DNA from: Escherichia phage DaisyDussoix
Sequence record: MZ501058
Reading direction: 5' to 3' (one strand)
Length of the DNA stretch: 64,000 nt
In this document: one piece after another, positions 1 to 64,000 of the stretch
How positions within the stretch are numbered: the stretch's first letter is position 1
How the letters are laid out: the number at the start of each line of letters is the position of its first letter
Made by a program: the position numbers and the translations under genes
The notes under the pieces: generated by a model
What the model was told of the DNA's origin: nothing
Database searches by the model: none
The model's input: only the letters and a program-made list of their open reading frames with translations

Positions 1-133
1 ATTTTTGGGTGCAAGACATCGACCTCGTACCGCAACGATATGAGGGTCAGACGTTAAACGTCTCATAAGAGGGAGCATTTCTACTAGGGTTTGAGGATCA
101 ACTTCATCAATTACATCAAACTTGAAGGGCATT
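1..133 (-). CDS. hypothetical protein, 5' part only (runs off window edge)
   Basis: Reverse-strand ATG near 133 opens a frame continuing past position 1 (MPFKFDVIDEV...); not in ORF track because truncated. Confidence 0.2.
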
Positions 134-886
134 GAAGCTGGTTTACCTTCAGGATGCTTTGAGGAAAATCTTTTAGCAAAAAGATAGTCTTCTGCTTTAA
201 CTTCTCGCCAATTGCCTGTGGCTAAATCGCGATGAAATCCTGCATGACCTTGTAGGATTGAGAACACAACAATACTCCTGTATTGGAAATGAAATAAGTT
301 TTCTTTAGGACTATTCAGAAAGAATAGAACAACTGTTACTGTCAATTTCTCAACAATTAATCGCAAATACTGAAGGGGGGGTGGCAACTTCCCCTTTCAC
401 GCTACACTGCCGCTTCACTATACCGCACAAATCCTTGAGGATGGCCGCTAAGCCAGATTTGCTCACCTAATGCTTCATGTACTAGCTCATACTAGATGCA
501 GTATACCTTACGTCATCACTTCTCAGAGTTTTTCACTCTTCCCGTCTCACTTCACAACCACCTCACACTAGGTTGCTTCGAGGCCTTACCAGGGTTCCTA
601 CGGGGTGTAGATCGCTAAGTATTCTATTAACTATTTGTTTAAAAACTAACACGTAACAGTTAAAACAACCCTTAATGGGGCAGCCTAACTGTTCCGTATC
701 GCGGATTGTAAACAAGAAAAATTAGCAAAATCAGTTTTTACTAATGTCTCTCAATTCAATATAAATATTATAGCAAGATTTTGAGCATCGTGCAAGTAAA
801 TTTTTAAAGAGAATGCTATCATTGGTCTTGAGTACGGATAAAACCGAGCCAAAATGACTCGGTAATCAGGATTGAGCTAATGAAAA

Positions 887-1282
887 TCAATCATCATTTA
901 GGCCTGGGACATAGATTCCAATGCGATTTAATTGACCTTTAGCTTCTTCGAGAATATCTTCGGTGTACTCCCAAATATCATCTTCTACTTGCAAAAGATA
1001 AGGGGATTCACCAGTTTCGGGGTCACGTGTAATGGCTAAGCCACATGGATGGAATATAGAGAAGTTGAGGGCAACAATCAAGCCCATGCTGGACAATTCA
1101 TTCCAGTCAGCTTCCCAACCATCATCTTCATTTTCGTCCACAAAGACACCTACACTAGGGTCTGTTACAGAAGTAAACGGAAATGTTACACTAACCTTGT
1201 CAACCCCCAACCAACGTGCAAGGAGCCCCTCAGCACGCTCTACCAAACTAGGATCTATCTGACGCCAAAATACTTGTTCCAT
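887..1282 (-). CDS. hypothetical protein, tandem paralog B
   Basis: 131 aa ORF; shares W..D..W.EL..MGL..ALN...F.P......TGE.P....V...W.Y..E.....L.R.G...PGL pattern with the adjacent 142 aa ORF. Confidence 0.6.
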   Translation of the reverse strand: MEQVFWRQIDPSLVERAEGLLARWLGVDKVSVTFPFTSVTDPSVGVFVDENEDDGWEADWNELSSMGLIVALNFSIFHPCGLAITRDPETGESPYLLQVEDDIWEYTEDILEEAKGQLNRIGIYVPGLNDD

Positions 1283-1291
1283 TCTGCCTCC

Positions 1292-1720
1292 TTAAGCAGT
1301 TAAACCTGGGATCATATACCCGAAACGACGAAGTTTCTGAATCCCCTCATTTACTTCCTCGGGCGAATATGACCAGCCCTCACGTTCATTTACCTGGAAA
1401 GCAGGAGCTTCACCAGTGCGATAATTTACAATAAGACGGTGATTTGCAGGCATAAACAGCTTATGATTCAAGGCAAAAACCAGACCCATTTCATCGAGTT
1501 CTTTCCAGTCTACAATCTCTTCTACTCCCTCCCCTAAATCCACGCTAACTCCAATACACGGAGCTTCCTCTAGCGGGCCTTTAAAGGATAAGAAGATATC
1601 GTTATTCTCACACCAAATCTTGAGCAGATTGATGGTTTCATTATACATACCATTAGGGAGAGAGCGCCAGAAGTTGAGAAGCATAGGATTTACCTCTTTC
1701 ATGAAAATATTATTGAACAT
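1292..1720 (-). CDS. hypothetical protein, tandem paralog A
   Basis: 142 aa ORF, paralog of 887..1282; 9 nt gap to the next gene suggests an operon. Confidence 0.6.
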   Translation of the reverse strand: MFNNIFMKEVNPMLLNFWRSLPNGMYNETINLLKIWCENNDIFLSFKGPLEEAPCIGVSVDLGEGVEEIVDWKELDEMGLVFALNHKLFMPANHRLIVNYRTGEAPAFQVNEREGWSYSPEEVNEGIQKLRRFGYMIPGLTA

Positions 1721-1722
1721 GC

Positions 1723-2262
1723 TTATACCTTAAGTTTCTGAAGAGCCTTACACATTTCAAGATCTGGACTAAACTCCAGCATATAGCTGATAGCGTTTAA
1801 ATCTTGAAGGTTTATTCCAGTCCTGCCGTTTACAATAACAGTAGGAAATTGATACATCATAGCACCAGCATCATCTAGGACACACCAATGCTTGAGCTTA
1901 TATTTTTCGACAAAACGTAAAACAGAATTACCCCGAGATAAACCACCTCCAGTAAAATCTGTTGTACCAAGAAAACGATCGATCAAACCGAGTCCGGTCA
2001 TAATCTGAACGTTCTCCATTTCATTTCGTACAGAAAACCATGAAGATACCCCAACAATCATTATTGGGGATGGCTTAAGAAAGTTCTGAAAAGCCTGGAG
2101 TAATGGCTTGTAAACCCAATCACCACCAAAGAATAGCTTCTCACTATCTGGAGCATGATGGTGAGAGATGCTCGAATTGAGCACCCCATCAATATCCAGG
2201 AAAATCACAGGAGTATTACTTATTTCCACCAGTAGCATCCCACGTCCAGACTTTAACTTCAT
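1723..2262 (-). CDS. HAD-superfamily phosphatase/nucleotidase-like protein
   Basis: 179 aa; N-terminal FLDIDGVLN matches HAD motif I (DxDGx). Confidence 0.7.
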   Translation of the reverse strand: MKLKSGRGMLLVEISNTPVIFLDIDGVLNSSISHHHAPDSEKLFFGGDWVYKPLLQAFQNFLKPSPIMIVGVSSWFSVRNEMENVQIMTGLGLIDRFLGTTDFTGGGLSRGNSVLRFVEKYKLKHWCVLDDAGAMMYQFPTVIVNGRTGINLQDLNAISYMLEFSPDLEMCKALQKLKV

Positions 2263-2401
2263 CAGTAAAAGGAACTGGAACCTTCAATTCACCTTTACCC
2301 CACATAACAGATAGGAACAGAGAATAAATGGTAATCATACCGATTAGGTTGACAAACCATACTAGACCTTTCCAGATACCCTTAAAAATCTTCTTCACCA
2401 T
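2216..2401 (-). CDS. small membrane protein
   Basis: Internal start MVKKIFKGIWKGLVWFVNLIGMITIYSLF preceded by AGGAGGG RBS; one hydrophobic helix. Confidence 0.45.
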   Translation of the reverse strand: MVKKIFKGIWKGLVWFVNLIGMITIYSLFLSVMWGKGELKVPVPFTDEVKVWTWDATGGNK

Positions 2402-2561
2402 ATTCTCCCTCCTTAATAAGGAACTCTTTCCACTCTGCTGTATCCTCATAGATAACGCAGAAATCATCACTCTTCCATGAGAAGTCATCAGTAGCAAATT
2501 CGAAACGGTAGCACCAACTACCGTCTGGCCATACTAAAAGATCACACATGCTTTTCTGGGA
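2382..2561 (-). CDS. hypothetical small protein
   Basis: Start MSQKSMCDLL preceded by GGAGGG RBS; overlaps the Sir2-like gene end. Confidence 0.4.
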   Translation of the reverse strand, partial: SQKSMCDLLVWPDGSWCYRFEFATDDFSWKSDDFCVIYEDTAEWKEFLIKEGEYGEEDF

Positions 2562-3393
2562 CATAAATATTTCCCTCCATAAAAGCTTCAACTTGATCAA
2601 TAAAGTGTTTATTACCAAAAACTTCGGCAGCTCCAGCACGCCATACAGTAACACCACGTTTCTCATACTCAAGCTGTTCGTCATAACGAACTTGTGGGTT
2701 AACAACCATCATCTTAGTTCCACGACATACAGCAGGAAATAGCTCCCAGTTGAAGTCGATTACTTGGTTGCTACAACCTACTACAATAACCATATCATTG
2801 CTAGTAAGTGTATCAAACAGGTTAATCTGACCCATATACCACGGAGCCGTCTCACCAAAGAATGTTACGTTTGGTTTTACCCATTCGTAATCCTCAGGGG
2901 CAATAGCAGTATACCCAACATCTTCGATGATTTGGTTGCGACCCTGACGATAGATCACCTCTTTCAAGTACCCGTGAGCGTGAATGATTTCATCACGAGG
3001 GATACCAGCACGTTCCAGAAGGTCATCAACGTTAGTAGTGAAGTTCTTCACGCTATCCGCACCATAACGCTGGAACCATTCTGCAATTCGCAGATGGGCA
3101 ATGTTAGGCTCAACAGTCTGTAATTCCTGACGACGCATGTTGTAGAACTCATGAGTCTTGAGATACAGATCGTTACCATCTTTATCAATGCCAGGGAAAC
3201 GAGCACTGAAGTAGTTAGGATCATCTTCACCACAGAAGCGACGGAAGCCAGCTTCAAAGTTAGGCAAGCTACATACTTCCTCTAGATCGTACTCATCCCA
3301 CAAGGATTTCCCACTAGCAGTATCAGTACGGAAAGCACGAACACCACTATCTACACTCAAACCTGCACCACTAACAACGATTAGTCTACGCAT
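2542..3393 (-). CDS. Sir2-family NAD-dependent deacetylase/ADP-ribosyltransferase-like protein
   Basis: 283 aa; GAGLSVDSGVRAFR (Sir2 GAGIS..GIP.FR), TTNVDDLLERAG...HAHG (TQNID..HG), PNVTFFGE, GCSNQV motifs. Confidence 0.8.
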   Translation of the reverse strand: MRRLIVVSGAGLSVDSGVRAFRTDTASGKSLWDEYDLEEVCSLPNFEAGFRRFCGEDDPNYFSARFPGIDKDGNDLYLKTHEFYNMRRQELQTVEPNIAHLRIAEWFQRYGADSVKNFTTNVDDLLERAGIPRDEIIHAHGYLKEVIYRQGRNQIIEDVGYTAIAPEDYEWVKPNVTFFGETAPWYMGQINLFDTLTSNDMVIVVGCSNQVIDFNWELFPAVCRGTKMMVVNPQVRYDEQLEYEKRGVTVWRAGAAEVFGNKHFIDQVEAFMEGNIYVPEKHV

Positions 3394-3587
3394 TATACGA
3401 TTCCTTGCTTGAATCCTTCGATGATATTTTGGAGCAGAATTGCTTCTTCTGGGCGAACCTTCTCTTGCTTAATAAGCATATCCAAACCAGCAATACAGGT
3501 AGCTACTCCAGCATTATACCCAGCATTCCACTGCTCCATAAGCATATTTTCTAAATTACTTTTTAGATTCTGATTCAAGAAGTCCAT
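3393..3587 (-). CDS. hypothetical small protein
   Basis: ORF track 3393..3671 trimmed to internal Met (MDFLNQNL...). Confidence 0.35.
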   Translation of the reverse strand: MDFLNQNLKSNLENMLMEQWNAGYNAGVATCIAGLDMLIKQEKVRPEEAILLQNIIEGFKQGIV

Positions 3588-3759
3588 AAAGTTTTTCCTC
3601 CAATTCCATAATACGATTTTCGTAAGAAGCACGCAGCTTCTCGATGGACAAAGCACGAACTGTAACTTCATCTGAATTGATCGCTAGCTGAGCTAGATCT
3701 TCTGTTTCCATACGTCCGTTGTAAATTAAGCGATATTTAAGATGTTTTACGTTTTTCAT
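3556..3759 (-). CDS. hypothetical small protein
   Basis: 67 aa ORF in operon context. Confidence 0.4.
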   Translation of the reverse strand: MKNVKHLKYRLIYNGRMETEDLAQLAINSDEVTVRALSIEKLRASYENRIMELEEKLYGLLESESKK

Positions 3760-3768
3760 TCTTGTTCC

Positions 3769-4050
3769 TTAGTTCTGTACTGTAAATTCATTCTTATCAC
3801 AGTGAGCATAATAATACCCATACATACGATAAATTTTCACAGCCTTAGTAGACCCCTTCGATTCTTCATAATCAATCCAGAGCCACTTGTCTTTACCTAC
3901 ATAATGTACCCGAAACTTCTTAACTTTCTTATCATTCCATGTTGCAACAACACGACGATAATCAAATCCGCCCAACCAATCTAGAGCCTTACGTTCTTCA
4001 CTAGGCTCTCCAAGATGGGAAACATCTACTTTCGGAAGCAATTCGCTCAT
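3769..4050 (-). CDS. hypothetical protein
   Basis: 93 aa ORF directly downstream of nrdD; no radical-SAM CxxxCxxC motif, so not NrdG. Confidence 0.5.
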   Translation of the reverse strand: MSELLPKVDVSHLGEPSEERKALDWLGGFDYRRVVATWNDKKVKKFRVHYVGKDKWLWIDYEESKGSTKAVKIYRMYGYYYAHCDKNEFTVQN

Positions 4051-4148
4051 AGCTTTCTCCTCTCAAATTTATAAATCAATTATACATAAGTTTTAGCTCG
4101 AAAGCAAATAAAATAAAAGCCAGGTCGACTAGCAACCTGGCTGATTCA

Positions 4149-6023
4149 TTATTTAGCGCGAATGTCTTGATGTTTCACTCGACCCATAACCTCATGTTGT
4201 TTACCTGGGTTAAACGGACGAGCACCTGGATTTCCAAGATATCCACAAACTCGACGAGTTACCTCAAGAGTCTCAGGATCATGATTGCCACAAATTGGGC
4301 ATTTGAAACCATCCTCAGAAGCTATAGTTTCACCCAAGAACCCACATTCCCCACAAGAGTCTACTGGAGTATTAATACCGAAGTAATGAACTTTACTTGC
4401 AGCATAGTTAATAACCCATTCCAGTGCATCAGGGAATCGTTTCATATCCGGTAATTCCACATAGGAAATGCACCCACCAGAAGCAATAGGAGTAAAGTTA
4501 GACTCATAATCAAACTTCACATTTGGAGCAACCTTACGTTCTACATCAAGGTGATGGGAATTAGTGTAATATCCTTTAGCCAGAATATCTTCATGCTCTG
4601 GGAAATACTCACGGTCTAGGCGACAGAAGCGATCACATAGAGATTCAGATGGTGTAGCATACAGACTATACCCTAATTGAGTCTCTTCCTTCTTCTGATC
4701 AGCACGATCACGCATGTATTGTAGCACACGTTGAACGAACTTGATACAAGACTCAGACATTGTATCTACATCTTTACCAAACATGAGCTGCAACATTTCG
4801 TGGCAACCAATATATCCTAGAGATACAGAAGCACGCTTGTAGAAATGATCAAATACATATTCATCTGGCCCCAGACGTAATCCAAAGGCTCCTGACATAT
4901 AGAGGATGGGCGCAGCTTTAGCTTGAATGTATTTTAAGCGATCAACCCTCCACTCCAATGCTTTTAACGCGGTATCCACACGCAGCTCAAGCAGATCGAA
5001 GAATAGATCAATATTTCCTTCCGCTTCGATAGCGATTCGAGGAAGGTTTACGGAAACAACGCCTAAGTTGTTACGACCAGAAGTTTCACCATCTTCCGCA
5101 GCAGCCAGGAACGAACGACAGCCCATAGAGACTTTGTAGTCCCCCGTAACTTCTACAACCTTATCATAACTGATGTAGTCAGGATACATACGTTCAGCAG
5201 TACATTTCATAGCTAACTTCTTGATATCATAGTTAACATCACCAGGTTTCATGTTTACGCCCTCACGCAAAACAAATACCAGTTTAGGGAAGATAGCTGT
5301 ACGTTTATTGATACCCAAACCATCCATACGTACTTCTAGTATTGCTTTCTGTACAAGACGTGCTTCCCAAGAAGTTCCTAGACCAAAACCAAAGGTAATA
5401 AACGGACTTTGACCATTAGAGTTGAACATCGTATTGATTTCATACTCCAGGCCCTGACAGGCATCGTAAACTTCTTTCTCAGTCATTTCCGTAGCCATTA
5501 CAGATGCTTTAGCTTCATCCTTAGTCCAACGCTTTGCAAACGCATGATTCTTATCATAAGACTTACGAACATAAGGAGCCAATACTTCATCTAATCGGTC
5601 TACAGAAGTACCCCCATATTGATGTGAACTAACCTGAGTGATAATCTGAGCTGTGATAGCAGCCGCAGTAGTAATAGAGTTTGGTGTACTGATTTCAGCA
5701 TTACCAACCTTCATACCATTCTTCAACATATCTTCCAAAGCAACCAGGCAACAGTTAGTCATACCTAACGCAGCGTAATCAGCATCATGGAAGTGAATAT
5801 CACCAATCATGTGAGCATTTCGAATCTGGATGGGCATTTCTTCCAGAATCAGATATTTACTCAATTCCCCTGCAAGCATATCCCTTTGTGTAGGGAAACG
5901 TTCTGAGGGCTTATTGGCATTATTAAACAGCAGCTCTTCATCTGCTGAACCTTCGATAATTTCTTTGCAGTTTCGAATCAAGGACTGCATTCCTTTATAC
6001 TTTAGTTCTTCATTGCGATTCAT
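4149..6023 (-). CDS. nrdD: anaerobic ribonucleoside-triphosphate reductase (class III RNR)
   Basis: 624 aa; C-terminal Zn-ribbon CGECG...CPICG and glycyl-radical motif RVCGYLG. Confidence 0.95.
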   Translation of the reverse strand: MNRNEELKYKGMQSLIRNCKEIIEGSADEELLFNNANKPSERFPTQRDMLAGELSKYLILEEMPIQIRNAHMIGDIHFHDADYAALGMTNCCLVALEDMLKNGMKVGNAEISTPNSITTAAAITAQIITQVSSHQYGGTSVDRLDEVLAPYVRKSYDKNHAFAKRWTKDEAKASVMATEMTEKEVYDACQGLEYEINTMFNSNGQSPFITFGFGLGTSWEARLVQKAILEVRMDGLGINKRTAIFPKLVFVLREGVNMKPGDVNYDIKKLAMKCTAERMYPDYISYDKVVEVTGDYKVSMGCRSFLAAAEDGETSGRNNLGVVSVNLPRIAIEAEGNIDLFFDLLELRVDTALKALEWRVDRLKYIQAKAAPILYMSGAFGLRLGPDEYVFDHFYKRASVSLGYIGCHEMLQLMFGKDVDTMSESCIKFVQRVLQYMRDRADQKKEETQLGYSLYATPSESLCDRFCRLDREYFPEHEDILAKGYYTNSHHLDVERKVAPNVKFDYESNFTPIASGGCISYVELPDMKRFPDALEWVINYAASKVHYFGINTPVDSCGECGFLGETIASEDGFKCPICGNHDPETLEVTRRVCGYLGNPGARPFNPGKQHEVMGRVKHQDIRAK

Positions 6024-6132
6024 TATACCCTCCTTCTCTAACTAAGACTACTATTATAACTCATTCGAAGGCGGATGTCAACAATATTTTACTATAACAT
6101 TCTGTAAATTGATCTGAGTCAAAAAATTTTAT

Positions 6133-6161
6133 TTGCCAACCTCTATTAAAAATAGTATAAT
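6133..6161 (+). promoter_or_regulatory. sigma70-type promoter (upstream of phoH)
   Basis: TTGCCA -35 and TATAAT -10 with AG upstream. Confidence 0.5.
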
Positions 6162-6273
6162 CACGCGCCCGTGTACGCGATATAAAATGATTATCTAGTA
6201 CCATACATCTCCCAATAAAAGCAAGCAAATTTTTTATTTAAATGCAATATCATAGGCTTATTTAAAATTGTAG

Positions 6274-6302
6274 TTGCTTTCTCCCGTATATATTGGTATA
6301 AT
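6274..6302 (+). promoter_or_regulatory. T5-type early promoter (phoH)
   Basis: TTGCTT -35, GGTATAAT extended -10. Confidence 0.6.
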
Positions 6303-6366
6303 ATATTTGTAAGTTGATAAACAAGATCTTTTTGTTGATCCTCTGTTAGCGAAGTACACTATAGGA

Positions 6367-7128
6367 GTGTTATTTATGGGAAAAGCACGTCAAAAAAGAG
6401 AGAACCGCAATGGTTCAAGAAAGCGTGGCAACAAGTACGAGAGTAACGTAATTCAAGCAGATTTCTCTGGTGATTACGCCAATCCAGTTGCTAAATCCCT
6501 AGTTGGTAAAAACCGTGAGCAAAAATCATATATCAATATGATCAAGAACAACACAGTGACTGTGGGTATCGGTGAACCAGGTACTGGTAAAACCTTTATC
6601 CCGTCTGTTCTTGCAGCTCAGGAACTCGTAGACATTCACTCAGATATTGAGCAAGTGATCCTCGTACGTCCTAATGAACCTCTAGGTAAGTCTCTTGGTA
6701 TGCTTCCTGGTGATCTAGCGGAAAAGCTAGAGCCTTGGTTAGAGCCAATAGCTGATGGTATGAAATGGGCCATCGGCGACCATGCCTATAAGGGATATGT
6801 CGAACGTCAGAAAATTAAATTTTTGGCTGTAGAACATGCTCGTGGCAGAACTTTCAACAACTCCTATGTAATTGTCGATGAAGCTCAGAATATTTCCGTT
6901 GAGGCAATGATTTGTCTCCTAACTCGTGTAGGGCAAGACTGCCGTTTAATTATCTGCGGAGATATAGCTCAGAAAGACATTAAAGGTGACTCAGGTCTAG
7001 CACTCCTTATGGAAGTCTATGAGAAATATGAAAATGCCCCATTCTCAATGATCGAATTGATTGATAACGTTCGTTCTATTGAGTCTAAAGCATTCTATGA
7101 TATTTTTAAAGACATGGGGAAGGTGTAA
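6367..7128 (+). CDS. phoH: PhoH-like ATPase
   Basis: 253 aa; Walker A GEPGTGKTF and VDEAQN Walker B-like motif. Confidence 0.9.
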   Translation: MLFMGKARQKRENRNGSRKRGNKYESNVIQADFSGDYANPVAKSLVGKNREQKSYINMIKNNTVTVGIGEPGTGKTFIPSVLAAQELVDIHSDIEQVILVRPNEPLGKSLGMLPGDLAEKLEPWLEPIADGMKWAIGDHAYKGYVERQKIKFLAVEHARGRTFNNSYVIVDEAQNISVEAMICLLTRVGQDCRLIICGDIAQKDIKGDSGLALLMEVYEKYENAPFSMIELIDNVRSIESKAFYDIFKDMGKV

Positions 7129-7129
7129 T

Positions 7130-7351
7130 ATGGGAAACGTCGTTCATCTGAGCCGTAAAACTAAAATACATCGTACTTCACTGAGTGCTGCTAATATGAT
7201 TACACGTAAGGAAGGGGAAGAAAGTCCTAAGACAACCCTAGCGTGGAAAATTGTAACCTCAAATCCAAATAAACCATTCAATTATAACGAGCTGAGCACT
7301 TCCATAGATATTCTATTAAAAGAAGTAGCTAGAGCTAAAGTAATTGAATAA
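7130..7351 (+). CDS. hypothetical small protein
   Basis: Internal ATG of ORF 7061..7351 immediately after the phoH stop. Confidence 0.3.
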   Translation: MGNVVHLSRKTKIHRTSLSAANMITRKEGEESPKTTLAWKIVTSNPNKPFNYNELSTSIDILLKEVARAKVIE

Positions 7352-7426
7352 GCTAAAAAGCTAGACTGGTAATATACGAGGCCTGGGTATGAAAATACTC
7401 GGGCCTTTTCTATCAGAAAATTTTAT

Positions 7427-7454
7427 TTGCCTAATGACCGATAATAAAGTAGAA
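7427..7454 (+). promoter_or_regulatory. putative promoter upstream of nrdA
   Basis: TTGCCT -35 with TAGAAT -10 at about 17 bp. Confidence 0.35.
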
Positions 7455-7493
7455 TATTCCTTAAATCCTGATAACTATAAAAAGGAAAGCCAA

Positions 7494-9824
7494 ATGAGCC
7501 ATCGCATTGAAAAAGTAATTAAACGTGACGGTACTGTAGAAGACTTTGCTCCTGAAAAACTCAATGGTTGGGCAGAGTATGGTTGCAAAACAGTTGATGT
7601 AAGCTGGTCAGCCATTACTATGGCTGCTCAAAAAACTCTACCTAAAGGGGTTGTAGATTCCGACACTCTGATGGATGCATTAATTAAGGCTGCTGAAAGT
7701 CTTATCAAAGATAATCCAGCATACGATGTGCCAGCAAAGGAATTACGTCTTGCGCAAATGCGTAAACGCCTTTATGATTCTTTCGAACCACCTTCTCTAC
7801 GCTTCTTCCATGATCACATGGTTAGCGTAGGTGCATGGGAAGACATGAGTGCATGGATTACCGATGAGCAATTTGAAGCTCTGAATCAGGTTATCGACCA
7901 TGATCGTGACCGTCTTTTTACTAGTGGTGGGCTGAAGCAGTTCTTTGATAAGTATTCCCGTCGTAATATAGCCACTGGTGAAATTTACGAAACTCCGCAA
8001 TTCGCCTACATGGGTATGGCAATGGCGATGTTATCTCAACCTAACTGGACAATTCTAGATGCAATCGACCTCTACAACGCAATGTCGCTCCACAAAATCA
8101 ACGTTCCTACGCCGCCACTGGTTGGCCTGCGCTCTAGTGACCGTGGATTTGCTAGTTGCTGCCTCGTGGATTCCACTGACACGTTGGATTCAATCGACAC
8201 CGCCGAGCACATCGTCTTCAAAATGGTCGCAGCCAGAGCGGGAATCGGGTATCATCTTGAAAGCCGATCAATTGCTGATCCGGTGCGAAATGGGGCATTC
8301 CCGCATTCCGGAAAACTGCCATATTATCGACACATTGACCGCTCAGTAAAGGCCAATACTCAGCAAACTCGTGGTGGTTCTGCTACAGTGTCTTATCCAT
8401 ATTTCGATCCTGAAATCATTCAATTGATGCAGGTTAAGCAACAACGTGCTACAGATGAGAATAAAATCGATAAGATGGATTATTCTCTGAGCTTCAACAA
8501 TCTTTTGTTAAAACGTTATCTGAAAAACGAAGATATTACGCTAATGTCATACTTCTATGCTCCAGAAGTTCATGAGGCGTTTTATAGTGATGACGAGGCT
8601 AAATTTGAAGAAATCTATGTGGCAGCGGAGAAACGTGTGGCATCTCTTACAAAGATCGACCACGAAGGAAAGACAGTTCCAGCAGCTCCTAAGGTCTCTG
8701 CAAAAGAAATCCTAGATACTTGGCTACGTATCCGAATGGAAACAGGACGTATGTATGCTCATCACATCGGGGAATCTAATCGTCACGGTAACTTCCTTGA
8801 TCCGATCCGTATGACAAACCTTTGTGTTGAAATTACTCAGCCTACACGCCCGTTCCATCATATTACAGAGCTGTATAAGACAAAAGAGCAGCTTGATCAA
8901 ATGAAGCCGGAGGATATTGGTGAAGTATCCCTGTGTAACTTAGGTGGTGTTGTACTTGGACGCATGGAATCTCTGGCTGAGTGGGAAAAAACTTGCTACA
9001 TCCTTCTGAAATTCGTTGATACAATTATTGAAATTCAGGATTATCCGTTCCCAACTATGGAATATACGGCTAAGAAACGTCGTAACGTTGGTATTGGCCT
9101 GATGAATGCAGCAGGTGCAATGGCAGCAGAAGGTCTGGCTTACGAAGGTATTGAAGCCCGTAACTGGATTCACCGTGAGGCTGAAAAACTGTCTTACTTC
9201 CTGCATAAAGCCTCTGTACGCCTGGCTAAAGAACAGGGCGCATGTGAGTGGTTTGATCGTACTAAACCATCTAAAGGAATTCTAGTAATCGATACGTACA
9301 AGAAAACTGTTGATGAACTGGTATCCGTAGGTCTAGAAATGGATTGGGAGTCTCTGCGTGCAGATATTCTGAAATACGGCATGCGTAACTCTGTTCTGAC
9401 TGCTCAGATGCCAGGAGAAAGTTCTTCTGTTCTGTTAGGTGTTACTAACTCTATTGAACCGCCTCGTAAGATTGTATCTATCAAGGGTAGTGCAGTAAAT
9501 AAAGTAATTGCAATTGCTCCAGGTGCAACCGATTGGGAAACGTTAATGAGCTATAAATTGGCTTATGATGTAGATCGTATCGAGTGGATCAAATGGGTAG
9601 CAACTATGCAGAAATTCTTCAGTCAGTCTATCAGTACGAATATGTACTATGACTACACCAAGTTTGAGAATGAGATCATTCCTGGTCCAGTAGTAGTTCG
9701 TGATTTCATGACTGCTGTTAAGTATGGGTGGAAAACTTGGTATTACGCTAACTTCAATACTGCAAATGGTGGAGGTGCTGGAGAAGAAGCAGCCGGTTGT
9801 GCATCAGGCGGTTGTACTATTTAA
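7494..9824 (+). CDS. nrdA: ribonucleoside-diphosphate reductase alpha subunit (class Ia)
   Basis: Start MSHRIEKVIKRDG (ATP-cone) preceded by AAAGGAAAG RBS; ORF track extends upstream to 7389. Confidence 0.95.
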   Translation: MSHRIEKVIKRDGTVEDFAPEKLNGWAEYGCKTVDVSWSAITMAAQKTLPKGVVDSDTLMDALIKAAESLIKDNPAYDVPAKELRLAQMRKRLYDSFEPPSLRFFHDHMVSVGAWEDMSAWITDEQFEALNQVIDHDRDRLFTSGGLKQFFDKYSRRNIATGEIYETPQFAYMGMAMAMLSQPNWTILDAIDLYNAMSLHKINVPTPPLVGLRSSDRGFASCCLVDSTDTLDSIDTAEHIVFKMVAARAGIGYHLESRSIADPVRNGAFPHSGKLPYYRHIDRSVKANTQQTRGGSATVSYPYFDPEIIQLMQVKQQRATDENKIDKMDYSLSFNNLLLKRYLKNEDITLMSYFYAPEVHEAFYSDDEAKFEEIYVAAEKRVASLTKIDHEGKTVPAAPKVSAKEILDTWLRIRMETGRMYAHHIGESNRHGNFLDPIRMTNLCVEITQPTRPFHHITELYKTKEQLDQMKPEDIGEVSLCNLGGVVLGRMESLAEWEKTCYILLKFVDTIIEIQDYPFPTMEYTAKKRRNVGIGLMNAAGAMAAEGLAYEGIEARNWIHREAEKLSYFLHKASVRLAKEQGACEWFDRTKPSKGILVIDTYKKTVDELVSVGLEMDWESLRADILKYGMRNSVLTAQMPGESSSVLLGVTNSIEPPRKIVSIKGSAVNKVIAIAPGATDWETLMSYKLAYDVDRIEWIKWVATMQKFFSQSISTNMYYDYTKFENEIIPGPVVVRDFMTAVKYGWKTWYYANFNTANGGGAGEEAAGCASGGCTI

Positions 9825-9832
9825 TAAAAACA

Positions 9833-9857
9833 AGGAGATCTTCGGGTCTCCTTTTTC
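9833..9857 (+). terminator. rho-independent terminator after nrdA
   Basis: GGAGATC-TTCG-GGTCTCC hairpin followed by TTTTTCTTT. Confidence 0.6.
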
Positions 9858-9870
9858 TTTGAAATTTTAC

Positions 9871-9900
9871 TTGCTAATCGCTACCAGATTTGCTATAATA
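9871..9900 (+). promoter_or_regulatory. T5-type early promoter (nrdB)
   Basis: TTGCTA -35, GCTATAAT -10. Confidence 0.55.
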
Positions 9901-9930
9901 TTCCTGAAATAGTGAGAAAGAGGAAAATCA

Positions 9931-11076
9931 ATGACTACTTTACTAAACCTGAACTGGGATCATACTAATGCTGACCTTTTCCTGGGAGATTCTCTCGGTA
10001 TCGCAGATTATGTACGTGTAGCACATCCAGAACTAGAACGTCTGGCACTACTGCAACGCTCTCAATTTTGGACTGAAACTGAAATCAGTCTGGAAGCAGA
10101 TAAGAAACAATGGCCTAATCTCCCACGTGAAATTCAGGAAATTACACTCCTGAACTTAGCATGGCAAACCCAAACCGACTCCTTTATCAGTCGTGCCCCT
10201 GAAGCAGCTATTATGCCGCTTGTAAGTCGTCCAGAATTGGAAGGTATGCTCAAGCAGTGGAGCTACTTCGAAGATCTGCATAGTCGTGCTTATAGTAATA
10301 TTATTCGTAATGTGCTGACTGACCCAGCAGAATTTATTGATTCTGTAACCAAAAACCAAGAAGCATTTGCACGCATCGCTGATTCTGTTGAACTGTTCGA
10401 TGAACTGTACCAGTTAGGTCAGTATTTCATCGCAGTACGTGATCATCGTGGTGACAATACGTATCCAGAAACTGAGTTCCCTGAAGTTAAGCGTGAAACT
10501 CAGGCTAAACTATTAGACGCTTACTTTGCGATCTATGGCCTGGAAGCAATGCAGTTTTACGCATCCTTTGCATGTACCTTTGCATTAGCAGAGAACGATA
10601 TTCTGCAAGGTATTGCTAAAAATCTGCAATTAATCGCTAAAGATGAAGCTCTGCACACTCAGATGTCCAAAGCAATCATCCATATTATGTTTCAGCAATT
10701 TGACAAAGATCTGGTAGATGAAGCAGTGGCTAAAGCACCAGCACAGCTCCTGAAAACTCTGAAAACTGAAATTGAATGGGGTCATTTCATTTTCAAAGGT
10801 CGTAGTCTGATTGGCTTGAATGCAGAACTTCTAGAAGAATATCTGTATTTTGTGGGACGTAATGCATTTATGCACATCGGTGTAGAATGGCCTAGTCATT
10901 TACCAGTAATCACCAAAAACCCTATTCCGTGGATTATGAACTGGTTGGATACTACTTCTCTACAGCCTGCTCCACAAGAAATCCAGATTGGTGCAGCCTA
11001 CCGTGTAGGTCAGGTAACTGAGACCTCTACTGATACTCTGAAAGATCTGGGCAATGAATTTGGAGATTTCCTATGA
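9931..11076 (+). CDS. nrdB: ribonucleoside-diphosphate reductase beta subunit
   Basis: 381 aa, directly after nrdA; typical R2 length and position. Confidence 0.9.
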   Translation: MTTLLNLNWDHTNADLFLGDSLGIADYVRVAHPELERLALLQRSQFWTETEISLEADKKQWPNLPREIQEITLLNLAWQTQTDSFISRAPEAAIMPLVSRPELEGMLKQWSYFEDLHSRAYSNIIRNVLTDPAEFIDSVTKNQEAFARIADSVELFDELYQLGQYFIAVRDHRGDNTYPETEFPEVKRETQAKLLDAYFAIYGLEAMQFYASFACTFALAENDILQGIAKNLQLIAKDEALHTQMSKAIIHIMFQQFDKDLVDEAVAKAPAQLLKTLKTEIEWGHFIFKGRSLIGLNAELLEEYLYFVGRNAFMHIGVEWPSHLPVITKNPIPWIMNWLDTTSLQPAPQEIQIGAAYRVGQVTETSTDTLKDLGNEFGDFL

Positions 11077-11606
11077 TTACAGCAATATATGCAGTTGGGC
11101 CGAGTGGGGAGTTCGGCCTCCGAGGTAAGCTTCCCTGGGGTTCTTTTAAAGAAGAACTAGATGCTTTTTATTCACAATTAGATGTACTAAATCCCGATAA
11201 TATTATTATGGGGGCAGGTACTTATTTAGCTCTTCCATATGCCGTTAGGGAACGTATGATTGGAGCTTCTGACCTATTTATTCGTGCTGATCGTCCACTG
11301 CCAGACGATATTACACATGATATTTACACTCCCATATCAATGATAGGTGATACATTACCTACTTTTCTAAAAGATCAGCAAACAGTAGTTCTAGGTGGAG
11401 CTAATCTTCTTCTAGAAATGTACCAACATGGGCATATAGAGAGTGCTTTTGTATCTACAATCTTTAGCGAACAGAAGCTAGAGGCAGATATATATCTAGA
11501 TAGTATGATACTAGATTATAACTATGAATCCACTCGATTAGTCTATGCAGTTGGCGCAAACAGTGATAACAGCCTGCGATTTGTACAGGAATTGGTTACT
11601 TATTAA
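11073..11606 (+). CDS. frd: dihydrofolate reductase
   Basis: 177 aa; N-terminus MITAIYAVGPSGEFGLRGKLPW typical of DHFR; start overlaps the nrdB stop. Confidence 0.9.
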   Translation: MITAIYAVGPSGEFGLRGKLPWGSFKEELDAFYSQLDVLNPDNIIMGAGTYLALPYAVRERMIGASDLFIRADRPLPDDITHDIYTPISMIGDTLPTFLKDQQTVVLGGANLLLEMYQHGHIESAFVSTIFSEQKLEADIYLDSMILDYNYESTRLVYAVGANSDNSLRFVQELVTY

Positions 11607-12445
11607 TGCAACAATACTTAAAAATTTTGACAGATGTAATTTTACTAGGTGAACCCCGTAATGACCGTACAGGAACAGGCACAGTTTCAATTTTTGATTC
11701 CTATGCTAAGTTCGACCTACGTGAAGGATTCCCGGCTGTAACTACTAAACGCCTGGCCTGGAAATCAGTAGTAGGAGAACTTTTGTGGTTCTTGTCTGGT
11801 TCCACAAATCTTCATGATCTACGTGTATTCACATTTGGTCGTGACGAAGGACAGTGGACCATCTGGACTCCAAATTATGAAGACCAAGCTATAAGTATGG
11901 GGTATGATAAGGGTAATCTAGGACCAGTATATGGTAAACAGTGGCGTAACTTTGGTGGGCGAGATCAGATCCTAGAACTTATTGAAGGAATCAAGAATAA
12001 TCCTCATGGCCGCAGACATCTAGTTTCTGCGTGGAACGTAGCTGAACTTGATAAAATGGCATTACCACCCTGTCATTATGGTTTTCAGTGTTACGTAAGT
12101 AATGATGGATACCTAGATCTTAAATGGACACAACGCTCTGTGGATTGTTTCCTCGGTTTACCTTTCAATATTGCTAGTTATGCTTTATTAACGCATATAT
12201 TAGCAAAACTGACAGGATTAAAACCTCGTTATCTTATCTTTAGTGGTGGTGATACTCATATCTATAATGACCACATGGAACAGGTAGAAGAACAGGTAAA
12301 ACGCAAGCCACGCCCTCTGCCAACTCTAGTAATGCCAGAGTTTGTAGATCTTTACGATTTATTAGAAAATAATACAGCAGCTTGGTCGTTCCATTTAGAG
12401 GGGTACGATCCTCATCCAGCTCTTAAAGCTAAAATGTCCTCTTAA
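11606..12445 (+). CDS. thyA: thymidylate synthase
   Basis: 279 aa; RNDRTGTGT motif and PPCH catalytic-cysteine region. Confidence 0.95.
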   Translation: MQQYLKILTDVILLGEPRNDRTGTGTVSIFDSYAKFDLREGFPAVTTKRLAWKSVVGELLWFLSGSTNLHDLRVFTFGRDEGQWTIWTPNYEDQAISMGYDKGNLGPVYGKQWRNFGGRDQILELIEGIKNNPHGRRHLVSAWNVAELDKMALPPCHYGFQCYVSNDGYLDLKWTQRSVDCFLGLPFNIASYALLTHILAKLTGLKPRYLIFSGGDTHIYNDHMEQVEEQVKRKPRPLPTLVMPEFVDLYDLLENNTAAWSFHLEGYDPHPALKAKMSS

Positions 12446-12449
12446 CTTA

Positions 12450-12478
12450 AATAGCCCTTCGGGGCTATTATATTTAAA
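12450..12478 (+). terminator. rho-independent terminator after thyA
   Basis: AAATAGCCC-TTCG-GGGCTATT hairpin plus T-rich tail. Confidence 0.6.
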
Positions 12479-12484
12479 ATTTCA

Positions 12485-12515
12485 TTTGCTTATTTAGTGA
12501 AATTTTAAATATAAT
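12485..12515 (+). promoter_or_regulatory. T5-type early promoter
   Basis: TTCATTTGCT ... AATATAAT then ACTAAAT leader. Confidence 0.6.
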
Positions 12516-12546
12516 ATACTAAATCAACCAATATGGACAAACAAGA

Positions 12547-12933
12547 ATGAGCAAAGATATAGAATTAGAACACGCCCTGCATAATTATACCTCTTACTTG
12601 GAGGGTAATGAAGTAAAAGAATTAACTAAGGAACAAATCCTACTAATTCTAGATTCTCTAGTTTTAAAGTTTAAAAAACTAGAGGAATACTACTCCGTAG
12701 GTAATGGGGATGAAAGAGTAGAACTATCTCTAAGTCTTCTAGAAGACATGGGGTGGGATGAAGATGACCAAGTAGGGTACTTGGGGATTTCTGTAGAAAT
12801 CTTAGAAAACACAGAACATGAAGATATTTTAGAAGTGAAAAGTAGAACAGCTATTCGTTATGGTACTTATGGAAGTGGAATAACTGGATTAAAAGCGCTT
12901 CTTAGTATGGATCTAGGGTGGTTGGATGAGTAA
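12547..12933 (+). CDS. hypothetical acidic protein
   Basis: 128 aa ORF with RBS. Confidence 0.5.
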   Translation: MSKDIELEHALHNYTSYLEGNEVKELTKEQILLILDSLVLKFKKLEEYYSVGNGDERVELSLSLLEDMGWDEDDQVGYLGISVEILENTEHEDILEVKSRTAIRYGTYGSGITGLKALLSMDLGWLDE

Positions 12934-13471
12934 ACAACCGACACTAGAGAGATTAAAAGAACTTCTAAATTATGATCCTGATACCGGAATATTTACTAAT
13001 AAAATAAGTAGAGGTAAGGGAGGTAAAGCCGGAGCAGTTGCTGGTTATTTAAGAAAAGATGGTTATATAACTATAAAAATAGATAAAGTAGATTATCTAG
13101 CCCATAGACTGGCATTCCTGTATATGACAGGGAGTATTCCTGACTTAGTAGATCATATAAATCGTATACGGTCAGATAATAGATGGAAAAATTTAAGAGA
13201 ATCTACTAGTCAAATTAATAATAGAAACTGCACTGCCTCTAGCAAATCAGGGTACTTAGGGGTACATTGGAATAAGCAACTACAAAAGTGGCAAGTACAG
13301 ATAATAAACTGTGAGGGTAAGAATATTTATGGTGGAATATTCGAATATCTAGACTTAGAGAACGCCGTATTAAAAGCAAATATCTTGAGACACGAGTTAC
13401 ATGGTAAAGATGCTGTAGAAGAAATATTTTATAATAACTATTATCCCACATTAGAGGAACTTAATAGATGA
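12926..13471 (+). CDS. HNH homing endonuclease (AP2-domain type), family A
   Basis: 181 aa; HINRIRSDNRWKNL HNH motif and SGYLGVHWNK..KWQVQI AP2-like segment; paralogs at 39960 and 43998. Confidence 0.85.
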   Translation: MSKQPTLERLKELLNYDPDTGIFTNKISRGKGGKAGAVAGYLRKDGYITIKIDKVDYLAHRLAFLYMTGSIPDLVDHINRIRSDNRWKNLRESTSQINNRNCTASSKSGYLGVHWNKQLQKWQVQIINCEGKNIYGGIFEYLDLENAVLKANILRHELHGKDAVEEIFYNNYYPTLEELNR

Positions 13472-13944
13472 GTACATTTCATATATACACAGATGGTGCT
13501 TGTAAGTCTAATCCAGGTCCAGGTGCTTGGGGTTTTATTGTCTATGATGATAACAACGATCGTTTAGGTTCTAAATCTGGTTATAATCCTAAAACCACAA
13601 ATAACGAGATGGAACTCACAGCTATTGTAGAAGCTCTACGTTGGTCCGTTAAAAAAGATAATAGACCAATTGCTATCTATACTGACTCTGCTTATTGCAA
13701 AAATGGCATGGAAAGTTGGATGTTTTCTTGGCAAAGGAAAGGCTGGAAGAAAGCAGATGGTGAAGTTCCTCTTAATCTAGAACTTTGGCAGGAAGCATTT
13801 AAATTAACACAGCAGTATATCAACTTTCATAATACTAACCCTACCTTTATTAAGGTTAAAGGACATTCTGGTATTAGTGGTAATGAAGCTGTAGATGCAC
13901 TATGTAATACAGTTATTACTGAGCAAGAACTTGCTGAGATGTGA
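13468..13944 (+). CDS. rnh: ribonuclease H
   Basis: 158 aa; MSTFHIYTDGACKSNPGPGAWGF is an RNase HI signature. Confidence 0.9.
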   Translation: MSTFHIYTDGACKSNPGPGAWGFIVYDDNNDRLGSKSGYNPKTTNNEMELTAIVEALRWSVKKDNRPIAIYTDSAYCKNGMESWMFSWQRKGWKKADGEVPLNLELWQEAFKLTQQYINFHNTNPTFIKVKGHSGISGNEAVDALCNTVITEQELAEM

Positions 13945-13964
13945 TAAATAAATTAAAAATTTTC

Positions 13965-13993
13965 TTGCTTAAAGCCCCCTAATTTAGTATAAT
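13965..13993 (+). promoter_or_regulatory. T5-type early promoter
   Basis: TTGCTT -35, AGTATAAT -10. Confidence 0.65.
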
Positions 13994-14020
13994 ATTCGTA
14001 TTGAAAGTGAGGAGGGCTTT

Positions 14021-14299
14021 ATGCGAATTTACAACTCAAATTCATTAGGATTTAAACCTTTGAGAAAACTCGCACAACCTCCGCGTCAGATCAGAAAGGC
14101 AAATATTGGTGAGCCAGAAACTAGGCTTCCACCACCTCCGGAGCAACGTCTAGTTTACCTAGACGAAGAATTAGCCGAAAGGGAACGCAAAGCTCAAGAA
14201 GAAATTGAGCGCAAGAAACTGTGTACTGCTCCAGCGTATAATAAAGGAGCGTATCAATATGTCTCAGATGCCGAACAAGCTAAGATGGTTGGTAGATAA
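14021..14299 (+). CDS. hypothetical protein
   Basis: 92 aa ORF with GAGG RBS. Confidence 0.45.
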   Translation: MRIYNSNSLGFKPLRKLAQPPRQIRKANIGEPETRLPPPPEQRLVYLDEELAERERKAQEEIERKKLCTAPAYNKGAYQYVSDAEQAKMVGR

Positions 14300-14314
14300 T
14301 TTTTAAAAAATTCA

Positions 14315-14344
14315 TTTGCTAAACGCTTCAAATTCTCGTATAAT
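14315..14344 (+). promoter_or_regulatory. T5-type early promoter
   Basis: AAAATTCATTTGCT ... TCGTATAATATACTTCATAAATTGA. Confidence 0.7.
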
Positions 14345-14382
14345 ATACTTCATAAATTGATAAACAAAAAGGAAAACAAATA

Positions 14383-14898
14383 ATGGCTAAGCAGAAAAAC
14401 GCAAAAACTCAAGCAGCTCCGGCAGTTAAAACTTTCCCGCAGACCGAGGCTAATCGCAAAGCTCGTCTGGAACGCCACCTGCGTAAGCATCCTACCGATG
14501 CTCAGGCTGCGCAAGCACTGAATAATCCGGCTCCGATTCGTAAGAAGCCTAAAGCTAAAAATGCCACCCGTAAATCCTACAAAATGGTTATGTATGTAGA
14601 AAATTACGGCCACAAATCTGTCCCAGTTTCCATGAGCTTCAACGCTGGGGCTGAATTATTCTCTCGTAATGGTATGTCTATGAAAGACTATGAGAAGGCA
14701 GTTAACCAGAAGCGTAAACCAACAGCAGATGTATTGCGTGATACTCGTGGACAGTTTGGTTCTGTTAAGCCAAATATCTTTGGCGTAGAGTATAGTAAAG
14801 ATAATGTTCGTGCTCTGTGTTACGGTGTAGGCATTAAGTTCACGGGTGATTCTGCTCGTAAATCTGCTAAACCAGCTCGCAAGCGTAAAGCGAAGTAA
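14383..14898 (+). CDS. hypothetical basic protein
   Basis: 171 aa, Lys/Arg-rich termini; terminator hairpin follows. Confidence 0.55.
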   Translation: MAKQKNAKTQAAPAVKTFPQTEANRKARLERHLRKHPTDAQAAQALNNPAPIRKKPKAKNATRKSYKMVMYVENYGHKSVPVSMSFNAGAELFSRNGMSMKDYEKAVNQKRKPTADVLRDTRGQFGSVKPNIFGVEYSKDNVRALCYGVGIKFTGDSARKSAKPARKRKAK

Positions 14899-14906
14899 TA
14901 GATAAA

Positions 14907-14930
14907 TAGGGGCAGAAGCCCCTACAATCT
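14907..14930 (+). terminator. hairpin terminator candidate
   Basis: AGGGGC-AGAA-GCCCCT hairpin; weak T tract. Confidence 0.4.
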
Positions 14931-14961
14931 ACTAATTCTCTAACTAATCAAGGATATTTTT

Positions 14962-15177
14962 ATGTTCTCTAAGAAACCACGTTCCGTTACTGAAATCGTT
15001 GCTTCCTTTACCACTATCACTGATGAGCTTCAAGCTCGTATTGAGGCTGATCAAAAAATTGCTGCGGATATTCAGAAACAGCAGGAAGAACTCGCTTTAA
15101 AGTTGGCTGAAACCAACAAGAGCGAAAAATCTGCCCAAACTATTATGGAAAATATCCTTAAACTGCTGGGCAAGTGA
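14962..15177 (+). CDS. hypothetical small protein
   Basis: 71 aa ORF followed by GC hairpin terminator. Confidence 0.45.
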   Translation: MFSKKPRSVTEIVASFTTITDELQARIEADQKIAADIQKQQEELALKLAETNKSEKSAQTIMENILKLLGK

Positions 15178-15184
15178 TTTAAAT

Positions 15185-15210
15185 CAGGGGGCGAAAGCCC
15201 CTCTTATTTG
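15185..15210 (+). terminator. rho-independent terminator
   Basis: AGGGGGC-GAAA-GCCCCTCTTATTTG. Confidence 0.55.
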
Positions 15211-15218
15211 GAGAAACT

Positions 15219-15455
15219 ATGCGTAATTTTGTAGCAAAGAATGATTTTAACCGTGCTAGCACCCATAAGTCAGCTAGGGATTATACACGACTTTCTAGTC
15301 ATGAAGTAATGGATACCTGTTATGAAGAGCTGGAAGGTAGCTGGAATGACTGGCCCGACTTCTCTATGGAAGAGAACTGGGATGTCAGTGAGGATATGCT
15401 TCCTGGTTTTAAAGACCCCAAGAAGTGGGAGTCTATTAAAGAGACAGCTCTTTAA
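15219..15455 (+). CDS. hypothetical small acidic protein
   Basis: 78 aa ORF with GGAG RBS. Confidence 0.45.
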   Translation: MRNFVAKNDFNRASTHKSARDYTRLSSHEVMDTCYEELEGSWNDWPDFSMEENWDVSEDMLPGFKDPKKWESIKETAL

Positions 15456-15483
15456 TAGTTTTCTACACAATAAAGGATAAGTT

Positions 15484-16185
15484 ATGAAAGTAAAACCATT
15501 TGGTATGCTAGATATTGAATCTCTAGGAACTCCAGGAGATTGTGGTACTACTCATATCGCAATGCCTTCTTTCGCTTTTGTGGCTATGCATGGGATTGAT
15601 AAAGACCCTGACTTAGTATTTGCTACTTTGGATGTGCAGGATCAGCTTAATTCTGGTGCCAAAGTTACAGCATCTACTCTAGCATTCTGGATGGATCAAG
15701 CTAAAAATAGCCCGTCTGCTATCCACATTATGGAAGCCATGAAGGAACGTAATCCAAAACTGATTGCCTTCCAAAATGGTAAACATCATTGCACTAATAA
15801 ATTAGGCTCAAACTATGCTGCCTTCTCTATGTCTCAAAATATTATGGAGTTGGCTCTAGGTGAAAATGCTTTGTATTATGGCAATGGCCCAGAGTTTGAT
15901 ATGACTATCTACTCTGCAAACACGTTCCATGCTGGAACCAATGAAGAGGTAGTTCCGTGGAAATTCTGGAATTTGGGCAATGTTCGATCTCTTCGTAATC
16001 TCTGGATGCAAGCTGGATACAGTTATAAGGCTCTAGAGACCGAAGGTATTAGCTGGGCAATAGCTAAAATGGAGAAGATGGACACTATTCGTTATGGGAT
16101 CTATCCGGTTAAGCATGATCCTGCATTTGATGCCTTAGTTGAAAGCTATTGTGTTGCAGCTATGATCGAAAAAATGAAAATTTGA
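15484..16185 (+). CDS. DEDD-family 3'-5' exonuclease-like protein
   Basis: 233 aa; FGMLDIESLG (Exo I D-x-E) and KHDPAFDAL (Exo III H..A.DA-like). Confidence 0.65.
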   Translation: MKVKPFGMLDIESLGTPGDCGTTHIAMPSFAFVAMHGIDKDPDLVFATLDVQDQLNSGAKVTASTLAFWMDQAKNSPSAIHIMEAMKERNPKLIAFQNGKHHCTNKLGSNYAAFSMSQNIMELALGENALYYGNGPEFDMTIYSANTFHAGTNEEVVPWKFWNLGNVRSLRNLWMQAGYSYKALETEGISWAIAKMEKMDTIRYGIYPVKHDPAFDALVESYCVAAMIEKMKI

Positions 16186-16186
16186 T

Positions 16187-16215
16187 TTGCTTCCGGCCCC
16201 AAAATTCTGTATAAT
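16187..16215 (+). promoter_or_regulatory. T5-type early promoter
   Basis: TTGATTTGCTT ... TCTGTATAATATATTCATAAATTTGAGA. Confidence 0.7.
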
Positions 16216-16255
16216 ATATTCATAAATTTGAGAAAACAATAAAAGGAAAACATAT

Positions 16256-16438
16256 ATGCCAGTATCTAAAAATGTTCGTAAAAATGGTAAGAAAGCTACT
16301 CGTAATCTGGGTATCCGTCGTATGGCTGAACGTCAATCAGGTATCCAGAAAATCTTTGATCTGCTAAATCGTGCTAATCCTAAAATTGATAACAGTAATG
16401 ATACTGTTCTACGCACTCTGCTGGCAATTGGTCTGTAA
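16256..16438 (+). CDS. hypothetical small basic protein
   Basis: 60 aa ORF with AAAGGAAAA RBS. Confidence 0.45.
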   Translation: MPVSKNVRKNGKKATRNLGIRRMAERQSGIQKIFDLLNRANPKIDNSNDTVLRTLLAIGL

Positions 16439-16491
16439 TAGACCAACTTTAAACAAATTCAAATCTCAAACTTCATATAAGGAAGCAAATA

Positions 16492-17130
16492 ATGACTACT
16501 CGTATTTCTAAAACTCGCGCTCTGGCAACTATCAAATCTCTGGAAGCTAAAATCCGTAAAGCTACTGAACAGCAGCTTCTGATCGCTGTTGGTGAAGGTA
16601 AGGATAAAAACCAAGTTGTAGTTGGCGCTGCAATCGAAGTAGCTGATCTGTCTACTCGTATTAAGACTGATTTCCAGTCTCTGCTGGATATGATGTCCCA
16701 GCGTGATCGTATCAAAGCTGCTCTGATTAAAAGCAATGCGGAAACAATCGTTGAGATTGGCTCTCGTAAGATGACTGTTGCGGAAGCAATTGAAGCTAAG
16801 CGTTCTATGGAACTTAAAGCCCAACTACTGGCTAACATGCGTAAGCAGTTCCATGCCGCTACGGTTAAGTTTAATACGCAGAAAGCACAGTTTGATGCTA
16901 AATATGAGCGTTTGCAGGATAGCATGGCTACCCGCGATAAGAAAACTTCCGAAGATGAAGTTAAAATGCAGCTCAACCTGCTGGAACTCAAGAATACTCC
17001 ATTCTTGATTGATCCGCTGGAACTGGAAAAGCTGATTAAGCAGCATGACGAGGAATATCAGGACTTTGCAACAAATGTTGACTTTGTTCTGTCCGAGTCT
17101 AACGCTTCTACCTTCATTGAAGTAGAGTAA
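16492..17130 (+). CDS. hypothetical coiled-coil protein
   Basis: 212 aa ORF with AAGGAAG RBS. Confidence 0.55.
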   Translation: MTTRISKTRALATIKSLEAKIRKATEQQLLIAVGEGKDKNQVVVGAAIEVADLSTRIKTDFQSLLDMMSQRDRIKAALIKSNAETIVEIGSRKMTVAEAIEAKRSMELKAQLLANMRKQFHAATVKFNTQKAQFDAKYERLQDSMATRDKKTSEDEVKMQLNLLELKNTPFLIDPLELEKLIKQHDEEYQDFATNVDFVLSESNASTFIEVE

Positions 17131-17513
17131 TAATTTAAAAGCTAGTAAATCGGTAGACGAAAGCCCAAGCATCTTACCTCGCAGCAGCGGTTGAAATACG
17201 AGGTTAAATAAGACCGCTGACCATACTATAAAGTATAATCTATTGGAGATTATGTTTATTACATCAGACATTTAATCTGACACGTAAAAACAAAAGGTCG
17301 TTGGTAGTACCAACACAACTTCAAAGATCAACGCTCAAGTATGAAAGCTGAAAAGTTAAAAGCACTCAAACTTCTAACCTTCTAAAGCTAAAAGATGCAA
17401 AGTATTCGTTGATGATTCAAACCCTAGATCAAAGGTACATGGCTCATAAGATATGGCCTGTGGCGCCTCTAGGCTGTTTATCGGTTTACTAGTCTCTCAA
17501 TTTAAAAATGTAT

Positions 17514-17542
17514 TTGCTAATTAGTTTAGTTTTCTATATAAT
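17514..17542 (+). promoter_or_regulatory. T5-type early promoter
   Basis: TGTATTTGCT ... CTATATAATATATTTTTAAATTGATGAGA. Confidence 0.7.
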
Positions 17543-17572
17543 ATATTTTTAAATTGATGAGACGAGGCTATT

Positions 17573-17890
17573 ATGATTTTTCATATTCTTATTGATGATG
17601 TTCGTGTCCTGCATGGGATGGATATTATCATTCGAACCCCCGAAGCCGCTATTGAGTTTCTGAATACAACCGATACCACCGGACATTTCGTTTATATGGA
17701 TAACGATCTGGCTGTAGATGGTATGGAAGGTTATCAAATTCTTCGATTACTCCTAGAATTTGGTCAGAGACCCAAGAAAGTGGTACTAGTAACCTCGAAC
17801 CCAGTAGCTAAAGAGACCATGCGTAATGATCTCCTAGACGAAGGGTATCAAGAAAGCCCTAATCGTATTGAGTACGATTGGCCGGAGTAA
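17573..17890 (+). CDS. receiver (CheY-like) domain-like protein
   Basis: 105 aa; HILIDDV...FVYMDNDLAVDGMEGYQILRLL...VVLVTSNP resembles REC-domain acidic pocket and D/T/K positions; weak. Confidence 0.45.
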   Translation: MIFHILIDDVRVLHGMDIIIRTPEAAIEFLNTTDTTGHFVYMDNDLAVDGMEGYQILRLLLEFGQRPKKVVLVTSNPVAKETMRNDLLDEGYQESPNRIEYDWPE

Positions 17891-17895
17891 ATAAA

Positions 17896-18345
17896 ATGAA
17901 GGCAGCTTTGCTTTTAATAGCTGCCCTAACCTATAGCTTCAATAGTCATGCGACCTACGACTCAAAGCAGATTGATTGCATTGCAAAAAATATCTACTTC
18001 GAAGCACGAGGTGAGGGCACTAAAGGAATGATCGCAGTTGCACAGGTTACTAAAAACCGTGTTAACTCTGGTACTTTTCCTGATTCTTACTGTAAAGTAG
18101 TATATCAGTCTAACCAGTTCTCTTGGGTGGCCAAGAGACCAAAAGTTGATAAAACCGATGAGGCTTGGCAAGTTGCTAAGAATTTAGCTAGAGTGATATA
18201 CTACGTTGATTTACCACAAGATCCAACACATGGAGCGTTATACTTCCATAGTGGTAAAGATAAACCTTACTGGACAAAGAAGTTTAAGAAAACAACGAAG
18301 ATTCAAGGCCATACGTTCTACAAGCCTGTGGTTAAGAAAACTTAA
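17896..18345 (+). CDS. secreted cell-wall hydrolase (SleB/Hydrolase_2-like)
   Basis: Signal peptide MKAALLLIAALTYSFNSHA, then IDCIAKNIYFEARGEG...VAQVTKNRV...YCKVVYQ..QFSW motif. Confidence 0.8.
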   Translation: MKAALLLIAALTYSFNSHATYDSKQIDCIAKNIYFEARGEGTKGMIAVAQVTKNRVNSGTFPDSYCKVVYQSNQFSWVAKRPKVDKTDEAWQVAKNLARVIYYVDLPQDPTHGALYFHSGKDKPYWTKKFKKTTKIQGHTFYKPVVKKT

Positions 18346-18354
18346 AAATTCGAT

Positions 18355-18382
18355 TGCTTAAAGCCTTAAATTTCTGTATAAT
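18355..18382 (+). promoter_or_regulatory. T5-type early promoter
   Basis: TTCGATTGCTT ... TCTGTATAATACTTTCATAAATTAATGAGAGG. Confidence 0.7.
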
Positions 18383-18413
18383 ACTTTCATAAATTAATGA
18401 GAGGAAGCGAAAT

Positions 18414-18584
18414 ATGAAATCAGTTGTAATTATTGGTGTTAATACTCGTGGTATCCGTACTACGAAAACAGTTAAAACTACTAACGTTGCTGAAATTACT
18501 ACAAACCCTAAGAAGTTTGATTTCGCCAAAGTCTCAGCAGTTATGACAGAGCAATCTTTTAACCAAGCACTGGGGATGAAATAA
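18414..18584 (+). CDS. hypothetical small protein
   Basis: 56 aa ORF (MKSVVIIGVNTRG...) with GAGAGGAAG RBS; below the ORF-track cutoff. Confidence 0.35.
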   Translation: MKSVVIIGVNTRGIRTTKTVKTTNVAEITTNPKKFDFAKVSAVMTEQSFNQALGMK

Positions 18585-19033
18585 TGGAAGAGAATATTCT
18601 AGATGTTTTGCGTAGGGCTTTGCAGGAATCTAAGGTTGATGGTTCTGATAAAGAAGTAGCTAAAAGCTACCAGACCATAATCGGAGATCTTCAGCGTGTT
18701 GATAAAGACTTCATTACTTCTGAACAGTTTGTATCTTATCTAAAAGCTCAACTGAAAAGCATTAATCAGACGAAAGCTAAACTTCACGGTCAAGACATTG
18801 ATAATTATAGCTTGCAGTCTGCTCAGTATGAATATATACTGAACAAATGGTTACAACAGTATCTGCCGCCTCAGCTTTCTGATTCTGAGATTCGCAAATA
18901 CTTTGCAGAATTAGTTAAGTTGAACCCTGGGATTACGAAAGGTATGCTGATGAAAGCGATTAAGGAAGAATTCCCTGGTCGTTATGATGGTGGTATTGCT
19001 GCTCAAGTTGCTGGCGAATTCAATAAAAATTGA
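18584..19033 (+). CDS. hypothetical protein
   Basis: 149 aa ORF. Confidence 0.55.
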   Translation: MEENILDVLRRALQESKVDGSDKEVAKSYQTIIGDLQRVDKDFITSEQFVSYLKAQLKSINQTKAKLHGQDIDNYSLQSAQYEYILNKWLQQYLPPQLSDSEIRKYFAELVKLNPGITKGMLMKAIKEEFPGRYDGGIAAQVAGEFNKN

Positions 19034-19034
19034 T

Positions 19035-19063
19035 TTGCTAAACGCTTCAAAATTCTGTATAAT
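19035..19063 (+). promoter_or_regulatory. T5-type early promoter reading into ORF-free block 19081-19920
   Basis: TGATTTGCT ... TCTGTATAATAGATTCATAAATTAGAGA, close to recalled T5 P25/P26-type sequence. Confidence 0.7.
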
Positions 19064-19080
19064 AGATTCATAAATTAGAG

Positions 19081-19920
19081 AACAGCGAGCCGATTACGCT
19101 GAGTGAGTTTAGTGATTCCTAATAGGATAGCTATCCCACTGAATAGAGTCGGTGAGTTGGAGACTAGTAAGTACTCTTAGAGAGGCTACGAGCTAACGCT
19201 TATTGCTATTGATAGGGAACTGAAAATCTGCGGAAAACTCGGGAGCTGTCCCGAAATCTCGTAAACTCTTCTCTAGTTTATGTTAGTGGGGTGTCGAACT
19301 GACTTATGTGATAACACTGCCGTCCTAGTATAAACGGTAATATCAAACCGTAACTGGTGGAAGATGCAGGTTCGAATCCTGCGGTCGGAAAGAATCAGAT
19401 AACTCGGGCTTATACCGGATAAGCATTCGCTGCTGTAGTACATACTATGACGGTTCAGGAGGTACGCCGCCTGATCAGTATTAGGTTAGAATCGAAACAG
19501 CTAAACCACGAGGAAACCTGACGGCCTCAATCAAACTCGGAACTCGGGATCACTGCCTAGTGTGTGCCCCGTTTAACCTGAGACTAGGCATCCAGCTTCG
19601 CATCGAAAATCGGAGGTGCGATTCTAACAGACCGCGTGAATATGAGAGTGGGAAATGCTGACATGAGAGATGTCACTAATGGTGCCCAATAGTACAGGTA
19701 ATTCGCGATAATTCCTGTTGAGCGGCAGCAGTAGGCTGGGAGTCATGACCTAAGCCTAACCGAGTTCTTCACATACGGAGAACATAACCACAAAGTCACC
19801 CTGACTTAAACTGGAGGATATTATCTGACGGAAGGGCTGCAGAGCTTAATCTGAGGGGGCTGACCCTACCTACCGTCGGGTATCTTTAAGAGCTTTTATA
19901 AGAGTTCTTAAAAATACCTA
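19081..19920 (+). ncRNA. ORF-free transcribed block, candidate stable structured RNA(s) of unknown class
   Basis: 840 nt without ORF of 60 aa or more, directly downstream of a consensus T5-type promoter; many GC hairpins (GGATAGCTATCC, CGGGAGCTGTCCCG, GCCTAGT...ACTAGGC) and a tRNA-like T-arm at 19366-19382 that lacks a pairing acceptor strand. Confidence 0.3.
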
Positions 19921-19922
19921 AA

Positions 19923-19994
19923 CGGGGTGTAGTCTAAGGGATAGGCAGGAGTCTTCTAAATTCCTTTATGCAGGTTCGAATCCTGTCACCTCGG
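19923..19994 (+). tRNA. tRNA-Arg (anticodon UCU)
   Basis: Acceptor CGGGGTG/CACCTCG, loop CTTCTAA, T-arm GCAGG-TTCGAAT-CCTGT, encoded CCA. Confidence 0.8.
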
Positions 19995-20023
19995 CCAATT
20001 TTATTAACTGCTAGGAAAATAAA

Positions 20024-20224
20024 GTGAAAACACGATATATAGTAAAAGTAGTAGGTGAACATTCACAAGTAAATACCACCGATGTTACAGCGCTAGCATT
20101 TGAAGTAGTCTCCGGTATAGTCATATTTCATAACGGAGATATCAAAGCTCCTGAATTTGCTGTGGATGCTAGCCTGTTTATTTCTGCAACTAAAGTAACT
20201 GTAGTAGCTAACTCTTCTAAATAA
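20024..20224 (+). CDS. hypothetical small protein
   Basis: 66 aa ORF just after tRNA-Arg. Confidence 0.4.
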   Translation: MKTRYIVKVVGEHSQVNTTDVTALAFEVVSGIVIFHNGDIKAPEFAVDASLFISATKVTVVANSSK

Positions 20225-20235
20225 TAAGGAAATAT

Positions 20236-21180
20236 ATGTTTACTAAAAATATGAAAGAACTGACTTCTGAGCAAAAAGTAATTCGCACTATTAAACGTTG
20301 GGGTATTGGTGCTGTAGTTGGTTTAGCAGGTTTAATCCTAGCTTTTAATTCATATACTATTGTTTCTGATGGTACGGTTAAAACCCAAACATTTCTTGGT
20401 AAAGTAGATCCTAATCCAGTATTACCTGGTTTCCATCTTGTAAACCCATTTGCATCTTTCGATACTTTTAGTACAAAAGATATTGCTGTAAAATTAGATA
20501 AACTTCAGGTTCCTAGCCAGGATAAGTTTAAATCCACTGTTGACCTGACTGTTATGTTGCAGTTTGACGGTTCTAAGGCACCGATCAACCGTATTAATGC
20601 AGGTACTCAGGATCAGGCTCTAGATAAGTACGTAACTGAAAAATTACTGTCTACTATTCGTGAGTTTGGTAAGTCTGTACCTAAAGCACAAGATTTATTT
20701 GATGCTAAAATTCAGGCTCAATTGCAAACTGCAATTCAACAGGAAGTTGAAGAGTATGCACGCCCTTATGGTTACACAGTTAAGCAAGTGTTCCTTCAGG
20801 ATATTACGTTGCCACCGGTAATCATGGAACAGGTACAAAATACCAAAGTTCGTGAAGAACAGGTTAATGCTGCGAAAGCTGAGTTGGCTCGTGTTGAACA
20901 AGAAGCACAGCAGAAGGTTAAACAAGCAGAAGCAGATCGTGAAGCTCGTAACAACCAAGCTATTGCAAACGAACGTGATGCAGATGCTAAACTGTACGCA
21001 GCTAAGAAAGAAGCCGAAGCTAACGCCGCGCTGCAACGTACTATTACTCCTGAGATGATTCGCTGGAAACAACTAGAAGTTGAAATGATTCGTGCTCAGA
21101 AATATCAAGGTGGTGTACCGCAAACAGTGGTTGGCACTGGTTATGATGGCCAGATGATTATGGATATGCGTAACAAGTAA
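20236..21180 (+). CDS. SPFH/band-7 (prohibitin/HflK-like) membrane protein
   Basis: 314 aa; N-terminal TM segment, then SPFH-like core and long Ala/Gln/Glu-rich coiled-coil. Confidence 0.7.
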   Translation: MFTKNMKELTSEQKVIRTIKRWGIGAVVGLAGLILAFNSYTIVSDGTVKTQTFLGKVDPNPVLPGFHLVNPFASFDTFSTKDIAVKLDKLQVPSQDKFKSTVDLTVMLQFDGSKAPINRINAGTQDQALDKYVTEKLLSTIREFGKSVPKAQDLFDAKIQAQLQTAIQQEVEEYARPYGYTVKQVFLQDITLPPVIMEQVQNTKVREEQVNAAKAELARVEQEAQQKVKQAEADREARNNQAIANERDADAKLYAAKKEAEANAALQRTITPEMIRWKQLEVEMIRAQKYQGGVPQTVVGTGYDGQMIMDMRNK

Positions 21181-21204
21181 TATCCGCATGTAATCTCTGA
21201 AGTA

Positions 21205-21240
21205 AACCCTGTGTTCCCTGGAGAGCGCAGGGTTTTTCTG
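21205..21240 (+). terminator. rho-independent terminator after SPFH gene
   Basis: AACCCTG...CAGGGTTTTTCTG. Confidence 0.6.
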
Positions 21241-21275
21241 TATAACGTATTTATAAAATCAACTAGGAGATCAAA

Positions 21276-21795
21276 TATGAGTGTTGATGAGTTGACCCGG
21301 CACCTTCTATCTAGAGGGTTTGATACAGATAAATATCATTGCTGGTTAAGTCCGGAAGGATGGCTAACAGTCCCGTTGTATGATTTCTCTGGGATGTTGA
21401 GGGGCTATCAGACGTATAATCCTTCTGCTCCAAAAGGTCATGGTAAGTGTCCCTTTGAGGCTAAATATTTTACCTACTCTACTACCCAGTGTGTATGGGG
21501 ACTAGAAACTCTCAATGGAGATGAAAAAGTAGTATTGATTGCTGAATCTGTATTTAAGGCAGTTGCATTACATAATGCTGGTTATCCAGCCCTAGCAATG
21601 TTGGGTTCTACCCCAGGAAAAGCGTTATTAAAGCAACTGAAATTACTACCTTTTAAATTGGTAGCTGTCGGGGATAATGATCCTGCGGGTGAAAAATTTG
21701 CTAGAAAATTAAACGGCTTTGTTTCTCCTGTAGATGTGGATGAGATGTCTACCGAAAACTTGAAAAATTTTCTTGCTATGAAGCTAAATTTCTAA
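21276..21795 (+). CDS. Toprim-domain protein
   Basis: Internal ATG (MSVDELTRH) with AGGAGA RBS; VVLIAESVFKAVAL...VGDNDPAGEKFA resembles Toprim DxD region. Confidence 0.5.
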
Positions 21796-21801
21796 TATAA
21801 T
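21773..21801 (+). promoter_or_regulatory. T5-type early promoter driving the tRNA-Ser block
   Basis: TTCTTGCT ... CTAATATAATATATCTTATAAATTCGGAAG. Confidence 0.6.
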
Positions 21802-21816
21802 ATATCTTATAAATTC

Positions 21817-21902
21817 GGAAGAATAGCATAACGGTATTGCAGCAGATTGCTAATCTGTCGGTTTGAAATATAGCCTTGTGGGTTCGATTCCCACTTCTTC
21901 CG
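21817..21902 (+). tRNA. tRNA-Ser (anticodon GCU), type II
   Basis: Acceptor GGAAGAA/TTCTTCC, loop TTGCTAA, long variable arm, T-arm GTGGG-TTCGATT-CCCAC, CCA. Confidence 0.85.
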
Positions 21903-21911
21903 CCAAATTCT

Positions 21912-21986
21912 GGTTCTCAAGCTCATATGGTATGAGCACCCAGCTCATAACTGGAAGGTACGTAGGTTCGAATCCTCGGGGAGCCA
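21912..21986 (+). tRNA. tRNA-Met or Ile2 (anticodon CAU)
   Basis: Acceptor GGTTCTC/GGGAGCC with G-U pairs, D-stem GCTC/GAGC, loop CTCATAA, CCA; T-stem pairs imperfectly. Confidence 0.7.
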
Positions 21987-22009
21987 CCAACTTAATTAGG
22001 GGATTACAA

Positions 22010-22198
22010 GTGGAATTATACATAGTTTATGTTGTGTTTATTCAAGATAGAGAATACCCTGATGAATATAAAAAAGGATATAGGTTAGCCAGAGCTACCT
22101 CTGAAGCCCAAGCTATGGATAAAGTGGCAGATTATATGATTACGGTAGAAAACGTACACTATATCGACTACCTTGAGGCCTCAAAAGTAATTGACTAA
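22010..22198 (+). CDS. hypothetical small protein
   Basis: ORF 21863..22198 trimmed to a GTG start after the CAU tRNA, because its 5' part overlaps two tRNA genes. Confidence 0.3.
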   Translation: MELYIVYVVFIQDREYPDEYKKGYRLARATSEAQAMDKVADYMITVENVHYIDYLEASKVID

Positions 22199-22207
22199 GG
22201 AGACTAT

Positions 22208-22393
22208 ATGTCCAAGTTTCAAGAACTCAAGCAAGAGCTAGAAGAATGTGCCTGCCCTGAGTGTAGGGGAATTGGTGAAAGTTCTGATGCAGAAGCAGGA
22301 GATACTTTTTGCAATATCTGGGTTTGCCCAAATTGCAATGGTACAGGTATTAATCCTAACTGTGGTATTTCTCTAGATATTGAAAGAGGGTAA
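22208..22393 (+). CDS. Cys-rich zinc-ribbon-like small protein
   Basis: 61 aa with CxxC...CxxC pairs. Confidence 0.45.
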   Translation: MSKFQELKQELEECACPECRGIGESSDAEAGDTFCNIWVCPNCNGTGINPNCGISLDIERG

Positions 22394-22493
22394 TATCTGT
22401 GAAACTAAAAGATTATTATATTGGTTGGTTTGTGGGACTAGTAGTAGGATTTTCACTAGGCTATAATATGTATCAACTAATAAACTGATTACA

Positions 22494-22567
22494 CGGGGGT
22501 GTAATCGAATTGGCATAGGTACTGGACTTAAAATTCAGGTTTTGTGGGTTCGAATCCCACCACCCCT
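22494..22567 (+). tRNA. tRNA with anticodon UAA (Leu-like) and short variable arm
   Basis: Acceptor GGGGGTG/CACCCCT, anticodon stem CTGGA/TTCAG, loop CTTAAAA, T-arm GTGGG-TTCGAAT-CCCAC, CCA. Confidence 0.7.
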
Positions 22568-22586
22568 ACCAAATTAAGGAAATAAG

Positions 22587-22754
22587 ATGTATAGACCTCC
22601 ACCTCCGCCAACACGTCGTTCTAGAGAAGTTATCCTCATGGAATTGACTAAAAACTTCAAGGCAACTCTTGAAGATAGAGATTTAGGCACGGATGAAGAC
22701 ATTGATTTTATTTGTAGACTATTAAAGATGAAACTGGAGAAACAACATGGCTAA
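22587..22754 (+). CDS. hypothetical Pro-rich small protein
   Basis: About 55 aa (MYRPPPPPTRRS...) with AAGGAAA RBS right after a tRNA; below ORF-track cutoff. Confidence 0.3.
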   Translation: MYRPPPPPTRRSREVILMELTKNFKATLEDRDLGTDEDIDFICRLLKMKLEKQHG

Positions 22755-22953
22755 TCCTGAAATTACCGCACAACGTTTCATGCTTAAAGGCATGATTGCT
22801 GAAGCAGGTATGACTCAAGAGGTTGCAGACTTTCATAAGCAAATTCTTGATATTATAACCCTAGCTAAAGAGACTGGAGAAAAAGAGCACGCAGCAGCAA
22901 TTATGGCTATATCTCTTATTAGTCTAGACTTGGCTGAAGAATCTGGAGTTTAG
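22747..22953 (+). CDS. hypothetical small protein
   Basis: 68 aa ORF. Confidence 0.45.
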   Translation: MANPEITAQRFMLKGMIAEAGMTQEVADFHKQILDIITLAKETGEKEHAAAIMAISLISLDLAEESGV

Positions 22954-22983
22954 CTCCTCCAAATAGAATTTTTAAAAATGTAC

Positions 22984-23013
22984 TTGCCTTTTGCTTTAAA
23001 TTTCTGATATAAT
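22984..23013 (+). promoter_or_regulatory. T5-type early promoter
   Basis: TACTTGCC ... TCTGATATAATAGTTATATAAATTGATGAAGGAG. Confidence 0.65.
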
Positions 23014-23043
23014 AGTTATATAAATTGATGAAGGAGTTAACTA

Positions 23044-23319
23044 ATGCAAAATCGTGTTATAGCAACTGGTATTGAAAGTGCAATCTGTAAATCCTGGGAA
23101 GGCTGGGAAGGTGAGATTGAATGGCTTTATTTCTACGATGTAGAACTTCTGCCGGAAGTTAAAGCTAAATGTGTTGAAGCTGGAATGGCTCCAGATGCAA
23201 AAGCTGATATTGATATTTCAATGTCTGAACTTAAAGGCCGTGTAATTACTGTTAGTGATGAGGGTGAAGAAGTTTTCGAACTTCCATTCTCCTTAACTGT
23301 CACTCCTAAGTTCGACTAA
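23044..23319 (+). CDS. hypothetical acidic protein
   Basis: 91 aa ORF with AAGGAG RBS. Confidence 0.5.
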   Translation: MQNRVIATGIESAICKSWEGWEGEIEWLYFYDVELLPEVKAKCVEAGMAPDAKADIDISMSELKGRVITVSDEGEEVFELPFSLTVTPKFD

Positions 23320-23354
23320 CTAATACAGCACTGAGCAAGTTCTTTAAAATTTGA

Positions 23355-23384
23355 CTTGCTCAGTGCCTTAAAACTTGGTATAAT
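23355..23384 (+). promoter_or_regulatory. T5-type early promoter driving the Tyr-Glu-Trp-Phe tRNA block
   Basis: TTGACTTGCT ... TTGGTATAATAGTTATCTAATTTGGAA. Confidence 0.65.
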
Positions 23385-23447
23385 AGTTATCTAATTTGGA
23401 AACATATTTAAAAGTGTTTAAACTAGTATTTTAGTACTTTTAAATAT

Positions 23448-23524
23448 GTTGGATTAGTATCGTAGAGGTAGCGAAGCAGACTGTAAATCTGCCGACTCGG
23501 GTGGTTCGACTCCATCATCCAACA
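23448..23524 (+). tRNA. tRNA-Tyr (anticodon GUA)
   Basis: Acceptor GTTGGAT/ATCCAAC, stem GCAGA/TCTGC, loop CTGTAAA, T-loop TTCGACT, CCA. Confidence 0.8.
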
Positions 23525-23534
23525 CCAAATTTAA

Positions 23535-23608
23535 GTCCTGTTAGACAAACTGGTAAAGTCACTACCCTTTCAAGGTAGGATTTGCGGGTTCGATCCCCGC
23601 ACAGGACG
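23535..23608 (+). tRNA. tRNA-Glu (anticodon UUC)
   Basis: Acceptor GTCCTGT/ACAGGAC, stem CTACC/GGTAG, loop CTTTCAA, T-arm GCGGG-TTCGATC-CCCGC, CCA. Confidence 0.85.
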
Positions 23609-23620
23609 CCAATTTCTGCA

Positions 23621-23693
23621 TTCCTAGAGTGTTACTGGACAGCATGTCGGTCTCCAAAACCGTACGGTCTAGGTTCGAGTCCTAGTAGGTTTG
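23621..23693 (+). tRNA. tRNA-Trp (anticodon CCA), acceptor stem with 5'-end mismatches
   Basis: D-stem TGTT/AGCA, loop CTCCAAA, T-arm CTAGG-TTCGAGT-CCTAG, CCA; positions 1-2 appear unpaired in my reading. Confidence 0.55.
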
Positions 23694-23702
23694 CCAAAAT
23701 TT

Positions 23703-23774
23703 GCACCTTTAGCTGAGATGGATTAGCGCTTGCCTGAAGAGCTTGAGAGGTTCGTTCGATACGAACAGGGTGCA
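23703..23774 (+). tRNA. tRNA, probably Phe (GAA); anticodon arm ambiguous
   Basis: Acceptor GCACCTT/AGGGTGC, T-arm GTTCG-TTCGATA-CGAAC, CCA; loop CTGAAGA gives GAA with weak stem, alternative register gives CUG. Confidence 0.6.
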
Positions 23775-23779
23775 CCAAA

Positions 23780-24067
23780 TTGAAGGAGCTGCTGATGCAT
23801 CCTGAAAACTTCTTTATTTACTGCGCGGATAAGTCGCTGAAACGTAGAATTAACAAAGTCTATCATTATCGTGCTAGTCAACAGCCTTATGTATACGCTT
23901 TTGACGGTAATCACATTCCATTAGAACAATTATCCTGTGATTACATGATATTGAAGAACTTTGACGAGACAAAGATCTCAAGCGTTCACAATCGACAGAA
24001 TCCATTAACGTGGAAACATAAGAAGAAAAAGAAAGGTATCAAATTCTTAAAAAATGTAGTTGCTTAG
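23780..24067 (+). CDS. hypothetical protein
   Basis: 95 aa ORF with AAGGAG RBS after the tRNA block. Confidence 0.45.
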   Translation: MKELLMHPENFFIYCADKSLKRRINKVYHYRASQQPYVYAFDGNHIPLEQLSCDYMILKNFDETKISSVHNRQNPLTWKHKKKKKGIKFLKNVVA

Positions 24068-24088
24068 TTTCCAAAAGTTCTGTATAAT
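24060..24088 (+). promoter_or_regulatory. T5-type early promoter
   Basis: GTAGTTGCTT ... TCTGTATAATAATTACATAAATTGAACTGGAG. Confidence 0.65.
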
Positions 24089-24136
24089 AATTACATAAAT
24101 TGAACTGGAGAAGCAACATGACAGAACAAGATAAAC

Positions 24137-24209
24137 CGACCGTTGGCTGAATGGCTTAGGCGAAGGATTGCAAATCCTTTTTATGTGAGTTCAAATCTCA
24201 TGCGGTCGT
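24137..24209 (+). tRNA. tRNA-Cys (anticodon GCA)
   Basis: Acceptor CGACCGT/GCGGTCG, stem AAGGA/TCCTT, loop TTGCAAA, T-loop TTCAAAT, CCA. Confidence 0.8.
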
Positions 24210-24233
24210 CCAAATTACTAAAGGAAAGAAGTA

Positions 24234-24752
24234 GTGCATACAAAAGTTTTTGATAGTTTGGTAAAGAAAGGCGTTGTTACTAATGAGCCCTTCTGTATAA
24301 CCGCAGAACTAATCCAAAGATTTATGGAAGAATATATAAATCTTTCAGGAACCAATGGTAACACCAAAAAGAATACAAATACTATGTATTCGAGAAAACT
24401 TGCTGCACTTTCCTTTATAAAGTTTAAGCAGGAAAATAAACTTCCTATTTCTGAAGGTTTTGTATACTGTATTAGTAATCCTGCATGGAAAAATCAGTAT
24501 AAAATAGGTATGAGTCAAAATCCGAAGGAGAGATTAGCTCAATATCAGACTTATTCCCCTTATAGGGATTATAAGTTAGAGCATTGGTCTTTTTGGTTTG
24601 ACAAACGAAAAGGTGAAAAACTAATTCACCAGTATTTCAAAGATTTAAAAGAACATGAGTGGTTTAGTATAAATTCTAGGGATCTTAGTAAATATCTAGG
24701 ACGTATTAACTCTAGTTCTGACTTATATGGTTCCTTAGCTCTAATTGGTTAG
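24234..24752 (+). CDS. T5orf172-domain (GIY-YIG-related) protein, putative homing endonuclease
   Basis: 172 aa; GFVYCISNPAWKNQYKIGMSQNPKERLAQYQTYSP matches the T5orf172/MUG113 core; 3' end overlaps tRNA-Asn. Confidence 0.75.
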   Translation: MHTKVFDSLVKKGVVTNEPFCITAELIQRFMEEYINLSGTNGNTKKNTNTMYSRKLAALSFIKFKQENKLPISEGFVYCISNPAWKNQYKIGMSQNPKERLAQYQTYSPYRDYKLEHWSFWFDKRKGEKLIHQYFKDLKEHEWFSINSRDLSKYLGRINSSSDLYGSLALIG

Positions 24753-24803
24753 AGCGGCATCTTGTTAAGTTGAGGGTTGCTGGTTCGAATCCAGCAGGAA
24801 CCG
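24729..24803 (+). tRNA. tRNA-Asn (anticodon GUU), weak anticodon stem
   Basis: Acceptor GGTTCCT/AGGAACC, D-stem GCTC/GAGC, loop TTGTTAA, T-arm GCTGG-TTCGAAT-CCAGC, CCA; overlaps 3' end of T5orf172 ORF. Confidence 0.7.
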
Positions 24804-24908
24804 CCAAATTCTGTGTAGAGTTAAGTAAACCGGTAGCCAACCAGCTATCATTGCTGACATCGAATTCAGCCACAGATACCATTTTCATTAATAACTGAGG
24901 AAACAAGC

Positions 24909-25094
24909 ATGTCCAAGAATGTGATTGCGCAGCTAGAAGTTCATCGTGATAGCACTATCAACAACATTGAAGTTGAAAAGAAATACATCGAAGAACTTAA
25001 ACATGATATACTAGTAAGTCTCAACCGTCTTAATGTACGAAAAGAGTTTCTTAAAGAACTTAATGCAGCTATTGAAAAACTCAAAGCTGAGTAA
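24909..25094 (+). CDS. hypothetical small protein
   Basis: 61 aa ORF. Confidence 0.4.
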   Translation: MSKNVIAQLEVHRDSTINNIEVEKKYIEELKHDILVSLNRLNVRKEFLKELNAAIEKLKAE

Positions 25095-25103
25095 ATAAAT
25101 TAT

Positions 25104-25177
25104 GCGACCGGGGCTGGCTTGGTAATGGTACTCCCCTGTCACGGGAGGGAATGTGGGTTCAAATCCCATCGGTCGCG
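25104..25177 (+). tRNA. tRNA-Asp (anticodon GUC)
   Basis: Acceptor GCGACCG/CGGTCGC, stem CTCCC/GGGAG, loop CTGTCAC, T-loop TTCAAAT, CCA. Confidence 0.85.
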
Positions 25178-25205
25178 CCAAATTAATTTAGTATGAGAAT
25201 ATACT

Positions 25206-25553
25206 ATGCGTAATGCAAAAGAAGAGCTGTTACTTGCCTTAAAAAATACTAATTCTGAAGTTAAATGTATTAAAATAGAATTCGGGTATTATGGGGATAA
25301 AAAAGTTTGGGTATTGCCTTTAGGTTACACAGAAGAAGATATTGAGGATTTTCTTAATAACCTAGACTTTAAATATGACTCTGGATATGGTGGACAATTA
25401 CTTTATGGTAATGTATGGTTTGCCGATGGAACTTGGTTAGAACGTGGTGAATATGATGGTTCTGAATGGTGGGAATATAAGGCTACACCAGCAATCCCAG
25501 AAGAATGCCGAACAATTAATGGTGAAGTAGATAATACTTTACGGTTAAACTAA
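25206..25553 (+). CDS. hypothetical protein
   Basis: 115 aa ORF. Confidence 0.5.
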   Translation: MRNAKEELLLALKNTNSEVKCIKIEFGYYGDKKVWVLPLGYTEEDIEDFLNNLDFKYDSGYGGQLLYGNVWFADGTWLERGEYDGSEWWEYKATPAIPEECRTINGEVDNTLRLN

Positions 25554-25561
25554 TAAAATTT

Positions 25562-25672
25562 CAGTGCAGAACACGGAGCTAGCAATTAGGAAGTGCTGAC
25601 TCATGATAAGCTGCCTATGTACTTGCAAAGCGGTCGTGTCCAAGACTCGGACTCTTGCACTGAAAACAATCA
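25562..25672 (+). ncRNA. structured RNA candidate closed by 8-bp terminal stem
   Basis: 5' TCAGTGCA pairs with 3' TGCACTGA enclosing about 95 nt; no ORF; no canonical T-loop. Confidence 0.3.
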
Positions 25673-25674
25673 AA

Positions 25675-25788
25675 CATTCTAGCGTGGTTGATGGGGAAAC
25701 CAGCTTGGCTAGGGCAGAAGCTCGTTCGATTCGAGTGAAAGAATGGTTCTCGTAAGTCCGCACAAGTGATAATAGGTTCGAGTCCTGT
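25675..25788 (+). ncRNA. tRNA-like structured RNA candidate (two T-arm-like hairpins, 7-bp closing stem)
   Basis: 5' ATTCTAG pairs with 3' CTAGAAT; internal CTCG-TTCGATT-CGAG and ATAGG-TTCGAGT-CCTGT hairpins; too long for a tRNA. Confidence 0.3.
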
Positions 25789-25805
25789 CTAGAATGACAC
25801 TATAA

Positions 25806-25930
25806 AGTTTACTTATTATGTAGGTTCCGATAGATCGGAGGGTCTATTCTGGCATTTAAGAGAGGTCTCGCAAACGTCTTTGTCAGCCGTGGGGTTGGTA
25901 GCCTCCAGGTGGCCTACACAATAAGTAAAT
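25806..25930 (+). ncRNA. structured RNA candidate closed by about 16-bp terminal stem
   Basis: 5' TTACTTATTATGTAGG pairs with 3' CCTACACAATAAGTAA with one mismatch; no ORF. Confidence 0.3.
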
Positions 25931-25945
25931 TTATTAAAAATTCAT

Positions 25946-25974
25946 TTGCTATTCTGCTTTATTATCTGTATAAT
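25946..25974 (+). promoter_or_regulatory. T5-type early promoter (HNH gene 26007)
   Basis: AAAATTCATTTGCT ... TCTGTATAATATATTTTATAAAGTGAAGAG. Confidence 0.7.
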
Positions 25975-26006
25975 ATATTTTATAAAGTGAAGAGAAGGAA
26001 AGCTAA

Positions 26007-26582
26007 ATGGAAGGATTTAAGCCAATACCCGAGTATCCAGAATACTTAGTATCTGAGAAGGGAGAAATATACTCTACTATCAGTAATAAATATCTAAAAC
26101 CTACTATAAACGGAAAAGGCTATTACCACTTTGCAGTACGTGAAGATACTAATAAGTATAAATGGCTCCAGCTGCACAGAGTCATATGCAGAGTTTATGG
26201 CAATCTCCCCTCTTTAGATAGTGAAATGGAAGTAGATCATAATGATCGTAATAAGCTTAATATACTCCCTAGTAATTTAGTTGCCAGAGAGAAGAAAGAT
26301 CATTATGATAAAACTACACTGGAGAGAGGAAAAACTATAGGGGGCACTAGATGTATAGTCTGTAATAAGAGGATACACTCTGGTCGAGAATACTGTATAA
26401 ATTGCAGCCCAGTTAAACAGACTAAATCTCCAGAGATTACCGCAGAACAGATAGAATATTGGGTATCAAAGTATTCCTGGACTAGAGCTGCAAAAGAGTT
26501 AAATTTATCTGATAATGGTCTACGAAAACGGTATACTAAATTAACAGGTAAATCCCCAAAAGAAATTAAAAAATCAGGGTAA
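26007..26582 (+). CDS. HNH homing endonuclease, family B
   Basis: 191 aa; N-terminal PEYPEYLVSEKGEIYS module, EVDHNDRNKLN HNH motif, CxxC...CxxC Zn site; paralogs at 27903 and 29338. Confidence 0.85.
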   Translation: MEGFKPIPEYPEYLVSEKGEIYSTISNKYLKPTINGKGYYHFAVREDTNKYKWLQLHRVICRVYGNLPSLDSEMEVDHNDRNKLNILPSNLVAREKKDHYDKTTLERGKTIGGTRCIVCNKRIHSGREYCINCSPVKQTKSPEITAEQIEYWVSKYSWTRAAKELNLSDNGLRKRYTKLTGKSPKEIKKSG

Positions 26583-26649
26583 GGGCGATAAGGTACGCCA
26601 CCTCGTTTGGGGTGAGGAAATCTTTAGAGTTCGAGTCCTGCCGCACTGA
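26575..26649 (+). tRNA. tRNA-Pro (anticodon UGG)-like; acceptor and T-stem imperfect
   Basis: D-arm GGCG-ATAAGGTA-CGCC, stem CCTCG/TGAGG, loop TTTGGGG, CCA present; acceptor has two mismatches; overlaps HNH ORF end. Confidence 0.45.
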
Positions 26650-26658
26650 CCAAACAAC

Positions 26659-26733
26659 TGCGGGTTAGATCTCTGGTAGAGATCGCTAGTCTCATAAGCT
26701 AGAAAGAGGTAGGTTCGATTCCTGCACCCGCTT
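26659..26733 (+). tRNA. tRNA-Met (anticodon CAU) with 1-72 mismatch
   Basis: Acceptor TGCGGGT/ACCCGCT, D-stem GATC/GATC, stem CTAGT/GCTAG, loop CTCATAA, T-arm GTAGG-TTCGATT-CCTGC, CCA. Confidence 0.7.
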
Positions 26734-26756
26734 CCACTTTAATAGAGGATTTCGAA

Positions 26757-26924
26757 ATGAAAGTATTTCGATTAGTAGTAAGTGACAAACGTTTAGGTAA
26801 TAATACATCAAAATCCTTACTCGCTCATTACGGTAAAAATTGGGATGAAGTAATGGCAGAGTTTAGTACTAATCACCCTTACTTGAAAGTTCACTCTATT
26901 AAAGAAGTGTACAATGGTTACTAA
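26757..26924 (+). CDS. hypothetical small protein
   Basis: About 55 aa ORF (MKVFRLVVSDKRLG...) between tRNA genes; below ORF-track cutoff. Confidence 0.3.
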   Translation: MKVFRLVVSDKRLGNNTSKSLLAHYGKNWDEVMAEFSTNHPYLKVHSIKEVYNGY

Positions 26925-26925
26925 T

Positions 26926-27001
26926 AGATCGCTAGCTCAATAGGTTTAGTAGCATCCGACTTTTAATCGGAAGGTTCTGGGTTCGAGTCCCAGGCGATCT
27001 A
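26926..27001 (+). tRNA. tRNA-Lys (anticodon UUU)
   Basis: Acceptor AGATCGC/GCGATCT, stem TCCGA/TCGGA, loop CTTTTAA, T-arm CTGGG-TTCGAGT-CCCAG, CCA. Confidence 0.85.
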
Positions 27002-27008
27002 CCAAATT

Positions 27009-27079
27009 GCTCGGTTAGTTTAATGGGAGAACCCCGTCTTTACACGGCGGTTGAGATAGTTCAATTCTATCACCGAGTA
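27009..27079 (+). tRNA. tRNA-Val (anticodon UAC)
   Basis: Acceptor GCTCGGT/ACCGAGT, stem CCGTC/GGCGG, loop TTTACAC, T-arm GATAG-TTCAATT-CTATC, CCA. Confidence 0.8.
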
Positions 27080-27101
27080 CCAATTAACTCAAAATAAGGA
27101 A

Positions 27102-27461
27102 TTGCAAATGCAATTATCAAGCAAGATTCAAGGTTATTTCGGTCATGTAACAATGGAGTTCGCTATCTCTAAAGGTTGGGACTTCGAACAAGATTTAGCT
27201 GAGTTCTACAAAGATATTGATCTGAACGTACCATACATGGGACTTTCTACTGGTCAGGAGATCACAGAAGCCGATGTATTCAAGGCAAGTCAAGGTGAGG
27301 TAACACCTAGTTTTGCCGAGTTCTGGTTAGGCATTACGTTAAAAGAAGATGCACCAGATAGTGGTGTACTAATGTCTAGTATGCACTCTGGAAGTTCCGA
27401 TTACCTTTTCATTAGCGATGTTAAGGAAATACAAGAAGTCTGCAAAAATGTACTTGCTTGA
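27102..27461 (+). CDS. hypothetical protein
   Basis: 119 aa ORF with AAGGA RBS. Confidence 0.5.
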   Translation: MQMQLSSKIQGYFGHVTMEFAISKGWDFEQDLAEFYKDIDLNVPYMGLSTGQEITEADVFKASQGEVTPSFAEFWLGITLKEDAPDSGVLMSSMHSGSSDYLFISDVKEIQEVCKNVLA

Positions 27462-27482
27462 TGCTTAATTTCTTGTTATAAT
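27454..27482 (+). promoter_or_regulatory. T5-type early promoter reading into structured RNA 27530-27702
   Basis: TGTACTTGCT ... TCTTGTTATAATATTTATATAAATTGATGGGG. Confidence 0.65.
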
Positions 27483-27529
27483 ATTTATATAAATTGATGG
27501 GGAGAAATCCTCATCATAGTTCACTAAGG

Positions 27530-27702
27530 TATTAGCTCGACCTAGGACTGGCTGCCAAAAAGCACGATCCCTACAATTCGGGAGAAGTTCTAGATTAGTC
27601 CACTAGATTCAGCGGCAACTGAATAGTGTATCGGGTTTGCGAGATGACGCAGTTCCTTCCGCTCGAAGCGAAGGTGCTGTAGTTACGCCGAGCTAATAGC
27701 CT
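27530..27702 (+). ncRNA. structured RNA candidate closed by 9-bp stem
   Basis: 5' ATTAGCTCG pairs with 3' CGAGCTAAT; sits between a T5-type promoter and tRNA-Ala; no ORF, no T-loop. Confidence 0.3.
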
Positions 27703-27720
27703 TAGTAAACTAAATAATTT

Positions 27721-27792
27721 GGGCGAATAGTGTCAGCGGGAGCACACCAGACTTGCAATCTGGTAGGGAGGGTTCGAGTCCCTCTTTGTCCA
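27721..27792 (+). tRNA. tRNA-Ala (anticodon UGC)
   Basis: Acceptor GGGCGAA/TTTGTCC with G3-U70, stem CCAGA/TCTGG, loop CTTGCAA, T-arm GAGGG-TTCGAGT-CCCTC, CCA. Confidence 0.8.
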
Positions 27793-27800
27793 CCAAATTC

Positions 27801-27882
27801 GGGGCTATGCTGGAACTGGTAGACAATACGGCCTTAGATTCCGTAGCTTAAATGCGTGGGAGTTCGAGTCTCCCTAGCCCCA
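27801..27882 (+). tRNA. tRNA-Leu (anticodon UAG), type II
   Basis: Acceptor GGGGCTA/TAGCCCC, stem TACGG/CCGTA, loop containing TAG, long variable arm, T-arm GGGAG-TTCGAGT-CTCCC, CCA. Confidence 0.75.
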
Positions 27883-27902
27883 CCAACTCATAGGATTTAT
27901 GT

Positions 27903-28487
27903 ATGCAGTTTGTACCAATAAAAGATGCACCAGGGTATTTAGTAAATGAGGCGGGGGATGTGTTCTCTACATTTACTAATAAAGTTTTATCAAGATATAT
28001 AGTTGATGGATACCCTGCTGTAAAATTACAGATAAATGGTAAACAAACCTCTGTACTTATACACCGAATTATTTCTCATGTATTTGGGGACTTATATAAT
28101 CTATTTGACCCTGAACTAGAGGTAGATCATAAGGATAGAGATAGACTGAATCTATCTAAAGATAATCTTCAAGTCCTATCAAAAATAGAACATCAGAGGA
28201 AAACTAATAAAGATAATGGGTGGTCTGACAGTAGAGTACCTTGCCCCCTATGTGGGAGTCTAATGCTTCAGAGATCTGTAACATGTACAAATTGTAAGCC
28301 AAAACCTACAGGAAGGTTGATAAAACCAGAATTGTCTTTAGACGACATAACTGAAAAGGTTTTATTAATGGGGTGGGTTAAGGCAGCTAAAGAGTTAGAA
28401 GTATCAGAGTCCACTTTGCGCAGGAGGTATACTAAACTAACTGGATTAAGCCCAAAAGTATTAACAGAACAATGGAAAAGCAAGTAG
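27903..28487 (+). CDS. HNH homing endonuclease, family B
   Basis: 194 aa; EVDHKDRDRLN HNH motif, same architecture as 26007 and 29338. Confidence 0.85.
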   Translation: MQFVPIKDAPGYLVNEAGDVFSTFTNKVLSRYIVDGYPAVKLQINGKQTSVLIHRIISHVFGDLYNLFDPELEVDHKDRDRLNLSKDNLQVLSKIEHQRKTNKDNGWSDSRVPCPLCGSLMLQRSVTCTNCKPKPTGRLIKPELSLDDITEKVLLMGWVKAAKELEVSESTLRRRYTKLTGLSPKVLTEQWKSK

Positions 28488-28562
28488 ACTGGCGACTAAA
28501 CCCGATTGGAAAGTGGCTGACTTGTGAAAGCAGGCTTGAGAGTTCGAATCTCTCTTCTTCCG
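28474..28562 (+). tRNA. tRNA-like gene, long type; 3' half canonical, 5' half not confidently folded
   Basis: T-arm GAGAG-TTCGAAT-CTCTC, acceptor 3' strand TTCTTCC-G-CCA identical to tRNA-Ser(GCU) end; 5' strand GGAAAAG has one mismatch; overlaps HNH ORF stop. Confidence 0.4.
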
Positions 28563-28572
28563 CCAAACAATA

Positions 28573-28660
28573 GAAGATAGGACGTAGTGGTACGTAACCG
28601 GTCTTGAAAACCGGCCCGCTGTAGTGATACGGTGTAAGGGTTCGATCCCCTTACCTACCT
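28573..28660 (+). tRNA. tRNA-Ser (anticodon UGA)-like, type II; acceptor pairing not found
   Basis: D-arm ACGT-AGTGGT-ACGT, stem CCGGT/ACCGG, loop CTTGAAA, long variable arm, T-arm AAGGG-TTCGATC-CCCTT, CCA; 5' acceptor strand does not pair in my reading. Confidence 0.4.
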
Positions 28661-29029
28661 CCAAATCTTGAAGTATGCCGAAATCGGTAGACGGGGCTGC
28701 CTAAAAGGTTTATAGGGAACATCCACTCCCTACAACATACCTCATAAAGCGGCTGAGATAAATGGTCTATCTCGTGAAGGTTCAAGTCCTTCTGCTTCTT
28801 GATACATCTATGGCTCAAAGTGTAACGGTGCTATTTGATGCTCTTGGTAAGACTTCCCCGACATGCGTTCGGGAGTAAGCTGCTAAGACTAGAGTAGAAG
28901 AGTTTCTGAGAGCCGCCACAATTGAAAATTCGTACTCGTCTTGAGCTGCGCGCAATAGGAGATAACTTGATTAGTATTCTAGAACATGCTAATTGAGGAA
29001 GGTTTCGCTAACCCTGCGAGTTTTCAATT

Positions 29030-29103
29030 GTGGCTATATCATAATTGGTTAATGATCCTGATTGTGAATCAGGCCTATGTGGATTCGAATTCCACTAGCC
29101 ACC
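29030..29103 (+). tRNA. tRNA-His (anticodon GUG)
   Basis: Acceptor GTGGCTA/TAGCCAC, stem CCTGA/TCAGG, loop TTGTGAA, T-arm GTGGA-TTCGAAT-TCCAC, CCA. Confidence 0.85.
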
Positions 29104-29136
29104 CCAAATTAACTTAACTTAAATAGGAAATAAAAT

Positions 29137-29331
29137 ATGGCTGATTTCTGCAAACAATGCTCCATTGATATGTGGGGCAGAGATACTGGTGATCTTTCTG
29201 GTTTGATTACAGAAGCTGAGGTCAAAGAAGGTTATGGTGCAGTTGTGATTTGCGAAGGATGCGGAGTTATTCGAGTAGATCATGAAGGCAAACGTTTAGA
29301 AGAATCTGAGCCAACAACAATTTTTCCGTAG
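29137..29331 (+). CDS. Cys-rich small protein
   Basis: 64 aa with CKQC...CEGC pairs. Confidence 0.4.
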   Translation: MADFCKQCSIDMWGRDTGDLSGLITEAEVKEGYGAVVICEGCGVIRVDHEGKRLEESEPTTIFP

Positions 29332-29337
29332 AATAAG

Positions 29338-29919
29338 ATGAAATTAGAGAATTTCAAAGTAATTCCTGAGTATCCAGAATACTTAATCTCTCCATACGGA
29401 GAGGTTTACTCTACCAAGAGTAATAAATTACTTACACATCATTTAGGCAGTGCGGGATACCTGTTTGTAACGTTCTATGAACAGGGTAAAAATGTTTCTG
29501 TTGTACTGCATAGATTATTGGCTAGAGTATTTAAAGATTTACCTTCGCTAGAATCTGAACTAGAGGTGGATCACAAAGATAGGAATAAATTGAACTTTGC
29601 CCTGGATAATCTAGTTGTCATGACCAAGGAAGATCACAGAGTAAAAACTACACTTGAAAGAGGACATATAATAGGTGGTAACAAGTGCCCTTATTGTAGT
29701 AAACAAATAAATTCTTCAGCTAAAACTTGTTTTGATTGTAAACCTAAGAGTAACCCTGCTATTACAGCAGAGCAAATAGAATATTGGGTAATAAATTATT
29801 CGTGGGTTAAAGCATCAAAAGAGCTGGGACTATCTGATAATGGTCTACGTAAACGTTATAAATCCTTAACAGGTAAAGATCCAAAAAGTATTAAGAAGAA
29901 GGTTAGCCAAGTCGGTTAA
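29338..29919 (+). CDS. HNH homing endonuclease, family B
   Basis: 193 aa; EVDHKDRNKLN HNH motif; 3' end overlaps the following tRNA. Confidence 0.85.
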   Translation: MKLENFKVIPEYPEYLISPYGEVYSTKSNKLLTHHLGSAGYLFVTFYEQGKNVSVVLHRLLARVFKDLPSLESELEVDHKDRNKLNFALDNLVVMTKEDHRVKTTLERGHIIGGNKCPYCSKQINSSAKTCFDCKPKSNPAITAEQIEYWVINYSWVKASKELGLSDNGLRKRYKSLTGKDPKSIKKKVSQVG

Positions 29920-29968
29920 GGCTGGGGTCTCTGAAATCCTGATCAGTGGTTCAAATCCACTACTTTCT
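29897..29968 (+). tRNA. tRNA-Gln (anticodon CUG)
   Basis: Acceptor AGAAGGT/ACTTTCT, loop CTCTGAA, T-arm AGTGG-TTCAAAT-CCACT, CCA; overlaps last 22 nt of HNH ORF. Confidence 0.65.
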
Positions 29969-29978
29969 GCCAAACAAT

Positions 29979-30053
29979 TGGGGATTAGCTTAGCTTGGCC
30001 TAAAGCTTCGGCCTTTGAAGTCGAGATCATTGGTTCAAATCCAATATCCCCTG
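29979..30053 (+). tRNA. tRNA-Gln (anticodon UUG)
   Basis: Acceptor (T)GGGGAT/ATCCCCT, stem TCGGC/GTCGA, loop CTTTGAA, T-arm ATTGG-TTCAAAT-CCAAT, CCA. Confidence 0.65.
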
Positions 30054-30067
30054 CCAGCCAAATTAAT

Positions 30068-30139
30068 GCGTGATTAGTTCAGTGGCTAGAATAACTGGCT
30101 TCCAACCAGTAGACACGAGTTCGACTCTCGTATCCCGCA
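30068..30139 (+). tRNA. tRNA-Gly (anticodon UCC)
   Basis: Acceptor GCGTGAT/ATCCCGC (one mismatch), stem ACTGG/CCAGT, loop CTTCCAA, T-arm ACGAG-TTCGACT-CTCGT, CCA. Confidence 0.75.
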
Positions 30140-30156
30140 CCAAATAAGGAAACACT

Positions 30157-30408
30157 ATGCACGTTTTTGAGTTTCGTAATAAAAGTACCGATAAGCGAGT
30201 TATCATTATTGGAGAAACATATCGAGCATATGAACAAACTGACGGCTCTGTTATCTTGAATGATGAGAAAGGAGGTTTTAGCTTTTATCCAGAAGAACCT
30301 TATGAAGAGTTTCGAAAACAATTTAACCTAGACTGGAGAAAGCATTTAAACACTGTTGCTTCATCTGTAATATTGCCAACTACCAGTACTGTACTCTCTA
30401 ATGGCTGA
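30157..30408 (+). CDS. hypothetical protein
   Basis: 83 aa ORF with AAGGAAA RBS. Confidence 0.45.
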   Translation: MHVFEFRNKSTDKRVIIIGETYRAYEQTDGSVILNDEKGGFSFYPEEPYEEFRKQFNLDWRKHLNTVASSVILPTTSTVLSNG

Positions 30409-30575
30409 CAACCTAAAAGTAAAGATTGATAAACAAAAGAAACGTGTAGAAGTAGAGATTGGTGAAGAACGTGTTGCCTTTACTTTTGAATTTCTACAGC
30501 AAATGGCAATGACAGTTATGACTGATAAGTCCCCTGTTATTGAAAAAGAAATCCCGTTGAAATAACGGGATCATA

Positions 30576-30647
30576 GCTCCTAAAGCATTGCTGGCGATGC
30601 AGTTGCCTTGTAAGCATCTGAACCGGGTTCGATTCCTGGTGGGAGCA
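30576..30647 (+). tRNA. tRNA-Thr (anticodon UGU)
   Basis: Acceptor GCTCCTA/TGGGAGC, D-stem GCAT/ATGC, loop CTTGTAA, T-arm CCGGG-TTCGATT-CCTGG, CCA. Confidence 0.8.
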
Positions 30648-30665
30648 CCAAATTTAAAAATTCAT

Positions 30666-30694
30666 TTGCTTTCTCTCTTATTTATTGTTATAAT
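30666..30694 (+). promoter_or_regulatory. T5-type early promoter
   Basis: AAAATTCATTTGCT ... ATTGTTATAATAATTATATAAATTAATGAGAGGG. Confidence 0.7.
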
Positions 30695-30724
30695 AATTAT
30701 ATAAATTAATGAGAGGGAAACCAA

Positions 30725-31015
30725 ATGAAACGTTATCTTTCTGTAGTATTCCAAACTGGCGGCCAAAGATACACCTATGAATTTCCACCCTCTTGGAAAA
30801 TCAAAGAGGGTGATCAAGTAGTAGTGTTAACACCGCGTGAAGGATATAAAGTAGTAACGGTTAAACAAGTATTTCTAAAAGATCATGAACCAGCTAAAGG
30901 CATCTGCTATAAGATGATTCATGGTGTGGTTCGTCAAGTACCACGAACTGAGGTAGAAGTAGATAAGACTGGAGAAACTAAATTCCATTATACTTCTTAC
31001 TTAGACAGTGTGTGA
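30725..31015 (+). CDS. hypothetical protein
   Basis: 96 aa ORF with GAGAGGG RBS downstream of a T5-type promoter. Confidence 0.5.
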   Translation: MKRYLSVVFQTGGQRYTYEFPPSWKIKEGDQVVVLTPREGYKVVTVKQVFLKDHEPAKGICYKMIHGVVRQVPRTEVEVDKTGETKFHYTSYLDSV

Positions 31016-31030
31016 TGTAAATATTTTAAT

Positions 31031-31104
31031 GCTTCGGTAGCTTAGCGATCTAAAGCACTCGGCTGATAACCGAGAGATCGGGGGTTTAAATCCCTCCCGG
31101 AGTA
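31031..31104 (+). tRNA. tRNA-Ile (anticodon GAU)
   Basis: Acceptor GCTTCGG/CCGGAGT, stem CTCGG/CCGAG, loop CTGATAA, unusual T-loop TTTAAAT, CCA. Confidence 0.75.
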
Positions 31105-31203
31105 CCAAATTTAGGAATTAAGACTATGCGTCCAGGAAAGTTTAAAAAAGCTAATTGGACTAAAGAGTATAAAGAATACTTACTTAGTCTAGTAAAACAT
31201 AAT

Positions 31204-31276
31204 AGTTAGTTGGCAGAGTGGTTATGCACCTCCTTCATACGGAGTGACTACAGTGGTTCAAATCCACTACTAACTA
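31204..31276 (+). tRNA. tRNA-Met or Ile2 (anticodon CAU), third CAU tRNA
   Basis: Acceptor AGTTAGT/ACTAACT, loop TTCATAC, T-arm AGTGG-TTCAAAT-CCACT, CCA. Confidence 0.7.
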
Positions 31277-31316
31277 CCATTAAAAGAGCTAGAGATAGCT
31301 AAATTTAGGAGCAGCT

Positions 31317-31511
31317 ATGTTAACAATTAAAATAATGTCAGCCAAGAATGGGGAGCAGATTCATACAGGAAAAAGTGTAAGCTTTAATCCTAGAAATAAA
31401 AGATTGGCTATAGTTGGAGTAGACCAAGCCATCTTTTTAAAAGAAGATGAAGTAGCATATGTCATGAACCAAACTGGTAAGACAGTTTCCGTATACTATG
31501 GAAAAGTATAA
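31317..31511 (+). CDS. hypothetical small protein
   Basis: 64 aa ORF with AGGAG RBS. Confidence 0.4.
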   Translation: MLTIKIMSAKNGEQIHTGKSVSFNPRNKRLAIVGVDQAIFLKEDEVAYVMNQTGKTVSVYYGKV

Positions 31512-31553
31512 AGAATAAAGAGCTGAGCCAAATTCTAATATCGTGGAGATCTA

Positions 31554-31922
31554 ATGAAAGCATATCAAAATCTTAAATCCGGCGTAATCAACCTCGTTCA
31601 TGAAAATCAGATTATTCAGCTATACTCCGACAACGGTGAACTTAAACAGAAAGTTCTAGTTGAAGATCTAGAAGGTATCACACCACAATTCGATCCTGAA
31701 GCCTTCCGTGAAGTTAAGGTGGAAGTCGCCCCTCAAATCGAAGGTGGTCAGCACCTAAATGTCAATGTGTTAAGCCGTGATCAGCTTTTGGATGCGCAGA
31801 AACATCTTGAAAAATATCCTCAGTTGACCATCCGTGTCTCTGGCTACGCTGTTCGATTTAATGCACTGACTCGTGAACAACAGAACGACGTTATTAGTCG
31901 TACATTTACTCAGGCGATGTAA
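31554..31922 (+). CDS. hypothetical protein
   Basis: 122 aa ORF. Confidence 0.5.
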
Positions 31923-32003
31923 TGGGGTTTGGATACGATTTCTCCCAGCTACGCAAGGTAGTCGAGCAAACTCCATTTATCTCCCAAGTTTTAGGAGAAA
32001 TGT

Positions 32004-32318
32004 GTGGATCGAGCATTAAGACGTCATCACCGGCAACGTGTGAAGAACAACCGCAAGAAGTATTGGACAGTCTTCCCACATGAAGAAAGCCCTAAGCGGT
32101 TAGGTATTATCACTACTACTCCTTGCATCTGTTCTTGTTGGATGTGTGGGAACCCTCGCAAATATTATAAGAATAGTAAAGCAGGTATGAAAACCTCGGA
32201 GATCAGGAAAATGGAAGCAATGATTATGGGCATTTCAAATGATGAATTTGATGGCTTTGTAGGATTCGGAGAAGGAATCAGCTCAGGCTGTTTCGAAGAT
32301 GAACGCCCCTATCTGTAA
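32004..32318 (+). CDS. hypothetical Cys-containing basic protein
   Basis: 104 aa ORF followed by hairpin terminator. Confidence 0.45.
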   Translation: MDRALRRHHRQRVKNNRKKYWTVFPHEESPKRLGIITTTPCICSCWMCGNPRKYYKNSKAGMKTSEIRKMEAMIMGISNDEFDGFVGFGEGISSGCFEDERPYL

Positions 32319-32327
32319 TTAATAACA

Positions 32328-32363
32328 AACCCCAGCTATTGAATAAGTAGTCTGGGGTTTTTC
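32328..32363 (+). terminator. rho-independent terminator
   Basis: AAACCCCAG...CTGGGGTTTTTCTG. Confidence 0.65.
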
Positions 32364-32439
32364 TGTATAAAGGTACATAATATATGTATAACAAAATTCA
32401 TCCACATTAGGTTAATTTAAAAGACTTAATGGAGGTAAT

Positions 32440-32787
32440 ATGAGCCGTACTTATCGTAAACAATCTGGTGATCAGTGGTGGAAGTCTAAAGCTAATTACA
32501 CCCAGGGATATACTTTCCTCAAAGCAAGTGGCTACTACATTCGTGTTACTTATGCTAAATCCTGGGATGAGGTAGAACAGGAAATGGAAGAAGCAACCAT
32601 TCGTAATGAGAAAAAGGATGGTTATAACTGGAATTCCATTAGTAAGAATGTTAAGTGGCACTCTAATAAAATGGTTCGTCAAGGGAATCGTCAAGAACTT
32701 CACCGCGTGATGAAAGATCCAGAAAATTACGACTATAATCGTGATCATGACATGCGTAAGCGTGGGTTATGGTGGTGCTATGACTAA
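32440..32787 (+). CDS. hypothetical protein
   Basis: 115 aa ORF with GGAGG RBS. Confidence 0.5.
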   Translation: MSRTYRKQSGDQWWKSKANYTQGYTFLKASGYYIRVTYAKSWDEVEQEMEEATIRNEKKDGYNWNSISKNVKWHSNKMVRQGNRQELHRVMKDPENYDYNRDHDMRKRGLWWCYD

Positions 32788-32805
32788 ATTCTGAAATAAT
32801 TCATT

Positions 32806-32833
32806 TGCTAAACCTCTCTTTTCTTGCTATAAT
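32806..32833 (+). promoter_or_regulatory. T5-type early promoter
   Basis: AATTCATTTGCT ... CTTGCTATAATATGTTTATAAATTGATGAGAGAGG. Confidence 0.7.
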
Positions 32834-32863
32834 ATGTTTATAAATTGATGAGAGAGGTTTGAA

Positions 32864-33145
32864 ATGAAAACTCGTCTAGACTGTGCTGTTCATGTTCTTG
32901 AGCATGATGTTGCTGGAACCTGTATGTCTTACCACGAAGCAGGTCGTTTGATTAAAGAACGTGTGGCAGATGTGTGTGGATTGAAGATTACTGCTGAGGA
33001 AGCTGATGATCTTTTAGGTCAAGCACTGGAGAAAACCGAAATGTTCCTCTGCGATTCTTGTTCTTGGTGGTGTGAAGCTCACGAACGTTCTTTCAATGAT
33101 TATGATGTATGTCGTGATTGTAGTGGGGAGGATGAAGATGAATAA
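32864..33145 (+). CDS. Cys-rich hypothetical protein
   Basis: 93 aa ORF with several Cys pairs. Confidence 0.5.
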   Translation: MKTRLDCAVHVLEHDVAGTCMSYHEAGRLIKERVADVCGLKITAEEADDLLGQALEKTEMFLCDSCSWWCEAHERSFNDYDVCRDCSGEDEDE

Positions 33146-33437
33146 GTTTATTATTGCACTGATGATCTCCGCAGTTAGTTTCGGTTCTCTGGCATCTACC
33201 AAAGTTTCTATGAAAAATGGTAATGTTAAAGTCCAACAGAACGGTATTATTACCGAGTATGGTAAAGTTCGTGATGTTAAAGAACGTAATGGTAAAGTAG
33301 AAATCTATACTAATAAAAACTTCTCTACTCCAGCCGTTACTATTGGCAAACGTGGTGAAATAACCACTCAACGTACTAATAGTTCCAGCTCTTTTACTTG
33401 TCGTTATGATTGCGACTTTGAAGGTGAAGATGAATAA
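33138..33437 (+). CDS. secreted small protein
   Basis: MNKFIIALMISAVSFGSLAS signal peptide, internal start of ORF 33072..33437. Confidence 0.5.
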   Translation: MNKFIIALMISAVSFGSLASTKVSMKNGNVKVQQNGIITEYGKVRDVKERNGKVEIYTNKNFSTPAVTIGKRGEITTQRTNSSSSFTCRYDCDFEGEDE

Positions 33438-33825
33438 TTTAGACCCTAGAATTAAATTTGCAATTACGGAAATCCAAGATCAAATTGATGAGGACTTCAC
33501 TGTTTGGTCAAGGTCTGGTAATGGAGAATATTGCCAGCTTTATAGCATGAAAATGGGTATCTCAATTGAGCTTAATATCAACTCTGAAGGCAGAGTAGAA
33601 GCCCAACCCATGTTTAGCGTTCCAGGCTTCTCTGGATTTGTTGCAGGTATAAAATTGTGTCTACCAAATAACCATCTTCATCGAGTTATTTGTCAGCTAG
33701 AGACTATTAAGCATTTCTTGCCAGAAGATAACATTAATGACTACTACCACGAAGTTGTAGCAGCTCATATGATGAAAGAATCTAAACGTCGGAGAGAAGA
33801 ACGTGAAAAGACTAAACATCAATAG
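33430..33825 (+). CDS. hypothetical protein
   Basis: Internal Met (MNNLDPRIKF) of ORF 33406..33825, overlapping previous stop. Confidence 0.5.
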   Translation: MNNLDPRIKFAITEIQDQIDEDFTVWSRSGNGEYCQLYSMKMGISIELNINSEGRVEAQPMFSVPGFSGFVAGIKLCLPNNHLHRVICQLETIKHFLPEDNINDYYHEVVAAHMMKESKRRREEREKTKHQ

Positions 33826-34099
33826 CACAGTGCAGATTCCAGCAACTAAGGATGTTTTAACATTCCTACGAAGTGAAAACGCTCAGTTTTGGCATGATCA
33901 TGTTGTAAAGAACGGTAGTATTCCAGATGTAGTTGCCTTTGCCAAAAAACGTATTGAAGAATATAAAGATCCAGAGATTAAAGATGGGATGATCACTATG
34001 CAATTGTGGGTAGCCATGAATACGTTTGGACCTACTATGAGTCTAGGAGTTACTCCACTGTTTACTAATATTCTAATTAAGGAAAAGGATCTGAAATGA
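33803..34099 (+). CDS. hypothetical protein
   Basis: 98 aa ORF. Confidence 0.45.
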   Translation: MKRLNINSTVQIPATKDVLTFLRSENAQFWHDHVVKNGSIPDVVAFAKKRIEEYKDPEIKDGMITMQLWVAMNTFGPTMSLGVTPLFTNILIKEKDLK

Positions 34100-34380
34100 T
34101 TATCTCTCCATTTGCTCTTTGGTTCGTCATTGGATCTATAGTAGCTATTTACAGCTTGGTTGATGATCTGTATATTTCTAAGAATAAAGATGTAATATTA
34201 TACGTTATACATAAAACTCGACCGTTAGATCTGCCTCCTCTTGATGATAAAACATTACTCAGATGTGCTAGATCTATGATATTTGTTGTGGATATTCTTC
34301 TAGGCCCAACATCTGTGTTTTTCTTTTATAGAAAGACTCGTAATATGAAAAAATTTAAAGCTGAAATGCAGAATACCTAA
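34096..34380 (+). CDS. small membrane protein
   Basis: 94 aa, hydrophobic N-terminus. Confidence 0.5.
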   Translation: MIISPFALWFVIGSIVAIYSLVDDLYISKNKDVILYVIHKTRPLDLPPLDDKTLLRCARSMIFVVDILLGPTSVFFFYRKTRNMKKFKAEMQNT

Positions 34381-34490
34381 AGAACTCGCGTAGGACCGAG
34401 TTGCGTCACCTGCAACTGTTACGGATAAGGGAGTCGTGCCCCTTAGTGCGGTAAGTGGTGAGGTGGCTGCTAGCCATAACTGGAGATAAT

Positions 34491-34835
34491 ATGACTATAT
34501 TACTAATTCTTGTTACAACTTGGTTTTTAATCGGTGCTGTATATGCGATAGCTATTATTAGACATTTGGATGAACATTCTGCTGAATGGTTTGTTAAGTA
34601 TCTACGTATTGATGATCAAGAACAGAAGTTTAAAGATGAAAAGCAGAAAAAAGCAGTAAATAATATGACAGCCAAAGAATGCTTGTTCTACATGCGTATT
34701 GTAGGGTTCTTTGGACTATTAGTTGCTGGCCCAATTGGTTCTACCATTGCTCCATATAAAGAAACAGTTGCTGACATCAAATTGTGGAGAAATGCAGGGG
34801 TACTACGCAAAGCTAGAGAAACTAATATTACATAA
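34491..34835 (+). CDS. small membrane protein
   Basis: Internal Met MTILLILVTTWFLIGAVYAIAII with RBS; two predicted TM helices. Confidence 0.5.
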   Translation: MTILLILVTTWFLIGAVYAIAIIRHLDEHSAEWFVKYLRIDDQEQKFKDEKQKKAVNNMTAKECLFYMRIVGFFGLLVAGPIGSTIAPYKETVADIKLWRNAGVLRKARETNIT

Positions 34836-34878
34836 GATTGATACTAAATCAACTTACTAGCAAAAGCAAATAATGACA

Positions 34879-34916
34879 AAGCCCAGCCTGCACTTTTGCG
34901 ACTGGGCTATTTTTAT
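34879..34916 (+). terminator. rho-independent terminator
   Basis: AAGCCCAGCC...GACTGGGCTATTTTTAT. Confidence 0.6.
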
Positions 34917-34928
34917 AATAAAATTTTA

Positions 34929-34958
34929 GTTGCTTAGATGCCCAAACTTTTGTATAAT
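34929..34958 (+). promoter_or_regulatory. T5-type early promoter
   Basis: TTTAGTTGCTT ... TTTGTATAATATGTTTATAGATTGAGGCAAGAGG. Confidence 0.7.
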
Positions 34959-34989
34959 ATGTTTATAGATTGAGGCAAGAGGATTAAAT

Positions 34990-35688
34990 ATGAGGATTAT
35001 TTCTAAGTTCGCCGATGTGTATGATTTGCAGAACAGTTTGTTCGACCCAGATCGTGTTTGGGAGCGTAAAACTGAAGAGTTGCTGGTTAAAGTAACCGAT
35101 GATGCAGAAAAGAACATTGTGCATACTCGCCAGGTATTTCGTGATGGCTCGCTATCTTTTCGTGGTGATTTCGAATATTTTGTAAACCCACTATTTGTTG
35201 CAGGTGAAGTTTACTGGTTACACGAGCTGTACTGCTGGCATCCAGAGTTTAGCTTCAAAACGTTCGACCTCGACACTATGTTCGATAAAATGGAAGAGAT
35301 GGGATTGCATGCTCGCTCTTATTTAATGGATAAGAGTCGTGGAGATGTTCGTGAAACAATGCGTGATTTGCTAGTTGAAGCAAAACCTAAAGCAGAACGT
35401 ATCTTATCCGAACTGCGTGTACCGATTGCATATGTGAAAGGTATTAAAAAGAACGATAACGATGATGTTCGTAACTTCGTGATTCAGACTAACATTCGTT
35501 TCCATCAATCAGGTATTCCGTGGCAGGAAATTGAAAGTAACTTATACCGTTTACACCAAGTTCTCGAACAGTATATCTTTGGGGTACTAGGAACTGGTGA
35601 GCCTGATATGATTAAAGTATCAGATAAAGACAGGTTAGCAGCGCATGGATTTGATACAAAAACTTCTTTCAGGAATATGGCACGGTAA
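34990..35688 (+). CDS. hypothetical protein
   Basis: 232 aa ORF downstream of a T5-type promoter. Confidence 0.55.
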   Translation: MRIISKFADVYDLQNSLFDPDRVWERKTEELLVKVTDDAEKNIVHTRQVFRDGSLSFRGDFEYFVNPLFVAGEVYWLHELYCWHPEFSFKTFDLDTMFDKMEEMGLHARSYLMDKSRGDVRETMRDLLVEAKPKAERILSELRVPIAYVKGIKKNDNDDVRNFVIQTNIRFHQSGIPWQEIESNLYRLHQVLEQYIFGVLGTGEPDMIKVSDKDRLAAHGFDTKTSFRNMAR

Positions 35689-36094
35689 GTGGTATATCCT
35701 GGGAGCAGGTCTAGCGATAGGCATCGGGTTTGGTGCTTATCACTTAGTAGATAAAGTGGAGACTCTAGCAGGTGATCTTGCAGTAGCTACTAAAAAGATC
35801 TCTTCTCTAGAGACTTCGCTTAATAAGGTGAAAGCTGAAAGTGAACTTCGTGAGACTAGAATGAATCAGTATTTCACGATGAATAATATTTCTCAAGCAG
35901 ATCTAGACAAAAAGATTAAGCAGTTAGATAAAGCACTTAGTCGCCAAGATATTATAGCTGCAAAGCCTGGATTGGTAACATTAATTGCTAAAAAGCAGAG
36001 TAAAGAGTTCGAGGAAAGATTAGCGTGTTTAACTGGAAACTTGGAATACTGCTCGCAGCCGCAATCACAATCACAGGCTGTGCAGAAGAAATAA
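35645..36094 (+). CDS. i-spanin-like membrane-anchored coiled-coil protein
   Basis: N-terminal TM helix (WYILGAGLAIGIGFGAY), then coiled-coil periplasmic region; the next gene overlaps its 3' end, as in Rz/Rz1 pairs. Confidence 0.5.
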   Translation: MDLIQKLLSGIWHGKWYILGAGLAIGIGFGAYHLVDKVETLAGDLAVATKKISSLETSLNKVKAESELRETRMNQYFTMNNISQADLDKKIKQLDKALSRQDIIAAKPGLVTLIAKKQSKEFEERLACLTGNLEYCSQPQSQSQAVQKK

Positions 36095-36378
36095 AACCAG
36101 AGCCATCTCATGAGTTAAAGCAAGCTCACGTAGACTGGCCTAAAGGACTTCAACCTTGTAGCTTTGACTTTAAGTTTGAAAAGAAATTAGCTACAAATGG
36201 AGAAGATGGCGTAGTAGTTGTTGTACCATATAAAGATTGGAATATGTTGGCAAAATGCCGTGAGGCAGAATACTCATATATTTCACGACTGACAAGTATG
36301 GTTTGCTTCTATCGTCAAGATTTACAAGAAAAACGTTGTTTAGTATATTATCCACCAATTAACAATAGGAAAGATTAA
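36025..36378 (+). CDS. o-spanin-like outer-membrane lipoprotein
   Basis: Signal peptide with lipobox LLAAAITITGC; 117 aa; start lies inside the preceding gene. Confidence 0.55.
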   Translation: MFNWKLGILLAAAITITGCAEEIKPEPSHELKQAHVDWPKGLQPCSFDFKFEKKLATNGEDGVVVVVPYKDWNMLAKCREAEYSYISRLTSMVCFYRQDLQEKRCLVYYPPINNRKD

Positions 36379-37130
36379 TGTCAGTATTAGTCGGTTTACA
36401 TGGTGAAGCTGGTTCGGGAAAAGATACCGTTGCAAAATTAATTATCGATTGGTGTAATGACACGTATCCAACGTATTTATATCGTCGTTATAGTTTTGCT
36501 AAGCCCGTTTATGAACTTGCATCCGTAATCCTCGGTGTAACTCCAGAGTTTCTAGGAGAGCGCAGGGGAAAAGAGATTGACCAATGGTTTACGGTCACAC
36601 AATCTCAGTTGGAGCGAGCCAGGGATGTATGGTTTAAGTACGGTATCGATAAGTTCGAAGACTTCTCGTACGTTTGGCCTATTTTTGAGGAAAAATATCT
36701 TAATCCTCAACAACTTATATCAGAGAATAAAGAAGACGGTCTTTATAGCTTATTTATTTCTCCGAGAAAAATGTTACAGCTCATAGGAACAGAGCTAGGA
36801 AGGCAGCTGGTGCATGAACGCATTTGGCTCATAATTCTGGAGCAATCCATCGCTAAAGACGACCCAGATGTCGCCGTAATAACAGATGTTAGATTCCCCA
36901 ATGAAGGAGAGCTACTCAGAGAAACAAACCATTTAGATATGGATTCTTTGATAGTAAATGTAGTACCAGCTGAGCAGAAGTTCACTATTAAATCAGATCA
37001 TCCATCTGAAAGTGGTATTCCTGCAAAATATATTACTCACGAATTAGTTAATAAATTCGATGGTATCAATAACCTTAAACTAGAAGTTTATAACTTCTGT
37101 GACTTAGAGCTAGAACCACTAGTTGGATAA
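36378..37130 (+). CDS. dnk: deoxynucleoside monophosphate kinase-like P-loop protein
   Basis: 250 aa; Walker A GEAGSGKDT at N-terminus; size as recalled for T5 dNMP kinase. Confidence 0.7.
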   Translation: MSVLVGLHGEAGSGKDTVAKLIIDWCNDTYPTYLYRRYSFAKPVYELASVILGVTPEFLGERRGKEIDQWFTVTQSQLERARDVWFKYGIDKFEDFSYVWPIFEEKYLNPQQLISENKEDGLYSLFISPRKMLQLIGTELGRQLVHERIWLIILEQSIAKDDPDVAVITDVRFPNEGELLRETNHLDMDSLIVNVVPAEQKFTIKSDHPSESGIPAKYITHELVNKFDGINNLKLEVYNFCDLELEPLVG

Positions 37131-37142
37131 TCAAGGATCGCT

Positions 37143-37742
37143 ATGACTAATAAAAAAGAAGAAAAGACTAACCTGTTTCACTCCATTCGCCAATCTAATG
37201 AGTATACCTTTTTCTTTGATGAAGAATTAGGCCCGCCGGATGAATACCGTGATTTATCAATGGTACTTATGCAAGCAAATGAGGACGACGAAATTAATCT
37301 GATGATTAATGGCCCTGGTGGTTATGTTGATACTGCTGCACAGTTATCTAACTTAATTGCTAATTGCCGTGGAACAGTTATAGGACATCTGGTTGGTCCT
37401 AGTGCTTCTGCTTACTGCACAATTTTTCTATCCTGTCATGGATGGGTAGTATATCCACATGCTACGCTAATAGGCCACACGTTCTCTGGTGGGTTCTGTG
37501 AGAAAGGTCAGGAAATCAAGAAAGCCTATGAATCTTACAACAAGTTTGTAGAAGATATGATGCTAGATGTCTACTATCCATTTTTCTCAATAGATGAAAT
37601 CGACGAGATGGTAAAAGACAACAAAAATATCTATCTAGATAGCAAGGAAATCCATAAGCGTATTGAAATCTTGGCGAAATATCGATCTGAGCAATATAAT
37701 AAAGCCCAGTTACCTCAATCCGAGGAGCACAACGAAGAGTAA
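37143..37742 (+). CDS. ClpP-like serine protease
   Basis: 199 aa; LMINGPGGYVDTAAQL...GPSASAYCTIF...H pattern resembles ClpP/S14 fold. Confidence 0.55.
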   Translation: MTNKKEEKTNLFHSIRQSNEYTFFFDEELGPPDEYRDLSMVLMQANEDDEINLMINGPGGYVDTAAQLSNLIANCRGTVIGHLVGPSASAYCTIFLSCHGWVVYPHATLIGHTFSGGFCEKGQEIKKAYESYNKFVEDMMLDVYYPFFSIDEIDEMVKDNKNIYLDSKEIHKRIEILAKYRSEQYNKAQLPQSEEHNEE

Positions 37743-37749
37743 GTAATTT

Positions 37750-37790
37750 TAAGCCAGGGTTTAACGACCCTGGCTTTTCTTTTATCTAAA
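37750..37790 (+). terminator. rho-independent terminator after ClpP-like gene
   Basis: AAGCCAGGGT-TTAACGA-CCCTGGCTTTTCTTTT. Confidence 0.65.
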
Positions 37791-37797
37791 ATTCTTC

Positions 37798-37875
37798 TTG
37801 ACAACGACAAAATTTTGTGCTCCAAAGAAAATCTTTAAAAACACATTGTAATTTTCCTCCAAAATTAGTATAATG
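37798..37875 (+). promoter_or_regulatory. promoter region upstream of holin (tandem -35/-10 candidates)
   Basis: TTGACA at 37798 and TAGTATAAT at about 37868 preceding GAGGAGG RBS. Confidence 0.45.
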
Positions 37876-37898
37876 GTACTGGTTAGAGGAGGTTACAA

Positions 37899-38555
37899 TT
37901 GGAAAAGTTCTTACAATTATTAACGGTACTGCTCCAAGAAGCGAAAGATCCAGCATCGCTTCTTAAACGTCTGCTAACTATCTTAGTTGCTGTCATTATT
38001 TTCTTATTTGTTAGTAATACTAGCGAGGTGATGTCATTCTTAAAGACTTTCTCCACGTCTGCGGTTCTACAGGATGTTCAAACTCAAAGGATAGATAACT
38101 TTCCTAATGTAGCTAGAGAAAAGAGCATGGTACTCTTTTCTCAAACGGGTGCGGATGCTGTTTTTGTAGTCAAGTATAAACCCGATGCCATTAATGATTA
38201 TTCTAACATTATTGCATGGGAAAGCAATGCGCAATTAGATAGGGCTGACTTGGCCGATAAAGCAGTAAATAAAACGTCTGAGCTATACAGACGTCACTTA
38301 GAGGGCTTTAACTACGCATCGGATTTAAGTGTAAGAGTAAATAAATATACGGGGTTAAATATACCTGCGTTTAAGAACGTTACTTTTAATTACATATACA
38401 CTTGTCCATATTTCAATCTAAACAATATCTATGCTGGATATATTGGTATTGCTTGGAAAGATAATCCTGTAGATGCAGCCGATTCTGAGAAATTTAAGGA
38501 ATATTTAACAAAGCTCTGTTCCCCACAACAGAGATCTTTAGGTAGATCAATATGA
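37899..38555 (+). CDS. holin-like membrane protein
   Basis: 218 aa with N-terminal TM segment, directly upstream of endolysin; apparent TTG start after GAGGAGG RBS. Confidence 0.65.
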   Translation: MEKFLQLLTVLLQEAKDPASLLKRLLTILVAVIIFLFVSNTSEVMSFLKTFSTSAVLQDVQTQRIDNFPNVAREKSMVLFSQTGADAVFVVKYKPDAINDYSNIIAWESNAQLDRADLADKAVNKTSELYRRHLEGFNYASDLSVRVNKYTGLNIPAFKNVTFNYIYTCPYFNLNNIYAGYIGIAWKDNPVDAADSEKFKEYLTKLCSPQQRSLGRSI

Positions 38556-38965
38556 GTTTTAAATTTGGTAAAAATAGCGAAAAACAATTAGCTACCGTTA
38601 AGCCAGAGCTACAAAAAGTAGCTCGTAGGGCTTTAGAATTATCTCCATATGATTTCACGATCGTACAGGGTATTCGTACAGTAGCACAAAGTGCCCAGAA
38701 TATTGCTAATGGTACTTCATTTTTAAAAGATCCTAGTAAAAGCAAGCATATTACTGGGGATGCTCTTGATTTTGCTCCATACATTAATGGCAAGATTGAT
38801 TGGAATGACTTAGAAGCATTTTGGGCAGTTAAAAAGGCTTTTGAACAAGCGGGTAAAGAACTAGGCATTAAACTTCGTTTTGGTGCTGATTGGAATGCTT
38901 CGGGAGACTATCACGATGAAATAAAACGTGGTACCTATGATGGCGGTCATGTCGAACTAGTTTAA
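38552..38965 (+). CDS. lys: endolysin, L-alanyl-D-glutamate peptidase (M15-like)
   Basis: 137 aa; H..GDALD...DGGH Zn-binding pattern; size matches T5 endolysin. Confidence 0.85.
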   Translation: MSFKFGKNSEKQLATVKPELQKVARRALELSPYDFTIVQGIRTVAQSAQNIANGTSFLKDPSKSKHITGDALDFAPYINGKIDWNDLEAFWAVKKAFEQAGKELGIKLRFGADWNASGDYHDEIKRGTYDGGHVELV

Positions 38966-38974
38966 TTAATAACT

Positions 38975-39000
38975 GAGGCGGGAATATTCCCGCCTTTTTA
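38975..39000 (+). terminator. rho-independent terminator after endolysin
   Basis: AGGCGGGAATATTCCCGCCTTTTTA. Confidence 0.7.
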
Positions 39001-39042
39001 GGCAAAGGGGGCTTTAATAATTTTTGAAGATAGGAGAAAGCC

Positions 39043-39459
39043 ATGTTTGCAGAACTATTCACTATGATGCTGCTAGGTATCTGGAAAATAAGTCTAGTAG
39101 TATTCGTTTTAATGATAGTCTTTACTATCATTGCATTAACTACCCGAAATAGCTTATTAATAAAGGTTATTCACGGACTAGAGTATATAATTATGGGTTC
39201 ATTCGGCGTTTGTAAATGCAATTGCCCTAGAGATACGAAATATTGTTGGTTATGGATGGAACTAGAGAATCCTATATCCATAGCTTTGGCTGTTTCATTC
39301 GGTATGATTCTTATGGCCCTTACTCTAGCATTAATACCTTTGATGTTAGCTGGGGGAGTTACAGCGTATTTCACCCTTTTCTCCCCGATACTTATGTACT
39401 CAATTTACCCAATAACTATGTATCTAGTTAGGAAAAAATTTATACATGCAGTAGATTAA
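39043..39459 (+). CDS. polytopic membrane protein
   Basis: 138 aa with 3-4 hydrophobic segments. Confidence 0.5.
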   Translation: MFAELFTMMLLGIWKISLVVFVLMIVFTIIALTTRNSLLIKVIHGLEYIIMGSFGVCKCNCPRDTKYCWLWMELENPISIALAVSFGMILMALTLALIPLMLAGGVTAYFTLFSPILMYSIYPITMYLVRKKFIHAVD

Positions 39460-39472
39460 GATAAAAAAGTAG

Positions 39473-39501
39473 TTGACTTTTAGCCCTAGTTATTATATAA
39501 T
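39473..39501 (+). promoter_or_regulatory. T5-type early promoter
   Basis: AGTTGACTTT ... ATTATATAATATATACATAAATTAGTTAAGAGAGG. Confidence 0.65.
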
Positions 39502-39534
39502 ATATACATAAATTAGTTAAGAGAGGTATATATT

Positions 39535-39963
39535 ATGTCTGATCGTTTCTATACTCAAATGGCGGAACATTTTCGTATACCACATTACGAGCTAAACATT
39601 GCACTCCGTGATCATGACTCTCCTGAGTACAAAAAGCTCGAAAAGAAAGCGGAAAAATCTATTGATACAAAGGTAGGTGCATCTATGTCTAAGGGCAAAA
39701 AGTTAACTCGTCTTGATCTTAATAAAATTTTAACTGAACTTTTGGGTACTGATATTGAAGGTGCTAAATTACCGCTTCTTGTACTAGAGACTATGATTAA
39801 AAAGGTCAAAAATAAAGAGTATAAGAAGGTAGAAGTCCCAGAAGGCAGATTAAAGGCTCCCTATCAGGAAGCATTAACCGAGTGTTTGGGTGTAAATCTT
39901 GATCTGAGCACCGCAACCGTTAAGTGCATGAAAAACTTCTTAGAAGCTATTAATAAACTATGA
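39535..39963 (+). CDS. hypothetical basic protein
   Basis: 142 aa ORF with GAGAGG RBS. Confidence 0.5.
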   Translation: MSDRFYTQMAEHFRIPHYELNIALRDHDSPEYKKLEKKAEKSIDTKVGASMSKGKKLTRLDLNKILTELLGTDIEGAKLPLLVLETMIKKVKNKEYKKVEVPEGRLKAPYQEALTECLGVNLDLSTATVKCMKNFLEAINKL

Positions 39964-40487
39964 TTACACAGGATACTCTTAAACAGATGTTCAATTACGA
40001 CCCTGAAACGGGAATCTTTACATGGAAAGTAAGTAGAGGACCGAAAAAGAAGGGTGATATAGCAGGAACACTCACTAAAGATGGGTACATTAGGATAACC
40101 ATTAATAAACGCCCTTATTATGCGCAGCAATTAGCATGCCTATACATGACTGGAGAATGGCCAGAGCATGAGATGGACCATGAAAATCGCATAACCTATG
40201 ATAATAGGTGGTGTAATATTCGTAATGCTACTAAACAGGAAAATCTAAGAAATAGGAAAGCATGGAGTAAATCCGGCTATTTAGGAGTTTCATGGAATCG
40301 AGGTAAGTGGCAAGTCTACGTCGTGAACTCAAATGGAGAAAGTATATCCGGCGGGCGTTTTGAACATAAAGATTTAGAATTGGCAGTTAAATCAGCCAAT
40401 ACTTTAAGAGCAAAATTGCACGGGGAACGTGCTATTTTTGAAGAATTTACAGGATATATACCTAATATTGGAGAGTTAAATAAATGA
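39960..40487 (+). CDS. HNH homing endonuclease (AP2-domain type), family A
   Basis: 175 aa; HENRITYDNRWCNIRNATKQENLRNR and SGYLGVSWNRGKWQV motifs. Confidence 0.85.
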   Translation: MITQDTLKQMFNYDPETGIFTWKVSRGPKKKGDIAGTLTKDGYIRITINKRPYYAQQLACLYMTGEWPEHEMDHENRITYDNRWCNIRNATKQENLRNRKAWSKSGYLGVSWNRGKWQVYVVNSNGESISGGRFEHKDLELAVKSANTLRAKLHGERAIFEEFTGYIPNIGELNK

Positions 40488-40774
40488 GTAAATTAGTTTT
40501 TTTATTGAAAGGTTCTACTTGCAATCCTTGCAAAATGTTTGAGCCAGTATTTGATAAAGTAGTCAATGAATATAATTTGGAAGTCCATAAAGAGACTGAT
40601 AATACAGAATTAATGCAGAAATTTGGTGTGCGCCAAGTACCTGTAGTAGTTCTGGCGGATCGCTTACCTAATGGTCGAGTAGAAGCTAATCATATTTTGA
40701 TTGGACGTCAGCTTCGTAAAGAAACTATGCACGAAGCTATTAAAAATTTCCTGGACGATAATCCAGAGGATTAA
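40484..40774 (+). CDS. thioredoxin/glutaredoxin-like protein
   Basis: 96 aa; CNPC redox motif near N-terminus. Confidence 0.6.
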   Translation: MSKLVFLLKGSTCNPCKMFEPVFDKVVNEYNLEVHKETDNTELMQKFGVRQVPVVVLADRLPNGRVEANHILIGRQLRKETMHEAIKNFLDDNPED

Positions 40775-40778
40775 TAAA

Positions 40779-40812
40779 CCAAGCCTGATCTTAGCGGATC
40801 AGGCTTTTATTT
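40779..40812 (+). terminator. rho-independent terminator
   Basis: AAGCCTGATC-TTAGC-GGATCAGGCTTTTATTTT. Confidence 0.7.
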
Positions 40813-40815
40813 TAC

Positions 40816-40844
40816 TTGCTTTTTGCTAAAAATTTTGGTATAAT
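40816..40844 (+). promoter_or_regulatory. T5-type early promoter
   Basis: TTACTTGCTT ... TTGGTATAATATTTATATAGATTGATAGGAGG. Confidence 0.65.
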
Positions 40845-40871
40845 ATTTATATAGATTGATAGGAGGATTAA

Positions 40872-41117
40872 ATGTTAGCAGAGCAAGCAAAACATTTAGC
40901 TAGAGTTAATAGAGCCGCATCCCTTAAGAGCCGAAAGAAAACGTATAGATGGGTTAAGCGGAGGATAGTATCTTCTGTCGAGATTGGAGGTTCTTTTGTA
41001 CAGCTTAATCGTGACGAAATTAGTTATGAAGCTATAAAAGCTCTCAATAAAGAGGGTTATACTCTCCAACTATCTAATGATTATGGCACAACTATTTTAA
41101 CTGTTATTTGGGAATAA
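40872..41117 (+). CDS. hypothetical small protein
   Basis: 81 aa ORF with AGGAGG RBS. Confidence 0.45.
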   Translation: MLAEQAKHLARVNRAASLKSRKKTYRWVKRRIVSSVEIGGSFVQLNRDEISYEAIKALNKEGYTLQLSNDYGTTILTVIWE

Positions 41118-41119
41118 TT

Positions 41120-41983
41120 ATGAAAAAAGAATTTAATGTACATAAAACTCTAGTAGTGCCGGATGATGCCAACTTGTTTTTCGTTGGTGATATTCATGGA
41201 TGCAATGATTTGCTAGAAGATGCGTTGATGTTAGCTGGGTATAATAGCAAAAAAGATTGCCTAGTATGTGTTGGTGACTTAATTGACCGGGGCACACAAA
41301 ACTTACAAGTTTTAGCCAAATTCCTGTATAACCCACGTTTTATCAGTGTCCGTGGCAATCATGATCAATTTATGATTGTGGGAGATTGGGCTAATTGGAT
41401 GTATAATGGTGGTATGTGGGCCATGAATGAACTAGATGCAGACACCATTAAAAATATTGCCGAAGATATGGCTGAAAAAATGCCAGTATTCCTAACTGTT
41501 AGACATCGTGGTAAGAAGTTTGGTGTTGTTCATGGTGGTGTACCTTTTACATACAAAGAATGTGGTAATGAAGTAGAAACCCCAGTATGGGATAATCTTA
41601 TTGCACAAGTAGAAGCAGCTAAGGAAGACCCACATGATCATCCTGGATACCATGTTGAGCCATATTTATGGGATCGAGATGTAATCCAAGAAATAGGCTT
41701 CTACTTGTCCAAAAATGGCGAGGAACACCCGTATTTCCAGCGTTATGCAGGATTTAAGGAAAAATACATGGTAGAAGTGCCAGAAGTTAAAGGGGTAGAT
41801 TTCGTGTTTCACGGACATACTGGGGTTCCTTACCCAATACTCCATAAAAACCGTGTTTATCTTGATACTGGCGGTGTTTTCAACGGGCAGTTGACGGTTG
41901 CGCAAGTTAACGATGAAACAGGTAAAATCACCACATTTACCACAGACAAAAATAATAGCTGCGGTGTACAGAGGACTCTATAA
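41120..41983 (+). CDS. Ser/Thr protein phosphatase (PPP/lambda-phosphatase family)
   Basis: GDIHGC, GDLIDRG, RGNHD motifs; start set at MKKEFNV. Confidence 0.85.
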   Translation: MKKEFNVHKTLVVPDDANLFFVGDIHGCNDLLEDALMLAGYNSKKDCLVCVGDLIDRGTQNLQVLAKFLYNPRFISVRGNHDQFMIVGDWANWMYNGGMWAMNELDADTIKNIAEDMAEKMPVFLTVRHRGKKFGVVHGGVPFTYKECGNEVETPVWDNLIAQVEAAKEDPHDHPGYHVEPYLWDRDVIQEIGFYLSKNGEEHPYFQRYAGFKEKYMVEVPEVKGVDFVFHGHTGVPYPILHKNRVYLDTGGVFNGQLTVAQVNDETGKITTFTTDKNNSCGVQRTL

Positions 41984-42351
41984 TGGAACGTGAAGAACGT
42001 TATGTAGTTATAAAGCTGTCTGATATTGAGAAAGCCCTAGAATTAGGGCATATCACTCAAAGCAACTTTACCACTTTGGAACATATCCTATCTAAACTAC
42101 GGTATAGTCGAGCACAACGTGGTAAGGAGGATCTCAAAACCGTCGTAGTAGAGCATGATTGGCCAGAGTACGAAGAAGTCTGGAAGATGCTAGAGAATCG
42201 TGTTGAATTTGAACAAGCACGACAGGAAGAGATTGACAAAGGCTACCAAGAAGCGAAAGAGCACTATGAGGTTTATGATGAAATATTCAAACTTCGTGGT
42301 ATTAGTAGTTATTGTCAGGGTTGGAATAAATATGCGGAGGAAGTTCTGTAA
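41983..42351 (+). CDS. hypothetical protein
   Basis: 122 aa ORF. Confidence 0.5.
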   Translation: MEREERYVVIKLSDIEKALELGHITQSNFTTLEHILSKLRYSRAQRGKEDLKTVVVEHDWPEYEEVWKMLENRVEFEQARQEEIDKGYQEAKEHYEVYDEIFKLRGISSYCQGWNKYAEEVL

Positions 42352-42458
42352 TGAGAAGGACACGCCAAGAAATTGATGCCGAAGTTCTTCATGGCATTGC
42401 AGTTTGTGTTAGGCTAGCTTTGTTGATGGCCTTACCGTTTATTTTATAAGGATTAAAC

Positions 42459-43049
42459 ATGAAAGTTAAATTCTGGTCAGACTTGCACCTAGACCACCCT
42501 GGAGCGTTACGTTTCCGTCCGTGGTTTAAGAACATGAAAGAGCACGATGAGTATATTCTAGATACTTTGTCCAAGCATATTGGTAAACGAACAAAACTTA
42601 TTTTGCTAGGAGATATTGCAGTAGGTCGTGAAGGTCTAGCTAAATTAAAGTCGGTTATCCACAATGTTCCTAATCAACTGATTATGGGTAATCATGATGC
42701 AGAACGTCAGGGACTGAGTATTAGGGACTTGGCGGAAGTTTATGACGATATTCAGGCTCTAGGTAAACAGACTGGAGGCGGCAAAAAGTTTTGGCTATCT
42801 CACTGTCCTTTGCACCCTAATGAACTTCGTGGCAAACTAAATATTCATGGACACGTACATACTACTTCTCTACGTGATCCACGTTATATCAATGTTTCAT
42901 TTGAAATGAGTAAAACTCCAATTTCATTAGAGGATATTGTGTCTGGTAAGTTTACTAGTTACGATAGAGTAGTTAACTGTACTACCGGCGAGGTATTACA
43001 AATAGGGGAAGACGTAGCTGCTGTATTGCGTGGTGATATAAATGTATAA
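42459..43049 (+). CDS. calcineurin-like metallophosphoesterase
   Basis: 196 aa; SDLHLDH, LGDIAVG, GNHD, GHVHT motifs. Confidence 0.75.
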   Translation: MKVKFWSDLHLDHPGALRFRPWFKNMKEHDEYILDTLSKHIGKRTKLILLGDIAVGREGLAKLKSVIHNVPNQLIMGNHDAERQGLSIRDLAEVYDDIQALGKQTGGGKKFWLSHCPLHPNELRGKLNIHGHVHTTSLRDPRYINVSFEMSKTPISLEDIVSGKFTSYDRVVNCTTGEVLQIGEDVAAVLRGDINV

Positions 43050-43157
43050 GTATATAGCTGAGGCTATTATTAAACGAATCATACAAGCGATAGCAATACT
43101 TATAATCATTTGTATTGCTATTGGCACAGGACTAGGCATTTTAATTAAAAGTTTTAT

Positions 43158-43186
43158 TTGCTAAAATGCTTAAGTTTCTGTATAAT
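43158..43186 (+). promoter_or_regulatory. T5-type early promoter
   Basis: TTTATTTGCT ... TCTGTATAATTACTTTATAAATTGATGAGAAGG. Confidence 0.7.
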
Positions 43187-43216
43187 TACTTTATAAATTG
43201 ATGAGAAGGAATCAAA

Positions 43217-43648
43217 ATGAACAAAGTTGATAAAGCTCTAGTTTTCGCAGCAGCAGATAAGTTTGAACAAGTTAAGGCAACTTTCCGAACCTTGTTCCAG
43301 TCTTACGTTCAGGATAAGTCTAATCCTATCTCTGAACGTTTGATGGTCTGGGAATGTCATGCTTGCAATGCCCTATTAATTGCGGATTATCGTAGCGATA
43401 TAGATAAAGATCTGTGCGAAATTCTTATCGCTGAGGAGGCAGAACGTTATCAGTTAATCTCTTTCCAAGATTTGGCGGAGCATATCATTCCTGATGATCT
43501 TTGGGATAAATACTACGGTGATCCTGAAGATGAGGGAATGACTCCAGAAGCCTGTATTGAGCTGATCTGCAAAGATCATCCTGAAATTGCAGAGAAATTT
43601 GAAAAAGTTTTTGCTTCTGAGTTCTCCGGCGTTGTTAACGATTGGTAA
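43217..43648 (+). CDS. hypothetical protein
   Basis: 143 aa ORF. Confidence 0.5.
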   Translation: MNKVDKALVFAAADKFEQVKATFRTLFQSYVQDKSNPISERLMVWECHACNALLIADYRSDIDKDLCEILIAEEAERYQLISFQDLAEHIIPDDLWDKYYGDPEDEGMTPEACIELICKDHPEIAEKFEKVFASEFSGVVNDW

Positions 43649-43664
43649 GTAATTAAAAATTCAG

Positions 43665-43693
43665 TTGCTTTAAGCCTTAAAATTCTGTATAAT
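43665..43693 (+). promoter_or_regulatory. T5-type early promoter
   Basis: TTCAGTTGCTT ... TCTGTATAATAAGTTCATAAATTAATGAGAGAGG. Confidence 0.7.
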
Positions 43694-43725
43694 AAGTTCA
43701 TAAATTAATGAGAGAGGAAATTCTA

Positions 43726-44001
43726 ATGGAAAACATGACTAAAGACTTCGATGCCTCTAACCTTACCAAGACTGAAATGGCCAATGTATTAGCAATTCTC
43801 CTCGACATGCAAGGATTTGAGGGGCAACTGATGAAAATGTCCATCCCAGCAATGAAAAAGATGTACGATTCTCTTAATAAGAACGCTATGGCCTTTAACT
43901 TAGCGAAACAAGAGGCACGATTTGCTAAGGAGCATCAAGCAGTGGCAGAACGCCGAGCAGCTAGCTTTGAGCGCGAAGTCAAGCAATTAAAGAAAAAATG
44001 A
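43726..44001 (+). CDS. hypothetical protein
   Basis: Internal Met (MENMTKDF) after GAGAGG RBS in ORF 43708..44001. Confidence 0.45.
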   Translation: MENMTKDFDASNLTKTEMANVLAILLDMQGFEGQLMKMSIPAMKKMYDSLNKNAMAFNLAKQEARFAKEHQAVAERRAASFEREVKQLKKK

Positions 44002-44534
44002 TAACACAAGAAAGATTAAAAGAATTATTTGAATACCGCCCGGAAACGGGCGAGTTTATAAGGAAAGTCAGTAGGGGGCGAGGTAAAGCAGGTAGTATTG
44101 CGGGCAGTCCTGATAAGGATGGTTATATATTTATTGGAATAAATAGAAAAAGATATGCAGCCCATAGATTAGCCTTTTTGTACATGGAGGGGTATATTCC
44201 GAATCTAGTACACCACTTAAACAATATAAGAAAAGATAATAGATGGTGTAATTTAAAAGATTGTACGTCCCAAGAGAATAATCGTAGCAAAATCGCTCAA
44301 TCTAATTCAGGGTACTTAGGAGTTACCTGGAAAAAAGATCGACAACAATGGAGAGTCCAGGTCAGAAGCGCCGAAAGTATTACAGTACACGGAGGCTACT
44401 TTAGGTATTTAGATTTAGAGTTAGCAGTTCAAAGAGCTAATGAACTACGTTTAGAACTACATGGGTCTAACGCTGTTATAGAAACTTTTGATCATACAAA
44501 ACCCTTACCTACTTTAGAGGAATTAAATAAATGA
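43998..44534 (+). CDS. HNH homing endonuclease (AP2-domain type), family A
   Basis: 178 aa; HHLNNIRKDNRWCNL and SGYLGVTWKKDRQQWRVQV motifs. Confidence 0.85.
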   Translation: MITQERLKELFEYRPETGEFIRKVSRGRGKAGSIAGSPDKDGYIFIGINRKRYAAHRLAFLYMEGYIPNLVHHLNNIRKDNRWCNLKDCTSQENNRSKIAQSNSGYLGVTWKKDRQQWRVQVRSAESITVHGGYFRYLDLELAVQRANELRLELHGSNAVIETFDHTKPLPTLEELNK

Positions 44535-44812
44535 TTACAGAAATTCTTATTGGATTACTAATTCTTACTACGCTAGCAGCGATTGGTGGGGTTATTGGTA
44601 TTGTAAGCATGCGAAAAAATATAGAGAGTATGCTTACTACTAATAGTGGACTTCACTGCCGCTTAATAGAACAAGAACAAGATATTGAACTAGCACAGAG
44701 ACGCTCAGATATTCTAAAAGAAAAACTAAACAATATTGAAGCAATTGCTGGGAATACAAAACTACCTAATAAAGTAATGCGTGCTCAGATAATTACGGAG
44801 ATTAAAAAATGA
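44531..44812 (+). CDS. membrane-anchored small protein
   Basis: 93 aa, N-terminal TM helix. Confidence 0.45.
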   Translation: MITEILIGLLILTTLAAIGGVIGIVSMRKNIESMLTTNSGLHCRLIEQEQDIELAQRRSDILKEKLNNIEAIAGNTKLPNKVMRAQIITEIKK

Positions 44813-45054
44813 TGATGTTTATTCTAGCGTTTTATCTAATTGTGGTTGGTGTACTGGTTACTAAGTACCACACATGGACACCAAAGAATGTAGCTAAGGT
44901 AGCTTTATTTGTTATTCCAGTTCCACTTATTATCTTTTCTATGTTACTGGTGATGTTAATCGGTAAAATAACAAAAACCGATATTAAACGTATTGCTGAT
45001 GAATTGCAACAGTCTTGTGATATGGTAGAGGATATTCTTAAAGATGAAGCTTAA
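44809..45054 (+). CDS. small membrane protein
   Basis: 81 aa, two hydrophobic helices. Confidence 0.45.
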   Translation: MMMFILAFYLIVVGVLVTKYHTWTPKNVAKVALFVIPVPLIIFSMLLVMLIGKITKTDIKRIADELQQSCDMVEDILKDEA

Positions 45055-45370
45055 TTTTAATGAATTAAATACCTTACATGAGATATTACAGTTTGTGAAT
45101 AATAATATTAGTATTCCAGATGATACACTAGAAGTTCTCATGTTAATCGAGAAAAAGGTAGGAATTGAGATTGAGGACTCTTGGAAACCACTTTCTGTAT
45201 TAACACCACTTAATATGAAAGTGATAGTTAAAAATATTGATACTGGTGAAGAGTGTGAAATGATTCGTAAAGAACTAGCTGATAGCTATTCACCAAAGTC
45301 TGTAGTAATGTACCATGATGATACTGCTAAGACTCTACAGACAGCTAATTACGTATGGCGTCTCCCATGA
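45044..45370 (+). CDS. hypothetical protein
   Basis: 108 aa ORF. Confidence 0.5.
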   Translation: MKLNFNELNTLHEILQFVNNNISIPDDTLEVLMLIEKKVGIEIEDSWKPLSVLTPLNMKVIVKNIDTGEECEMIRKELADSYSPKSVVMYHDDTAKTLQTANYVWRLP

Positions 45371-45469
45371 TTGATTTAGTACCAATTACTGCGGGGCTAA
45401 TAGCACTATTAGTGCTTGCAGTTTTTATTATTGTGGAGCAGGCCAAAGTAATAAGGAGACTTAAAAACA

Positions 45470-45670
45470 ATGGTAAAACGTCTTGTTTATCAGGCACCAA
45501 AGATTGTAACTGAGTATTTTGTATTACTGCCCCAGATTGTATTTCTAACAGCACTATTTAATATACTTTTTCGACATCTAGGAATAACGGAAAATATCTT
45601 CTACACTTCTGAACTACTTCCTTTTATGTACGAAGGCATCATCGTGGCAATTAACGGAGTTCGTAAATGA
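45470..45670 (+). CDS. small membrane protein
   Basis: 66 aa hydrophobic ORF. Confidence 0.4.
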   Translation: MVKRLVYQAPKIVTEYFVLLPQIVFLTALFNILFRHLGITENIFYTSELLPFMYEGIIVAINGVRK

Positions 45671-46128
45671 CAGCACTACAACAACTACAGAATTACTGGT
45701 TTGATAACCAATTTAACGATCTCTTTATCCAGTTATTTGTCGAAACGAACGGACGCTTCAACTACCGATTCTTTAATAAGTTTCACGAAACAAAATTCTC
45801 TCATACAGAAATTAATGCAGCAATTCAAGATCTAACGGGTTCTAAAGTAATTCAGTATCGTGAAGTAGACTTTACACCGGATTGTTTTGGGTTTGAGTTG
45901 TTTAAGAAAGCGTATAAATTTGGTAAGTTTGAAGATGCTCGTCAATGGGTTCACGATTTCTGGTATAATACCGATATTGTCCCTAGTCGTGTGCTGATTC
46001 TTAACTGGATTGCTAAACAACATCCACCTAAAGCTCAATCGTCCTTCTTACCGACTGACACAGGAAACCTCTACCATGACAGAAAAGAAAAATCCATTAT
46101 TGGAGCAGATGAAGGAGTGGGAGAGTAA
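45667..46128 (+). CDS. hypothetical protein
   Basis: 153 aa ORF. Confidence 0.5.
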   Translation: MTALQQLQNYWFDNQFNDLFIQLFVETNGRFNYRFFNKFHETKFSHTEINAAIQDLTGSKVIQYREVDFTPDCFGFELFKKAYKFGKFEDARQWVHDFWYNTDIVPSRVLILNWIAKQHPPKAQSSFLPTDTGNLYHDRKEKSIIGADEGVGE

Positions 46129-46447
46129 TATTGAAACTGGTCTAATAGACGGTGAAGATATTGTTAACTCCATGCTAGAAGTAACAGTAGATAATATTAA
46201 TCCTATTTTGGCTGGAGAAACCTCAGATCTTATAGGACTCTATAGCACATTTGATTCTTTGGCTAAATTAGCTTTAGACGATGAAGAGATAACCAAAGAA
46301 GATCTCGCTACAGCTATGAATATGGCTATTAATGCTTACATCAGTAAACGTACTGATGAACTTGGTAAACAGATCAATAAGCGTGATGCTACGCTAGGTC
46401 TTATGGAAACGGCCACTATGTTAAGAAGTGGTAAACAACTTCATTAA
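46073..46447 (+). CDS. hypothetical acidic protein
   Basis: Internal Met (MTEKKNPLL) of ORF 46010..46447; terminator follows. Confidence 0.4.
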   Translation, partial: TMTEKKNPLLEQMKEWESNIETGLIDGEDIVNSMLEVTVDNINPILAGETSDLIGLYSTFDSLAKLALDDEEITKEDLATAMNMAINAYISKRTDELGKQINKRDATLGLMETATMLRSGKQLH

Positions 46448-46454
46448 TTTTAGG

Positions 46455-46490
46455 GGGCCAGGACTTAATTGTTCTGGCCTTTTATGTTTT
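46455..46490 (+). terminator. rho-independent terminator
   Basis: GGCCAGGAC...TCTGGCCTTTTATGTTTT. Confidence 0.6.
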
Positions 46491-46503
46491 CAAGGAACTT
46501 CAA

Positions 46504-46707
46504 ATGCAAGTATATGTCCTTACTAGAGATATAAATGAGTATAACCAGGATGGTGAATATTTTGTAAAGATATTCGCTGAAAAGCCAAGTAAACAACAAC
46601 TATTAGATGCCGGAGTACCAGAAGACCAGGCTAAGTGTATACTACAAGATAAAGAGTTTACTGGTGATGCTTACGAATGTTTCTACCTTAGCTGTGAGAA
46701 TATCTAA
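46504..46707 (+). CDS. hypothetical small protein
   Basis: 67 aa ORF. Confidence 0.4.
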   Translation: MQVYVLTRDINEYNQDGEYFVKIFAEKPSKQQLLDAGVPEDQAKCILQDKEFTGDAYECFYLSCENI

Positions 46708-46708
46708 T

Positions 46709-47155
46709 ATGAGAGAAAAAGTAAATGAATTATTAATCGAGGAAGCTAACAACTTCCCAATAAATAGGTTTATCAAATCTGATGGATCTATTAATAGAAC
46801 TAAGATTAAGCAGCTACATCCCGACTTTCAGCAAGAAGCACTAAATCTTATATTTATCAAGAAAGCTATTGCAGCTCATGGAGCTTTCTTTGGGTATGAG
46901 CGTGTAAATTATAAAACAATGCAACAGCAAGTCGAGATCTATTGTCCAGATCATGAAGGGTATTATTGGCAAACTGCTAGATCTCATTTAGAAGGGCATG
47001 GTTGTCGACTGTGTGCACACAAGGTTGTGCAGCGTGTCACGGATTATGGAACTTATACCGTACCAGCATGTTATCATAAATTTGTAATTGACGATAATCA
47101 TATAGTTTGGTATAATAAGTTTTCAAAGTTAAGAATGGAGATAAATAGTGAGTAG
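46709..47155 (+). CDS. hypothetical protein with putative Zn-ribbon domain, paralog of the N-terminus of 49176..49904
   Basis: Start MREKVNELLIEEANN; shares NRFIKSDGSINRTKIKQLHPDFQQEALNLIFI...GYERVNYKT...ARSHL.GHGC..CA with the 49176 ORF. Confidence 0.55.
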   Translation: MREKVNELLIEEANNFPINRFIKSDGSINRTKIKQLHPDFQQEALNLIFIKKAIAAHGAFFGYERVNYKTMQQQVEIYCPDHEGYYWQTARSHLEGHGCRLCAHKVVQRVTDYGTYTVPACYHKFVIDDNHIVWYNKFSKLRMEINSE

Positions 47156-47438
47156 CTATATTATATGGTCAAATCCATTAGCAGCACTTAGTAACAAACT
47201 ATTTAAAACAACGTGGGGCTATAATGAAATAGACTTAAGTAGTCGCCCCATACCAAATACATGCTCACTAGTCCCAGATCTGTATAAAGTAGTAATAAAT
47301 AACATAGAATATTTGGTTGACGAATTTGACAGAAGGTATATACTAGAGTGCATTTATGATAACAACACATCAATGAATGAACTGATAGATCATGCCCAAA
47401 TGTGTGATAAAAGCTGGATGTTAATATGGAGATCATAG
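47148..47438 (+). CDS. hypothetical protein
   Basis: 96 aa ORF. Confidence 0.45.
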   Translation: MSSYIIWSNPLAALSNKLFKTTWGYNEIDLSSRPIPNTCSLVPDLYKVVINNIEYLVDEFDRRYILECIYDNNTSMNELIDHAQMCDKSWMLIWRS

Positions 47439-47659
47439 TAATTATTTTAGCAGTTATGTTATTTATTGTAACATTTGTATCATTTGCTATTATGCGCAGA
47501 GCTAAAGAACTAGCGGAAGATATAACAAAATTACGCGGTGAGTTAGCTGCTCTTAAATTACAGCGTGAGGCTTTAAAGTTGTTTGTGGTTCAGGGTAGTG
47601 TAGAGCATACAGCAGAAGACTTCATCATATATCTCAAACGTTACATGGGAGTTAAATAA
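47426..47659 (+). CDS. small membrane protein
   Basis: 77 aa, N-terminal TM helix. Confidence 0.45.
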   Translation: MEIIVIILAVMLFIVTFVSFAIMRRAKELAEDITKLRGELAALKLQREALKLFVVQGSVEHTAEDFIIYLKRYMGVK

Positions 47660-47844
47660 TGGAAACTCTTTTTCTTTTAATGCTCGTAGGTTCCTTGCTA
47701 GTTATATTAGCACTTCTACTGATCTGCAATATTCTTAATAATAAGAATCTAGAGCTAAAGTGTGAGAACCAAATCCTTAATCGTGAACTTAAACAATATA
47801 ACCTAGCAGCCCATAAACTGTTAGACAAACTGGAGAATAAATAA
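47659..47844 (+). CDS. small membrane protein
   Basis: 61 aa, N-terminal TM helix. Confidence 0.4.
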   Translation: METLFLLMLVGSLLVILALLLICNILNNKNLELKCENQILNRELKQYNLAAHKLLDKLENK

Positions 47845-48458
47845 TGTTTACACAACAACCTATTCAAGTAGTACCAGACCATGAACTGAACACATGGGAT
47901 TATAGCTTTAAAGATTTAACGGCTACTGTACAATTCAAATCTATGAAGCTAACATTTGCACACACTGACCTTAGAGCATGTAAAGATCTTGAAAGTAAGC
48001 TCGAAGATGCTCGTAAGATTTTTGGCACGGCCCGCATCCCGGCTGATAACCTGATTAATGCACTAATCGATGCAGGGTACAAACTCGTGAAGACCGAGGT
48101 GAACCGCCCCAGTACTCCAGTGACTATTAGAGATCCGTGGCAATCAGGGCCAATCGCAATGCTGAATAACTCCGATAAAAGATTAATGTCAGATTTGCAC
48201 AATGTTCCATGTGGTGGTGTGGTAAGTAGTACGCAGTCATACAAGTTTGGTGAAGACTACGGCCCTTCTGTACAGCTGAAACATACTCAAGAAGCTTTTG
48301 AATCTGATATGCGAAGCGTAGCACCTGCGGATGCTGGAGTTTCTAGGAGTTCTGTTTGTACTATTCATTTTAATAATCCTAGTAAACATGGAAGCTTAGA
48401 AGATGCTATTATGGAGGCATTGGGAGCTGCTATTAATGAAGATAAGAGGGGTAATTAA
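47844..48458 (+). CDS. hypothetical protein
   Basis: 204 aa ORF. Confidence 0.55.
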   Translation: MFTQQPIQVVPDHELNTWDYSFKDLTATVQFKSMKLTFAHTDLRACKDLESKLEDARKIFGTARIPADNLINALIDAGYKLVKTEVNRPSTPVTIRDPWQSGPIAMLNNSDKRLMSDLHNVPCGGVVSSTQSYKFGEDYGPSVQLKHTQEAFESDMRSVAPADAGVSRSSVCTIHFNNPSKHGSLEDAIMEALGAAINEDKRGN

Positions 48459-49183
48459 TGAGTATAAAAAAGAATTTAGCAGAGATTATTAAGTTAGCTA
48501 GAGCTTGTAATGGAAAATGTGTTTCTCAGCTTAATGAACTAGAAGCACATGCAGTAGCATTTTGTGCAGAGTTTTATCCTGCATACCTTAATGCTAGTGG
48601 GCAACCTAAATATAATAAGGATGCCGAAGAAGTTACGTTAGCTCCTTCATATATTAGCTTGCGTCGTTTAATTCAAACCGTTGATCCTACTATTAAAGGA
48701 TTCTCAGCAGATTCATTCCACGTCTTTGCAGATAAAGAACTCCCGTATTTTAAAGAAGGAAATGCAAAGTCATGTCTAGAATGTTATCCAAATATTCTGA
48801 TGATTCCTCAAAAGCAATGTAAATACGATCATCTTCCTAGACTTACAAAGAAAGTAGAACCACCTTATTCTTCTCTGTCTGAATTAAAGCTAGGAATTGT
48901 ATCTACGCTTGCGCAGGTTCATCTAAGTATAGTTGACGACTCAACAACATCTAACCCTATTCTAGATGCTGCACATTATGAAATCTTACGTGATCCTGAG
49001 CAGGCTAGAAAAGTTGCGAAGTCTGTTAAGTTTGACATCTCAACAATTCTTGACACTAAACAAGAAACTAGACCTAGAGGAAGTGTAGATTATTCTGCGC
49101 TAAATTCCGAGTCATCTTACTTAGCAACATTCCTTTTCATGGCGTCAAAAGGGGTTATTCTAAAGGTTAATAAAGATGGATGA
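48458..49183 (+). CDS. hypothetical protein
   Basis: 241 aa ORF. Confidence 0.55.
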   Translation: MSIKKNLAEIIKLARACNGKCVSQLNELEAHAVAFCAEFYPAYLNASGQPKYNKDAEEVTLAPSYISLRRLIQTVDPTIKGFSADSFHVFADKELPYFKEGNAKSCLECYPNILMIPQKQCKYDHLPRLTKKVEPPYSSLSELKLGIVSTLAQVHLSIVDDSTTSNPILDAAHYEILRDPEQARKVAKSVKFDISTILDTKQETRPRGSVDYSALNSESSYLATFLFMASKGVILKVNKDG

Positions 49184-49904
49184 TTTACGTGCTGAAATTA
49201 ATAAAAAGTTACGAGAGGAAGCCCGGAGGTTTCCTCTTAAAAACTTTTTGAAGTCAAATGGCTCTACTAATATAACGAAGATTAGGCAACTTCACCCTGA
49301 CTTCCAACAAGAGGCCTTAAACCTTATCTTTATTAGGAAAGCTTTAAAAGTCCAGAAAGAAGAGTATGGGTATGAAAGAGTTAATTATAAGACAGCCAAT
49401 CAGTTAGTAGAGATATGGTGCTATAAACATAAAGGATACTTTATGCAAACTGCTAGATCTCACCTAGATGGGCACGGTTGTTTACAATGTGCTAGGGAAA
49501 GCAACCTAAATACACCTATCGAGAAACCGGAGGTAGAAGAAGATGTTCAGTCCCCCACATATCTCTATATCTTCTCTAATAAAGATCAGTCTAGGAAGAA
49601 ATTAAAGACAAAGATTGGGTTTTCTAGAGAGCCACATCAAAGGTTTAAGAATCTAGAGTATGATAAATTGCGTGTGCCGGGTTTTGAAGATATGGAAGTA
49701 TTTGGTATCTACCAGTATAAGAAAGGATCGAAAGAACTCGCTTACAAAATAGAACACCAAGCACATAAATTTTTCGAGAATAAATTTGCTAACCATTATA
49801 AATTCGATGGAGCAAAAGAGATATTCAACATTAAAGCTGTAGAGGCAGAAGAATATCTATTAAGTCAAGGTTGCATAAAAATTTACCCAACTCCAAACTC
49901 ATGA
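49176..49904 (+). CDS. T5orf172/GIY-YIG-like domain protein with N-terminal Zn-ribbon-like domain, putative homing endonuclease
   Basis: 242 aa; C-terminal YLYIFSNKDQSRKKLKTKIGFSREPHQRFKNL resembles T5orf172 core; N-terminus paralogous to 46709. Confidence 0.6.
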   Translation: MDDLRAEINKKLREEARRFPLKNFLKSNGSTNITKIRQLHPDFQQEALNLIFIRKALKVQKEEYGYERVNYKTANQLVEIWCYKHKGYFMQTARSHLDGHGCLQCARESNLNTPIEKPEVEEDVQSPTYLYIFSNKDQSRKKLKTKIGFSREPHQRFKNLEYDKLRVPGFEDMEVFGIYQYKKGSKELAYKIEHQAHKFFENKFANHYKFDGAKEIFNIKAVEAEEYLLSQGCIKIYPTPNS

Positions 49905-49931
49905 CAAAAATTTAAAAGTAACGAAATCTGC

Positions 49932-49961
49932 TTGACATTCGTGAGAATAATGTGTTATAAT
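49932..49961 (+). promoter_or_regulatory. consensus sigma70 promoter reading into the ORF-free repeat block
   Basis: CTTGACA, 17-18 bp spacer, TGTTATAAT; no ORF of 60 aa or more downstream for about 1.6 kb. Confidence 0.55.
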
Positions 49962-50290
49962 AATCTCATAGATTAAAAACATCAACTTGTTTTTACCTCT
50001 AGGCCGTAGATTTACATCATTCCTCGTAGGAAAACACTTGATGACGGTTCTGTTCGCAGGTTCTCGTCAATTGTTCTTCCACACCGAGACTTAGGAGGAT
50101 GTATCAAATCGCACGCGCCTAGAGGGGCTAACTCTCATGAAATGGGGGTATATTAACTTTTAAATAACTGATAAATATTTAAAGGCAATATCTGTGTTCA
50201 AGATGATACACCTGTTGCCGCTCATCTGCTAGGATGGCACAACACTTTCTTCTAGACTCCTAAGTTTCTAGGAAAACTCTGGTTAACTCA

Positions 50291-50363
50291 GGCGGTTTTC
50301 ATGTTCCTAGAAACTCTAGCAATAGGCGGTTAATATAGGGCGGTTATAGGGAGGGCGGTTATT
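50291..50363. repeat. direct repeats of GGCGGTTA (4 copies) interleaved with TCTAGAA motifs
   Basis: AGGCGGTTTT, AGGCGGTTAAT, GGGCGGTTATAG, GGGCGGTTATTT within 75 bp. Confidence 0.6.
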
Positions 50364-50404
50364 TCTAGAAGACATTTTTTGAAAACACATTTCTGGATTT
50401 TACT

Positions 50405-51010
50405 GTCGGATTTGCACATTGTGTTTCTAGAAATTTATGGTCGGATTTGCACAAACGCCTAAGTTTTTAGGAACTCTTACTCTCCTGAAAATAGCAGCAT
50501 TATTTCGGGCCGAAGGCCCGTGATTGCCTGAGTTTTTAGAGCCACAGAAATTTTCACTTGTCAAGCTATTTTGCCCCATTTTGCTAATAAAATTTTACTT
50601 TATCTCCACTAATCTCAAATTAACCCAAATCTTCTCAACTCTTCCCCAAAAACGCAGCAAATCAGGTGCTCCGCACCAAACATGCGCCTCTCTCACAGTT
50701 CCCCCAAGTTTCTCTCGCTCTCTCAACTTCTCCCCAAACCCACACAATCACACACCCTCCAATCGAAGTCACAAAAATCTTGTCGGATTCGCACATCTTA
50801 ATCCTAGAAAAACCGTGTCGGATTTGCACATACCCCACAGGATTCGAACGCAGTTCGAGATTGCTGGAGTTTTTGGGAAAATTCATTGTCGGATTTGCAC
50901 ACTATAAAAATTTTTCGGGTCGGATTTGCACACTACCAAAAATTGTCGGATTCGCACATACATGCCCGCACGTAACACCCGTGGAGCAATGTCGGATTTG
51001 CACAAAAGCG
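50405..51010. repeat. iteron-like array: 8 copies of GTCGGATT(T/C)GCACA
   Basis: Copies near 50406, 50440, 50783, 50815, 50887, 50918, 50943, 50990, all same orientation, irregular spacing; the ORF-track calls here are probably spurious. Confidence 0.7.
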
Positions 51011-51215
51011 CAGGGCAATTGCCCTGCTTGCCTGAATGCGAATGATAATGAGAATCATTCGCATTTAAAAAGCGGAACGAGAATGATAATAATTCGCATT
51101 TAAGAATGGAAGTGAGAATTATTCAGGAAGTGAAACGATTCTCATTTAAAAAGTGGAATGATTATTAGTTAGATAGTGAAATGCGAATGATAATGATTCG
51201 CATTTAAGAATGGAA
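51011..51215. repeat. array of AATGCGAATGATAAT...ATTCGCATTTAA hairpin-forming repeats
   Basis: Palindrome CAGGGCAATTGCCCTG, then three AATGCGAATGA/TCATTCGCATT inverted-repeat units each followed by TTAAGAATGGAAGTGAG-like sequence. Confidence 0.6.
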
Positions 51216-51237
51216 GTGAGTAACACTATTATTTAAG

Positions 51238-51319
51238 TTATCCACAGACTTATTAACAGCACGATTTGACTTGACAAAATCCTAGCCATTTTGAGGCGTT
51301 ATTAACAGACTTATCCACA
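51238..51319. promoter_or_regulatory. DnaA boxes (2 consensus TTATCCACA sites)
   Basis: TTATCCACA at 51238-51246 and 51311-51319. Confidence 0.6.
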
Positions 51320-51328
51320 GGTTATCCT

Positions 51329-51348
51329 ACTGTATAAATATACAGTAT
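51329..51348. promoter_or_regulatory. LexA (SOS) box, near-consensus
   Basis: TACTGTATAAATATACAGTA versus consensus TACTGTATATATATACAGTA, 19 of 20 match. Confidence 0.6.
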
Positions 51349-51540
51349 TCCTACGCAGTGAATAATTCTAATATACAGCTAAAACGCTCTCAAACGCATT
51401 CTAACGCGTTTAATTTTGGTGGGGATACTAAAACAAGGGCAAAATTGGAGGAGGCTTGAAAATTAGTTAGCTCGCTAATGATCACACAAGGCGATACGTA
51501 ACACCCTAATCATTAGCAGGCTAACCATCGCGGGCGCGGT

Positions 51541-51563
51541 CAAATGAGAATCATTCTCATTTG
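51541..51563. repeat. perfect palindrome CAAATGAGAATCATTCTCATTTG
   Basis: 10-bp arms; related to the GAGAATCATTC units upstream. Confidence 0.55.
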
Positions 51564-51604
51564 AAAATTGGGGGGCACTTCCTGATAGTTGCGCCCCGTG
51601 ATTA

Positions 51605-51799
51605 TTAGTCTGGTAGTCGGTGCGTGATTTTCTCCTCCTCCCCGTAGGAATCTACCAAATGTTGATAATAACCATCGTGATCATAAATCACTTTATCATA
51701 CTCGCCACGCTCGACCGCTTGTCGGTTTTCCGGCGTATCGGGCACGTAAAAAACATCAACCATTGTACTGATTTTGGTTACAACAATTTTATTGCTCAT
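51605..51799 (-). CDS. hypothetical protein (pre-early-like module)
   Basis: 64 aa, last gene of the minus-strand operon. Confidence 0.5.
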   Translation of the reverse strand: MSNKIVVTKISTMVDVFYVPDTPENRQAVERGEYDKVIYDHDGYYQHLVDSYGEEEKITHRLPD

Positions 51800-51824
51800 A
51801 ATAACGCCCCGTTACTATATAATC

Positions 51825-52169
51825 TCATTGCGCCACCTTTCGAAATGCTGTTTCAATACTATCAGCGGTGGATTGAATATATGCGCCTTTCATTATCAGG
51901 CGCTCGGTACATACCTTGCGGAAAATATTAATAAAATCATCTTCATTTTCTGCAATTAATGCTTCACCCATAACCTGAACGTCACAAGATGCAAAGGTCA
52001 AAAATTGAAACGCTAGTTCACGGGCAACGACCGCATTGATTTTATAATGCGCCTTGCCCTCATAAATATTAATAACGCCCTTATAGGCTGGGGAAAGCTG
52101 ATTTAAATAGTTTGCTAACAATGCCGGGCGGCAATTAGCAACAAAACGATTGCCCTCATAAATAACCAT
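51825..52169 (-). CDS. hypothetical protein
   Basis: ORF 51825..52208 trimmed to Met (MVIYEGNRF) whose ATG follows the upstream stop by 1 nt. Confidence 0.5.
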   Translation of the reverse strand: MVIYEGNRFVANCRPALLANYLNQLSPAYKGVINIYEGKAHYKINAVVARELAFQFLTFASCDVQVMGEALIAENEDDFINIFRKVCTERLIMKGAYIQSTADSIETAFRKVAQ

Positions 52170-52170
52170 T

Positions 52171-52383
52171 TTATAATACCCCACGAAACGCAGCGTAAAA
52201 GGTGGCAAAGTGTTTAACTGTTTCAGCGATCATGTTGCCGCGCTTGTCAAATTTCTTTTCTGTAACACGAAAGGCATTCTTATTACGTGCTACATATTCG
52301 ATTTTACAATCTTCCCGCTCGAACGTGTTAACGTCCACCAGCTTAAAGCCTTTCGAACGTGCGAGAGAAACATTACGAATCAT
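52171..52383 (-). CDS. hypothetical protein
   Basis: 70 aa ORF. Confidence 0.5.
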   Translation of the reverse strand: MIRNVSLARSKGFKLVDVNTFEREDCKIEYVARNKNAFRVTEKKFDKRGNMIAETVKHFATFYAAFRGVL

Positions 52384-52385
52384 TT

Positions 52386-52535
52386 TTATTCTCCTTTACT
52401 AGTCATGCAGCCCAGCAGATAAGAAAATACAGCGATACCCGCGCCGATAATAACGGCGTGAACACCGAAAGCTATTGCAAACAACGATAAAATAGCGCCC
52501 AAGATACCCGCCAGAATAGCTCGAAAAATAATCAT
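52386..52535 (-). CDS. small hydrophobic membrane protein
   Basis: About 49 aa (MIIFRAILAGILGAILSLFAIAFGVHAVIIGAGIAVFSYLL...) with GGAGAATAA RBS; below ORF-track cutoff. Confidence 0.35.
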   Translation of the reverse strand: MIIFRAILAGILGAILSLFAIAFGVHAVIIGAGIAVFSYLLGCMTSKGE

Positions 52536-52581
52536 TTTTATTCTCCTAGTCAGTGGGGGATATAATATCCCCCGTTATTAA

Positions 52582-52812
52582 TTACATTAAAACAATTTTT
52601 GCAGCTTGTTTTTTAGTGCAATGTTCAGCTTTCAGGGTATCCAGCAAAAAGCCCGCCGTTTGCTGATCGATTTTATCGGCGTTGTATAGTTCCTGAATGG
52701 TATTATAAGTTTTAGCAATGCCGAACTCCTGCACCATTTCATAGATGACAGCACGATTAGATACCCAGCCTTGAGCGGTGAACAGATGAGTAGCAGAAGA
52801 GTAAGCAACCAT
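52582..52812 (-). CDS. hypothetical protein
   Basis: 76 aa ORF. Confidence 0.5.
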   Translation of the reverse strand: MVAYSSATHLFTAQGWVSNRAVIYEMVQEFGIAKTYNTIQELYNADKIDQQTAGFLLDTLKAEHCTKKQAAKIVLM

Positions 52813-52916
52813 TTTAAGCCTCCAAATTTTTGGGAAATTTTCAACCCACCGTTTTGGTGTAAAAGCATTATAACAAAAAAGGCCACCATAAAAGGCGACC
52901 TTTACAAAACTTTACA

Positions 52917-53411
52917 TTAAACTACTTGTAAGGACTCAACATTGAAACATCGTTTCAATTCGTCATGCAAAACGGCATATTCCTCCCATCGGGTATTATC
53001 AGGAATATAAACAAGCTGTTTTAATCGGTTTGCATATATTACCGCTTTGTTATCGACTATCTCGACGCCGCCATATTTAATAATTAATTTCATGACGGAA
53101 TTAATAGGATCGCCGCCGTTTACATATGTGCCGGATTTACTTAGCTGATAATGATAAAGGCTTGCGTATACGTTTTCATTTTCATACCATTCGCCAGTTT
53201 CTTCGTCTTCATAGCCATCGCTACCAAAACGAGAAGCATTATCAACAGCCATTTCATGAGCAAAAGCGTCCAGATCCGTACCAGCAGGAACAAAATATTC
53301 CTCGGTATTCCCTTCCCCGCAATAGCCAGTATGACAATCGACTAAAATGATCATATCATGTTTAGCCGTGCTCACTTCCCCTAGCGAGAAGCCGTATTTT
53401 TCCTCAGCCAT
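52917..53411 (-). CDS. hypothetical acidic protein
   Basis: 164 aa ORF with GGAGG RBS. Confidence 0.55.
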   Translation of the reverse strand: MAEEKYGFSLGEVSTAKHDMIILVDCHTGYCGEGNTEEYFVPAGTDLDAFAHEMAVDNASRFGSDGYEDEETGEWYENENVYASLYHYQLSKSGTYVNGGDPINSVMKLIIKYGGVEIVDNKAVIYANRLKQLVYIPDNTRWEEYAVLHDELKRCFNVESLQVV

Positions 53412-53425
53412 TAGTTAGCCTCCTA

Positions 53426-53743
53426 TTAATTAGCGGGAAAATAAAACTGATTGCCTGTTTCATATTGGTCATTGTCTAAGAATACAACCTCATCCGTGAT
53501 TACTTCCGATTCTGATACTCCTATTAATAACTCACCTTTAAAAACGCAAAGTTTTCCATGACCTAAATCACGAAAGGCATGAAATCCGTTTGCGCTTTCT
53601 GCATGTTGCCATACGTGGGGCCATCCTGCTTTTTTCCATGAATCGGCGGTGTCTACTACTTCCGAAGAATAGTTAATGTGAGGATAGTCATCGCGCTGGA
53701 TTCTACCTTGCAATTGTTCTAGCATTTTTTGGTTAAGCTGCAT
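53426..53743 (-). CDS. hypothetical protein
   Basis: Start MQLNQKMLEQ preceded by AGGAGG RBS. Confidence 0.5.
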   Translation of the reverse strand: MQLNQKMLEQLQGRIQRDDYPHINYSSEVVDTADSWKKAGWPHVWQHAESANGFHAFRDLGHGKLCVFKGELLIGVSESEVITDEVVFLDNDQYETGNQFYFPAN

Positions 53744-53807
53744 AATTAGCCTCCTATTAATTAACAAGGGAATAGTAAAGTGGGGAAATAATCCCCACTA
53801 AATATTA

Positions 53808-54818
53808 TTACTCGATTTCGGTGCTAGTGGTAAAAGTAGAAATATCAATACCTTTCACCATTTCATCAATCATTTCAGCGATGTTGAAACTTTGTACCAT
53901 TTCCAACATTGCCGCCTCCATAGCCGCCCCTGCTACCGCTTTCGCCTTTTGGTTAGTCGGTGCGTACTGGTCAACCGCTACACTCAGCAGGTTAGCGATC
54001 ACTACACGACCAATAGGAGTATCGATATAACCTTTGATCATAAACGGTGCTTTTTTAGCCGCTACTTTCGTAATTTGAGTCAGTGCAATTTTACCCGCTT
54101 CCAGTTTTGCAGCATTTACAACAGCGGATTTATTAGCGGCAACGATGTTAGCAATCTTGGTCATGGTGTTTTTTCCTTTGTTTTCAGTAGTTTGAGTGTT
54201 AACGCTTTGAGTGTTAGAATTTACAGCATGGTTTTCTACGCTGTCAATAATCTGATCTTCATCTTTCCAGAAAGAAAAACCAGCGCTTTCTATATCCCCA
54301 TCATAAATATATGGGTATAGCTCCCGTGGTAACAAAAAATTACCATCGCCATCAAAAGCCATTATACCAGTATATTGAGATCCGTCGTTATCCGGCTTAT
54401 GCCATCCAGCGGGTAAATACTTCCAGATAACATCTAAAAATCCCTCAATGCTAGAAAGTCTATTTATCAGATCAAGCCCAATAAGCTCGAAACCATTTAT
54501 ATTAAATGATTGACGGCCTGAATTGCTATGATACGCAACAATATTATTACCCTGCGCAATAATAAAATCGGTATCCGGCCCCGCTCCCCTGCCTGTAAAG
54601 ATATGGCAATCCCGATTATATAAAACTAGCGTTGCCCCTTGTTTATATAACGGCAAAAAACCATCCATATCATAAGCGTCATAATCATCAAAAAAGTTTT
54701 GATGAATAGTTTCAGCCTTGTTAATAAAATGTTTAATGCTGGTTGACTTGCTACCGTCCAGCAGGTTGCGCAATGCGCCTTTTAAAACGGTGGCATTATC
54801 AGGTTTATACAGCCTCAT
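53808..54818 (-). CDS. hypothetical protein, first gene of minus-strand operon
   Basis: 336 aa; start MRLYKPD preceded by GAGGAGG RBS; no motif recognised. Confidence 0.6.
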   Translation of the reverse strand: MRLYKPDNATVLKGALRNLLDGSKSTSIKHFINKAETIHQNFFDDYDAYDMDGFLPLYKQGATLVLYNRDCHIFTGRGAGPDTDFIIAQGNNIVAYHSNSGRQSFNINGFELIGLDLINRLSSIEGFLDVIWKYLPAGWHKPDNDGSQYTGIMAFDGDGNFLLPRELYPYIYDGDIESAGFSFWKDEDQIIDSVENHAVNSNTQSVNTQTTENKGKNTMTKIANIVAANKSAVVNAAKLEAGKIALTQITKVAAKKAPFMIKGYIDTPIGRVVIANLLSVAVDQYAPTNQKAKAVAGAAMEAAMLEMVQSFNIAEMIDEMVKGIDISTFTTSTEIE

Positions 54819-55084
54819 TTGTTCGGCCTCCTCGTTAATCGGTGAGTGAATGATAAAGGTAATTTTCTAGCATAGGCAAATATTATTTTACCTTTTTATT
54901 TTCCTTGCCTAGCGCCTATTTTTATGCTAATCGCGCAGCGGTGTAATAAAGAGCAAAACACGGCGAAGCCACCAGGCCGCAGCATTGAGGCTTTACTTTA
55001 CTATTACCTTGCAGCGTTTAGCTCGTTAGAATGCGATTTAGGCCGCTTAAAATTGATTGCAGTTGTTAACACTACCTTTTTACC

Positions 55085-55100
55085 CTGTATATTTATACAG
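55085..55100. promoter_or_regulatory. LexA (SOS) box upstream of the minus-strand operon
   Basis: CTGTATATTTATACAG core, CTGT-N8-ACAG, about 270 bp upstream of the 54818 start. Confidence 0.55.
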
Positions 55101-55110
55101 TGGAATAACC

Positions 55111-55192
55111 TGTGGATAAGTCTGTGTAAAAGTCCTTATATCGCCGCCTATCGTGTCAAGTTATTTTGTGCTGTGGATAACGTTGTGGATAA
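55111..55192. promoter_or_regulatory. DnaA box cluster (3 sites, inverted orientation)
   Basis: TGTGGATAA at 55111-55119, 55172-55180, 55184-55192. Confidence 0.6.
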
Positions 55193-55443
55193 CTTAAATG
55201 ATAGTGGTTCTCACTTAGCTAGATGATTTCTTATAGTTATTATTTCTCATTAATTTATATGTATATTATATATCATGAAATAGTTATTTAGCTAATGAGA
55301 TTTTTCGTGATTAATAGTCTGCTAATAGTTTACTCTGTTACAGTCCACCAGCATGATTATCATCCTAGCAATTATTATCCTGCTATCTTTCCGATACATA
55401 CTAGCAAACAAAAGTCAATTAATTTATTTCATAAAATAAGTAG

Positions 55444-55510
55444 TTATCCACTGGAAAATAAAAGTCAAGTGGATAACTAGGAAAATTTCATTTTTGCTTT
55501 TGGGGATAAG
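55444..55510. promoter_or_regulatory. additional DnaA-box-like sites in divergent intergenic region
   Basis: TTATCCAC at 55444, GTGGATAA at 55470, GGGGATAAG at 55502. Confidence 0.4.
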
Positions 55511-55923
55511 TTATCAACAAGGCTAGAATGCGCCTAAAACGCCCTAGAACGCGATGAAGTTTTTAGCCATCCCATCATAAGGGAACACGCCGTTTATCGC
55601 CATCAGGAGGATTCTAGATTTTGTCAAGTATGGCAAAGCAAATATAAATGAAAAAATTACTTGCCTATTTGCTATGTTTTGTGGTATTCGCGCGCCCGTT
55701 TCTTTTAATTTTAGGCCGTCGCCGCACGGTGTCCGGTGAGTTTTACCTTTACATTTCTTTACAAAAATAAGGTTGCGCCATTTTCGGGAATCCCCTATTA
55801 TTTATCACGTAGGGCGGCAATGACGAACTACACGGCGGGAAGTTTACCGCCACGCTCTTTAAAAATTGGGTACATCTTAAAGCCTATCGGCGGTAAACTT
55901 ATACATTATAAGGAATCGACGAT

Positions 55924-56127
55924 ATGAAACAAACGCTTTTGATCACTGGCAAGCCTATTAAGGCACTAGATAGCAAAACAAAAAATTTGTTGACAGTAGC
56001 TCAAAGATCAGTAAAATATAGATTCACGCAGTACAAGAAAGGTCGCCAGCAAGGTCTGGAAATGATCTGGCGAAACATTATGATTGACTTGAAAGAAAAT
56101 CATAAAAAACTGCAAAAAACAGTTTGA
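55924..56127 (+). CDS. hypothetical small basic protein
   Basis: 67 aa ORF. Confidence 0.4.
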   Translation: MKQTLLITGKPIKALDSKTKNLLTVAQRSVKYRFTQYKKGRQQGLEMIWRNIMIDLKENHKKLQKTV

Positions 56128-56354
56128 CAACCTAGCCGATAGGCTTTAAGATGTACTCAGTTCGATAAGAGCGATAACTTGATAAAATTTGACGGTCGGC
56201 ACTTACCATAATGTGTCCCGCCCCCTAACTGGGATATAGCGGCCTACGTGGAGTTCTTTAAATTGATTATAGCGGTGAGCGGATTGTTGCTTATTACCTG
56301 CTACTTTCTAGCAGGTAATGCGGAACAATCCCCAAATAACTAGGAGTTTATATT

Positions 56355-56606
56355 ATGAAAAACGTTATTACCGCGCCTAAAATTGGTCAATCCGTTTTTA
56401 TTCCTTTCGTTACTAAAACGGATGAACTAACCGGAAAAGCCGAACGTATTAAAGGTGCGGCGCTTATGCCGTTTGATACAATCGACGCGGTATACGCTGA
56501 AAATGAACGTAGTAACAACGGCAAAACCGTTTTTAGCGTTCGCGTTAAATCCGGCGACGTTGTAAAGGTTGTTCAACGTAACGAAAAATGGGAAGCTGTA
56601 TTGTAA
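56355..56606 (+). CDS. hypothetical protein
   Basis: 83 aa ORF with AGGAG RBS, followed by perfect palindrome. Confidence 0.5.
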   Translation: MKNVITAPKIGQSVFIPFVTKTDELTGKAERIKGAALMPFDTIDAVYAENERSNNGKTVFSVRVKSGDVVKVVQRNEKWEAVL

Positions 56607-56620
56607 TGTAGTGTTAACTT

Positions 56621-56650
56621 TATATCCCCCTTATTTCAGGGGGATATAAC
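56621..56650. terminator. perfect 10-bp-stem palindrome (terminator or operator) in pre-early region
   Basis: TATATCCCCC-TTATTTCA-GGGGGATATA; no U-tract. Confidence 0.45.
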
Positions 56651-56663
56651 GATTAACATTAGG

Positions 56664-56682
56664 TTAATCTAATCCCTTAAAT
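56664..56682 (+). promoter_or_regulatory. conserved pre-early leader motif TTAATCTAATCCCTTAAAT
   Basis: Same 19-mer about 20 nt upstream of the 56704, 57490 and 59985 start codons. Confidence 0.5.
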
Positions 56683-56703
56683 TAAACTAATAGGAGTTTT
56701 ATC

Positions 56704-57111
56704 ATGACTAACGCTAAAACCGCAAAATTCGGATGGAATGAAGAAAACACTCAGAAAGCTGTTTCCATGTATCAGCAGTTAATTAATGAAAACGGTTTAG
56801 ATTTCGCAAATAGCGACGGCCTGAAAGAGATTGCAAAAGCAGTAGGCGCGGCTTCCCCTGTATCCGTTCGCTCAAAATTGACCAGTGCAAAAGCCTATCA
56901 AAAAAGCGATAAGCCGCGTAAAGTTGGCGGCGGTAGCTCTGTGCGTAAAGCTCACTATGTGCGAGTAATTGCAAAACACGCTATCGATTCCGGCATTATC
57001 AAAGACGCCGATGATCTGGCAAGTCTGGAAAGTGCAAAACTTGAAACGCTGGACGCAGTAGCGCAATTGTTAGGCGTTGCCGATGAAGTAAAACAGGCCG
57101 CAGGGGAATAA
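56704..57111 (+). CDS. pre-early protein, A2-like by size and position
   Basis: 135 aa ORF preceded by the conserved leader motif; placed next to the A1-like gene; A2 identity is from memory of size only. Confidence 0.45.
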   Translation: MTNAKTAKFGWNEENTQKAVSMYQQLINENGLDFANSDGLKEIAKAVGAASPVSVRSKLTSAKAYQKSDKPRKVGGGSSVRKAHYVRVIAKHAIDSGIIKDADDLASLESAKLETLDAVAQLLGVADEVKQAAGE

Positions 57112-57158
57112 TAGTTATATCTTGCCCCCTTCTAGTGAGGGGGCAATAATATAACTGT
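57112..57158. terminator. long palindrome (terminator or operator)
   Basis: TAGTTATATCTTGCCCCCT-TCTAGTGA-GGGGGCAATAATATAACT. Confidence 0.45.
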
Positions 57159-57201
57159 TTAGCGATAGTTATTTTCTTCCCTTAAATCAGGAGTTTTAAA
57201 A

Positions 57202-57399
57202 ATGATTTTCTTCCCTACTGAATCATTAATTCTAGGCTTGTTTATTATGGCGGCCTCGTTATTGTTCGCTTATTTTCAAAATGATTTAGATTCATATTAT
57301 TTTAAACGTAAATCTAAACTAGCAAAACGTTTAGGTCTGCTTTGTTTTATCGCTGCCGTTGCTTGTGGTGTTAGTTCTAGCCTAGTGCCTTTAAATTAA
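57202..57399 (+). CDS. small membrane protein
   Basis: 65 aa with hydrophobic segments. Confidence 0.4.
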   Translation: MIFFPTESLILGLFIMAASLLFAYFQNDLDSYYFKRKSKLAKRLGLLCFIAAVACGVSSSLVPLN

Positions 57400-57406
57400 T
57401 GTTGCA

Positions 57407-57440
57407 AATTATAACGCCTATTATTTGAGGCGTTATATTT
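57407..57440. terminator. palindrome (terminator or operator)
   Basis: AATTATAACGCCT-ATTATTTG-AGGCGTTATATTT. Confidence 0.45.
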
Positions 57441-57456
57441 GGCAATATTGCCATTA

Positions 57457-57475
57457 TTAATCTAATCCCTTTAAT
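57457..57475 (+). promoter_or_regulatory. conserved pre-early leader motif
   Basis: TTAATCTAATCCCTTTAATGGAG upstream of A1-like gene. Confidence 0.5.
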
Positions 57476-57489
57476 GGAGTTTTATTACT

Positions 57490-59160
57490 ATGATTATTTC
57501 CGCAGAAAAACAAACCGTTATCCTGAAAATGGCCGCTGACTTTAATTTCTATGGTAAACGTCTGCGCGCTACTAAACTGGAGGTCTGCGACGATATATCA
57601 AAAGCAGTCTACGATACAACGAAACATTCCACCGCCATTTGTGATTGGCTGGAAGCAAACAAACCAGCGAAACCAAAAGCGGCAAAAGTAGCAAAAGCCA
57701 TTAAAAATGATGAGCGCCCAGAAGCGGCTGGGATTGTTTCTAGTACCGTGGAACAGTGGGAAGTAAAACAGGGTAAACGTTTTATTATTACGTCGATTCA
57801 GAATAATACTTTCCCGCATAAAAACTTTTTGGCCTCACTGGAGCAATTTGCTAAATATATCGGCGCTGATTTGCTGGTTAGCAAGTATATTTATAATAAA
57901 AACGGATTCCAAAATGGGGAAGGTGCGGACGGTATCAAATATGACCCCGCTTTTGATAAATATATTTGCAGCAAAAACGTGTTTTTGAATAATCGCCGTT
58001 TTGCTTTCATGGCTGAAATTAACGTTTTGCCAACCGCAGATTATCCGCTTTCTGGATTCGCTGAAACTGCAACCGCGCTTAATCTTGAAGGTCTGGCAAT
58101 TGGTCACGCTAAAATCACCGCCGAAAGCGTTCCAGCTTTAAAAGGTGAAGTAGTGCGCCGTATGTATTCAACCGGAACGGCAACGCTCAAAAACTACATT
58201 CAGCAGAAGGCAGGACAAAAAGCCGAAGCATTGCATAATTTCGGTGCGCTTGTTGTCGAGTTCGACGAGGACGGTGAGTTTTTTGTTCGCCAGCTTGAAA
58301 CAATGGACGAAAGCGGGGTGTTTTATGATCTGAATGTTTGCGCTACTCCCGCCGGATGCTATGAAACAACGGGGCACGTTTTAGGTTTACAATATGGCGA
58401 CATTCACGCCGAAAAATTAGATGAAGAGTGCGCCGCCGCATCTTGGGGGCATGGTGATACTTATGGGCTTGTGGATATTCTTAAACCAAAATATCAGTTT
58501 GTGCATGACGTGCATGATTTTACGTCCCGCAATCATCATAACCGCGCATCCGGTGTATTCCTAGCAAAACAGTATGCCGCCGGACGTGATAAAGTTCTGG
58601 ATGATCTTATCGATACGGGGCGAGTGCTGGAATCAATGGAACGTGATTTTAGTCAAACGATCATTGTTGAATCGAATCACGATTTGGCGCTATCCCGTTG
58701 GCTTGATGATCGTAATGCTAACATTAAAGACGATCCCGCGAACGCCGAACTATATCATCGCCTGAATGCTGCAATTTACGCGGCAATCGGTGAACATGAC
58801 GAAACGTTTAACGTGCTAGATTATGCGTTGCGCAAGGTTGCAGGTTGTGAATTTAACGCCATTTTTCTAACGACTGACCAATCTTTCAAGATTGCAGGGA
58901 TTGAATGCGGCGTACACGGTCACAATGGCATTAACGGCAGCCGTGGCAATCCTAAACAATTTAAGAAATTGGGCAAGTTAAACACGGGGCATACGCATAC
59001 CGCCAGCATTTACGGCGGCGTATACACCGCTGGCGTAGCTGGTAGTCTGGATATGGGTTACAACGTTGGCGCGTCAAGCTGGACGCAGACGCATTTAATT
59101 ACCTATGCAAATGGTCAAAGAACATTGATTGACTTTAAGAACGGTAAATTCTTTGCATAA
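57490..59160 (+). CDS. A1: pre-early protein A1-like metallophosphoesterase-domain protein
   Basis: 556 aa; C-terminal half has YGDIHAE, ESNHD, GVHGHNG, GHTHT calcineurin-like phosphoesterase motifs; length matches my recollection of T5 A1. Confidence 0.7.
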   Translation: MIISAEKQTVILKMAADFNFYGKRLRATKLEVCDDISKAVYDTTKHSTAICDWLEANKPAKPKAAKVAKAIKNDERPEAAGIVSSTVEQWEVKQGKRFIITSIQNNTFPHKNFLASLEQFAKYIGADLLVSKYIYNKNGFQNGEGADGIKYDPAFDKYICSKNVFLNNRRFAFMAEINVLPTADYPLSGFAETATALNLEGLAIGHAKITAESVPALKGEVVRRMYSTGTATLKNYIQQKAGQKAEALHNFGALVVEFDEDGEFFVRQLETMDESGVFYDLNVCATPAGCYETTGHVLGLQYGDIHAEKLDEECAAASWGHGDTYGLVDILKPKYQFVHDVHDFTSRNHHNRASGVFLAKQYAAGRDKVLDDLIDTGRVLESMERDFSQTIIVESNHDLALSRWLDDRNANIKDDPANAELYHRLNAAIYAAIGEHDETFNVLDYALRKVAGCEFNAIFLTTDQSFKIAGIECGVHGHNGINGSRGNPKQFKKLGKLNTGHTHTASIYGGVYTAGVAGSLDMGYNVGASSWTQTHLITYANGQRTLIDFKNGKFFA

Positions 59161-59175
59161 TTAAATTATTCCCCT

Positions 59176-59199
59176 AGCGGCTTGAAATATAGCCGCTAT
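59176..59199. terminator. palindrome after A1-like gene
   Basis: TAGCGGCT-TGAAATAT-AGCCGCTA. Confidence 0.45.
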
Positions 59200-59215
59200 T
59201 TCAGGAGTCACAAAA

Positions 59216-59473
59216 ATGAAAGTTACATTACCCAAAACACTGGACGAAAAAGTATTCATTTCACCGGATGAAATGGAATCTGATAAAGTTTACAGCTTCG
59301 GGCCTATCCTAGCCGCCAAAACTAATACTGATGGCATTATTTCCGTCGATTCCCGTGATAATGATGTTGTTCCTTTTGATGACGATAGCGCTTTTTATGA
59401 GTGGCTAAGCGATAATAATTTACCCGTAAACGGTGAATTAACGCCGTACCAGATGCAGATTATTATCAAATAA
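59216..59473 (+). CDS. hypothetical acidic protein
   Basis: 85 aa ORF. Confidence 0.5.
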   Translation: MKVTLPKTLDEKVFISPDEMESDKVYSFGPILAAKTNTDGIISVDSRDNDVVPFDDDSAFYEWLSDNNLPVNGELTPYQMQIIIK

Positions 59474-59511
59474 ATTAAATCCATTATTAAACTAATTGGA
59501 GTTTTATAAAC

Positions 59512-59904
59512 ATGAAAAAGCAAAATATTCCATTCGATCGCGCTCAGTCTTCCATTGTTCTGGTTTATTCTAATGGTGAACGTTATCACGTCGAGGCAGG
59601 CCACGTTATTGATGAATTATTAGATTTCAATGATGCGATGCAGGTTACAACATTTGCATATATGCAGGGCAAACTAACCAGCCATATTAAAGCAAAAGGC
59701 GTTTATGTTGACACGATGAAACAAGAAACAATCATTATTGACGCGGTAAAATCTGGTCTAGCCTTTGCAGTTGTCGCGCCTTGCCCCGCTTGCCTTGATG
59801 ATCAGCTAACGAGTGCGAAAGTATATACTTGTGCGGGTATTCGTTCCAGCGTATCCGGTGAGGATGTTAGTTTTATCGCTGATGCGTTGGCTTATGGTCT
59901 TTAA
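59512..59904 (+). CDS. hypothetical protein
   Basis: 130 aa ORF preceded by conserved leader. Confidence 0.5.
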   Translation: MKKQNIPFDRAQSSIVLVYSNGERYHVEAGHVIDELLDFNDAMQVTTFAYMQGKLTSHIKAKGVYVDTMKQETIIIDAVKSGLAFAVVAPCPACLDDQLTSAKVYTCAGIRSSVSGEDVSFIADALAYGL

Positions 59905-59914
59905 TAGTTGATTT

Positions 59915-59946
59915 ATTATTACCCGCTTATAAATAGCGGGTAATGC
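59915..59946. terminator. palindrome (terminator or operator)
   Basis: TTATTACCCGCT-TATAAAT-AGCGGGTAATG. Confidence 0.45.
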
Positions 59947-59950
59947 TGAA

Positions 59951-59969
59951 TTAATCTAATCCCTTAAAT
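59951..59969 (+). promoter_or_regulatory. conserved pre-early leader motif
   Basis: TTAATCTAATCCCTTAAATGGAG upstream of dmp-like gene. Confidence 0.5.
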
Positions 59970-59984
59970 GGAGAACGCAACAAA

Positions 59985-60719
59985 ATGAATAAAGCTATTA
60001 TGAATATTTCCCGCAGCTTCCCGCATATTTCCCGCGTCATGATTTGGGATTTAGACGGCACTATCATTAATTCTTTCCATCGTGTAGCGCCTTGCTTTGA
60101 TAATGAGGGTAATTTAGATTTAAATAAGTATAAAAATGAAGCCTGCAAACATCATTTAATAATGCAAGATACTTTATTACCATTAGTTGAATACATGCGC
60201 CAGTGCATGAATGACTCAAATACTTTAAACATTATTTGCACCGCTCGACTAATGAGCAAATCAGATTATTACTTCCTGCGCAAACAAGGCTTGCGTGGTC
60301 GTGATAAAAGCAATATCCGCGTGTTTTCCCGCGACACACTGCATAAATATTTTAAAGCTGATAAGGTTAGCGAAATATACCACAGCAAGGACGCAGTGTA
60401 TAAATCTTATTATTTTGAGTTATTTAAACAGTTATATCCGAACGCTGATTTTACAATGATTGATGATCATAAAGGCGTGCTATCAGCGGCAGCGTCATAC
60501 GGATTTAAAACACTGGACGCACAAGCCGTTAACGATATTCTATCAATCGGCGTGGCATTAATAGGTGAAACCTTTATTGATGAATCCCTCGACGATGATA
60601 ATGATTATCAATTCCTAGCTGATCGTTTGAAATTATGTTGGGAAGGTATGACCGAGGAAGAACGCGCAGAATATAGTTGCAGCCCGCAACAATACATGGA
60701 GAAATTAAAAGTTGCATAA
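59985..60719 (+). CDS. dmp: HAD-family 5'-deoxyribonucleotidase-like protein
   Basis: 244 aa; IWDLDGTIINS HAD motif I; dmp assignment from position in the A1 cluster. Confidence 0.7.
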   Translation: MNKAIMNISRSFPHISRVMIWDLDGTIINSFHRVAPCFDNEGNLDLNKYKNEACKHHLIMQDTLLPLVEYMRQCMNDSNTLNIICTARLMSKSDYYFLRKQGLRGRDKSNIRVFSRDTLHKYFKADKVSEIYHSKDAVYKSYYFELFKQLYPNADFTMIDDHKGVLSAAASYGFKTLDAQAVNDILSIGVALIGETFIDESLDDDNDYQFLADRLKLCWEGMTEEERAEYSCSPQQYMEKLKVA

Positions 60720-60736
60720 TAATTAAAGTTGAAATA

Positions 60737-60773
60737 GTTTCACCCTGCAATTAAAATGGTTGCAGGGTGAAAC
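60737..60773. terminator. palindrome after dmp-like gene, likely bidirectional terminator
   Basis: GTTTCACCCTGCAA-TTAAAATGG-TTGCAGGGTGAAAC, between convergent gene sets. Confidence 0.55.
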
Positions 60774-60883
60774 AGTTACCCTGATAATAGTAACGGGGGT
60801 GGCGGTTAGCAGACTAAGTATTCTCCCCCAACCCACTGGACACACCTCCATGTGTAATCTTATGAAATTTGGCAAAAGTCAAA

Positions 60884-61129
60884 TTAGCGCATAGAAGGGT
60901 CATCAAACCTGTGTTCTGGTCTGAACTCACGGAATCTCTTCCGCGATGCCCGAGATCCATCCGACCACTCCCGCTCAAACTCCGCACGTTTCTCGTCAAA
61001 CTTCCGCTCCCTTTCCGCAATCTCCCGCGACACTCCCGCAATATATTCCCGATGCTTGTTAATTGCCGCAGTCGCTCCGAAAACTCCCGCGAGTATCCCG
61101 ATAATAAAAGCAATTACAATACTAAACAT
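60884..61129 (-). CDS. small membrane protein
   Basis: 81 aa with N-terminal TM helix. Confidence 0.45.
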   Translation of the reverse strand: MFSIVIAFIIGILAGVFGATAAINKHREYIAGVSREIAERERKFDEKRAEFEREWSDGSRASRKRFREFRPEHRFDDPSMR

Positions 61130-61316
61130 CTAATTCCCTCTCAATTTGCAGAATACGGGTGCTATCACAACGTTGCAGTAGTACTAGCTTTTCTAGAGTA
61201 ACTTGTTGTTGTTTTACCTGAGCTTCTAGAGTTTTTAGGCGAACATACGCGTTATAAGAAACAATGAAAGTTGCCCAGACCAGTATTACTATTAGTGTAG
61301 CTACTACTTCCATCAT
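61122..61316 (-). CDS. small membrane protein
   Basis: 64 aa with N-terminal TM helix. Confidence 0.45.
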   Translation of the reverse strand: MMEVVATLIVILVWATFIVSYNAYVRLKTLEAQVKQQQVTLEKLVLLQRCDSTRILQIERELDV

Positions 61317-61318
61317 TT

Positions 61319-61426
61319 ACGTTTCTCCAGTAATAAGGTTTCAATTCTATCTAAGTGATTATCCAAAATACATTGCCCAATAATCACAATTCCTAGTAGT
61401 GCAATAATTACCCATTCCATTATTTA
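61319..61426 (-). CDS. tiny membrane protein, paralog of 61420..61575
   Basis: About 35 aa (MEWVIIALLGIVIIG...RIETLLLEKRK); shares MEWVII and RIETLLEE ends with neighbour. Confidence 0.3.
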
Positions 61427-61575
61427 CGCTCCTCTAATAAAGTTTCAATTCTAGATAATCTATTACTCAACTGCATTAATTTAATTTCTGTTTGGGTTAC
61501 AGAGGTATCTATTACACGTAAGCCTACAAAGAGAAGTATCAATAAGACGAATATGCCAATAATTACCCATTCCAT
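61420..61575 (-). CDS. tiny membrane protein
   Basis: Internal Met MEWVIIGIFVLLILLFVGL of ORF 61420..61605. Confidence 0.4.
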   Translation of the reverse strand: MEWVIIGIFVLLILLFVGLRVIDTSVTQTEIKLMQLSNRLSRIETLLEERK

Positions 61576-61701
61576 TAAATCCACCCCGCCATAGCTGCTA
61601 ACCAAAAACCTACGAAGATTAGGAATAATACAAAACCAAATCCGTAAATATTAATCCACGCTTCGTACACTTCTCCACGTCTGTTCTTTCTTTTATTTGA
61701 C
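61573..61701 (-). CDS. tiny membrane protein
   Basis: About 42 aa (MSNKRKNRRGEVYEAWINIYGFGFVLFLIFVGFWL...); below ORF-track cutoff. Confidence 0.3.
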
Positions 61702-61880
61702 ATATCTTTCTTGCTCCTATGAGTATGGTATTTTAAAATATTTTATAATTTGTATATAACCAACCATGCTTGTGACTTCCTAGAAGGACTTCTCATTTTC
61801 TTACATAGTGGTTTCTGCCAATATACCATCCAAAAAATAAAAAATTTAGTTTACTTAGATGTCTTTTTGCTTTATACTAA

Positions 61881-62147
61881 TTACAGGTAGTTAGATTGCT
61901 CTAGTTTAAATTTACAATCACCATATTTAAGGTCAAACTGACTGAGATCCCACCATCCAAACTTAGTACGGAGCTGTACTACTGGGAAGCGATCTCCCTT
62001 AATACGAACTTTTTGAACCTTGAGGCCGTAATGTTCTTCTCCCGCACCACCAAAAGATTTTACAAATCCAGTACAAAATGGTTTGGGAGCAGGTGCACAA
62101 CCAGATAACATAACTGCGGCAACTAGTGCAATCACAAACTTTTTCAT
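61881..62147 (-). CDS. llp: Llp-like lipoprotein (candidate receptor-blocking superinfection-exclusion protein)
   Basis: 88 aa; signal peptide with lipobox LSGC; divergent from the adjacent RBP-like gene, as recalled for T5 llp/oad. Confidence 0.6.
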   Translation of the reverse strand: MKKFVIALVAAVMLSGCAPAPKPFCTGFVKSFGGAGEEHYGLKVQKVRIKGDRFPVVQLRTKFGWWDLSQFDLKYGDCKFKLEQSNYL

Positions 62148-62232
62148 ATTTATCTCTCCATTTCTAATTTATGAATCTATTATAGCAAAATAGAGGGATG
62201 AAAGCAAATACATTTTTATAATAGGAGATTAT

Positions 62233-63990
62233 ATGGGTTTTTTCGCTGGAAAATATAGCGATGGTAAGACCGTACTATCTTTAAATACTGAATCTGGTGG
62301 TGACATTAATCGTCACTATAGTCCAAATGCCAATAGTATTTTTCATAGTGATATGCCATTTGTCCTAGTTGATGGTACTTATGAGGCTGGGTTAGGAAAT
62401 GCCGGAAATGGGTTTTTTGTATGTCAGATGCCCTCTGACATAATAAATATTAAATCTAACGATCCTGGTAGAGTTATATTAACTGCTATTGAGATTAATG
62501 GTACTCACAGAGCTTTTCTTAATGGTACTCAGAGTAAGGTGGGTCAAACTATAGTTGCCACTCAAGCAGATCCTTTTAGATCTTTTGCTAGTGTTTCCCA
62601 GACTAGTGGATTTGCATTTGGTAATAGCCTGGCATCTGGTACATATAACTATAATCCATCTATAGGGCATGAAGAATCTATTTCTAGGAATGGTACTGGT
62701 GGAACTACCCTACATAGTACGTATCATGGTATAGTTAGGCCAGGTGCAGGAGCTCCAGTAGGGGTTACTGTTGCAAAAGCTTTTGCACAGTTAGGATTCC
62801 CTACTAATAGTAGTACAGTACCTATAGATGGGAATAACCAAAATTACTGGGACCCAGGATGGATGTCTCCTTTAGGATCAGCACACAGAGGGCACGATTG
62901 GTTCTATGTTTGTAACTCTAACATACGTGGGTATGGTGGGGTAAGACAAGGTCTTCCTGGTAATGTAAATACTATGTATCATGATGGGGGTAATAGGTTT
63001 GTTTGTAGGGGTTCTACAACTAATTTAGCTAATCAATCTGGTGATTCTACAATACTACAAGATTGGTATAACATAACTCCTACTAAAGTTATTTGGTACG
63101 TTTTGAATTTAAGATACTCAAATGGTGGTATGAGTATCTCTGGTAATCCTTTTACTGGTTCAGATATTCTTATATCTCCTTCTAATTTCATAATTAAAGG
63201 GGTTAGTCTTCCCAATACTGGATACAAGTTTATTAACCAGAACGCTTTCGGTAACTTAGGTTATAGACCAGATATGGAATATATTGGAAATAATGCAGCA
63301 TATACTGGGGCCTTTGGGGATACCACCGCAAGGTGCGAACTTGTAGGTTCTAGTAACGGGAGTTTATGGTCTCCTGTGGACTATGGAGGGGCTAAGTCTC
63401 AAATTAGTATTTACAAATTCGGAGCTGGTAAGCAATGGTACGTAAACTCTAATGATAATACTATCGGTAATGGACACGGGGTTGTTTGGGGACCATCAGC
63501 AGTTCCATTACGACTTTTTGGTGGAAATGTAGGTAGTTCTTATATGGGAGATGATATTACCCCCAGCTACCCAGGAACAGGAGATAGATACGTTGGTTTA
63601 TCAACTATTGGGCTAGGTATACCGGGTGGCAATGCTACAGTAATTCTTACCACTGAAGTTATATCAGGTAATCTTAACTGTGCAGGTGTCCCTGCTAATA
63701 CATGGAATAACGGTGTGTTTCAGGTGCAAGGAAGAAGAGCATATAGTTATAGTAATGGTGACGCGATATTCCACCAGATTTTAACATTACCAGTAGGGTA
63801 TTTAGTACCTTTTCATACTACATCTGCTTTTAGATACACACCTAACAATGCCCTAAGTAGAAATAGTTTTATATATACTGCTAAAAATCTGGGGAATGGA
63901 AATGTAGAGTTAGGGGTAGTTATGCACGTAAGTTTAGGTAGTGCAGTTTTTCTACCTAGATTAAGAGTAACAGTTCAACGCCTTACCTAA
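62233..63990 (+). CDS. receptor-binding tail protein (pb5/Oad-like)
   Basis: 585 aa; N-terminus MGFFAGKYSDGKTVLSLNTESGGDINRHYSPNANSIFHSDMP resembles my recollection of T5 pb5; Gly/Asn/Thr-rich. Confidence 0.6.
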   Translation: MGFFAGKYSDGKTVLSLNTESGGDINRHYSPNANSIFHSDMPFVLVDGTYEAGLGNAGNGFFVCQMPSDIINIKSNDPGRVILTAIEINGTHRAFLNGTQSKVGQTIVATQADPFRSFASVSQTSGFAFGNSLASGTYNYNPSIGHEESISRNGTGGTTLHSTYHGIVRPGAGAPVGVTVAKAFAQLGFPTNSSTVPIDGNNQNYWDPGWMSPLGSAHRGHDWFYVCNSNIRGYGGVRQGLPGNVNTMYHDGGNRFVCRGSTTNLANQSGDSTILQDWYNITPTKVIWYVLNLRYSNGGMSISGNPFTGSDILISPSNFIIKGVSLPNTGYKFINQNAFGNLGYRPDMEYIGNNAAYTGAFGDTTARCELVGSSNGSLWSPVDYGGAKSQISIYKFGAGKQWYVNSNDNTIGNGHGVVWGPSAVPLRLFGGNVGSSYMGDDITPSYPGTGDRYVGLSTIGLGIPGGNATVILTTEVISGNLNCAGVPANTWNNGVFQVQGRRAYSYSNGDAIFHQILTLPVGYLVPFHTTSAFRYTPNNALSRNSFIYTAKNLGNGNVELGVVMHVSLGSAVFLPRLRVTVQRLT

Positions 63991-64000
63991 AGGAGGAAAT

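What the first reader, a model, noticed from the sequence alone, without database searches (positions are those of the whole stretch)
51237..55192. A 3.6 kb operon of unknown genes bracketed by inverted repeats carrying DnaA boxes and LexA boxes
Two imperfect inverted repeats of about 180 bp (51237-51420 and 55000-55192) each contain consensus DnaA boxes and a near-consensus LexA box. They flank a tightly coupled minus-strand operon of eight unannotatable genes (51605-54818) that is GC-richer than the early region. The layout could mean SOS/DnaA-sensing control of a pre-early anti-host module, a replication-origin or DnaA-titration element, or the footprint of an inserted or invertible cassette. 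None of the eight proteins has a recognisable motif, so this is the best candidate in the window for an undescribed function.
Basis: partly seen in the sequence, partly recalled or inferred. Interest (0 to 1): 0.8.

Follow-up and report, generated by a model that had tools for sequence, protein, structure and literature searches.

The report
Known T5 repeats hiding LexA sites
This is the already-described pair of inverted repeats that brackets a block of accessory early genes in the terminal repeat of T5-like phages. Each repeat also carries a near-perfect binding site for the host SOS repressor LexA, conserved across the whole phage family and, as far as I could find, never pointed out.

Summary
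The arms 51214-51413 and 55017-55216 form a real inverted repeat (132-nt core, 77% complementary). Together they hold eight DnaA-type boxes and two LexA-type 20-mers. They flank eight minus-strand genes.

It is not a new structure. The window is a T5-like phage and the segment is the right half of its terminal repeat, the first-step-transfer DNA. The arms are T5's IRC-spacer-IRD and IRD'-spacer-IRC', annotated in GenBank AY587007. The DnaA boxes were described by Davison as part of the injection-stop signal. The genes are T5.011-T5.017 orthologues plus two extras. In T5 the 011, 013 and 015 products are toxic to the host, 015 is an Ung-dependent nickase, and the block is dispensable.

What seems new is the LexA reading. 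T5's 'palindrome D' is TACTGTATAAATATACAGTA, 19/20 to the LexA consensus. It sits next to a DnaA-box pair in both arms. It is kept in 39 of 40 T5-like loci and in Klebsiella, Pantoea, Proteus and Vibrio relatives whose A1 protein is only 32-42% identical. I found no paper that mentions it.

Best reading: the arms are landing pads for host DnaA and LexA on the entering DNA. They do not look like a classical SOS promoter, an origin or a programmed switch. The mechanism is untested.

The parts
51214..51413 (.). Left arm, homologous to T5 IRD'-spacer-IRC' plus an inner element. It is the first element of the injection-stop-signal region.
   Evidence: Inverted-repeat pairs I1 and I3; alignment; homology to T5 9409-9540 of NC_005859, inside the annotated iss.
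51238..51258 (+). DnaA-box pair TTATCCACA-gac-TTATTAACA (IRC' part).
   Evidence: Same pair geometry as described by Davison.
51299..51319 (+). DnaA-box pair TTATTAACA-gac-TTATCCACA (IRD' part).
51328..51347 (.). LexA-type operator TACTGTATAAATATACAGTA, the same element as T5 'palindrome D'.
   Evidence: 25.7 bits. Annotated only as a palindrome in AY587007 at 9330-9349. It has the highest information content within the arm across 62 arm sequences.
51605..51799 (-). Gene 8, 64 aa, T5.017 orthologue (89% identity).
   Evidence: phrog_6973.
51825..52169 (-). Gene 7, 114 aa, orthologue of NC_005859 T5.015 (94%). T5.015 is toxic and acts as an Ung-dependent AP-site nickase.
   Evidence: phrog_4379.
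52171..52383 (-). Gene 6, 70 aa, T5.014 orthologue (99%). RefSeq and PHROG attach the 'Ung-dependent nickase' label to this protein instead of T5.015.
52386..52535 (-). Gene 5, 49 aa, hydrophobic, T5.013 orthologue. T5 gp013 is toxic to the membrane.
52582..52812 (-). Gene 4, 76 aa, T5.012 orthologue (83%).
52917..53411 (-). Gene 3, 164 aa, absent from T5, present in about a third of related loci (phrog_6741).
53426..53743 (-). Gene 2, 105 aa from its ATG, absent from T5 and rare among relatives (phrog_16959).
53808..54818 (-). Gene 1, 336 aa, T5.011 orthologue (89%), DUF7566. T5 gp011 is toxic and disorganises the nucleoid.
54850..54879 (-). Promoter of the operon (TTGCCT-18-TATCAT), near-identical to the T5 promoter upstream of 011.
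   Evidence: T5 annotation 6411-6489. Described as experimentally characterised in T5.
55017..55216 (.). Right arm, homologous to T5 IRC-spacer-IRD plus an inner element. It lies between the two divergent pre-early operons.
55083..55102 (.). LexA-type operator CCCTGTATATTTATACAGTG.
   Evidence: 21.6 bits.
55111..55131 (-). DnaA-box pair (TTATCCACA and TTTTACACA on the minus strand), IRD part.
55172..55192 (-). DnaA-box pair (two TTATCCACA on the minus strand), IRC part.
50778..51210 (.). [quoted passage not shown] It holds six TGTCGGATTTGCACA repeats (T5 DRD) and the AATGAGAATCATTCGCATTT palindromic repeats (T5 DRC/DRE).
   Evidence: Direct-repeat families D1-D4; T5 annotation.

Best explanation
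The segment is the right half of a T5-type terminal repeat, that is, first-step-transfer DNA.

The eight minus-strand genes are the accessory second pre-early operon. They are orthologues of T5.011-T5.017 plus two extra genes, driven by the T5 P011-type promoter. They encode small host-takeover proteins, several of them toxic to the host. In T5 the block is dispensable.

The two arms are T5's IRC-spacer-IRD and IRD'-spacer-IRC'. The first lies between the two divergent pre-early operons. The second is the first element of the injection-stop-signal region.

Each arm is a composite landing pad for host proteins. It has two pairs of DnaA boxes 3 bp apart. About 8 bp inward from the second pair sits one near-consensus LexA operator (T5 'palindrome D').

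The most likely mechanism is as follows. [quoted passage not shown] They build a nucleoprotein structure at the borders of the operon and at the start of the stop signal. This structure helps to organise or pause the entering DNA. This is Davison's DnaA model with LexA added.

Shown here: the sequence features, the homology and the family-wide conservation. Inferred: that the proteins bind in vivo, and what binding does.
For: Identity with the T5 architecture: 90-95% DNA identity to T5-like phages under their terminal-repeat annotation, the T5 feature tables and operon protein identities of 67-99% to T5.

The LexA-type sites score above or within the range of real SOS boxes, and they are the only such sites in the 64-kb window.

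Conservation is strong. 39 of 40 loci anchored on the A2 gene have at least two boxes of 17 bits or more. The null rate is 0.74 per Mb.

The DnaA-pair plus LexA-box module persists in Klebsiella Roth49, Pantoea AAS21, Proteus phage 1, and Vibrio D260 and Bennett. In the Proteus and Vibrio phages A1 is only 32-42% identical and the flanks are unrelated. It also persists in further metagenomic relatives.

Natural variants keep CTGT/ACAG, or use CTGG/CCAG as real SOS boxes do, and they vary in the centre.

The LexA box is the most conserved stretch of the arm.

A similar composite occurs in phage contigs that show no A1 or A2 homologue in the loci held. This favours host factors over a T5-specific protein.

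A2 of Vibrio phage Bennett is only 35-38% identical to T5-type A2, yet the palindrome is unchanged.
Against: No binding or genetic data exist for LexA.

The boxes do not overlap the known promoter. P011 is about 205 bp away.

A T5 mutant deleted from hegG to 017 is viable, with smaller plaques. If that deletion is contiguous it removes the right arm.

Davison reports T5-like types that lack IRC/IRD altogether.

From general knowledge, T5 plates on recA strains, so LexA cleavage cannot be required.

DnaA binding to the arms is itself only a hypothesis.

My LexA weight matrix rests on sites recalled from memory.
Confidence: 0.5

Rival explanations
1. The palindrome is the operator of a phage-encoded protein, for example the dimeric DNA-binding protein A2 that is needed for the second transfer step. 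The resemblance to a LexA box would then be coincidence, or deliberate competition with LexA.
For: A2 is a conserved DNA-binding dimer required for second-step transfer. Its homologue is encoded near the module in the Demerecviridae loci examined. Palindromes suit dimeric binders. The invariant part, CTGTAT-N4-ATACAG, is longer than the minimal LexA core.
Against: The motif stays fixed while A2 falls to 27-44% identity. It matches the LexA consensus at 19 of 20 positions, including the flanking TA. The same composite occurs in phage loci that show no A1 or A2 homologue. A2 has no detectable LexA-like or other known domain by sequence.
Confidence: 0.2
2. The LexA boxes are classical SOS operators of so far unmapped promoters inside the arms. 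One candidate is TTAACA-16-TATATT at 55066-55093, whose -10 lies inside the right box. Transcription out of the arms would then be switched on when LexA is cleaved.
For: The promoter scan finds this site with 10 of 12 matches. A -10-like TAGAAT about 20 nt from the left box is conserved in left-type arms.
Against: The -35 of the right-arm candidate is not conserved in T5. The two arms do not share promoter geometry. No conserved RNA lies downstream: RNAalifold gives -0.17 kcal/mol and Rfam gives nothing. The three experimentally characterised pre-early promoters lie elsewhere.
Confidence: 0.1
3. The arms matter mainly as recombination substrates. They mark the borders of an exchangeable and invertible accessory-gene cassette, and the host-factor sites are incidental.
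For: Gene content between the arms varies widely. The whole block, including the inner arm flanks, is inverted in the Klebsiella-phage lineage L039-L042 relative to all others.
Against: This does not explain why the DnaA and LexA motifs are the best-conserved columns of the arms. It does not explain why some relatives carry a single symmetric DnaA-LexA-DnaA unit with no cassette (L085, L090). No recombinase was detected among the 16 ORFs of the repeat that were scanned. The arms are only 77% identical here, which makes them a poor substrate.
Confidence: 0.1
4. The DnaA-box clusters form a replication origin or a DnaA-titrating element.
For: There are eight boxes in paired arrays. There are four more near-consensus boxes and a stretch of 75-82% AT just outside the right arm, at 55200-55520. 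This is an origin-like layout.
Against: T5 origins were mapped near the genome centre, and the replication genes are on second-step DNA (Davison). The host DNA is destroyed within minutes, so titrating DnaA would have no target. The LexA box is unexplained by this reading.
Confidence: 0.05

Closest known systems
T5 inverted repeats IRC-spacer-IRD and IRD'-spacer-IRC' with 'palindrome D', in Repeat Regions 2 and 3 of the left terminal repeat (injection stop signal); Wang 2005 annotation, Davison 2015/2020
   Same: Homologous sequence, same 131-132 nt arms, same four pairs of DnaA boxes with 3-bp gaps, same position around the 011-017 block, and the same neighbouring DRC/DRD repeats.
   Different: This phage has eight rather than seven DnaA-type boxes and two extra genes between 011 and 012. 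The literature I could read treats the inner 20-mer only as a palindrome, not as a LexA site.
E. coli SOS boxes (LexA operators of recA, sulA, umuDC and others)
   Same: CTGT-N8-ACAG palindrome with an AT-rich centre and flanking TA. The score is at the top of the range of genuine sites.
   Different: It does not overlap a mapped promoter. It occurs in a strictly virulent phage, always paired with DnaA boxes and in two inverted copies 3.7 kb apart. Binding is untested.
DnaA-box arrays of oriC, datA and DARS
   Same: Clusters of same-orientation consensus boxes at short fixed spacing. Davison drew the same analogy.
   Different: The gaps are 3 bp. The literature gives no evidence of unwinding or initiation there. 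The element is combined with a LexA site.
LexA-controlled switches of temperate phages and plasmids (186 tum, P1 coi, GIL01, colicin promoters)
   Same: Mobile elements use host LexA as a sensor. The P2-like contigs found in my scan (group D: L094, L121, L123, L124) are probably of this type.
   Different: Those sites repress a defined promoter and decide between lysogeny and lysis. Here there is no lysogeny and no overlapped promoter.

Membership tests
T5 iss-associated inverted repeats (IRC/IRD and IRD'/IRC') | A pair of inverted repeats of about 131 bp inside the terminal repeat, flanking the 011-017 gene block. | tested here: met
   132-nt arms at 77% complementarity; homology and position.
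T5 iss-associated inverted repeats (IRC/IRD and IRD'/IRC') | Eight DnaA or DnaA* boxes in four pairs separated by 3 bp. | tested here: met
   Six consensus boxes plus two TTATTAACA, all in pairs with 3-bp gaps; definition.
T5 iss-associated inverted repeats (IRC/IRD and IRD'/IRC') | The outer arm is followed by DRC/DRE palindromic repeats and DRD repeats up to the end of the terminal repeat. | tested here: met
   Repeat families D1-D4 at 50773-51220; compare the T5 feature table.
T5 iss-associated inverted repeats (IRC/IRD and IRD'/IRC') | DNA transfer halts here in vivo. | not testable with these tools
   Needs blender or Southern first-step-transfer assays.
LexA operator (SOS box, Gammaproteobacteria) | CTGT-N8-ACAG palindrome with an AT-rich spacer, scoring within the range of known sites. 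| tested here: met
   25.7 and 21.6 bits against 12.8-24.1 for 26 recalled E. coli sites; null rate.
LexA operator (SOS box, Gammaproteobacteria) | Overlaps or abuts the promoter it represses. | tested here: inconclusive
   P011 is about 205 bp away. One candidate promoter overlaps the right box but is not conserved in T5.
LexA operator (SOS box, Gammaproteobacteria) | Bound by LexA and derepressed on SOS induction. | not testable with these tools
   Needs EMSA, ChIP or expression assays.
LexA operator (SOS box, Gammaproteobacteria) | The motif tracks the host LexA specificity when hosts differ. | not testable with these tools
   All hosts named for the A2-bearing relatives I examined are Gammaproteobacteria, which by general knowledge share this LexA motif. 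Two records named 'Campylobacter' were not examined. A1-bearing phages of other phyla have unrelated genome contexts.
DnaA-dependent replication origin | A DnaA-box cluster next to an AT-rich unwinding element, with initiation there. | tested here: inconclusive
   The boxes are present, and a stretch of 75-82% AT lies at 55200-55300. The literature places T5 origins near the genome centre.
Programmed invertible segment (Gin/Hin/Cin type) | A site-specific recombinase encoded in or next to the segment. | tested here: not met
   No recombinase family was hit among the eight operon proteins or the eight left-operon proteins.
Programmed invertible segment (Gin/Hin/Cin type) | Both orientations occur. 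| tested here: inconclusive
   Opposite orientations are seen between lineages. Variation within a population cannot be tested here.

The most novel reading that the evidence does not exclude
Host LexA, together with DnaA, is a working part of the nucleoprotein complex that holds T5-type first-step-transfer DNA. A DnaA-pair plus LexA-box composite would then be a general 'entry checkpoint' module of virulent phages of Gammaproteobacteria. Similar modules occur in phage contigs that appear unrelated to T5. [quoted passage not shown]
Probability: 0.15. Interest if true: 0.85.

Novelty: new member of a known kind. Interest (0 to 1): 0.5.

Why it matters
How T5 stops DNA injection after 8% of its genome and later restarts it has been an open question for about sixty years. 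The only recent molecular proposal involves DnaA boxes.

A second host-protein site, a top-scoring LexA operator, is fused to those boxes. It is conserved from E. coli phages to Vibrio phages. That gives a concrete and cheap set of experiments: lexA and dnaA host mutants, LexA EMSA or ChIP, and point mutants of palindrome D.

It would also be an unusual case of a strictly virulent phage family keeping an SOS-repressor site.

If LexA proves irrelevant, the finding reduces to a re-discovery of annotated T5 repeats around a dispensable accessory operon.

Tried and rejected
1. Small RNA from the arms. The inner part of the left arm folds well on the plus strand (z = -3.66). However, Rfam gives no relevant hit, and RNAalifold on 14 diverse left-type arms gives -0.17 kcal/mol with no real covariation. 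Rejected.

2. Host origin of the arms. blastn of the left arm against 5,426 complete E. coli genomes found nothing.

3. Motif-switch test. I looked for A1-bearing phages whose hosts have a different LexA motif. Rhizobium RHph_X3_9 and Dinoroseobacter R26L carry A1 in unrelated genome contexts. The hosts named for A2-bearing relatives are Gammaproteobacteria, apart from two unexamined 'Campylobacter' records. The test is not possible.

4. Function of the 011 orthologue. Pfam gives only DUF7566. NCBIfam and PDB sequence searches are empty. AlphaFold2 on a shallow alignment (77-95% identical to the query) gave a mean pLDDT of 57.8. Foldseek against the PDB gave no match with E below 0.9. No conclusion.

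5. PDB sequence searches for gene 3, gene 7 and A2 gave nothing usable.

6. Which T5 protein is the Ung-dependent nickase, the 70-aa or the 114-aa one, could not be settled from the paper's text.

7. Davison's 2015 review, Wang 2005 and Heusterspreute 1987 are not in the held library. My statement that the LexA reading is unpublished therefore rests on the 2020 preprint (0 mentions), the GenBank annotations and five full-text searches.

Full report
**What the window is.** The 5.5 kb around the finding matches 537 phage records. The best are T5-like phages (ECOP18, vB_EcoS_MM-1, EC148) at about 95% identity. Where a record is annotated, the match lies under the left terminal repeat and on the minus strand. 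The window's plus strand is therefore the T5 minus strand. To the right lie orthologues of A2 (56704-57111), A1 (57490-59160) and dmp (59985-60719). Beyond them come a lipoprotein gene and a large protein that look like T5 llp and the receptor-binding protein (my reading of the ORF sequences, not tested). This suggests that the assembly collapsed the two terminal repeats into one copy.

**The observation.** It is confirmed.
- The arms 51214-51345 and 55085-55216 are 132 nt long and 77% complementary. A second, inner pair lies at 51382-51413 and 55017-55048.
- Six of the window's eleven consensus DnaA boxes lie in the arms. Two TTATTAACA variants bring the total to eight, arranged as four pairs with 3-bp gaps.
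- Two of the window's three CTGT-N8-ACAG matches are in the arms. With a weight matrix built from 26 E. coli SOS boxes recalled from memory, they score 25.7 and 21.6 bits. The training sites score 12.8-24.1 bits and the next best site in the window scores 12.6 bits. Shuffled DNA gives 0.74 hits of 17 bits or more per Mb.
- Eight minus-strand ORFs fill the interval. Terminator-like hairpins after genes 1 and 3 mean it is not one tightly coupled unit.

**It is a known structure.**
- T5 record AY587007 annotates inverted repeat C (6022-6060), inverted repeat D (6112-6152), D' (9332-9372), C' (9424-9462) and 'palindrome D' (9330-9349).
- NC_005859 places the homologue of the left arm inside the annotated injection stop signal (iss).
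- Davison's 2020 preprint describes 'IRC-spacer-IRD' and 'IRD'-spacer-IRC'' and their eight paired DnaA boxes. It notes their conservation in 25 T5-like phages and the variable 3-kb coding block between them. It proposes that membrane-bound DnaA binds them to stop DNA transfer.

**The genes.** Six of the eight are orthologues of T5.011, 012, 013, 014, 015 and 017, at 67-99% identity. Two further genes (105 and 164 aa) sit between 011 and 012. They occur only in some relatives.
- Pfam gives DUF7566 for gene 1. PHROGs places all eight in families, one of which is labelled as the Ung-dependent nickase.
- In T5, 011 and 015 are toxic, and 015 nicks abasic sites made by Ung.
- A 2026 preprint adds that 013 is toxic, that 011 disturbs the nucleoid, and that a mutant deleted from hegG to 017 is viable with smaller plaques.
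- The operon's promoter is almost identical to the T5 promoter upstream of 011. It lies at 54850-54879, about 205 bp from the right LexA-type box.
- My attempt to learn more about the 011 protein failed: pLDDT was 57.8 and there was no structural match.

**The part that seems new.** T5's 'palindrome D' is TACTGTATAAATATACAGTA, 19 of 20 identical to the LexA consensus TACTGTATATATATACAGTA (consensus from general knowledge). A copy sits at the inner edge of each arm, about 8 nt from a DnaA-box pair, in both T5 and this window.
- I fetched 40 loci anchored on the A2 gene, a choice independent of the repeats. Of these, 39 have at least two boxes of 17 bits or more. The exception is truncated upstream.
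- In an alignment of 62 distinct arm sequences, the LexA-type box is the most conserved stretch, except for its central dinucleotide. That dinucleotide flips between AA and TT.
- The module persists in distant family members: Klebsiella phage Roth49, Pantoea phage AAS21, Proteus phage 1, and Vibrio phages D260 and Bennett. In the Proteus and Vibrio phages A1 is only 32-42% identical and the surrounding DNA is unrelated.
- Variants keep CTGT/ACAG, or use CTGG/CCAG as genuine SOS boxes do.
- Neither the 2020 preprint (no mention of LexA, SOS or recA) nor five full-text searches connect T5 with LexA. Three older key papers could not be read, so prior notice cannot be excluded.

**A scan beyond the family.** I scanned IMG/VR for a DnaA box within 5-25 nt of CTGTAT-N4-ATACAG. 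It returned 79 stretches, where I estimate about one by chance.
- Most are T5 relatives, including fragments with A1, A2 and dmp homologues at 27-50% identity to the Vibrio, Proteus or T5-type queries.
- Three groups show no A1 or A2 homologue in the loci held. Judging from the few large ORFs that were typed, they look like other virulent phages. They carry a DnaA pair fused to a LexA-type box in what appears to be a divergent intergenic region.
- One relative lineage (L085, L090) has a single symmetric DnaA-LexA-DnaA unit and no gene block inside it.

These observations favour host proteins, rather than a T5-specific protein, as the readers of the module. They rest on partial loci.

**How it most likely works.**
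- Near-certain from established LexA specificity: a 19/20 consensus operator will bind LexA in vitro.
- Inferred: both arms are occupied by LexA and DnaA as soon as the FST DNA enters, and the resulting complexes organise or pause that DNA at the operon borders and at the start of the stop signal.

Classical SOS repression of the operon is unlikely because of the 205-bp distance to the promoter. A requirement for LexA cleavage is unlikely because, by general knowledge, T5 grows on recA hosts. The right arm is probably dispensable for viability (if the deletion is contiguous). I put 0.5 on the host-factor landing-pad reading. The rivals are listed separately with their tests.

**Inversion.** In the Klebsiella-phage lineage (L039-L042) the orthologues of 011 and of gene 3 are on the same strand as A1 and A2. 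In every other locus where they were found they are on the opposite strand. The inner flanks of the arms are swapped as well. Recombination between the arms has therefore inverted the block at least once. There is no recombinase gene, so this is an evolutionary event, not evidence of a programmed switch.

**Verdict.** The value added is the LexA operator. It turns an old question about the injection stop into simple host-mutant and binding experiments.

Noticed in passing
L039-L042 (for example L042 5159-9123) compared with window 51214-55216: The whole gene block between the arms, with the inner arm flanks, is inverted relative to A1/A2 in the Klebsiella-phage lineage. This implies past recombination between the inverted repeats.
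   Followed up: yes
L073, L092, L119, L122, L128; L062, L072, L116, L125, L127; L081, L083, L086: A DnaA-box pair fused to a LexA-type palindrome also occurs in contigs that, from the few large ORFs typed, look like other virulent phages. No A1 or A2 homologue is in the loci held. The module appears to lie in a divergent intergenic region. One group also has the T5-like palindrome TGAGAATCATTCTCA beside it.
   Followed up: partly
L085 10444-10510; L090 10945-11011: A distant A1/A2/dmp-bearing lineage has one symmetric unit, DnaA box(es) - LexA box - DnaA pair, with no genes inside. It may be the unsplit form of the two arms.
   Followed up: partly
window 51035-51210 and 51540-51567: The palindromic repeats of the stop-signal region (GCGAATGATAATGAGAATCATTCGC, TGAGAATCATTCTCA) match the Fur-box consensus GATAATGATAATCATTATC at 14-16 of 19 positions. 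This is the densest cluster of such matches in the window. The background of 13/19 hits is high, and an equally good match lies inside dmp (60591). T5's receptor FhuA is Fur-regulated. The idea is untested.
   Followed up: partly
window 50778-51004: In the six TGTCGGATT(T/C)GCACA repeats (T5 DRD), the copies with the T variant contain ATTTGCACA, which matches 8 of 9 positions of the DnaA-box consensus. All six repeats are in one orientation.
   Followed up: no
window 55200-55520: Just outside the right arm lie a stretch of 75-82% AT and four more near-consensus DnaA boxes (55444, 55468, 55501, 55511). Two of them form an inverted pair. The layout is origin-like.
   Followed up: partly
window 52171-52383 and 51825-52169; T5 NC_005859 T5.014 and T5.015: RefSeq and PHROGs attach the 'Ung-dependent AP-site nickase' label to the 70-aa T5.014 protein. 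The papers name gene 015, which in NC_005859 is the 114-aa protein. In AY587007 'ORF015' is the 70-aa one. This is probably a numbering mix-up in the annotation.
   Followed up: partly
L046 175 and 245; L063 7227 and 7298; L088 10319 and 10389; L091 2139 and 2208; L120 4834 and 4903: In Vibrio-type relatives the full LexA-type box is accompanied, 69-71 nt away, by a second copy with one degenerate half-site (ACAT, ATGT or TTGT in place of ACAG/CTGT).
   Followed up: no
window 51214-51236 and 55194-55216: The outer end of each arm carries a strongly conserved motif, AGTGAGAAnCACTATnATTTAAG. It has no obvious known binding protein.
   Followed up: no
window 59985-63990: dmp is followed directly by a lipoprotein gene (61881-62147, minus strand) and a 585-aa ORF (62233-63990). 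From their sequences they look like T5 llp and the receptor-binding protein. If so, the terminal repeat is collapsed in this assembly and the window spans the joined genome ends.
   Followed up: partly

What the first reader, a model, noticed from the sequence alone, without database searches (positions are those of the whole stretch)
55924..60773. Pre-early-like gene block with a conserved 19-bp leader and perfect palindromes between every gene
The genes resembling T5 A2, A1 and dmp are each preceded by the same TTAATCTAATCCCTTAAAT-GGAG element. They are separated by long perfect palindromes that lack U-tracts. This points to a shared regulatory or translational-control signal and possible protein-binding operators rather than simple terminators.
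Basis: seen in the sequence. Interest (0 to 1): 0.5.

Follow-up and report, generated by a model that had tools for sequence, protein, structure and literature searches.

The report
Hairpin-plus-leader spacers in T5 pre-early operon
The first genes a T5-like phage expresses are separated by RNA hairpins that are not normal terminators, each followed by a short, very conserved C-rich leader before the next ribosome-binding site; the layout is real, conserved across related phages and apparently undescribed, but it resembles known ways of punctuating a multi-gene messenger RNA.

Summary
The block is the left pre-early (first-step-transfer) operon of a T5-like phage, gene for gene syntenic with T5 hdi-007-A2-005-A1-003-002-dmp.

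The 19-mer occurs three times (0.08 expected). A shorter core (ATCCCTTWAAT) or a degenerate form precedes five or six of the seven cistrons and none of 94 other ORFs in the window. The "palindromes" are stem-loops, not perfect palindromes. They are 8-26 bp interrupted helices that start at the upstream stop codon, and one junction has none. None has a U-tract, whereas annotated T5 terminators elsewhere do.

Relatives show compensatory changes, wholesale hairpin replacement, and G·U but almost no A·C mismatches. So these are RNA structures in the sense transcript, not DNA operators. Published Bas33 RNA-seq shows no stepwise loss across them.

The leader core is as conserved as codon positions 1+2 (0.98 against 0.72 at four-fold sites). 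A C-run in a G-free leader persists in the one Klebsiella phage examined, and the core survives at one junction in two Pectobacterium phages.

Most likely the hairpins punctuate, stabilise or process the polycistronic mRNA, and the leader is an operon-specific translation-initiation element. The spacers also act as joints for gene-cassette exchange. Function is inferred, not shown.

The parts
55924..56127 (+). hdi-like first cistron (T5.008 homologue); it contains the P-H22-like promoter
   Evidence: phrog_4718 and DUF7416; synteny with T5.008
55990..56017 (+). P-H22-like sigma-70 promoter (TTGACA-16-TAAAAT)
   Evidence: 11 of 12 matches. It aligns with the annotated T5 P-H22. P-H22 was validated as pre-early in vivo (PMC7472727).
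56124..56152 (+). P-D/E20-like sigma-70 promoter (TTGACA-17-TAAGAT)
   Evidence: aligns with the T5 P-D/E20 annotation
56281..56331 (+). Stem-loop in the 5' UTR of 007 (23-nt arms), followed by the weak leader AATCCCCAAATAAC and GGAG at 56343
   Evidence: I2; segment MFE -31.8, z -5.1; compensatory variants
56355..56606 (+). 007 homologue (83 aa, DUF7177)
56604..56666 (+). Intercistronic RNA hairpin 1. It starts at the 007 stop codon and has about 26 bp interrupted. No U-tract.
   Evidence: z -5.2; upper helix 100% paired in 27 distinct sequences, 5 of 11 pairs changed on both sides.
56664..56682 (+). Leader copy 1 (exact 19-mer); GGAG at 56693-56696, 7 nt before the A2 ATG
   Evidence: core mean pairwise identity 0.98
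56704..57111 (+). A2 homologue
   Evidence: phrog_1725; T5.006 synteny
57110..57159 (+). Intercistronic RNA hairpin 2 (about 21 bp). An unrelated 9-bp hairpin occupies this position in T5-type relatives.
   Evidence: (I6)
57177..57188 (+). Degenerate leader (TTCCCTTAAATC) before 005; GGAG at 57190-57193
57202..57399 (+). 005 homologue (65-aa membrane protein)
   Evidence: phrog_4820
57397..57453 (+). Intercistronic RNA hairpin 3 (about 21 bp), plus an alternative small hairpin TGGCAATATTGCCA
   Evidence: (I4)
57457..57475 (+). Leader copy 2 (1 mismatch); GGAG at 57476-57479
57490..59160 (+). A1 homologue (556 aa)
   Evidence: phrog_1745, E 3e-244
59175..59198 (+). Intercistronic RNA hairpin 4 (8 bp, TAGCGGCT/AGCCGCTA). 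The upstream UUCCC can pair with the 003-slot SD.
59216..59473 (+). Variable '003-slot' cassette (85 aa), not homologous to T5.003
   Evidence: No nucleotide match to T5 between 59208 and 59463. The slot holds an 85-aa, 92-aa or 169-aa HNH gene, or nothing.
59477..59497 (+). Degenerate long leader before 002 (AAATCCATTATTAAACTAATT); GGAG at 59498. No hairpin at this junction.
59512..59904 (+). 002 homologue (130 aa)
   Evidence: phrog_4576
59905..59958 (+). Intercistronic RNA hairpin 5 (about 22 bp); at least 4 unrelated hairpin types occupy this position in relatives
   Evidence: (I11)
59951..59969 (+). Leader copy 3 (exact); GGAG at 59970-59973
59985..60719 (+). dmp homologue (5'-deoxynucleotidase)
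   Evidence: phrog_415; T5.001 synteny
60737..60773 (+). Operon-end hairpin (17 pairs, two of them G·U; no U-tract), about 70 bp inside the terminal-repeat boundary (about 60842)
   Evidence: I16; z -6.7. Compensatory and U·G variants, and a second hairpin type, appear.

Best explanation
The block is the left pre-early operon of a T5-like phage. Host RNA polymerase transcribes it as one polycistronic mRNA from the P-H22-like and P-D/E20-like promoters.

Nearly every cistron junction carries a two-part RNA spacer.

1. A stable stem-loop begins at the upstream stop codon and has no U-tract. It acts in the sense RNA. It is not an efficient terminator and not a DNA operator. Most probably it marks and protects the 3' end of the upstream segment against 3'-to-5' exonucleases, and/or serves as a processing site. 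This would resemble the stem-loops between T7 early genes and stabilising stem-loops in bacterial operons. It would also insulate the next ribosome-binding site from upstream sequence.

2. A G-free, largely unpaired leader follows, with a conserved C-run core (AUCCCUUWAAU) 4-14 nt before a GGAG Shine-Dalgarno. It most probably works in the mRNA as an operon-specific part of the translation-initiation region, as a ribosome or S1 standby or enhancer site.

Because the same short spacers recur at each junction, they also serve as recombination joints where hairpins and whole genes (the 003 slot) are exchanged.

Shown: the anatomy, the RNA-level constraint, the absence of terminator tails, the purifying selection on the core, the operon specificity and the cassette polymorphism. 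Inferred: the stabilising or processing role, the translational role, and the use of the spacers in recombination.
For: Identity and promoters: and PMC7472727.

Hairpins are real and strong:
- z-scores run from -3.9 to -6.7, and 0 of 200 shuffles fold as well.
- They start at the stop codon.

The constraint is on the sense RNA:
- The hairpin 1 upper helix is 100% paired in 27 distinct sequences. Five of 11 pairs change on both sides, and one pair shows CG, AU, GC and UA. All one-sided changes are U·G. No shuffle of 500 reaches the covariation score.
- A Watson-Crick-only search over 87 unique hairpins finds internal G·T 17 against A·C 2.
- Sense RNA is more stable than antisense in 121 of 151 unique spacers against 20, by a mean of 2.9 kcal/mol.
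- Unrelated hairpins sit at the same junctions in different phages.

Not terminators:
- T count in the 8 nt after the stem is mostly 4 or fewer, and none was picked up as a canonical terminator.
- Annotated T5 terminators have clear U-tracts.
- Bas33 has the same architecture. Its RNA-seq levels are 007 12199, A2 5207, 005 1171, A1 4925, 003 1143, 002 4425 and dmp 2218. That is non-monotonic, and A1 is about equal to A2 after two hairpins.

Leader:
- Enrichment.
- Core identity 0.98, against 0.72 at four-fold sites, 0.50 in the loop and 0.974 at codon positions 1+2.
- Present in all close relatives.
- A C-run version is present in Klebsiella phage IME260, and one copy in each of the Pectobacterium phages My1 and DU_PP_V.
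- Core-like motif before 5 of 7 operon genes against 0 of 94 other ORFs; G-free run 17.7 against 6.5 nt.
- Core mostly unpaired in predicted ensembles (P about 0.65-0.70 at A2, 005, A1 and dmp).

Cassette joints.
Against: - No direct mapping of RNA ends, half-lives or translation exists for these spacers, so every functional step is inference.
- Hairpin length is not uniform (8 to 26 bp), which argues against a strict RNase III requirement.
- The Bas33 numbers are gene-level CLC 'max group means' at 20 min. Short genes may be biased, and weak internal promoter-like sites exist (57273-57300, 59438-59466, 59708-59735).
- The SD itself is predicted to be only 15-30% unpaired at most junctions, partly through weak CCC:GG(A) pairing. 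That would fit a mildly repressive leader as well as an enhancing one.
- The other pre-early operon lacks the leader, so it is not a general requirement of pre-early expression.
- Relatives are phylogenetically non-independent, so the p-values are overstated.
Confidence: 0.55

Rival explanations
1. The hairpins are leaky intrinsic terminators (attenuators). They would set a falling gradient of transcription from 007 and A2 down to dmp, with the weak T-containing tails plus NusA/NusG giving partial termination.
For: - In the Pectobacterium relatives My1 and DU_PP_V, hairpins at two junctions of this operon in each phage, including the one before the gene upstream of dmp, carry real U-tracts (6 T in 8). 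The ancestral element may therefore have been a terminator.
- Some window tails are T-rich close to the stem (AGCCGCUAUUUC; GGCGUUAUAUUUGG).
- Bas33 007 is 5.5-fold above dmp.
Against: - There are no canonical U-tracts in any of about 36 close relatives, while the same genomes use canonical terminators elsewhere.
- Bas33 levels rise again after 005 and after 003, and A1 is about equal to A2. Termination alone cannot produce that.
Confidence: 0.15
2. The conserved leader is the binding site of a dedicated trans-acting factor, such as a phage pre-early protein, a host RNA-binding protein or Rho. That factor would co-ordinately control translation, stability or polarity of these cistrons, for example in the A1-dependent shut-off of pre-early expression.
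For: - Sequence-specific conservation is as strong as at coding positions.
- The motif is operon-specific and keeps a fixed orientation.
- Spacing to the SD varies from 4 to 14 nt, which suits a bound factor better than a strict ribosomal contact.
- The leader is G-free and C-containing, as in Rho or S1 ligands (the ligand preferences are background knowledge).
- The shut-off mechanism is unresolved (PMC10644984).
Against: - No candidate factor has been identified.
- No complementary RNA exists in the window or in T5 1-61 kb.
- Reported A1 action is on RNA polymerase and promoters.
- The idea overlaps with, rather than excludes, the enhancer reading.
Confidence: 0.15
3. The spacers are chiefly recombination modules, a PeSL-like system without the promoter. 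They would persist because they mediate cassette shuffling, with no biochemical role of their own.
For: - The 003 slot holds an 85-aa, 92-aa or 169-aa HNH gene, or nothing. The joints lie within a few bases of the SD and the stop codon.
- Hairpins are swapped wholesale at fixed junctions.
- L022 carries a tandem duplication at a junction.
- The analogy is with the PeSLs of T4-type phages (PMC4122927).
Against: - Recombination does not explain base-pair covariation with a G·U bias.
- It also does not explain an 11-nt core kept at 0.98 identity while adjacent spacer bases drift to 0.68-0.77.
- Only one slot is clearly polymorphic for gene content.
Confidence: 0.08
4. The palindromes are DNA operators for a dimeric phage or host protein (for example A2), and the 19-mer is a DNA-binding site.
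For: - A2 is annotated as DNA-binding.
- The repeats lie in the DNA that must be handled during second-step transfer.
Against: - Arm sequences are not conserved, whereas pairing is.
- G·T is tolerated but A·C is not.
- There is strand asymmetry of folding.
- The elements always lie between a stop codon and an SD in the sense orientation.
Confidence: 0.04
5. The leaders contain weak internal promoters, or degenerate boxA (NusB/NusE) sites, that re-start transcription or make it termination-resistant at each junction.
For: - AY692264 annotates a 'putative promoter' over the A1 leader.
- Bas33 transcript levels rise at A1 and 002.
- The core resembles lambda nutL boxA at 7 of 11 positions (my own comparison, from memory).
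- A much better boxA-like sequence lies upstream at 55853.
Against: - No promoter with 9 or more of 12 matches and proper spacing lies in any leader. The candidate -10 hexamers lack the A at position 2.
- The 38-nt 003-to-002 junction has no room for a promoter.
- The boxA positions that matter (GCUCUU) are not matched.
Confidence: 0.03

Closest known systems
Phage T5 pre-early (first-step-transfer) left operon, dmp-A1-A2-hdi (NC_005859, AY692264)
   Same: - The gene order and orientation are the same, as are the promoters (P-H22, P-D/E20).
- The hairpin positions and leader core also match.
- The window is 89-90% identical to T5 across the block.
- It is 93.5% identical to its best GenBank relative.
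   Different: - The 003-slot gene is unrelated.
- The A2-to-005 hairpin is of a different type.
- hegG (HNH) is absent upstream.
- The hairpin-plus-leader spacers carry no annotation in either T5 record, apart from one 'putative promoter' drawn over the A1 leader in AY692264. They are also not mentioned in the T5 literature I could read.
Stem-loops between the early genes of phage T7 (RNase III processing sites)
   Same: - Both are polycistronic early operons transcribed by host RNA polymerase, with an interrupted stem-loop of about two helical turns at cistron junctions.
- In T7 the cleaved stem is left as a protective 3' end (background knowledge).
- Five of the seven window hairpins are 17-26 bp with small internal loops.
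   Different: - There is no sequence similarity and no Rfam hit.
- Lengths vary down to 8 bp.
- Cleavage by RNase III is untested.
- T7 sites are not followed by a shared leader.
PeSL (promoter-early stem-loop) cassettes of T4-type phages (PMC2839356, PMC4122927)
   Same: - Both are short composite intergenic motifs containing a stem-loop.
- Both are repeated at many junctions of early-gene regions.
- Both bound variable genes and are implicated as recombination joints (for PeSLs; here).
   Different: - PeSLs combine a terminator-like stem-loop with an early promoter.
- Here the second half is a promoter-less leader plus SD.
- The operon is conserved apart from one slot.
Stabilising intercistronic stem-loops in bacterial operons (e.g. 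REP elements, malEFG, puf, pap)
   Same: - Both are stable stem-loops without a U-tract immediately 3' of a cistron.
- The non-monotonic cistron abundance within one operon fits segmental stability (the family's properties are background knowledge).
   Different: - There is no REP-like consensus; each junction has its own sequence.
- The protective effect is not measured here.
Canonical Rho-independent terminators
   Same: Both have a GC-rich stem-loop downstream of a stop codon.
   Different: - The U-tract is absent.
- Transcripts continue past the hairpins.

Membership tests
T5-like pre-early (FST) left operon | Ordered homologues of hdi, 007, A2, 005, A1, 002 and dmp on one strand, next to the terminal-repeat end and the DnaA-box/iss region | tested here: met
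   - PHROG and Pfam hits.
- Colinear alignment with annotated T5.
- DnaA-box repeats at 55092-55525.
- 520 related phage records.
T5-like pre-early (FST) left operon | Strong sigma-70 promoters P-H22 and P-D/E20 at the hdi gene | tested here: met
   TTGACA-16-TAAAAT at 55990-56017 and TTGACA-17-TAAGAT at 56124-56152, aligned to the T5 annotations.
Rho-independent terminator | GC-rich stem-loop | tested here: met
Rho-independent terminator | Run of U (at least 5 of 8) directly after the stem | tested here: not met
   - T counts are 0-4 in almost all of the unique spacers.
- The main hairpins are not listed by the terminator scan.
- Annotated T5 terminators show the tract.
Rho-independent terminator | Transcript level drops across the element | tested here: not met
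   Published Bas33 gene-level RNA-seq is non-monotonic, and A1 is about equal to A2. This is gene-level only, so it excludes efficient termination but not weak termination.
DNA operator palindrome | Conserved half-site sequence in both arms | tested here: not met
   - Arms co-vary or are replaced.
- There is a G·U versus A·C asymmetry.
RNase III processing site (T7 early type) | About 20 bp or more of interrupted double-stranded RNA between cistrons | tested here: inconclusive
   Five of seven hairpins are 17-26 bp. One is 8 bp, and T5-type variants have about 9-bp perfect stems, extending to about 14 bp by inspection.
RNase III processing site (T7 early type) | Cleavage by RNase III in vivo or in vitro | not testable with these tools
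   This needs RNA-end mapping in rnc+ and rnc- hosts.
PeSL cassette (T4-type phages) | Composite of stem-loop plus early promoter | tested here: not met
   The stem-loop is present, but no promoter match lies in any leader.
PeSL cassette (T4-type phages) | Repeated motif bounding variable genes and recombination joints | tested here: met
   - Polymorphism of the 003 slot, with joints inside the spacers.
- Hairpin swapping.
Translational enhancer pairing with 16S rRNA (T7 gene 10 epsilon type) | Conserved complementarity of the leader to 16S rRNA | tested here: not met
   - ATCTAATCC is complementary to 16S 785-793 (9 nt; 21 of 500 shuffles do as well).
- That half of the 19-mer varies among relatives.
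- The conserved core has only a 6-nt match.
boxA / nut antitermination site | Match to the boxA core GCUCUU(U)A | tested here: not met
   - The leader core UCCCUUAAA differs at the G and the first U (comparison with the consensus from memory).
- A separate good match, CGCTCTTTAAAAATT, lies at 55853-55867, outside the spacers.
Rfam RNA families | Covariance-model match | tested here: not met
   There are no relevant hits at E up to 5 over 55400-61000.

The most novel reading that the evidence does not exclude
The C-run leader (AUCCCUUWAAU in T5-like phages, CCCC-WAA in a Klebsiella relative) may be a dedicated cis-regulatory RNA element. A specific factor would read it and co-ordinately switch translation or stability of the A2-A1-dmp operon cistrons. 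That would give a physical handle on the long-unexplained rapid shut-off of T5 pre-early expression. The upstream hairpins would then act as processing or protection sites that turn one transcript into separately controlled segments.
Probability: 0.15. Interest if true: 0.6.

Novelty: new variant of a known kind. Interest (0 to 1): 0.38.

Why it matters
T5 is a classical model phage. Its pre-early operon (A1, A2, dmp, hdi) carries out host takeover and second-step DNA transfer. How its expression is balanced and then abruptly shut off is still unknown.

The analysis gives a defined, conserved, operon-specific RNA architecture: U-tract-less hairpins that start at stop codons, each followed by an 11-nt leader core under coding-level constraint. 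This supplies concrete elements to mutate.

It also removes a tempting misreading, that the palindromes are operators or terminators. It suggests why gene cassettes and homing endonucleases insert at these junctions.

For genome annotation, these hairpins should not be called terminators in the several hundred T5-like genomes that match this block.

If the elements prove to be only generic stabilisers and a good ribosome-binding context, the finding is ordinary.

Tried and rejected
- **16S rRNA pairing.** The 19-mer has a perfect 9-nt complement to the 790 loop (785-793). I rejected it because that half of the motif is not conserved and 4% of shuffles do as well.
- **Anti-SD pairing of the C-run with GGAG.** Only 2-4 weak pairs are predicted, and the leader does not change when the bases beside the SD vary (by eye). 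I left it as a caveat.
- **Promoters in the leaders.** None were found.
- **boxA-like reading of the core.** The match is too poor.
- **Fur-box and IHF resemblance in the AT-rich spacer of hairpin 1.** I judged this by eye only and did not pursue it.
- **Trans-acting antisense RNA.** There is no complementary copy in the window or in T5 1-61 kb.
- **Rfam.** Nothing relevant.
- **Exact-motif scan of IMG/VR.** Two hits about 2.2-2.7 kb apart occur only in contigs of over 100 kb, several of them the same contigs as the A1-matched T5-like loci. The single hits elsewhere number about what chance would give, by my own rough estimate.
- **Distant A1 homologues (about 40% aa, metagenomic).** They have neither the hairpin pattern nor the leader, so they could not help.
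- **Davison 2015 review and Wang 2005 genome paper.** Neither could be read, so earlier mention of these hairpins there cannot be excluded.
- **The first biased G·U count.** It was discarded and replaced by the Watson-Crick-only search.

Full report
**What the region is.** The eight + strand ORFs between 55924 and 60719 match the PHROG families of the T5 pre-early proteins. These include A2 (phrog_1725), A1 (phrog_1745, E 3e-244) and dmp (phrog_415). The block is colinear with the minus strand of T5 positions 5041-15 at 89-90% identity. It matches 520 phage records, the best at 93.5%.
- The order is hdi/T5.008, 007, A2, 005, A1, a 003-slot gene, 002, dmp.
- The T5 promoters P-H22 and P-D/E20 have clear counterparts at 55990-56017 and 56124-56152. 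P-H22 is an experimentally validated pre-early promoter (PMC7472727).
- T5 position 1 aligns to about window 60842. The operon therefore ends about 70 bp inside the terminal-repeat boundary.
- Beyond the boundary lie a Cor/Llp-like lipoprotein gene and the receptor-binding tail protein gene.

**Checking the observation.** The 19-mer is present three times, against 0.08 expected.
- It abuts GGAG at A1 and dmp, but 10 bases intervene at A2.
- A shorter core, ATCCCTT(A/T)AAT, is the shared part. Looser versions precede 005, 002 and 007.
- The inverted repeats are stem-loops with 3-9 nt loops, not perfect palindromes.
- Folded as RNA they extend to 17-26 interrupted base pairs, with one of only 8 bp. 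They begin at the upstream stop codon. Segment energies are -16 to -33 kcal/mol with z-scores of -3.9 to -6.7.
- The 003-to-002 junction (38 nt) has no hairpin.
- None of the hairpins has a U-tract. Nine annotated T5 terminators elsewhere in the genome, checked the same way, show canonical tracts right after the stem.

**RNA or DNA?** I collected 57 loci encoding A1 relatives and compared junction by junction.
- In 27 distinct sequences, the upper helix of hairpin 1 is paired in 100% of cells. Five of 11 pairs change on both sides, and one pair runs through CG, AU, GC and UA.
- All one-sided changes in that helix are U·G, and no shuffle of 500 reaches the observed covariation score.
- At several junctions the hairpin is replaced outright by an unrelated one. 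There are two types after A2, at least four before dmp and two after dmp.
- A search that accepts only Watson-Crick pairs and treats all mismatches alike found 17 internal G·T mismatches against 2 A·C. Both A·C cases lie in dubious weak hairpins.
- The sense RNA folds better than the antisense RNA in 121 of 151 unique spacers against 20, by 2.9 kcal/mol on average.
- The sequences are related, so the p-values are inflated. Even so, the events are spread over different hairpins and lineages.
- This is what selection on an RNA helix in the sense transcript produces. It is the opposite of what a DNA operator would show.

**Terminators?** Besides the missing U-tracts, there is one experimental dataset.
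- The tequintavirus Bas33 (HildyBeyeler, MZ501074) has the same spacers.
- Its published RNA-seq gives, along the operon: hdi 1232, 007 12199, A2 5207, 005 1171, A1 4925, 003 1143, 002 4425, dmp 2218. These are CLC 'max group mean' values at 20 min (PMC13250531 Dataset S1).
- Levels do not fall step by step, and they rise again after 005 and after 003. Efficient termination is therefore excluded.
- The pattern fits differential stability of mRNA segments. Weak internal promoters and short-gene bias cannot be ruled out.
- In the Pectobacterium phages My1 and DU_PP_V (A1 66-67% identical), hairpins at two junctions of this operon in each phage do carry U-tracts. The T5-group hairpins may thus descend from terminators that lost their tails.

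**The leader.** Across 27 distinct relatives, mean pairwise identities are as follows.

| Region | Mean pairwise identity |
|---|---|
| 11-nt leader core | 0.98 |
| SD | 1.00 |
| A2 codon positions 1+2 | 0.974 |
| A2 four-fold degenerate sites | 0.72 |
| Flanking spacers | 0.68-0.77 |
| Hairpin loop | 0.50 |

- The 5' half of the 19-mer (TTAATCTA) varies.
- In the Klebsiella phage IME260 (Sugarlandvirus), every junction again has a U-tract-less hairpin. It is followed by a C-run, A-rich, G-free stretch before GGAG, for example CCCCTTAAATAAAACTGGAG.
- My1 and DU_PP_V keep TATCCCTTAATTGGAG at one junction.
- In the window, a core-like motif precedes 5 of 7 operon genes and 0 of 94 other ORFs. 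The G-free run before the SD averages 17.7 against 6.5 nt.
- The core is confined to this operon in the window and in T5 1-61 kb, apart from one stray 9-nt partial match in each. It is absent from the divergent pre-early operon.
- In predicted ensembles the core is mostly unpaired, while the SD is only partly free.
- A 9-nt complementarity to the 16S 790 loop is real, but it falls in the non-conserved half, so I reject it.
- No promoter, Rfam family or complementary RNA explains the core.

**Modularity.** The slot between A1 and 002 holds an 85-aa gene in the window, the unrelated 92-aa T5.003, a 169-aa HNH endonuclease, or nothing.
- The HNH endonuclease has its own SD buried in a hairpin.
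- Similarity breaks within a few bases of the SD and the stop codon.
- One genome has a tandem duplication at this junction.
- The repeated spacers thus behave like the PeSL cassettes of T4-type phages (PMC4122927), but without a promoter.

**Interpretation.**
- Shown: the anatomy, the RNA-level constraint, the lack of terminator features, selection on the core, operon specificity and cassette exchange.
- Inferred: the hairpins protect or define the 3' ends of mRNA segments, or are processing sites, and insulate the next ribosome-binding site.
- Also inferred: the leader is an operon-specific part of the translation-initiation region, or the target of a factor.
- In the left-terminal copy the template ends about 70 bp after the last hairpin. 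Run-off transcripts would therefore end in that hairpin, which fits a protective role (inference).
- I found no description of these spacers in the T5 literature available to me. Two key papers were unreadable.

**Verdict.** This is a real, conserved and mildly novel cis-architecture in a well-known operon. Interest is moderate.

Noticed in passing
window 55834-55867 (+): A small hairpin (GGCGG-gaagttta-CCGCC) is followed by CGCTCTTTAAAAATT. That sequence closely resembles lambda nutL and rrn boxA, a comparison made from memory. It is conserved in 34 of 40 close loci. It lies upstream of hdi, so it would be present only in transcripts from a promoter further upstream. It is a possible NusB/NusE antitermination site.
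   Followed up: partly
window 55853-55891 and 56135-56173: A 39-nt inverted repeat (85% complementary) brackets the hdi gene. The right arm carries the P-D/E20-like promoter. The left arm carries a mirrored promoter-like copy (TTTACC-N-TAAGAT) pointing leftwards on the minus strand. It probably corresponds to IRA/IRA' of Davison's 'Repeat Region 1'.
   Followed up: no
window 55092-55525: A cluster of DnaA-box-like repeats (TGTGGATAA / TTATCCAC) in direct and inverted arrangement. It corresponds to the IRC/IRD DnaA-box region that Davison (bioRxiv 866236) discusses in connection with the injection stop signal.
   Followed up: partly
window 56652-56669, 57148-57170, 57440-57453: At three junctions, the 3' base of the main hairpin can instead pair with a downstream near-copy of the 5' base: GATTAAC/GTTAATC, ATAACT/AGTTAT and TTGGCA/TGCCA. 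A terminating ribosome that melts the stem base could therefore switch the fold just upstream of the leader. These are AT-rich, so chance is not excluded.
   Followed up: no
window 56614-56622: TTAACTTTA, identical to the T7 gene 10 'epsilon' enhancer sequence (from memory), forms part of the 5' arm of hairpin 1. It is about 80 nt upstream of the A2 start. About 0.5 such 9-mers are expected per window, so it is probably coincidence.
   Followed up: no
L017 and L021, between A1 and 002 (L021 5739-6248): A 169-aa HNH_3 endonuclease gene is inserted in the 003 slot. Its own Shine-Dalgarno (GGAGGA) is buried in a 14-16 bp hairpin. Its reading frame ends inside the 002 leader.
   Followed up: partly
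L022, A1-to-003 junction: A roughly 125-nt tandem duplication covers the end of hairpin 4, the SD and the first part of the 85-aa gene. It is consistent with illegitimate recombination at the spacer.
   Followed up: no
window 60842-63990: The terminal-repeat boundary (aligned to T5 position 1) is followed by small minus-strand membrane-protein genes, a Cor/Llp-like lipoprotein gene (61881-62147, minus strand) and the receptor-binding tail protein gene (62233-63990). The assembly therefore joins the repeat to the late region, as at the right end of T5.
   Followed up: partly
window 59161-59207: At the A1-to-003 junction a C-run (UUCCCC) lies 5' of the hairpin. It is predicted to pair across the hairpin with the SD of the 003-slot gene. 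That would make this cassette's translation depend on the hairpin context.
   Followed up: no
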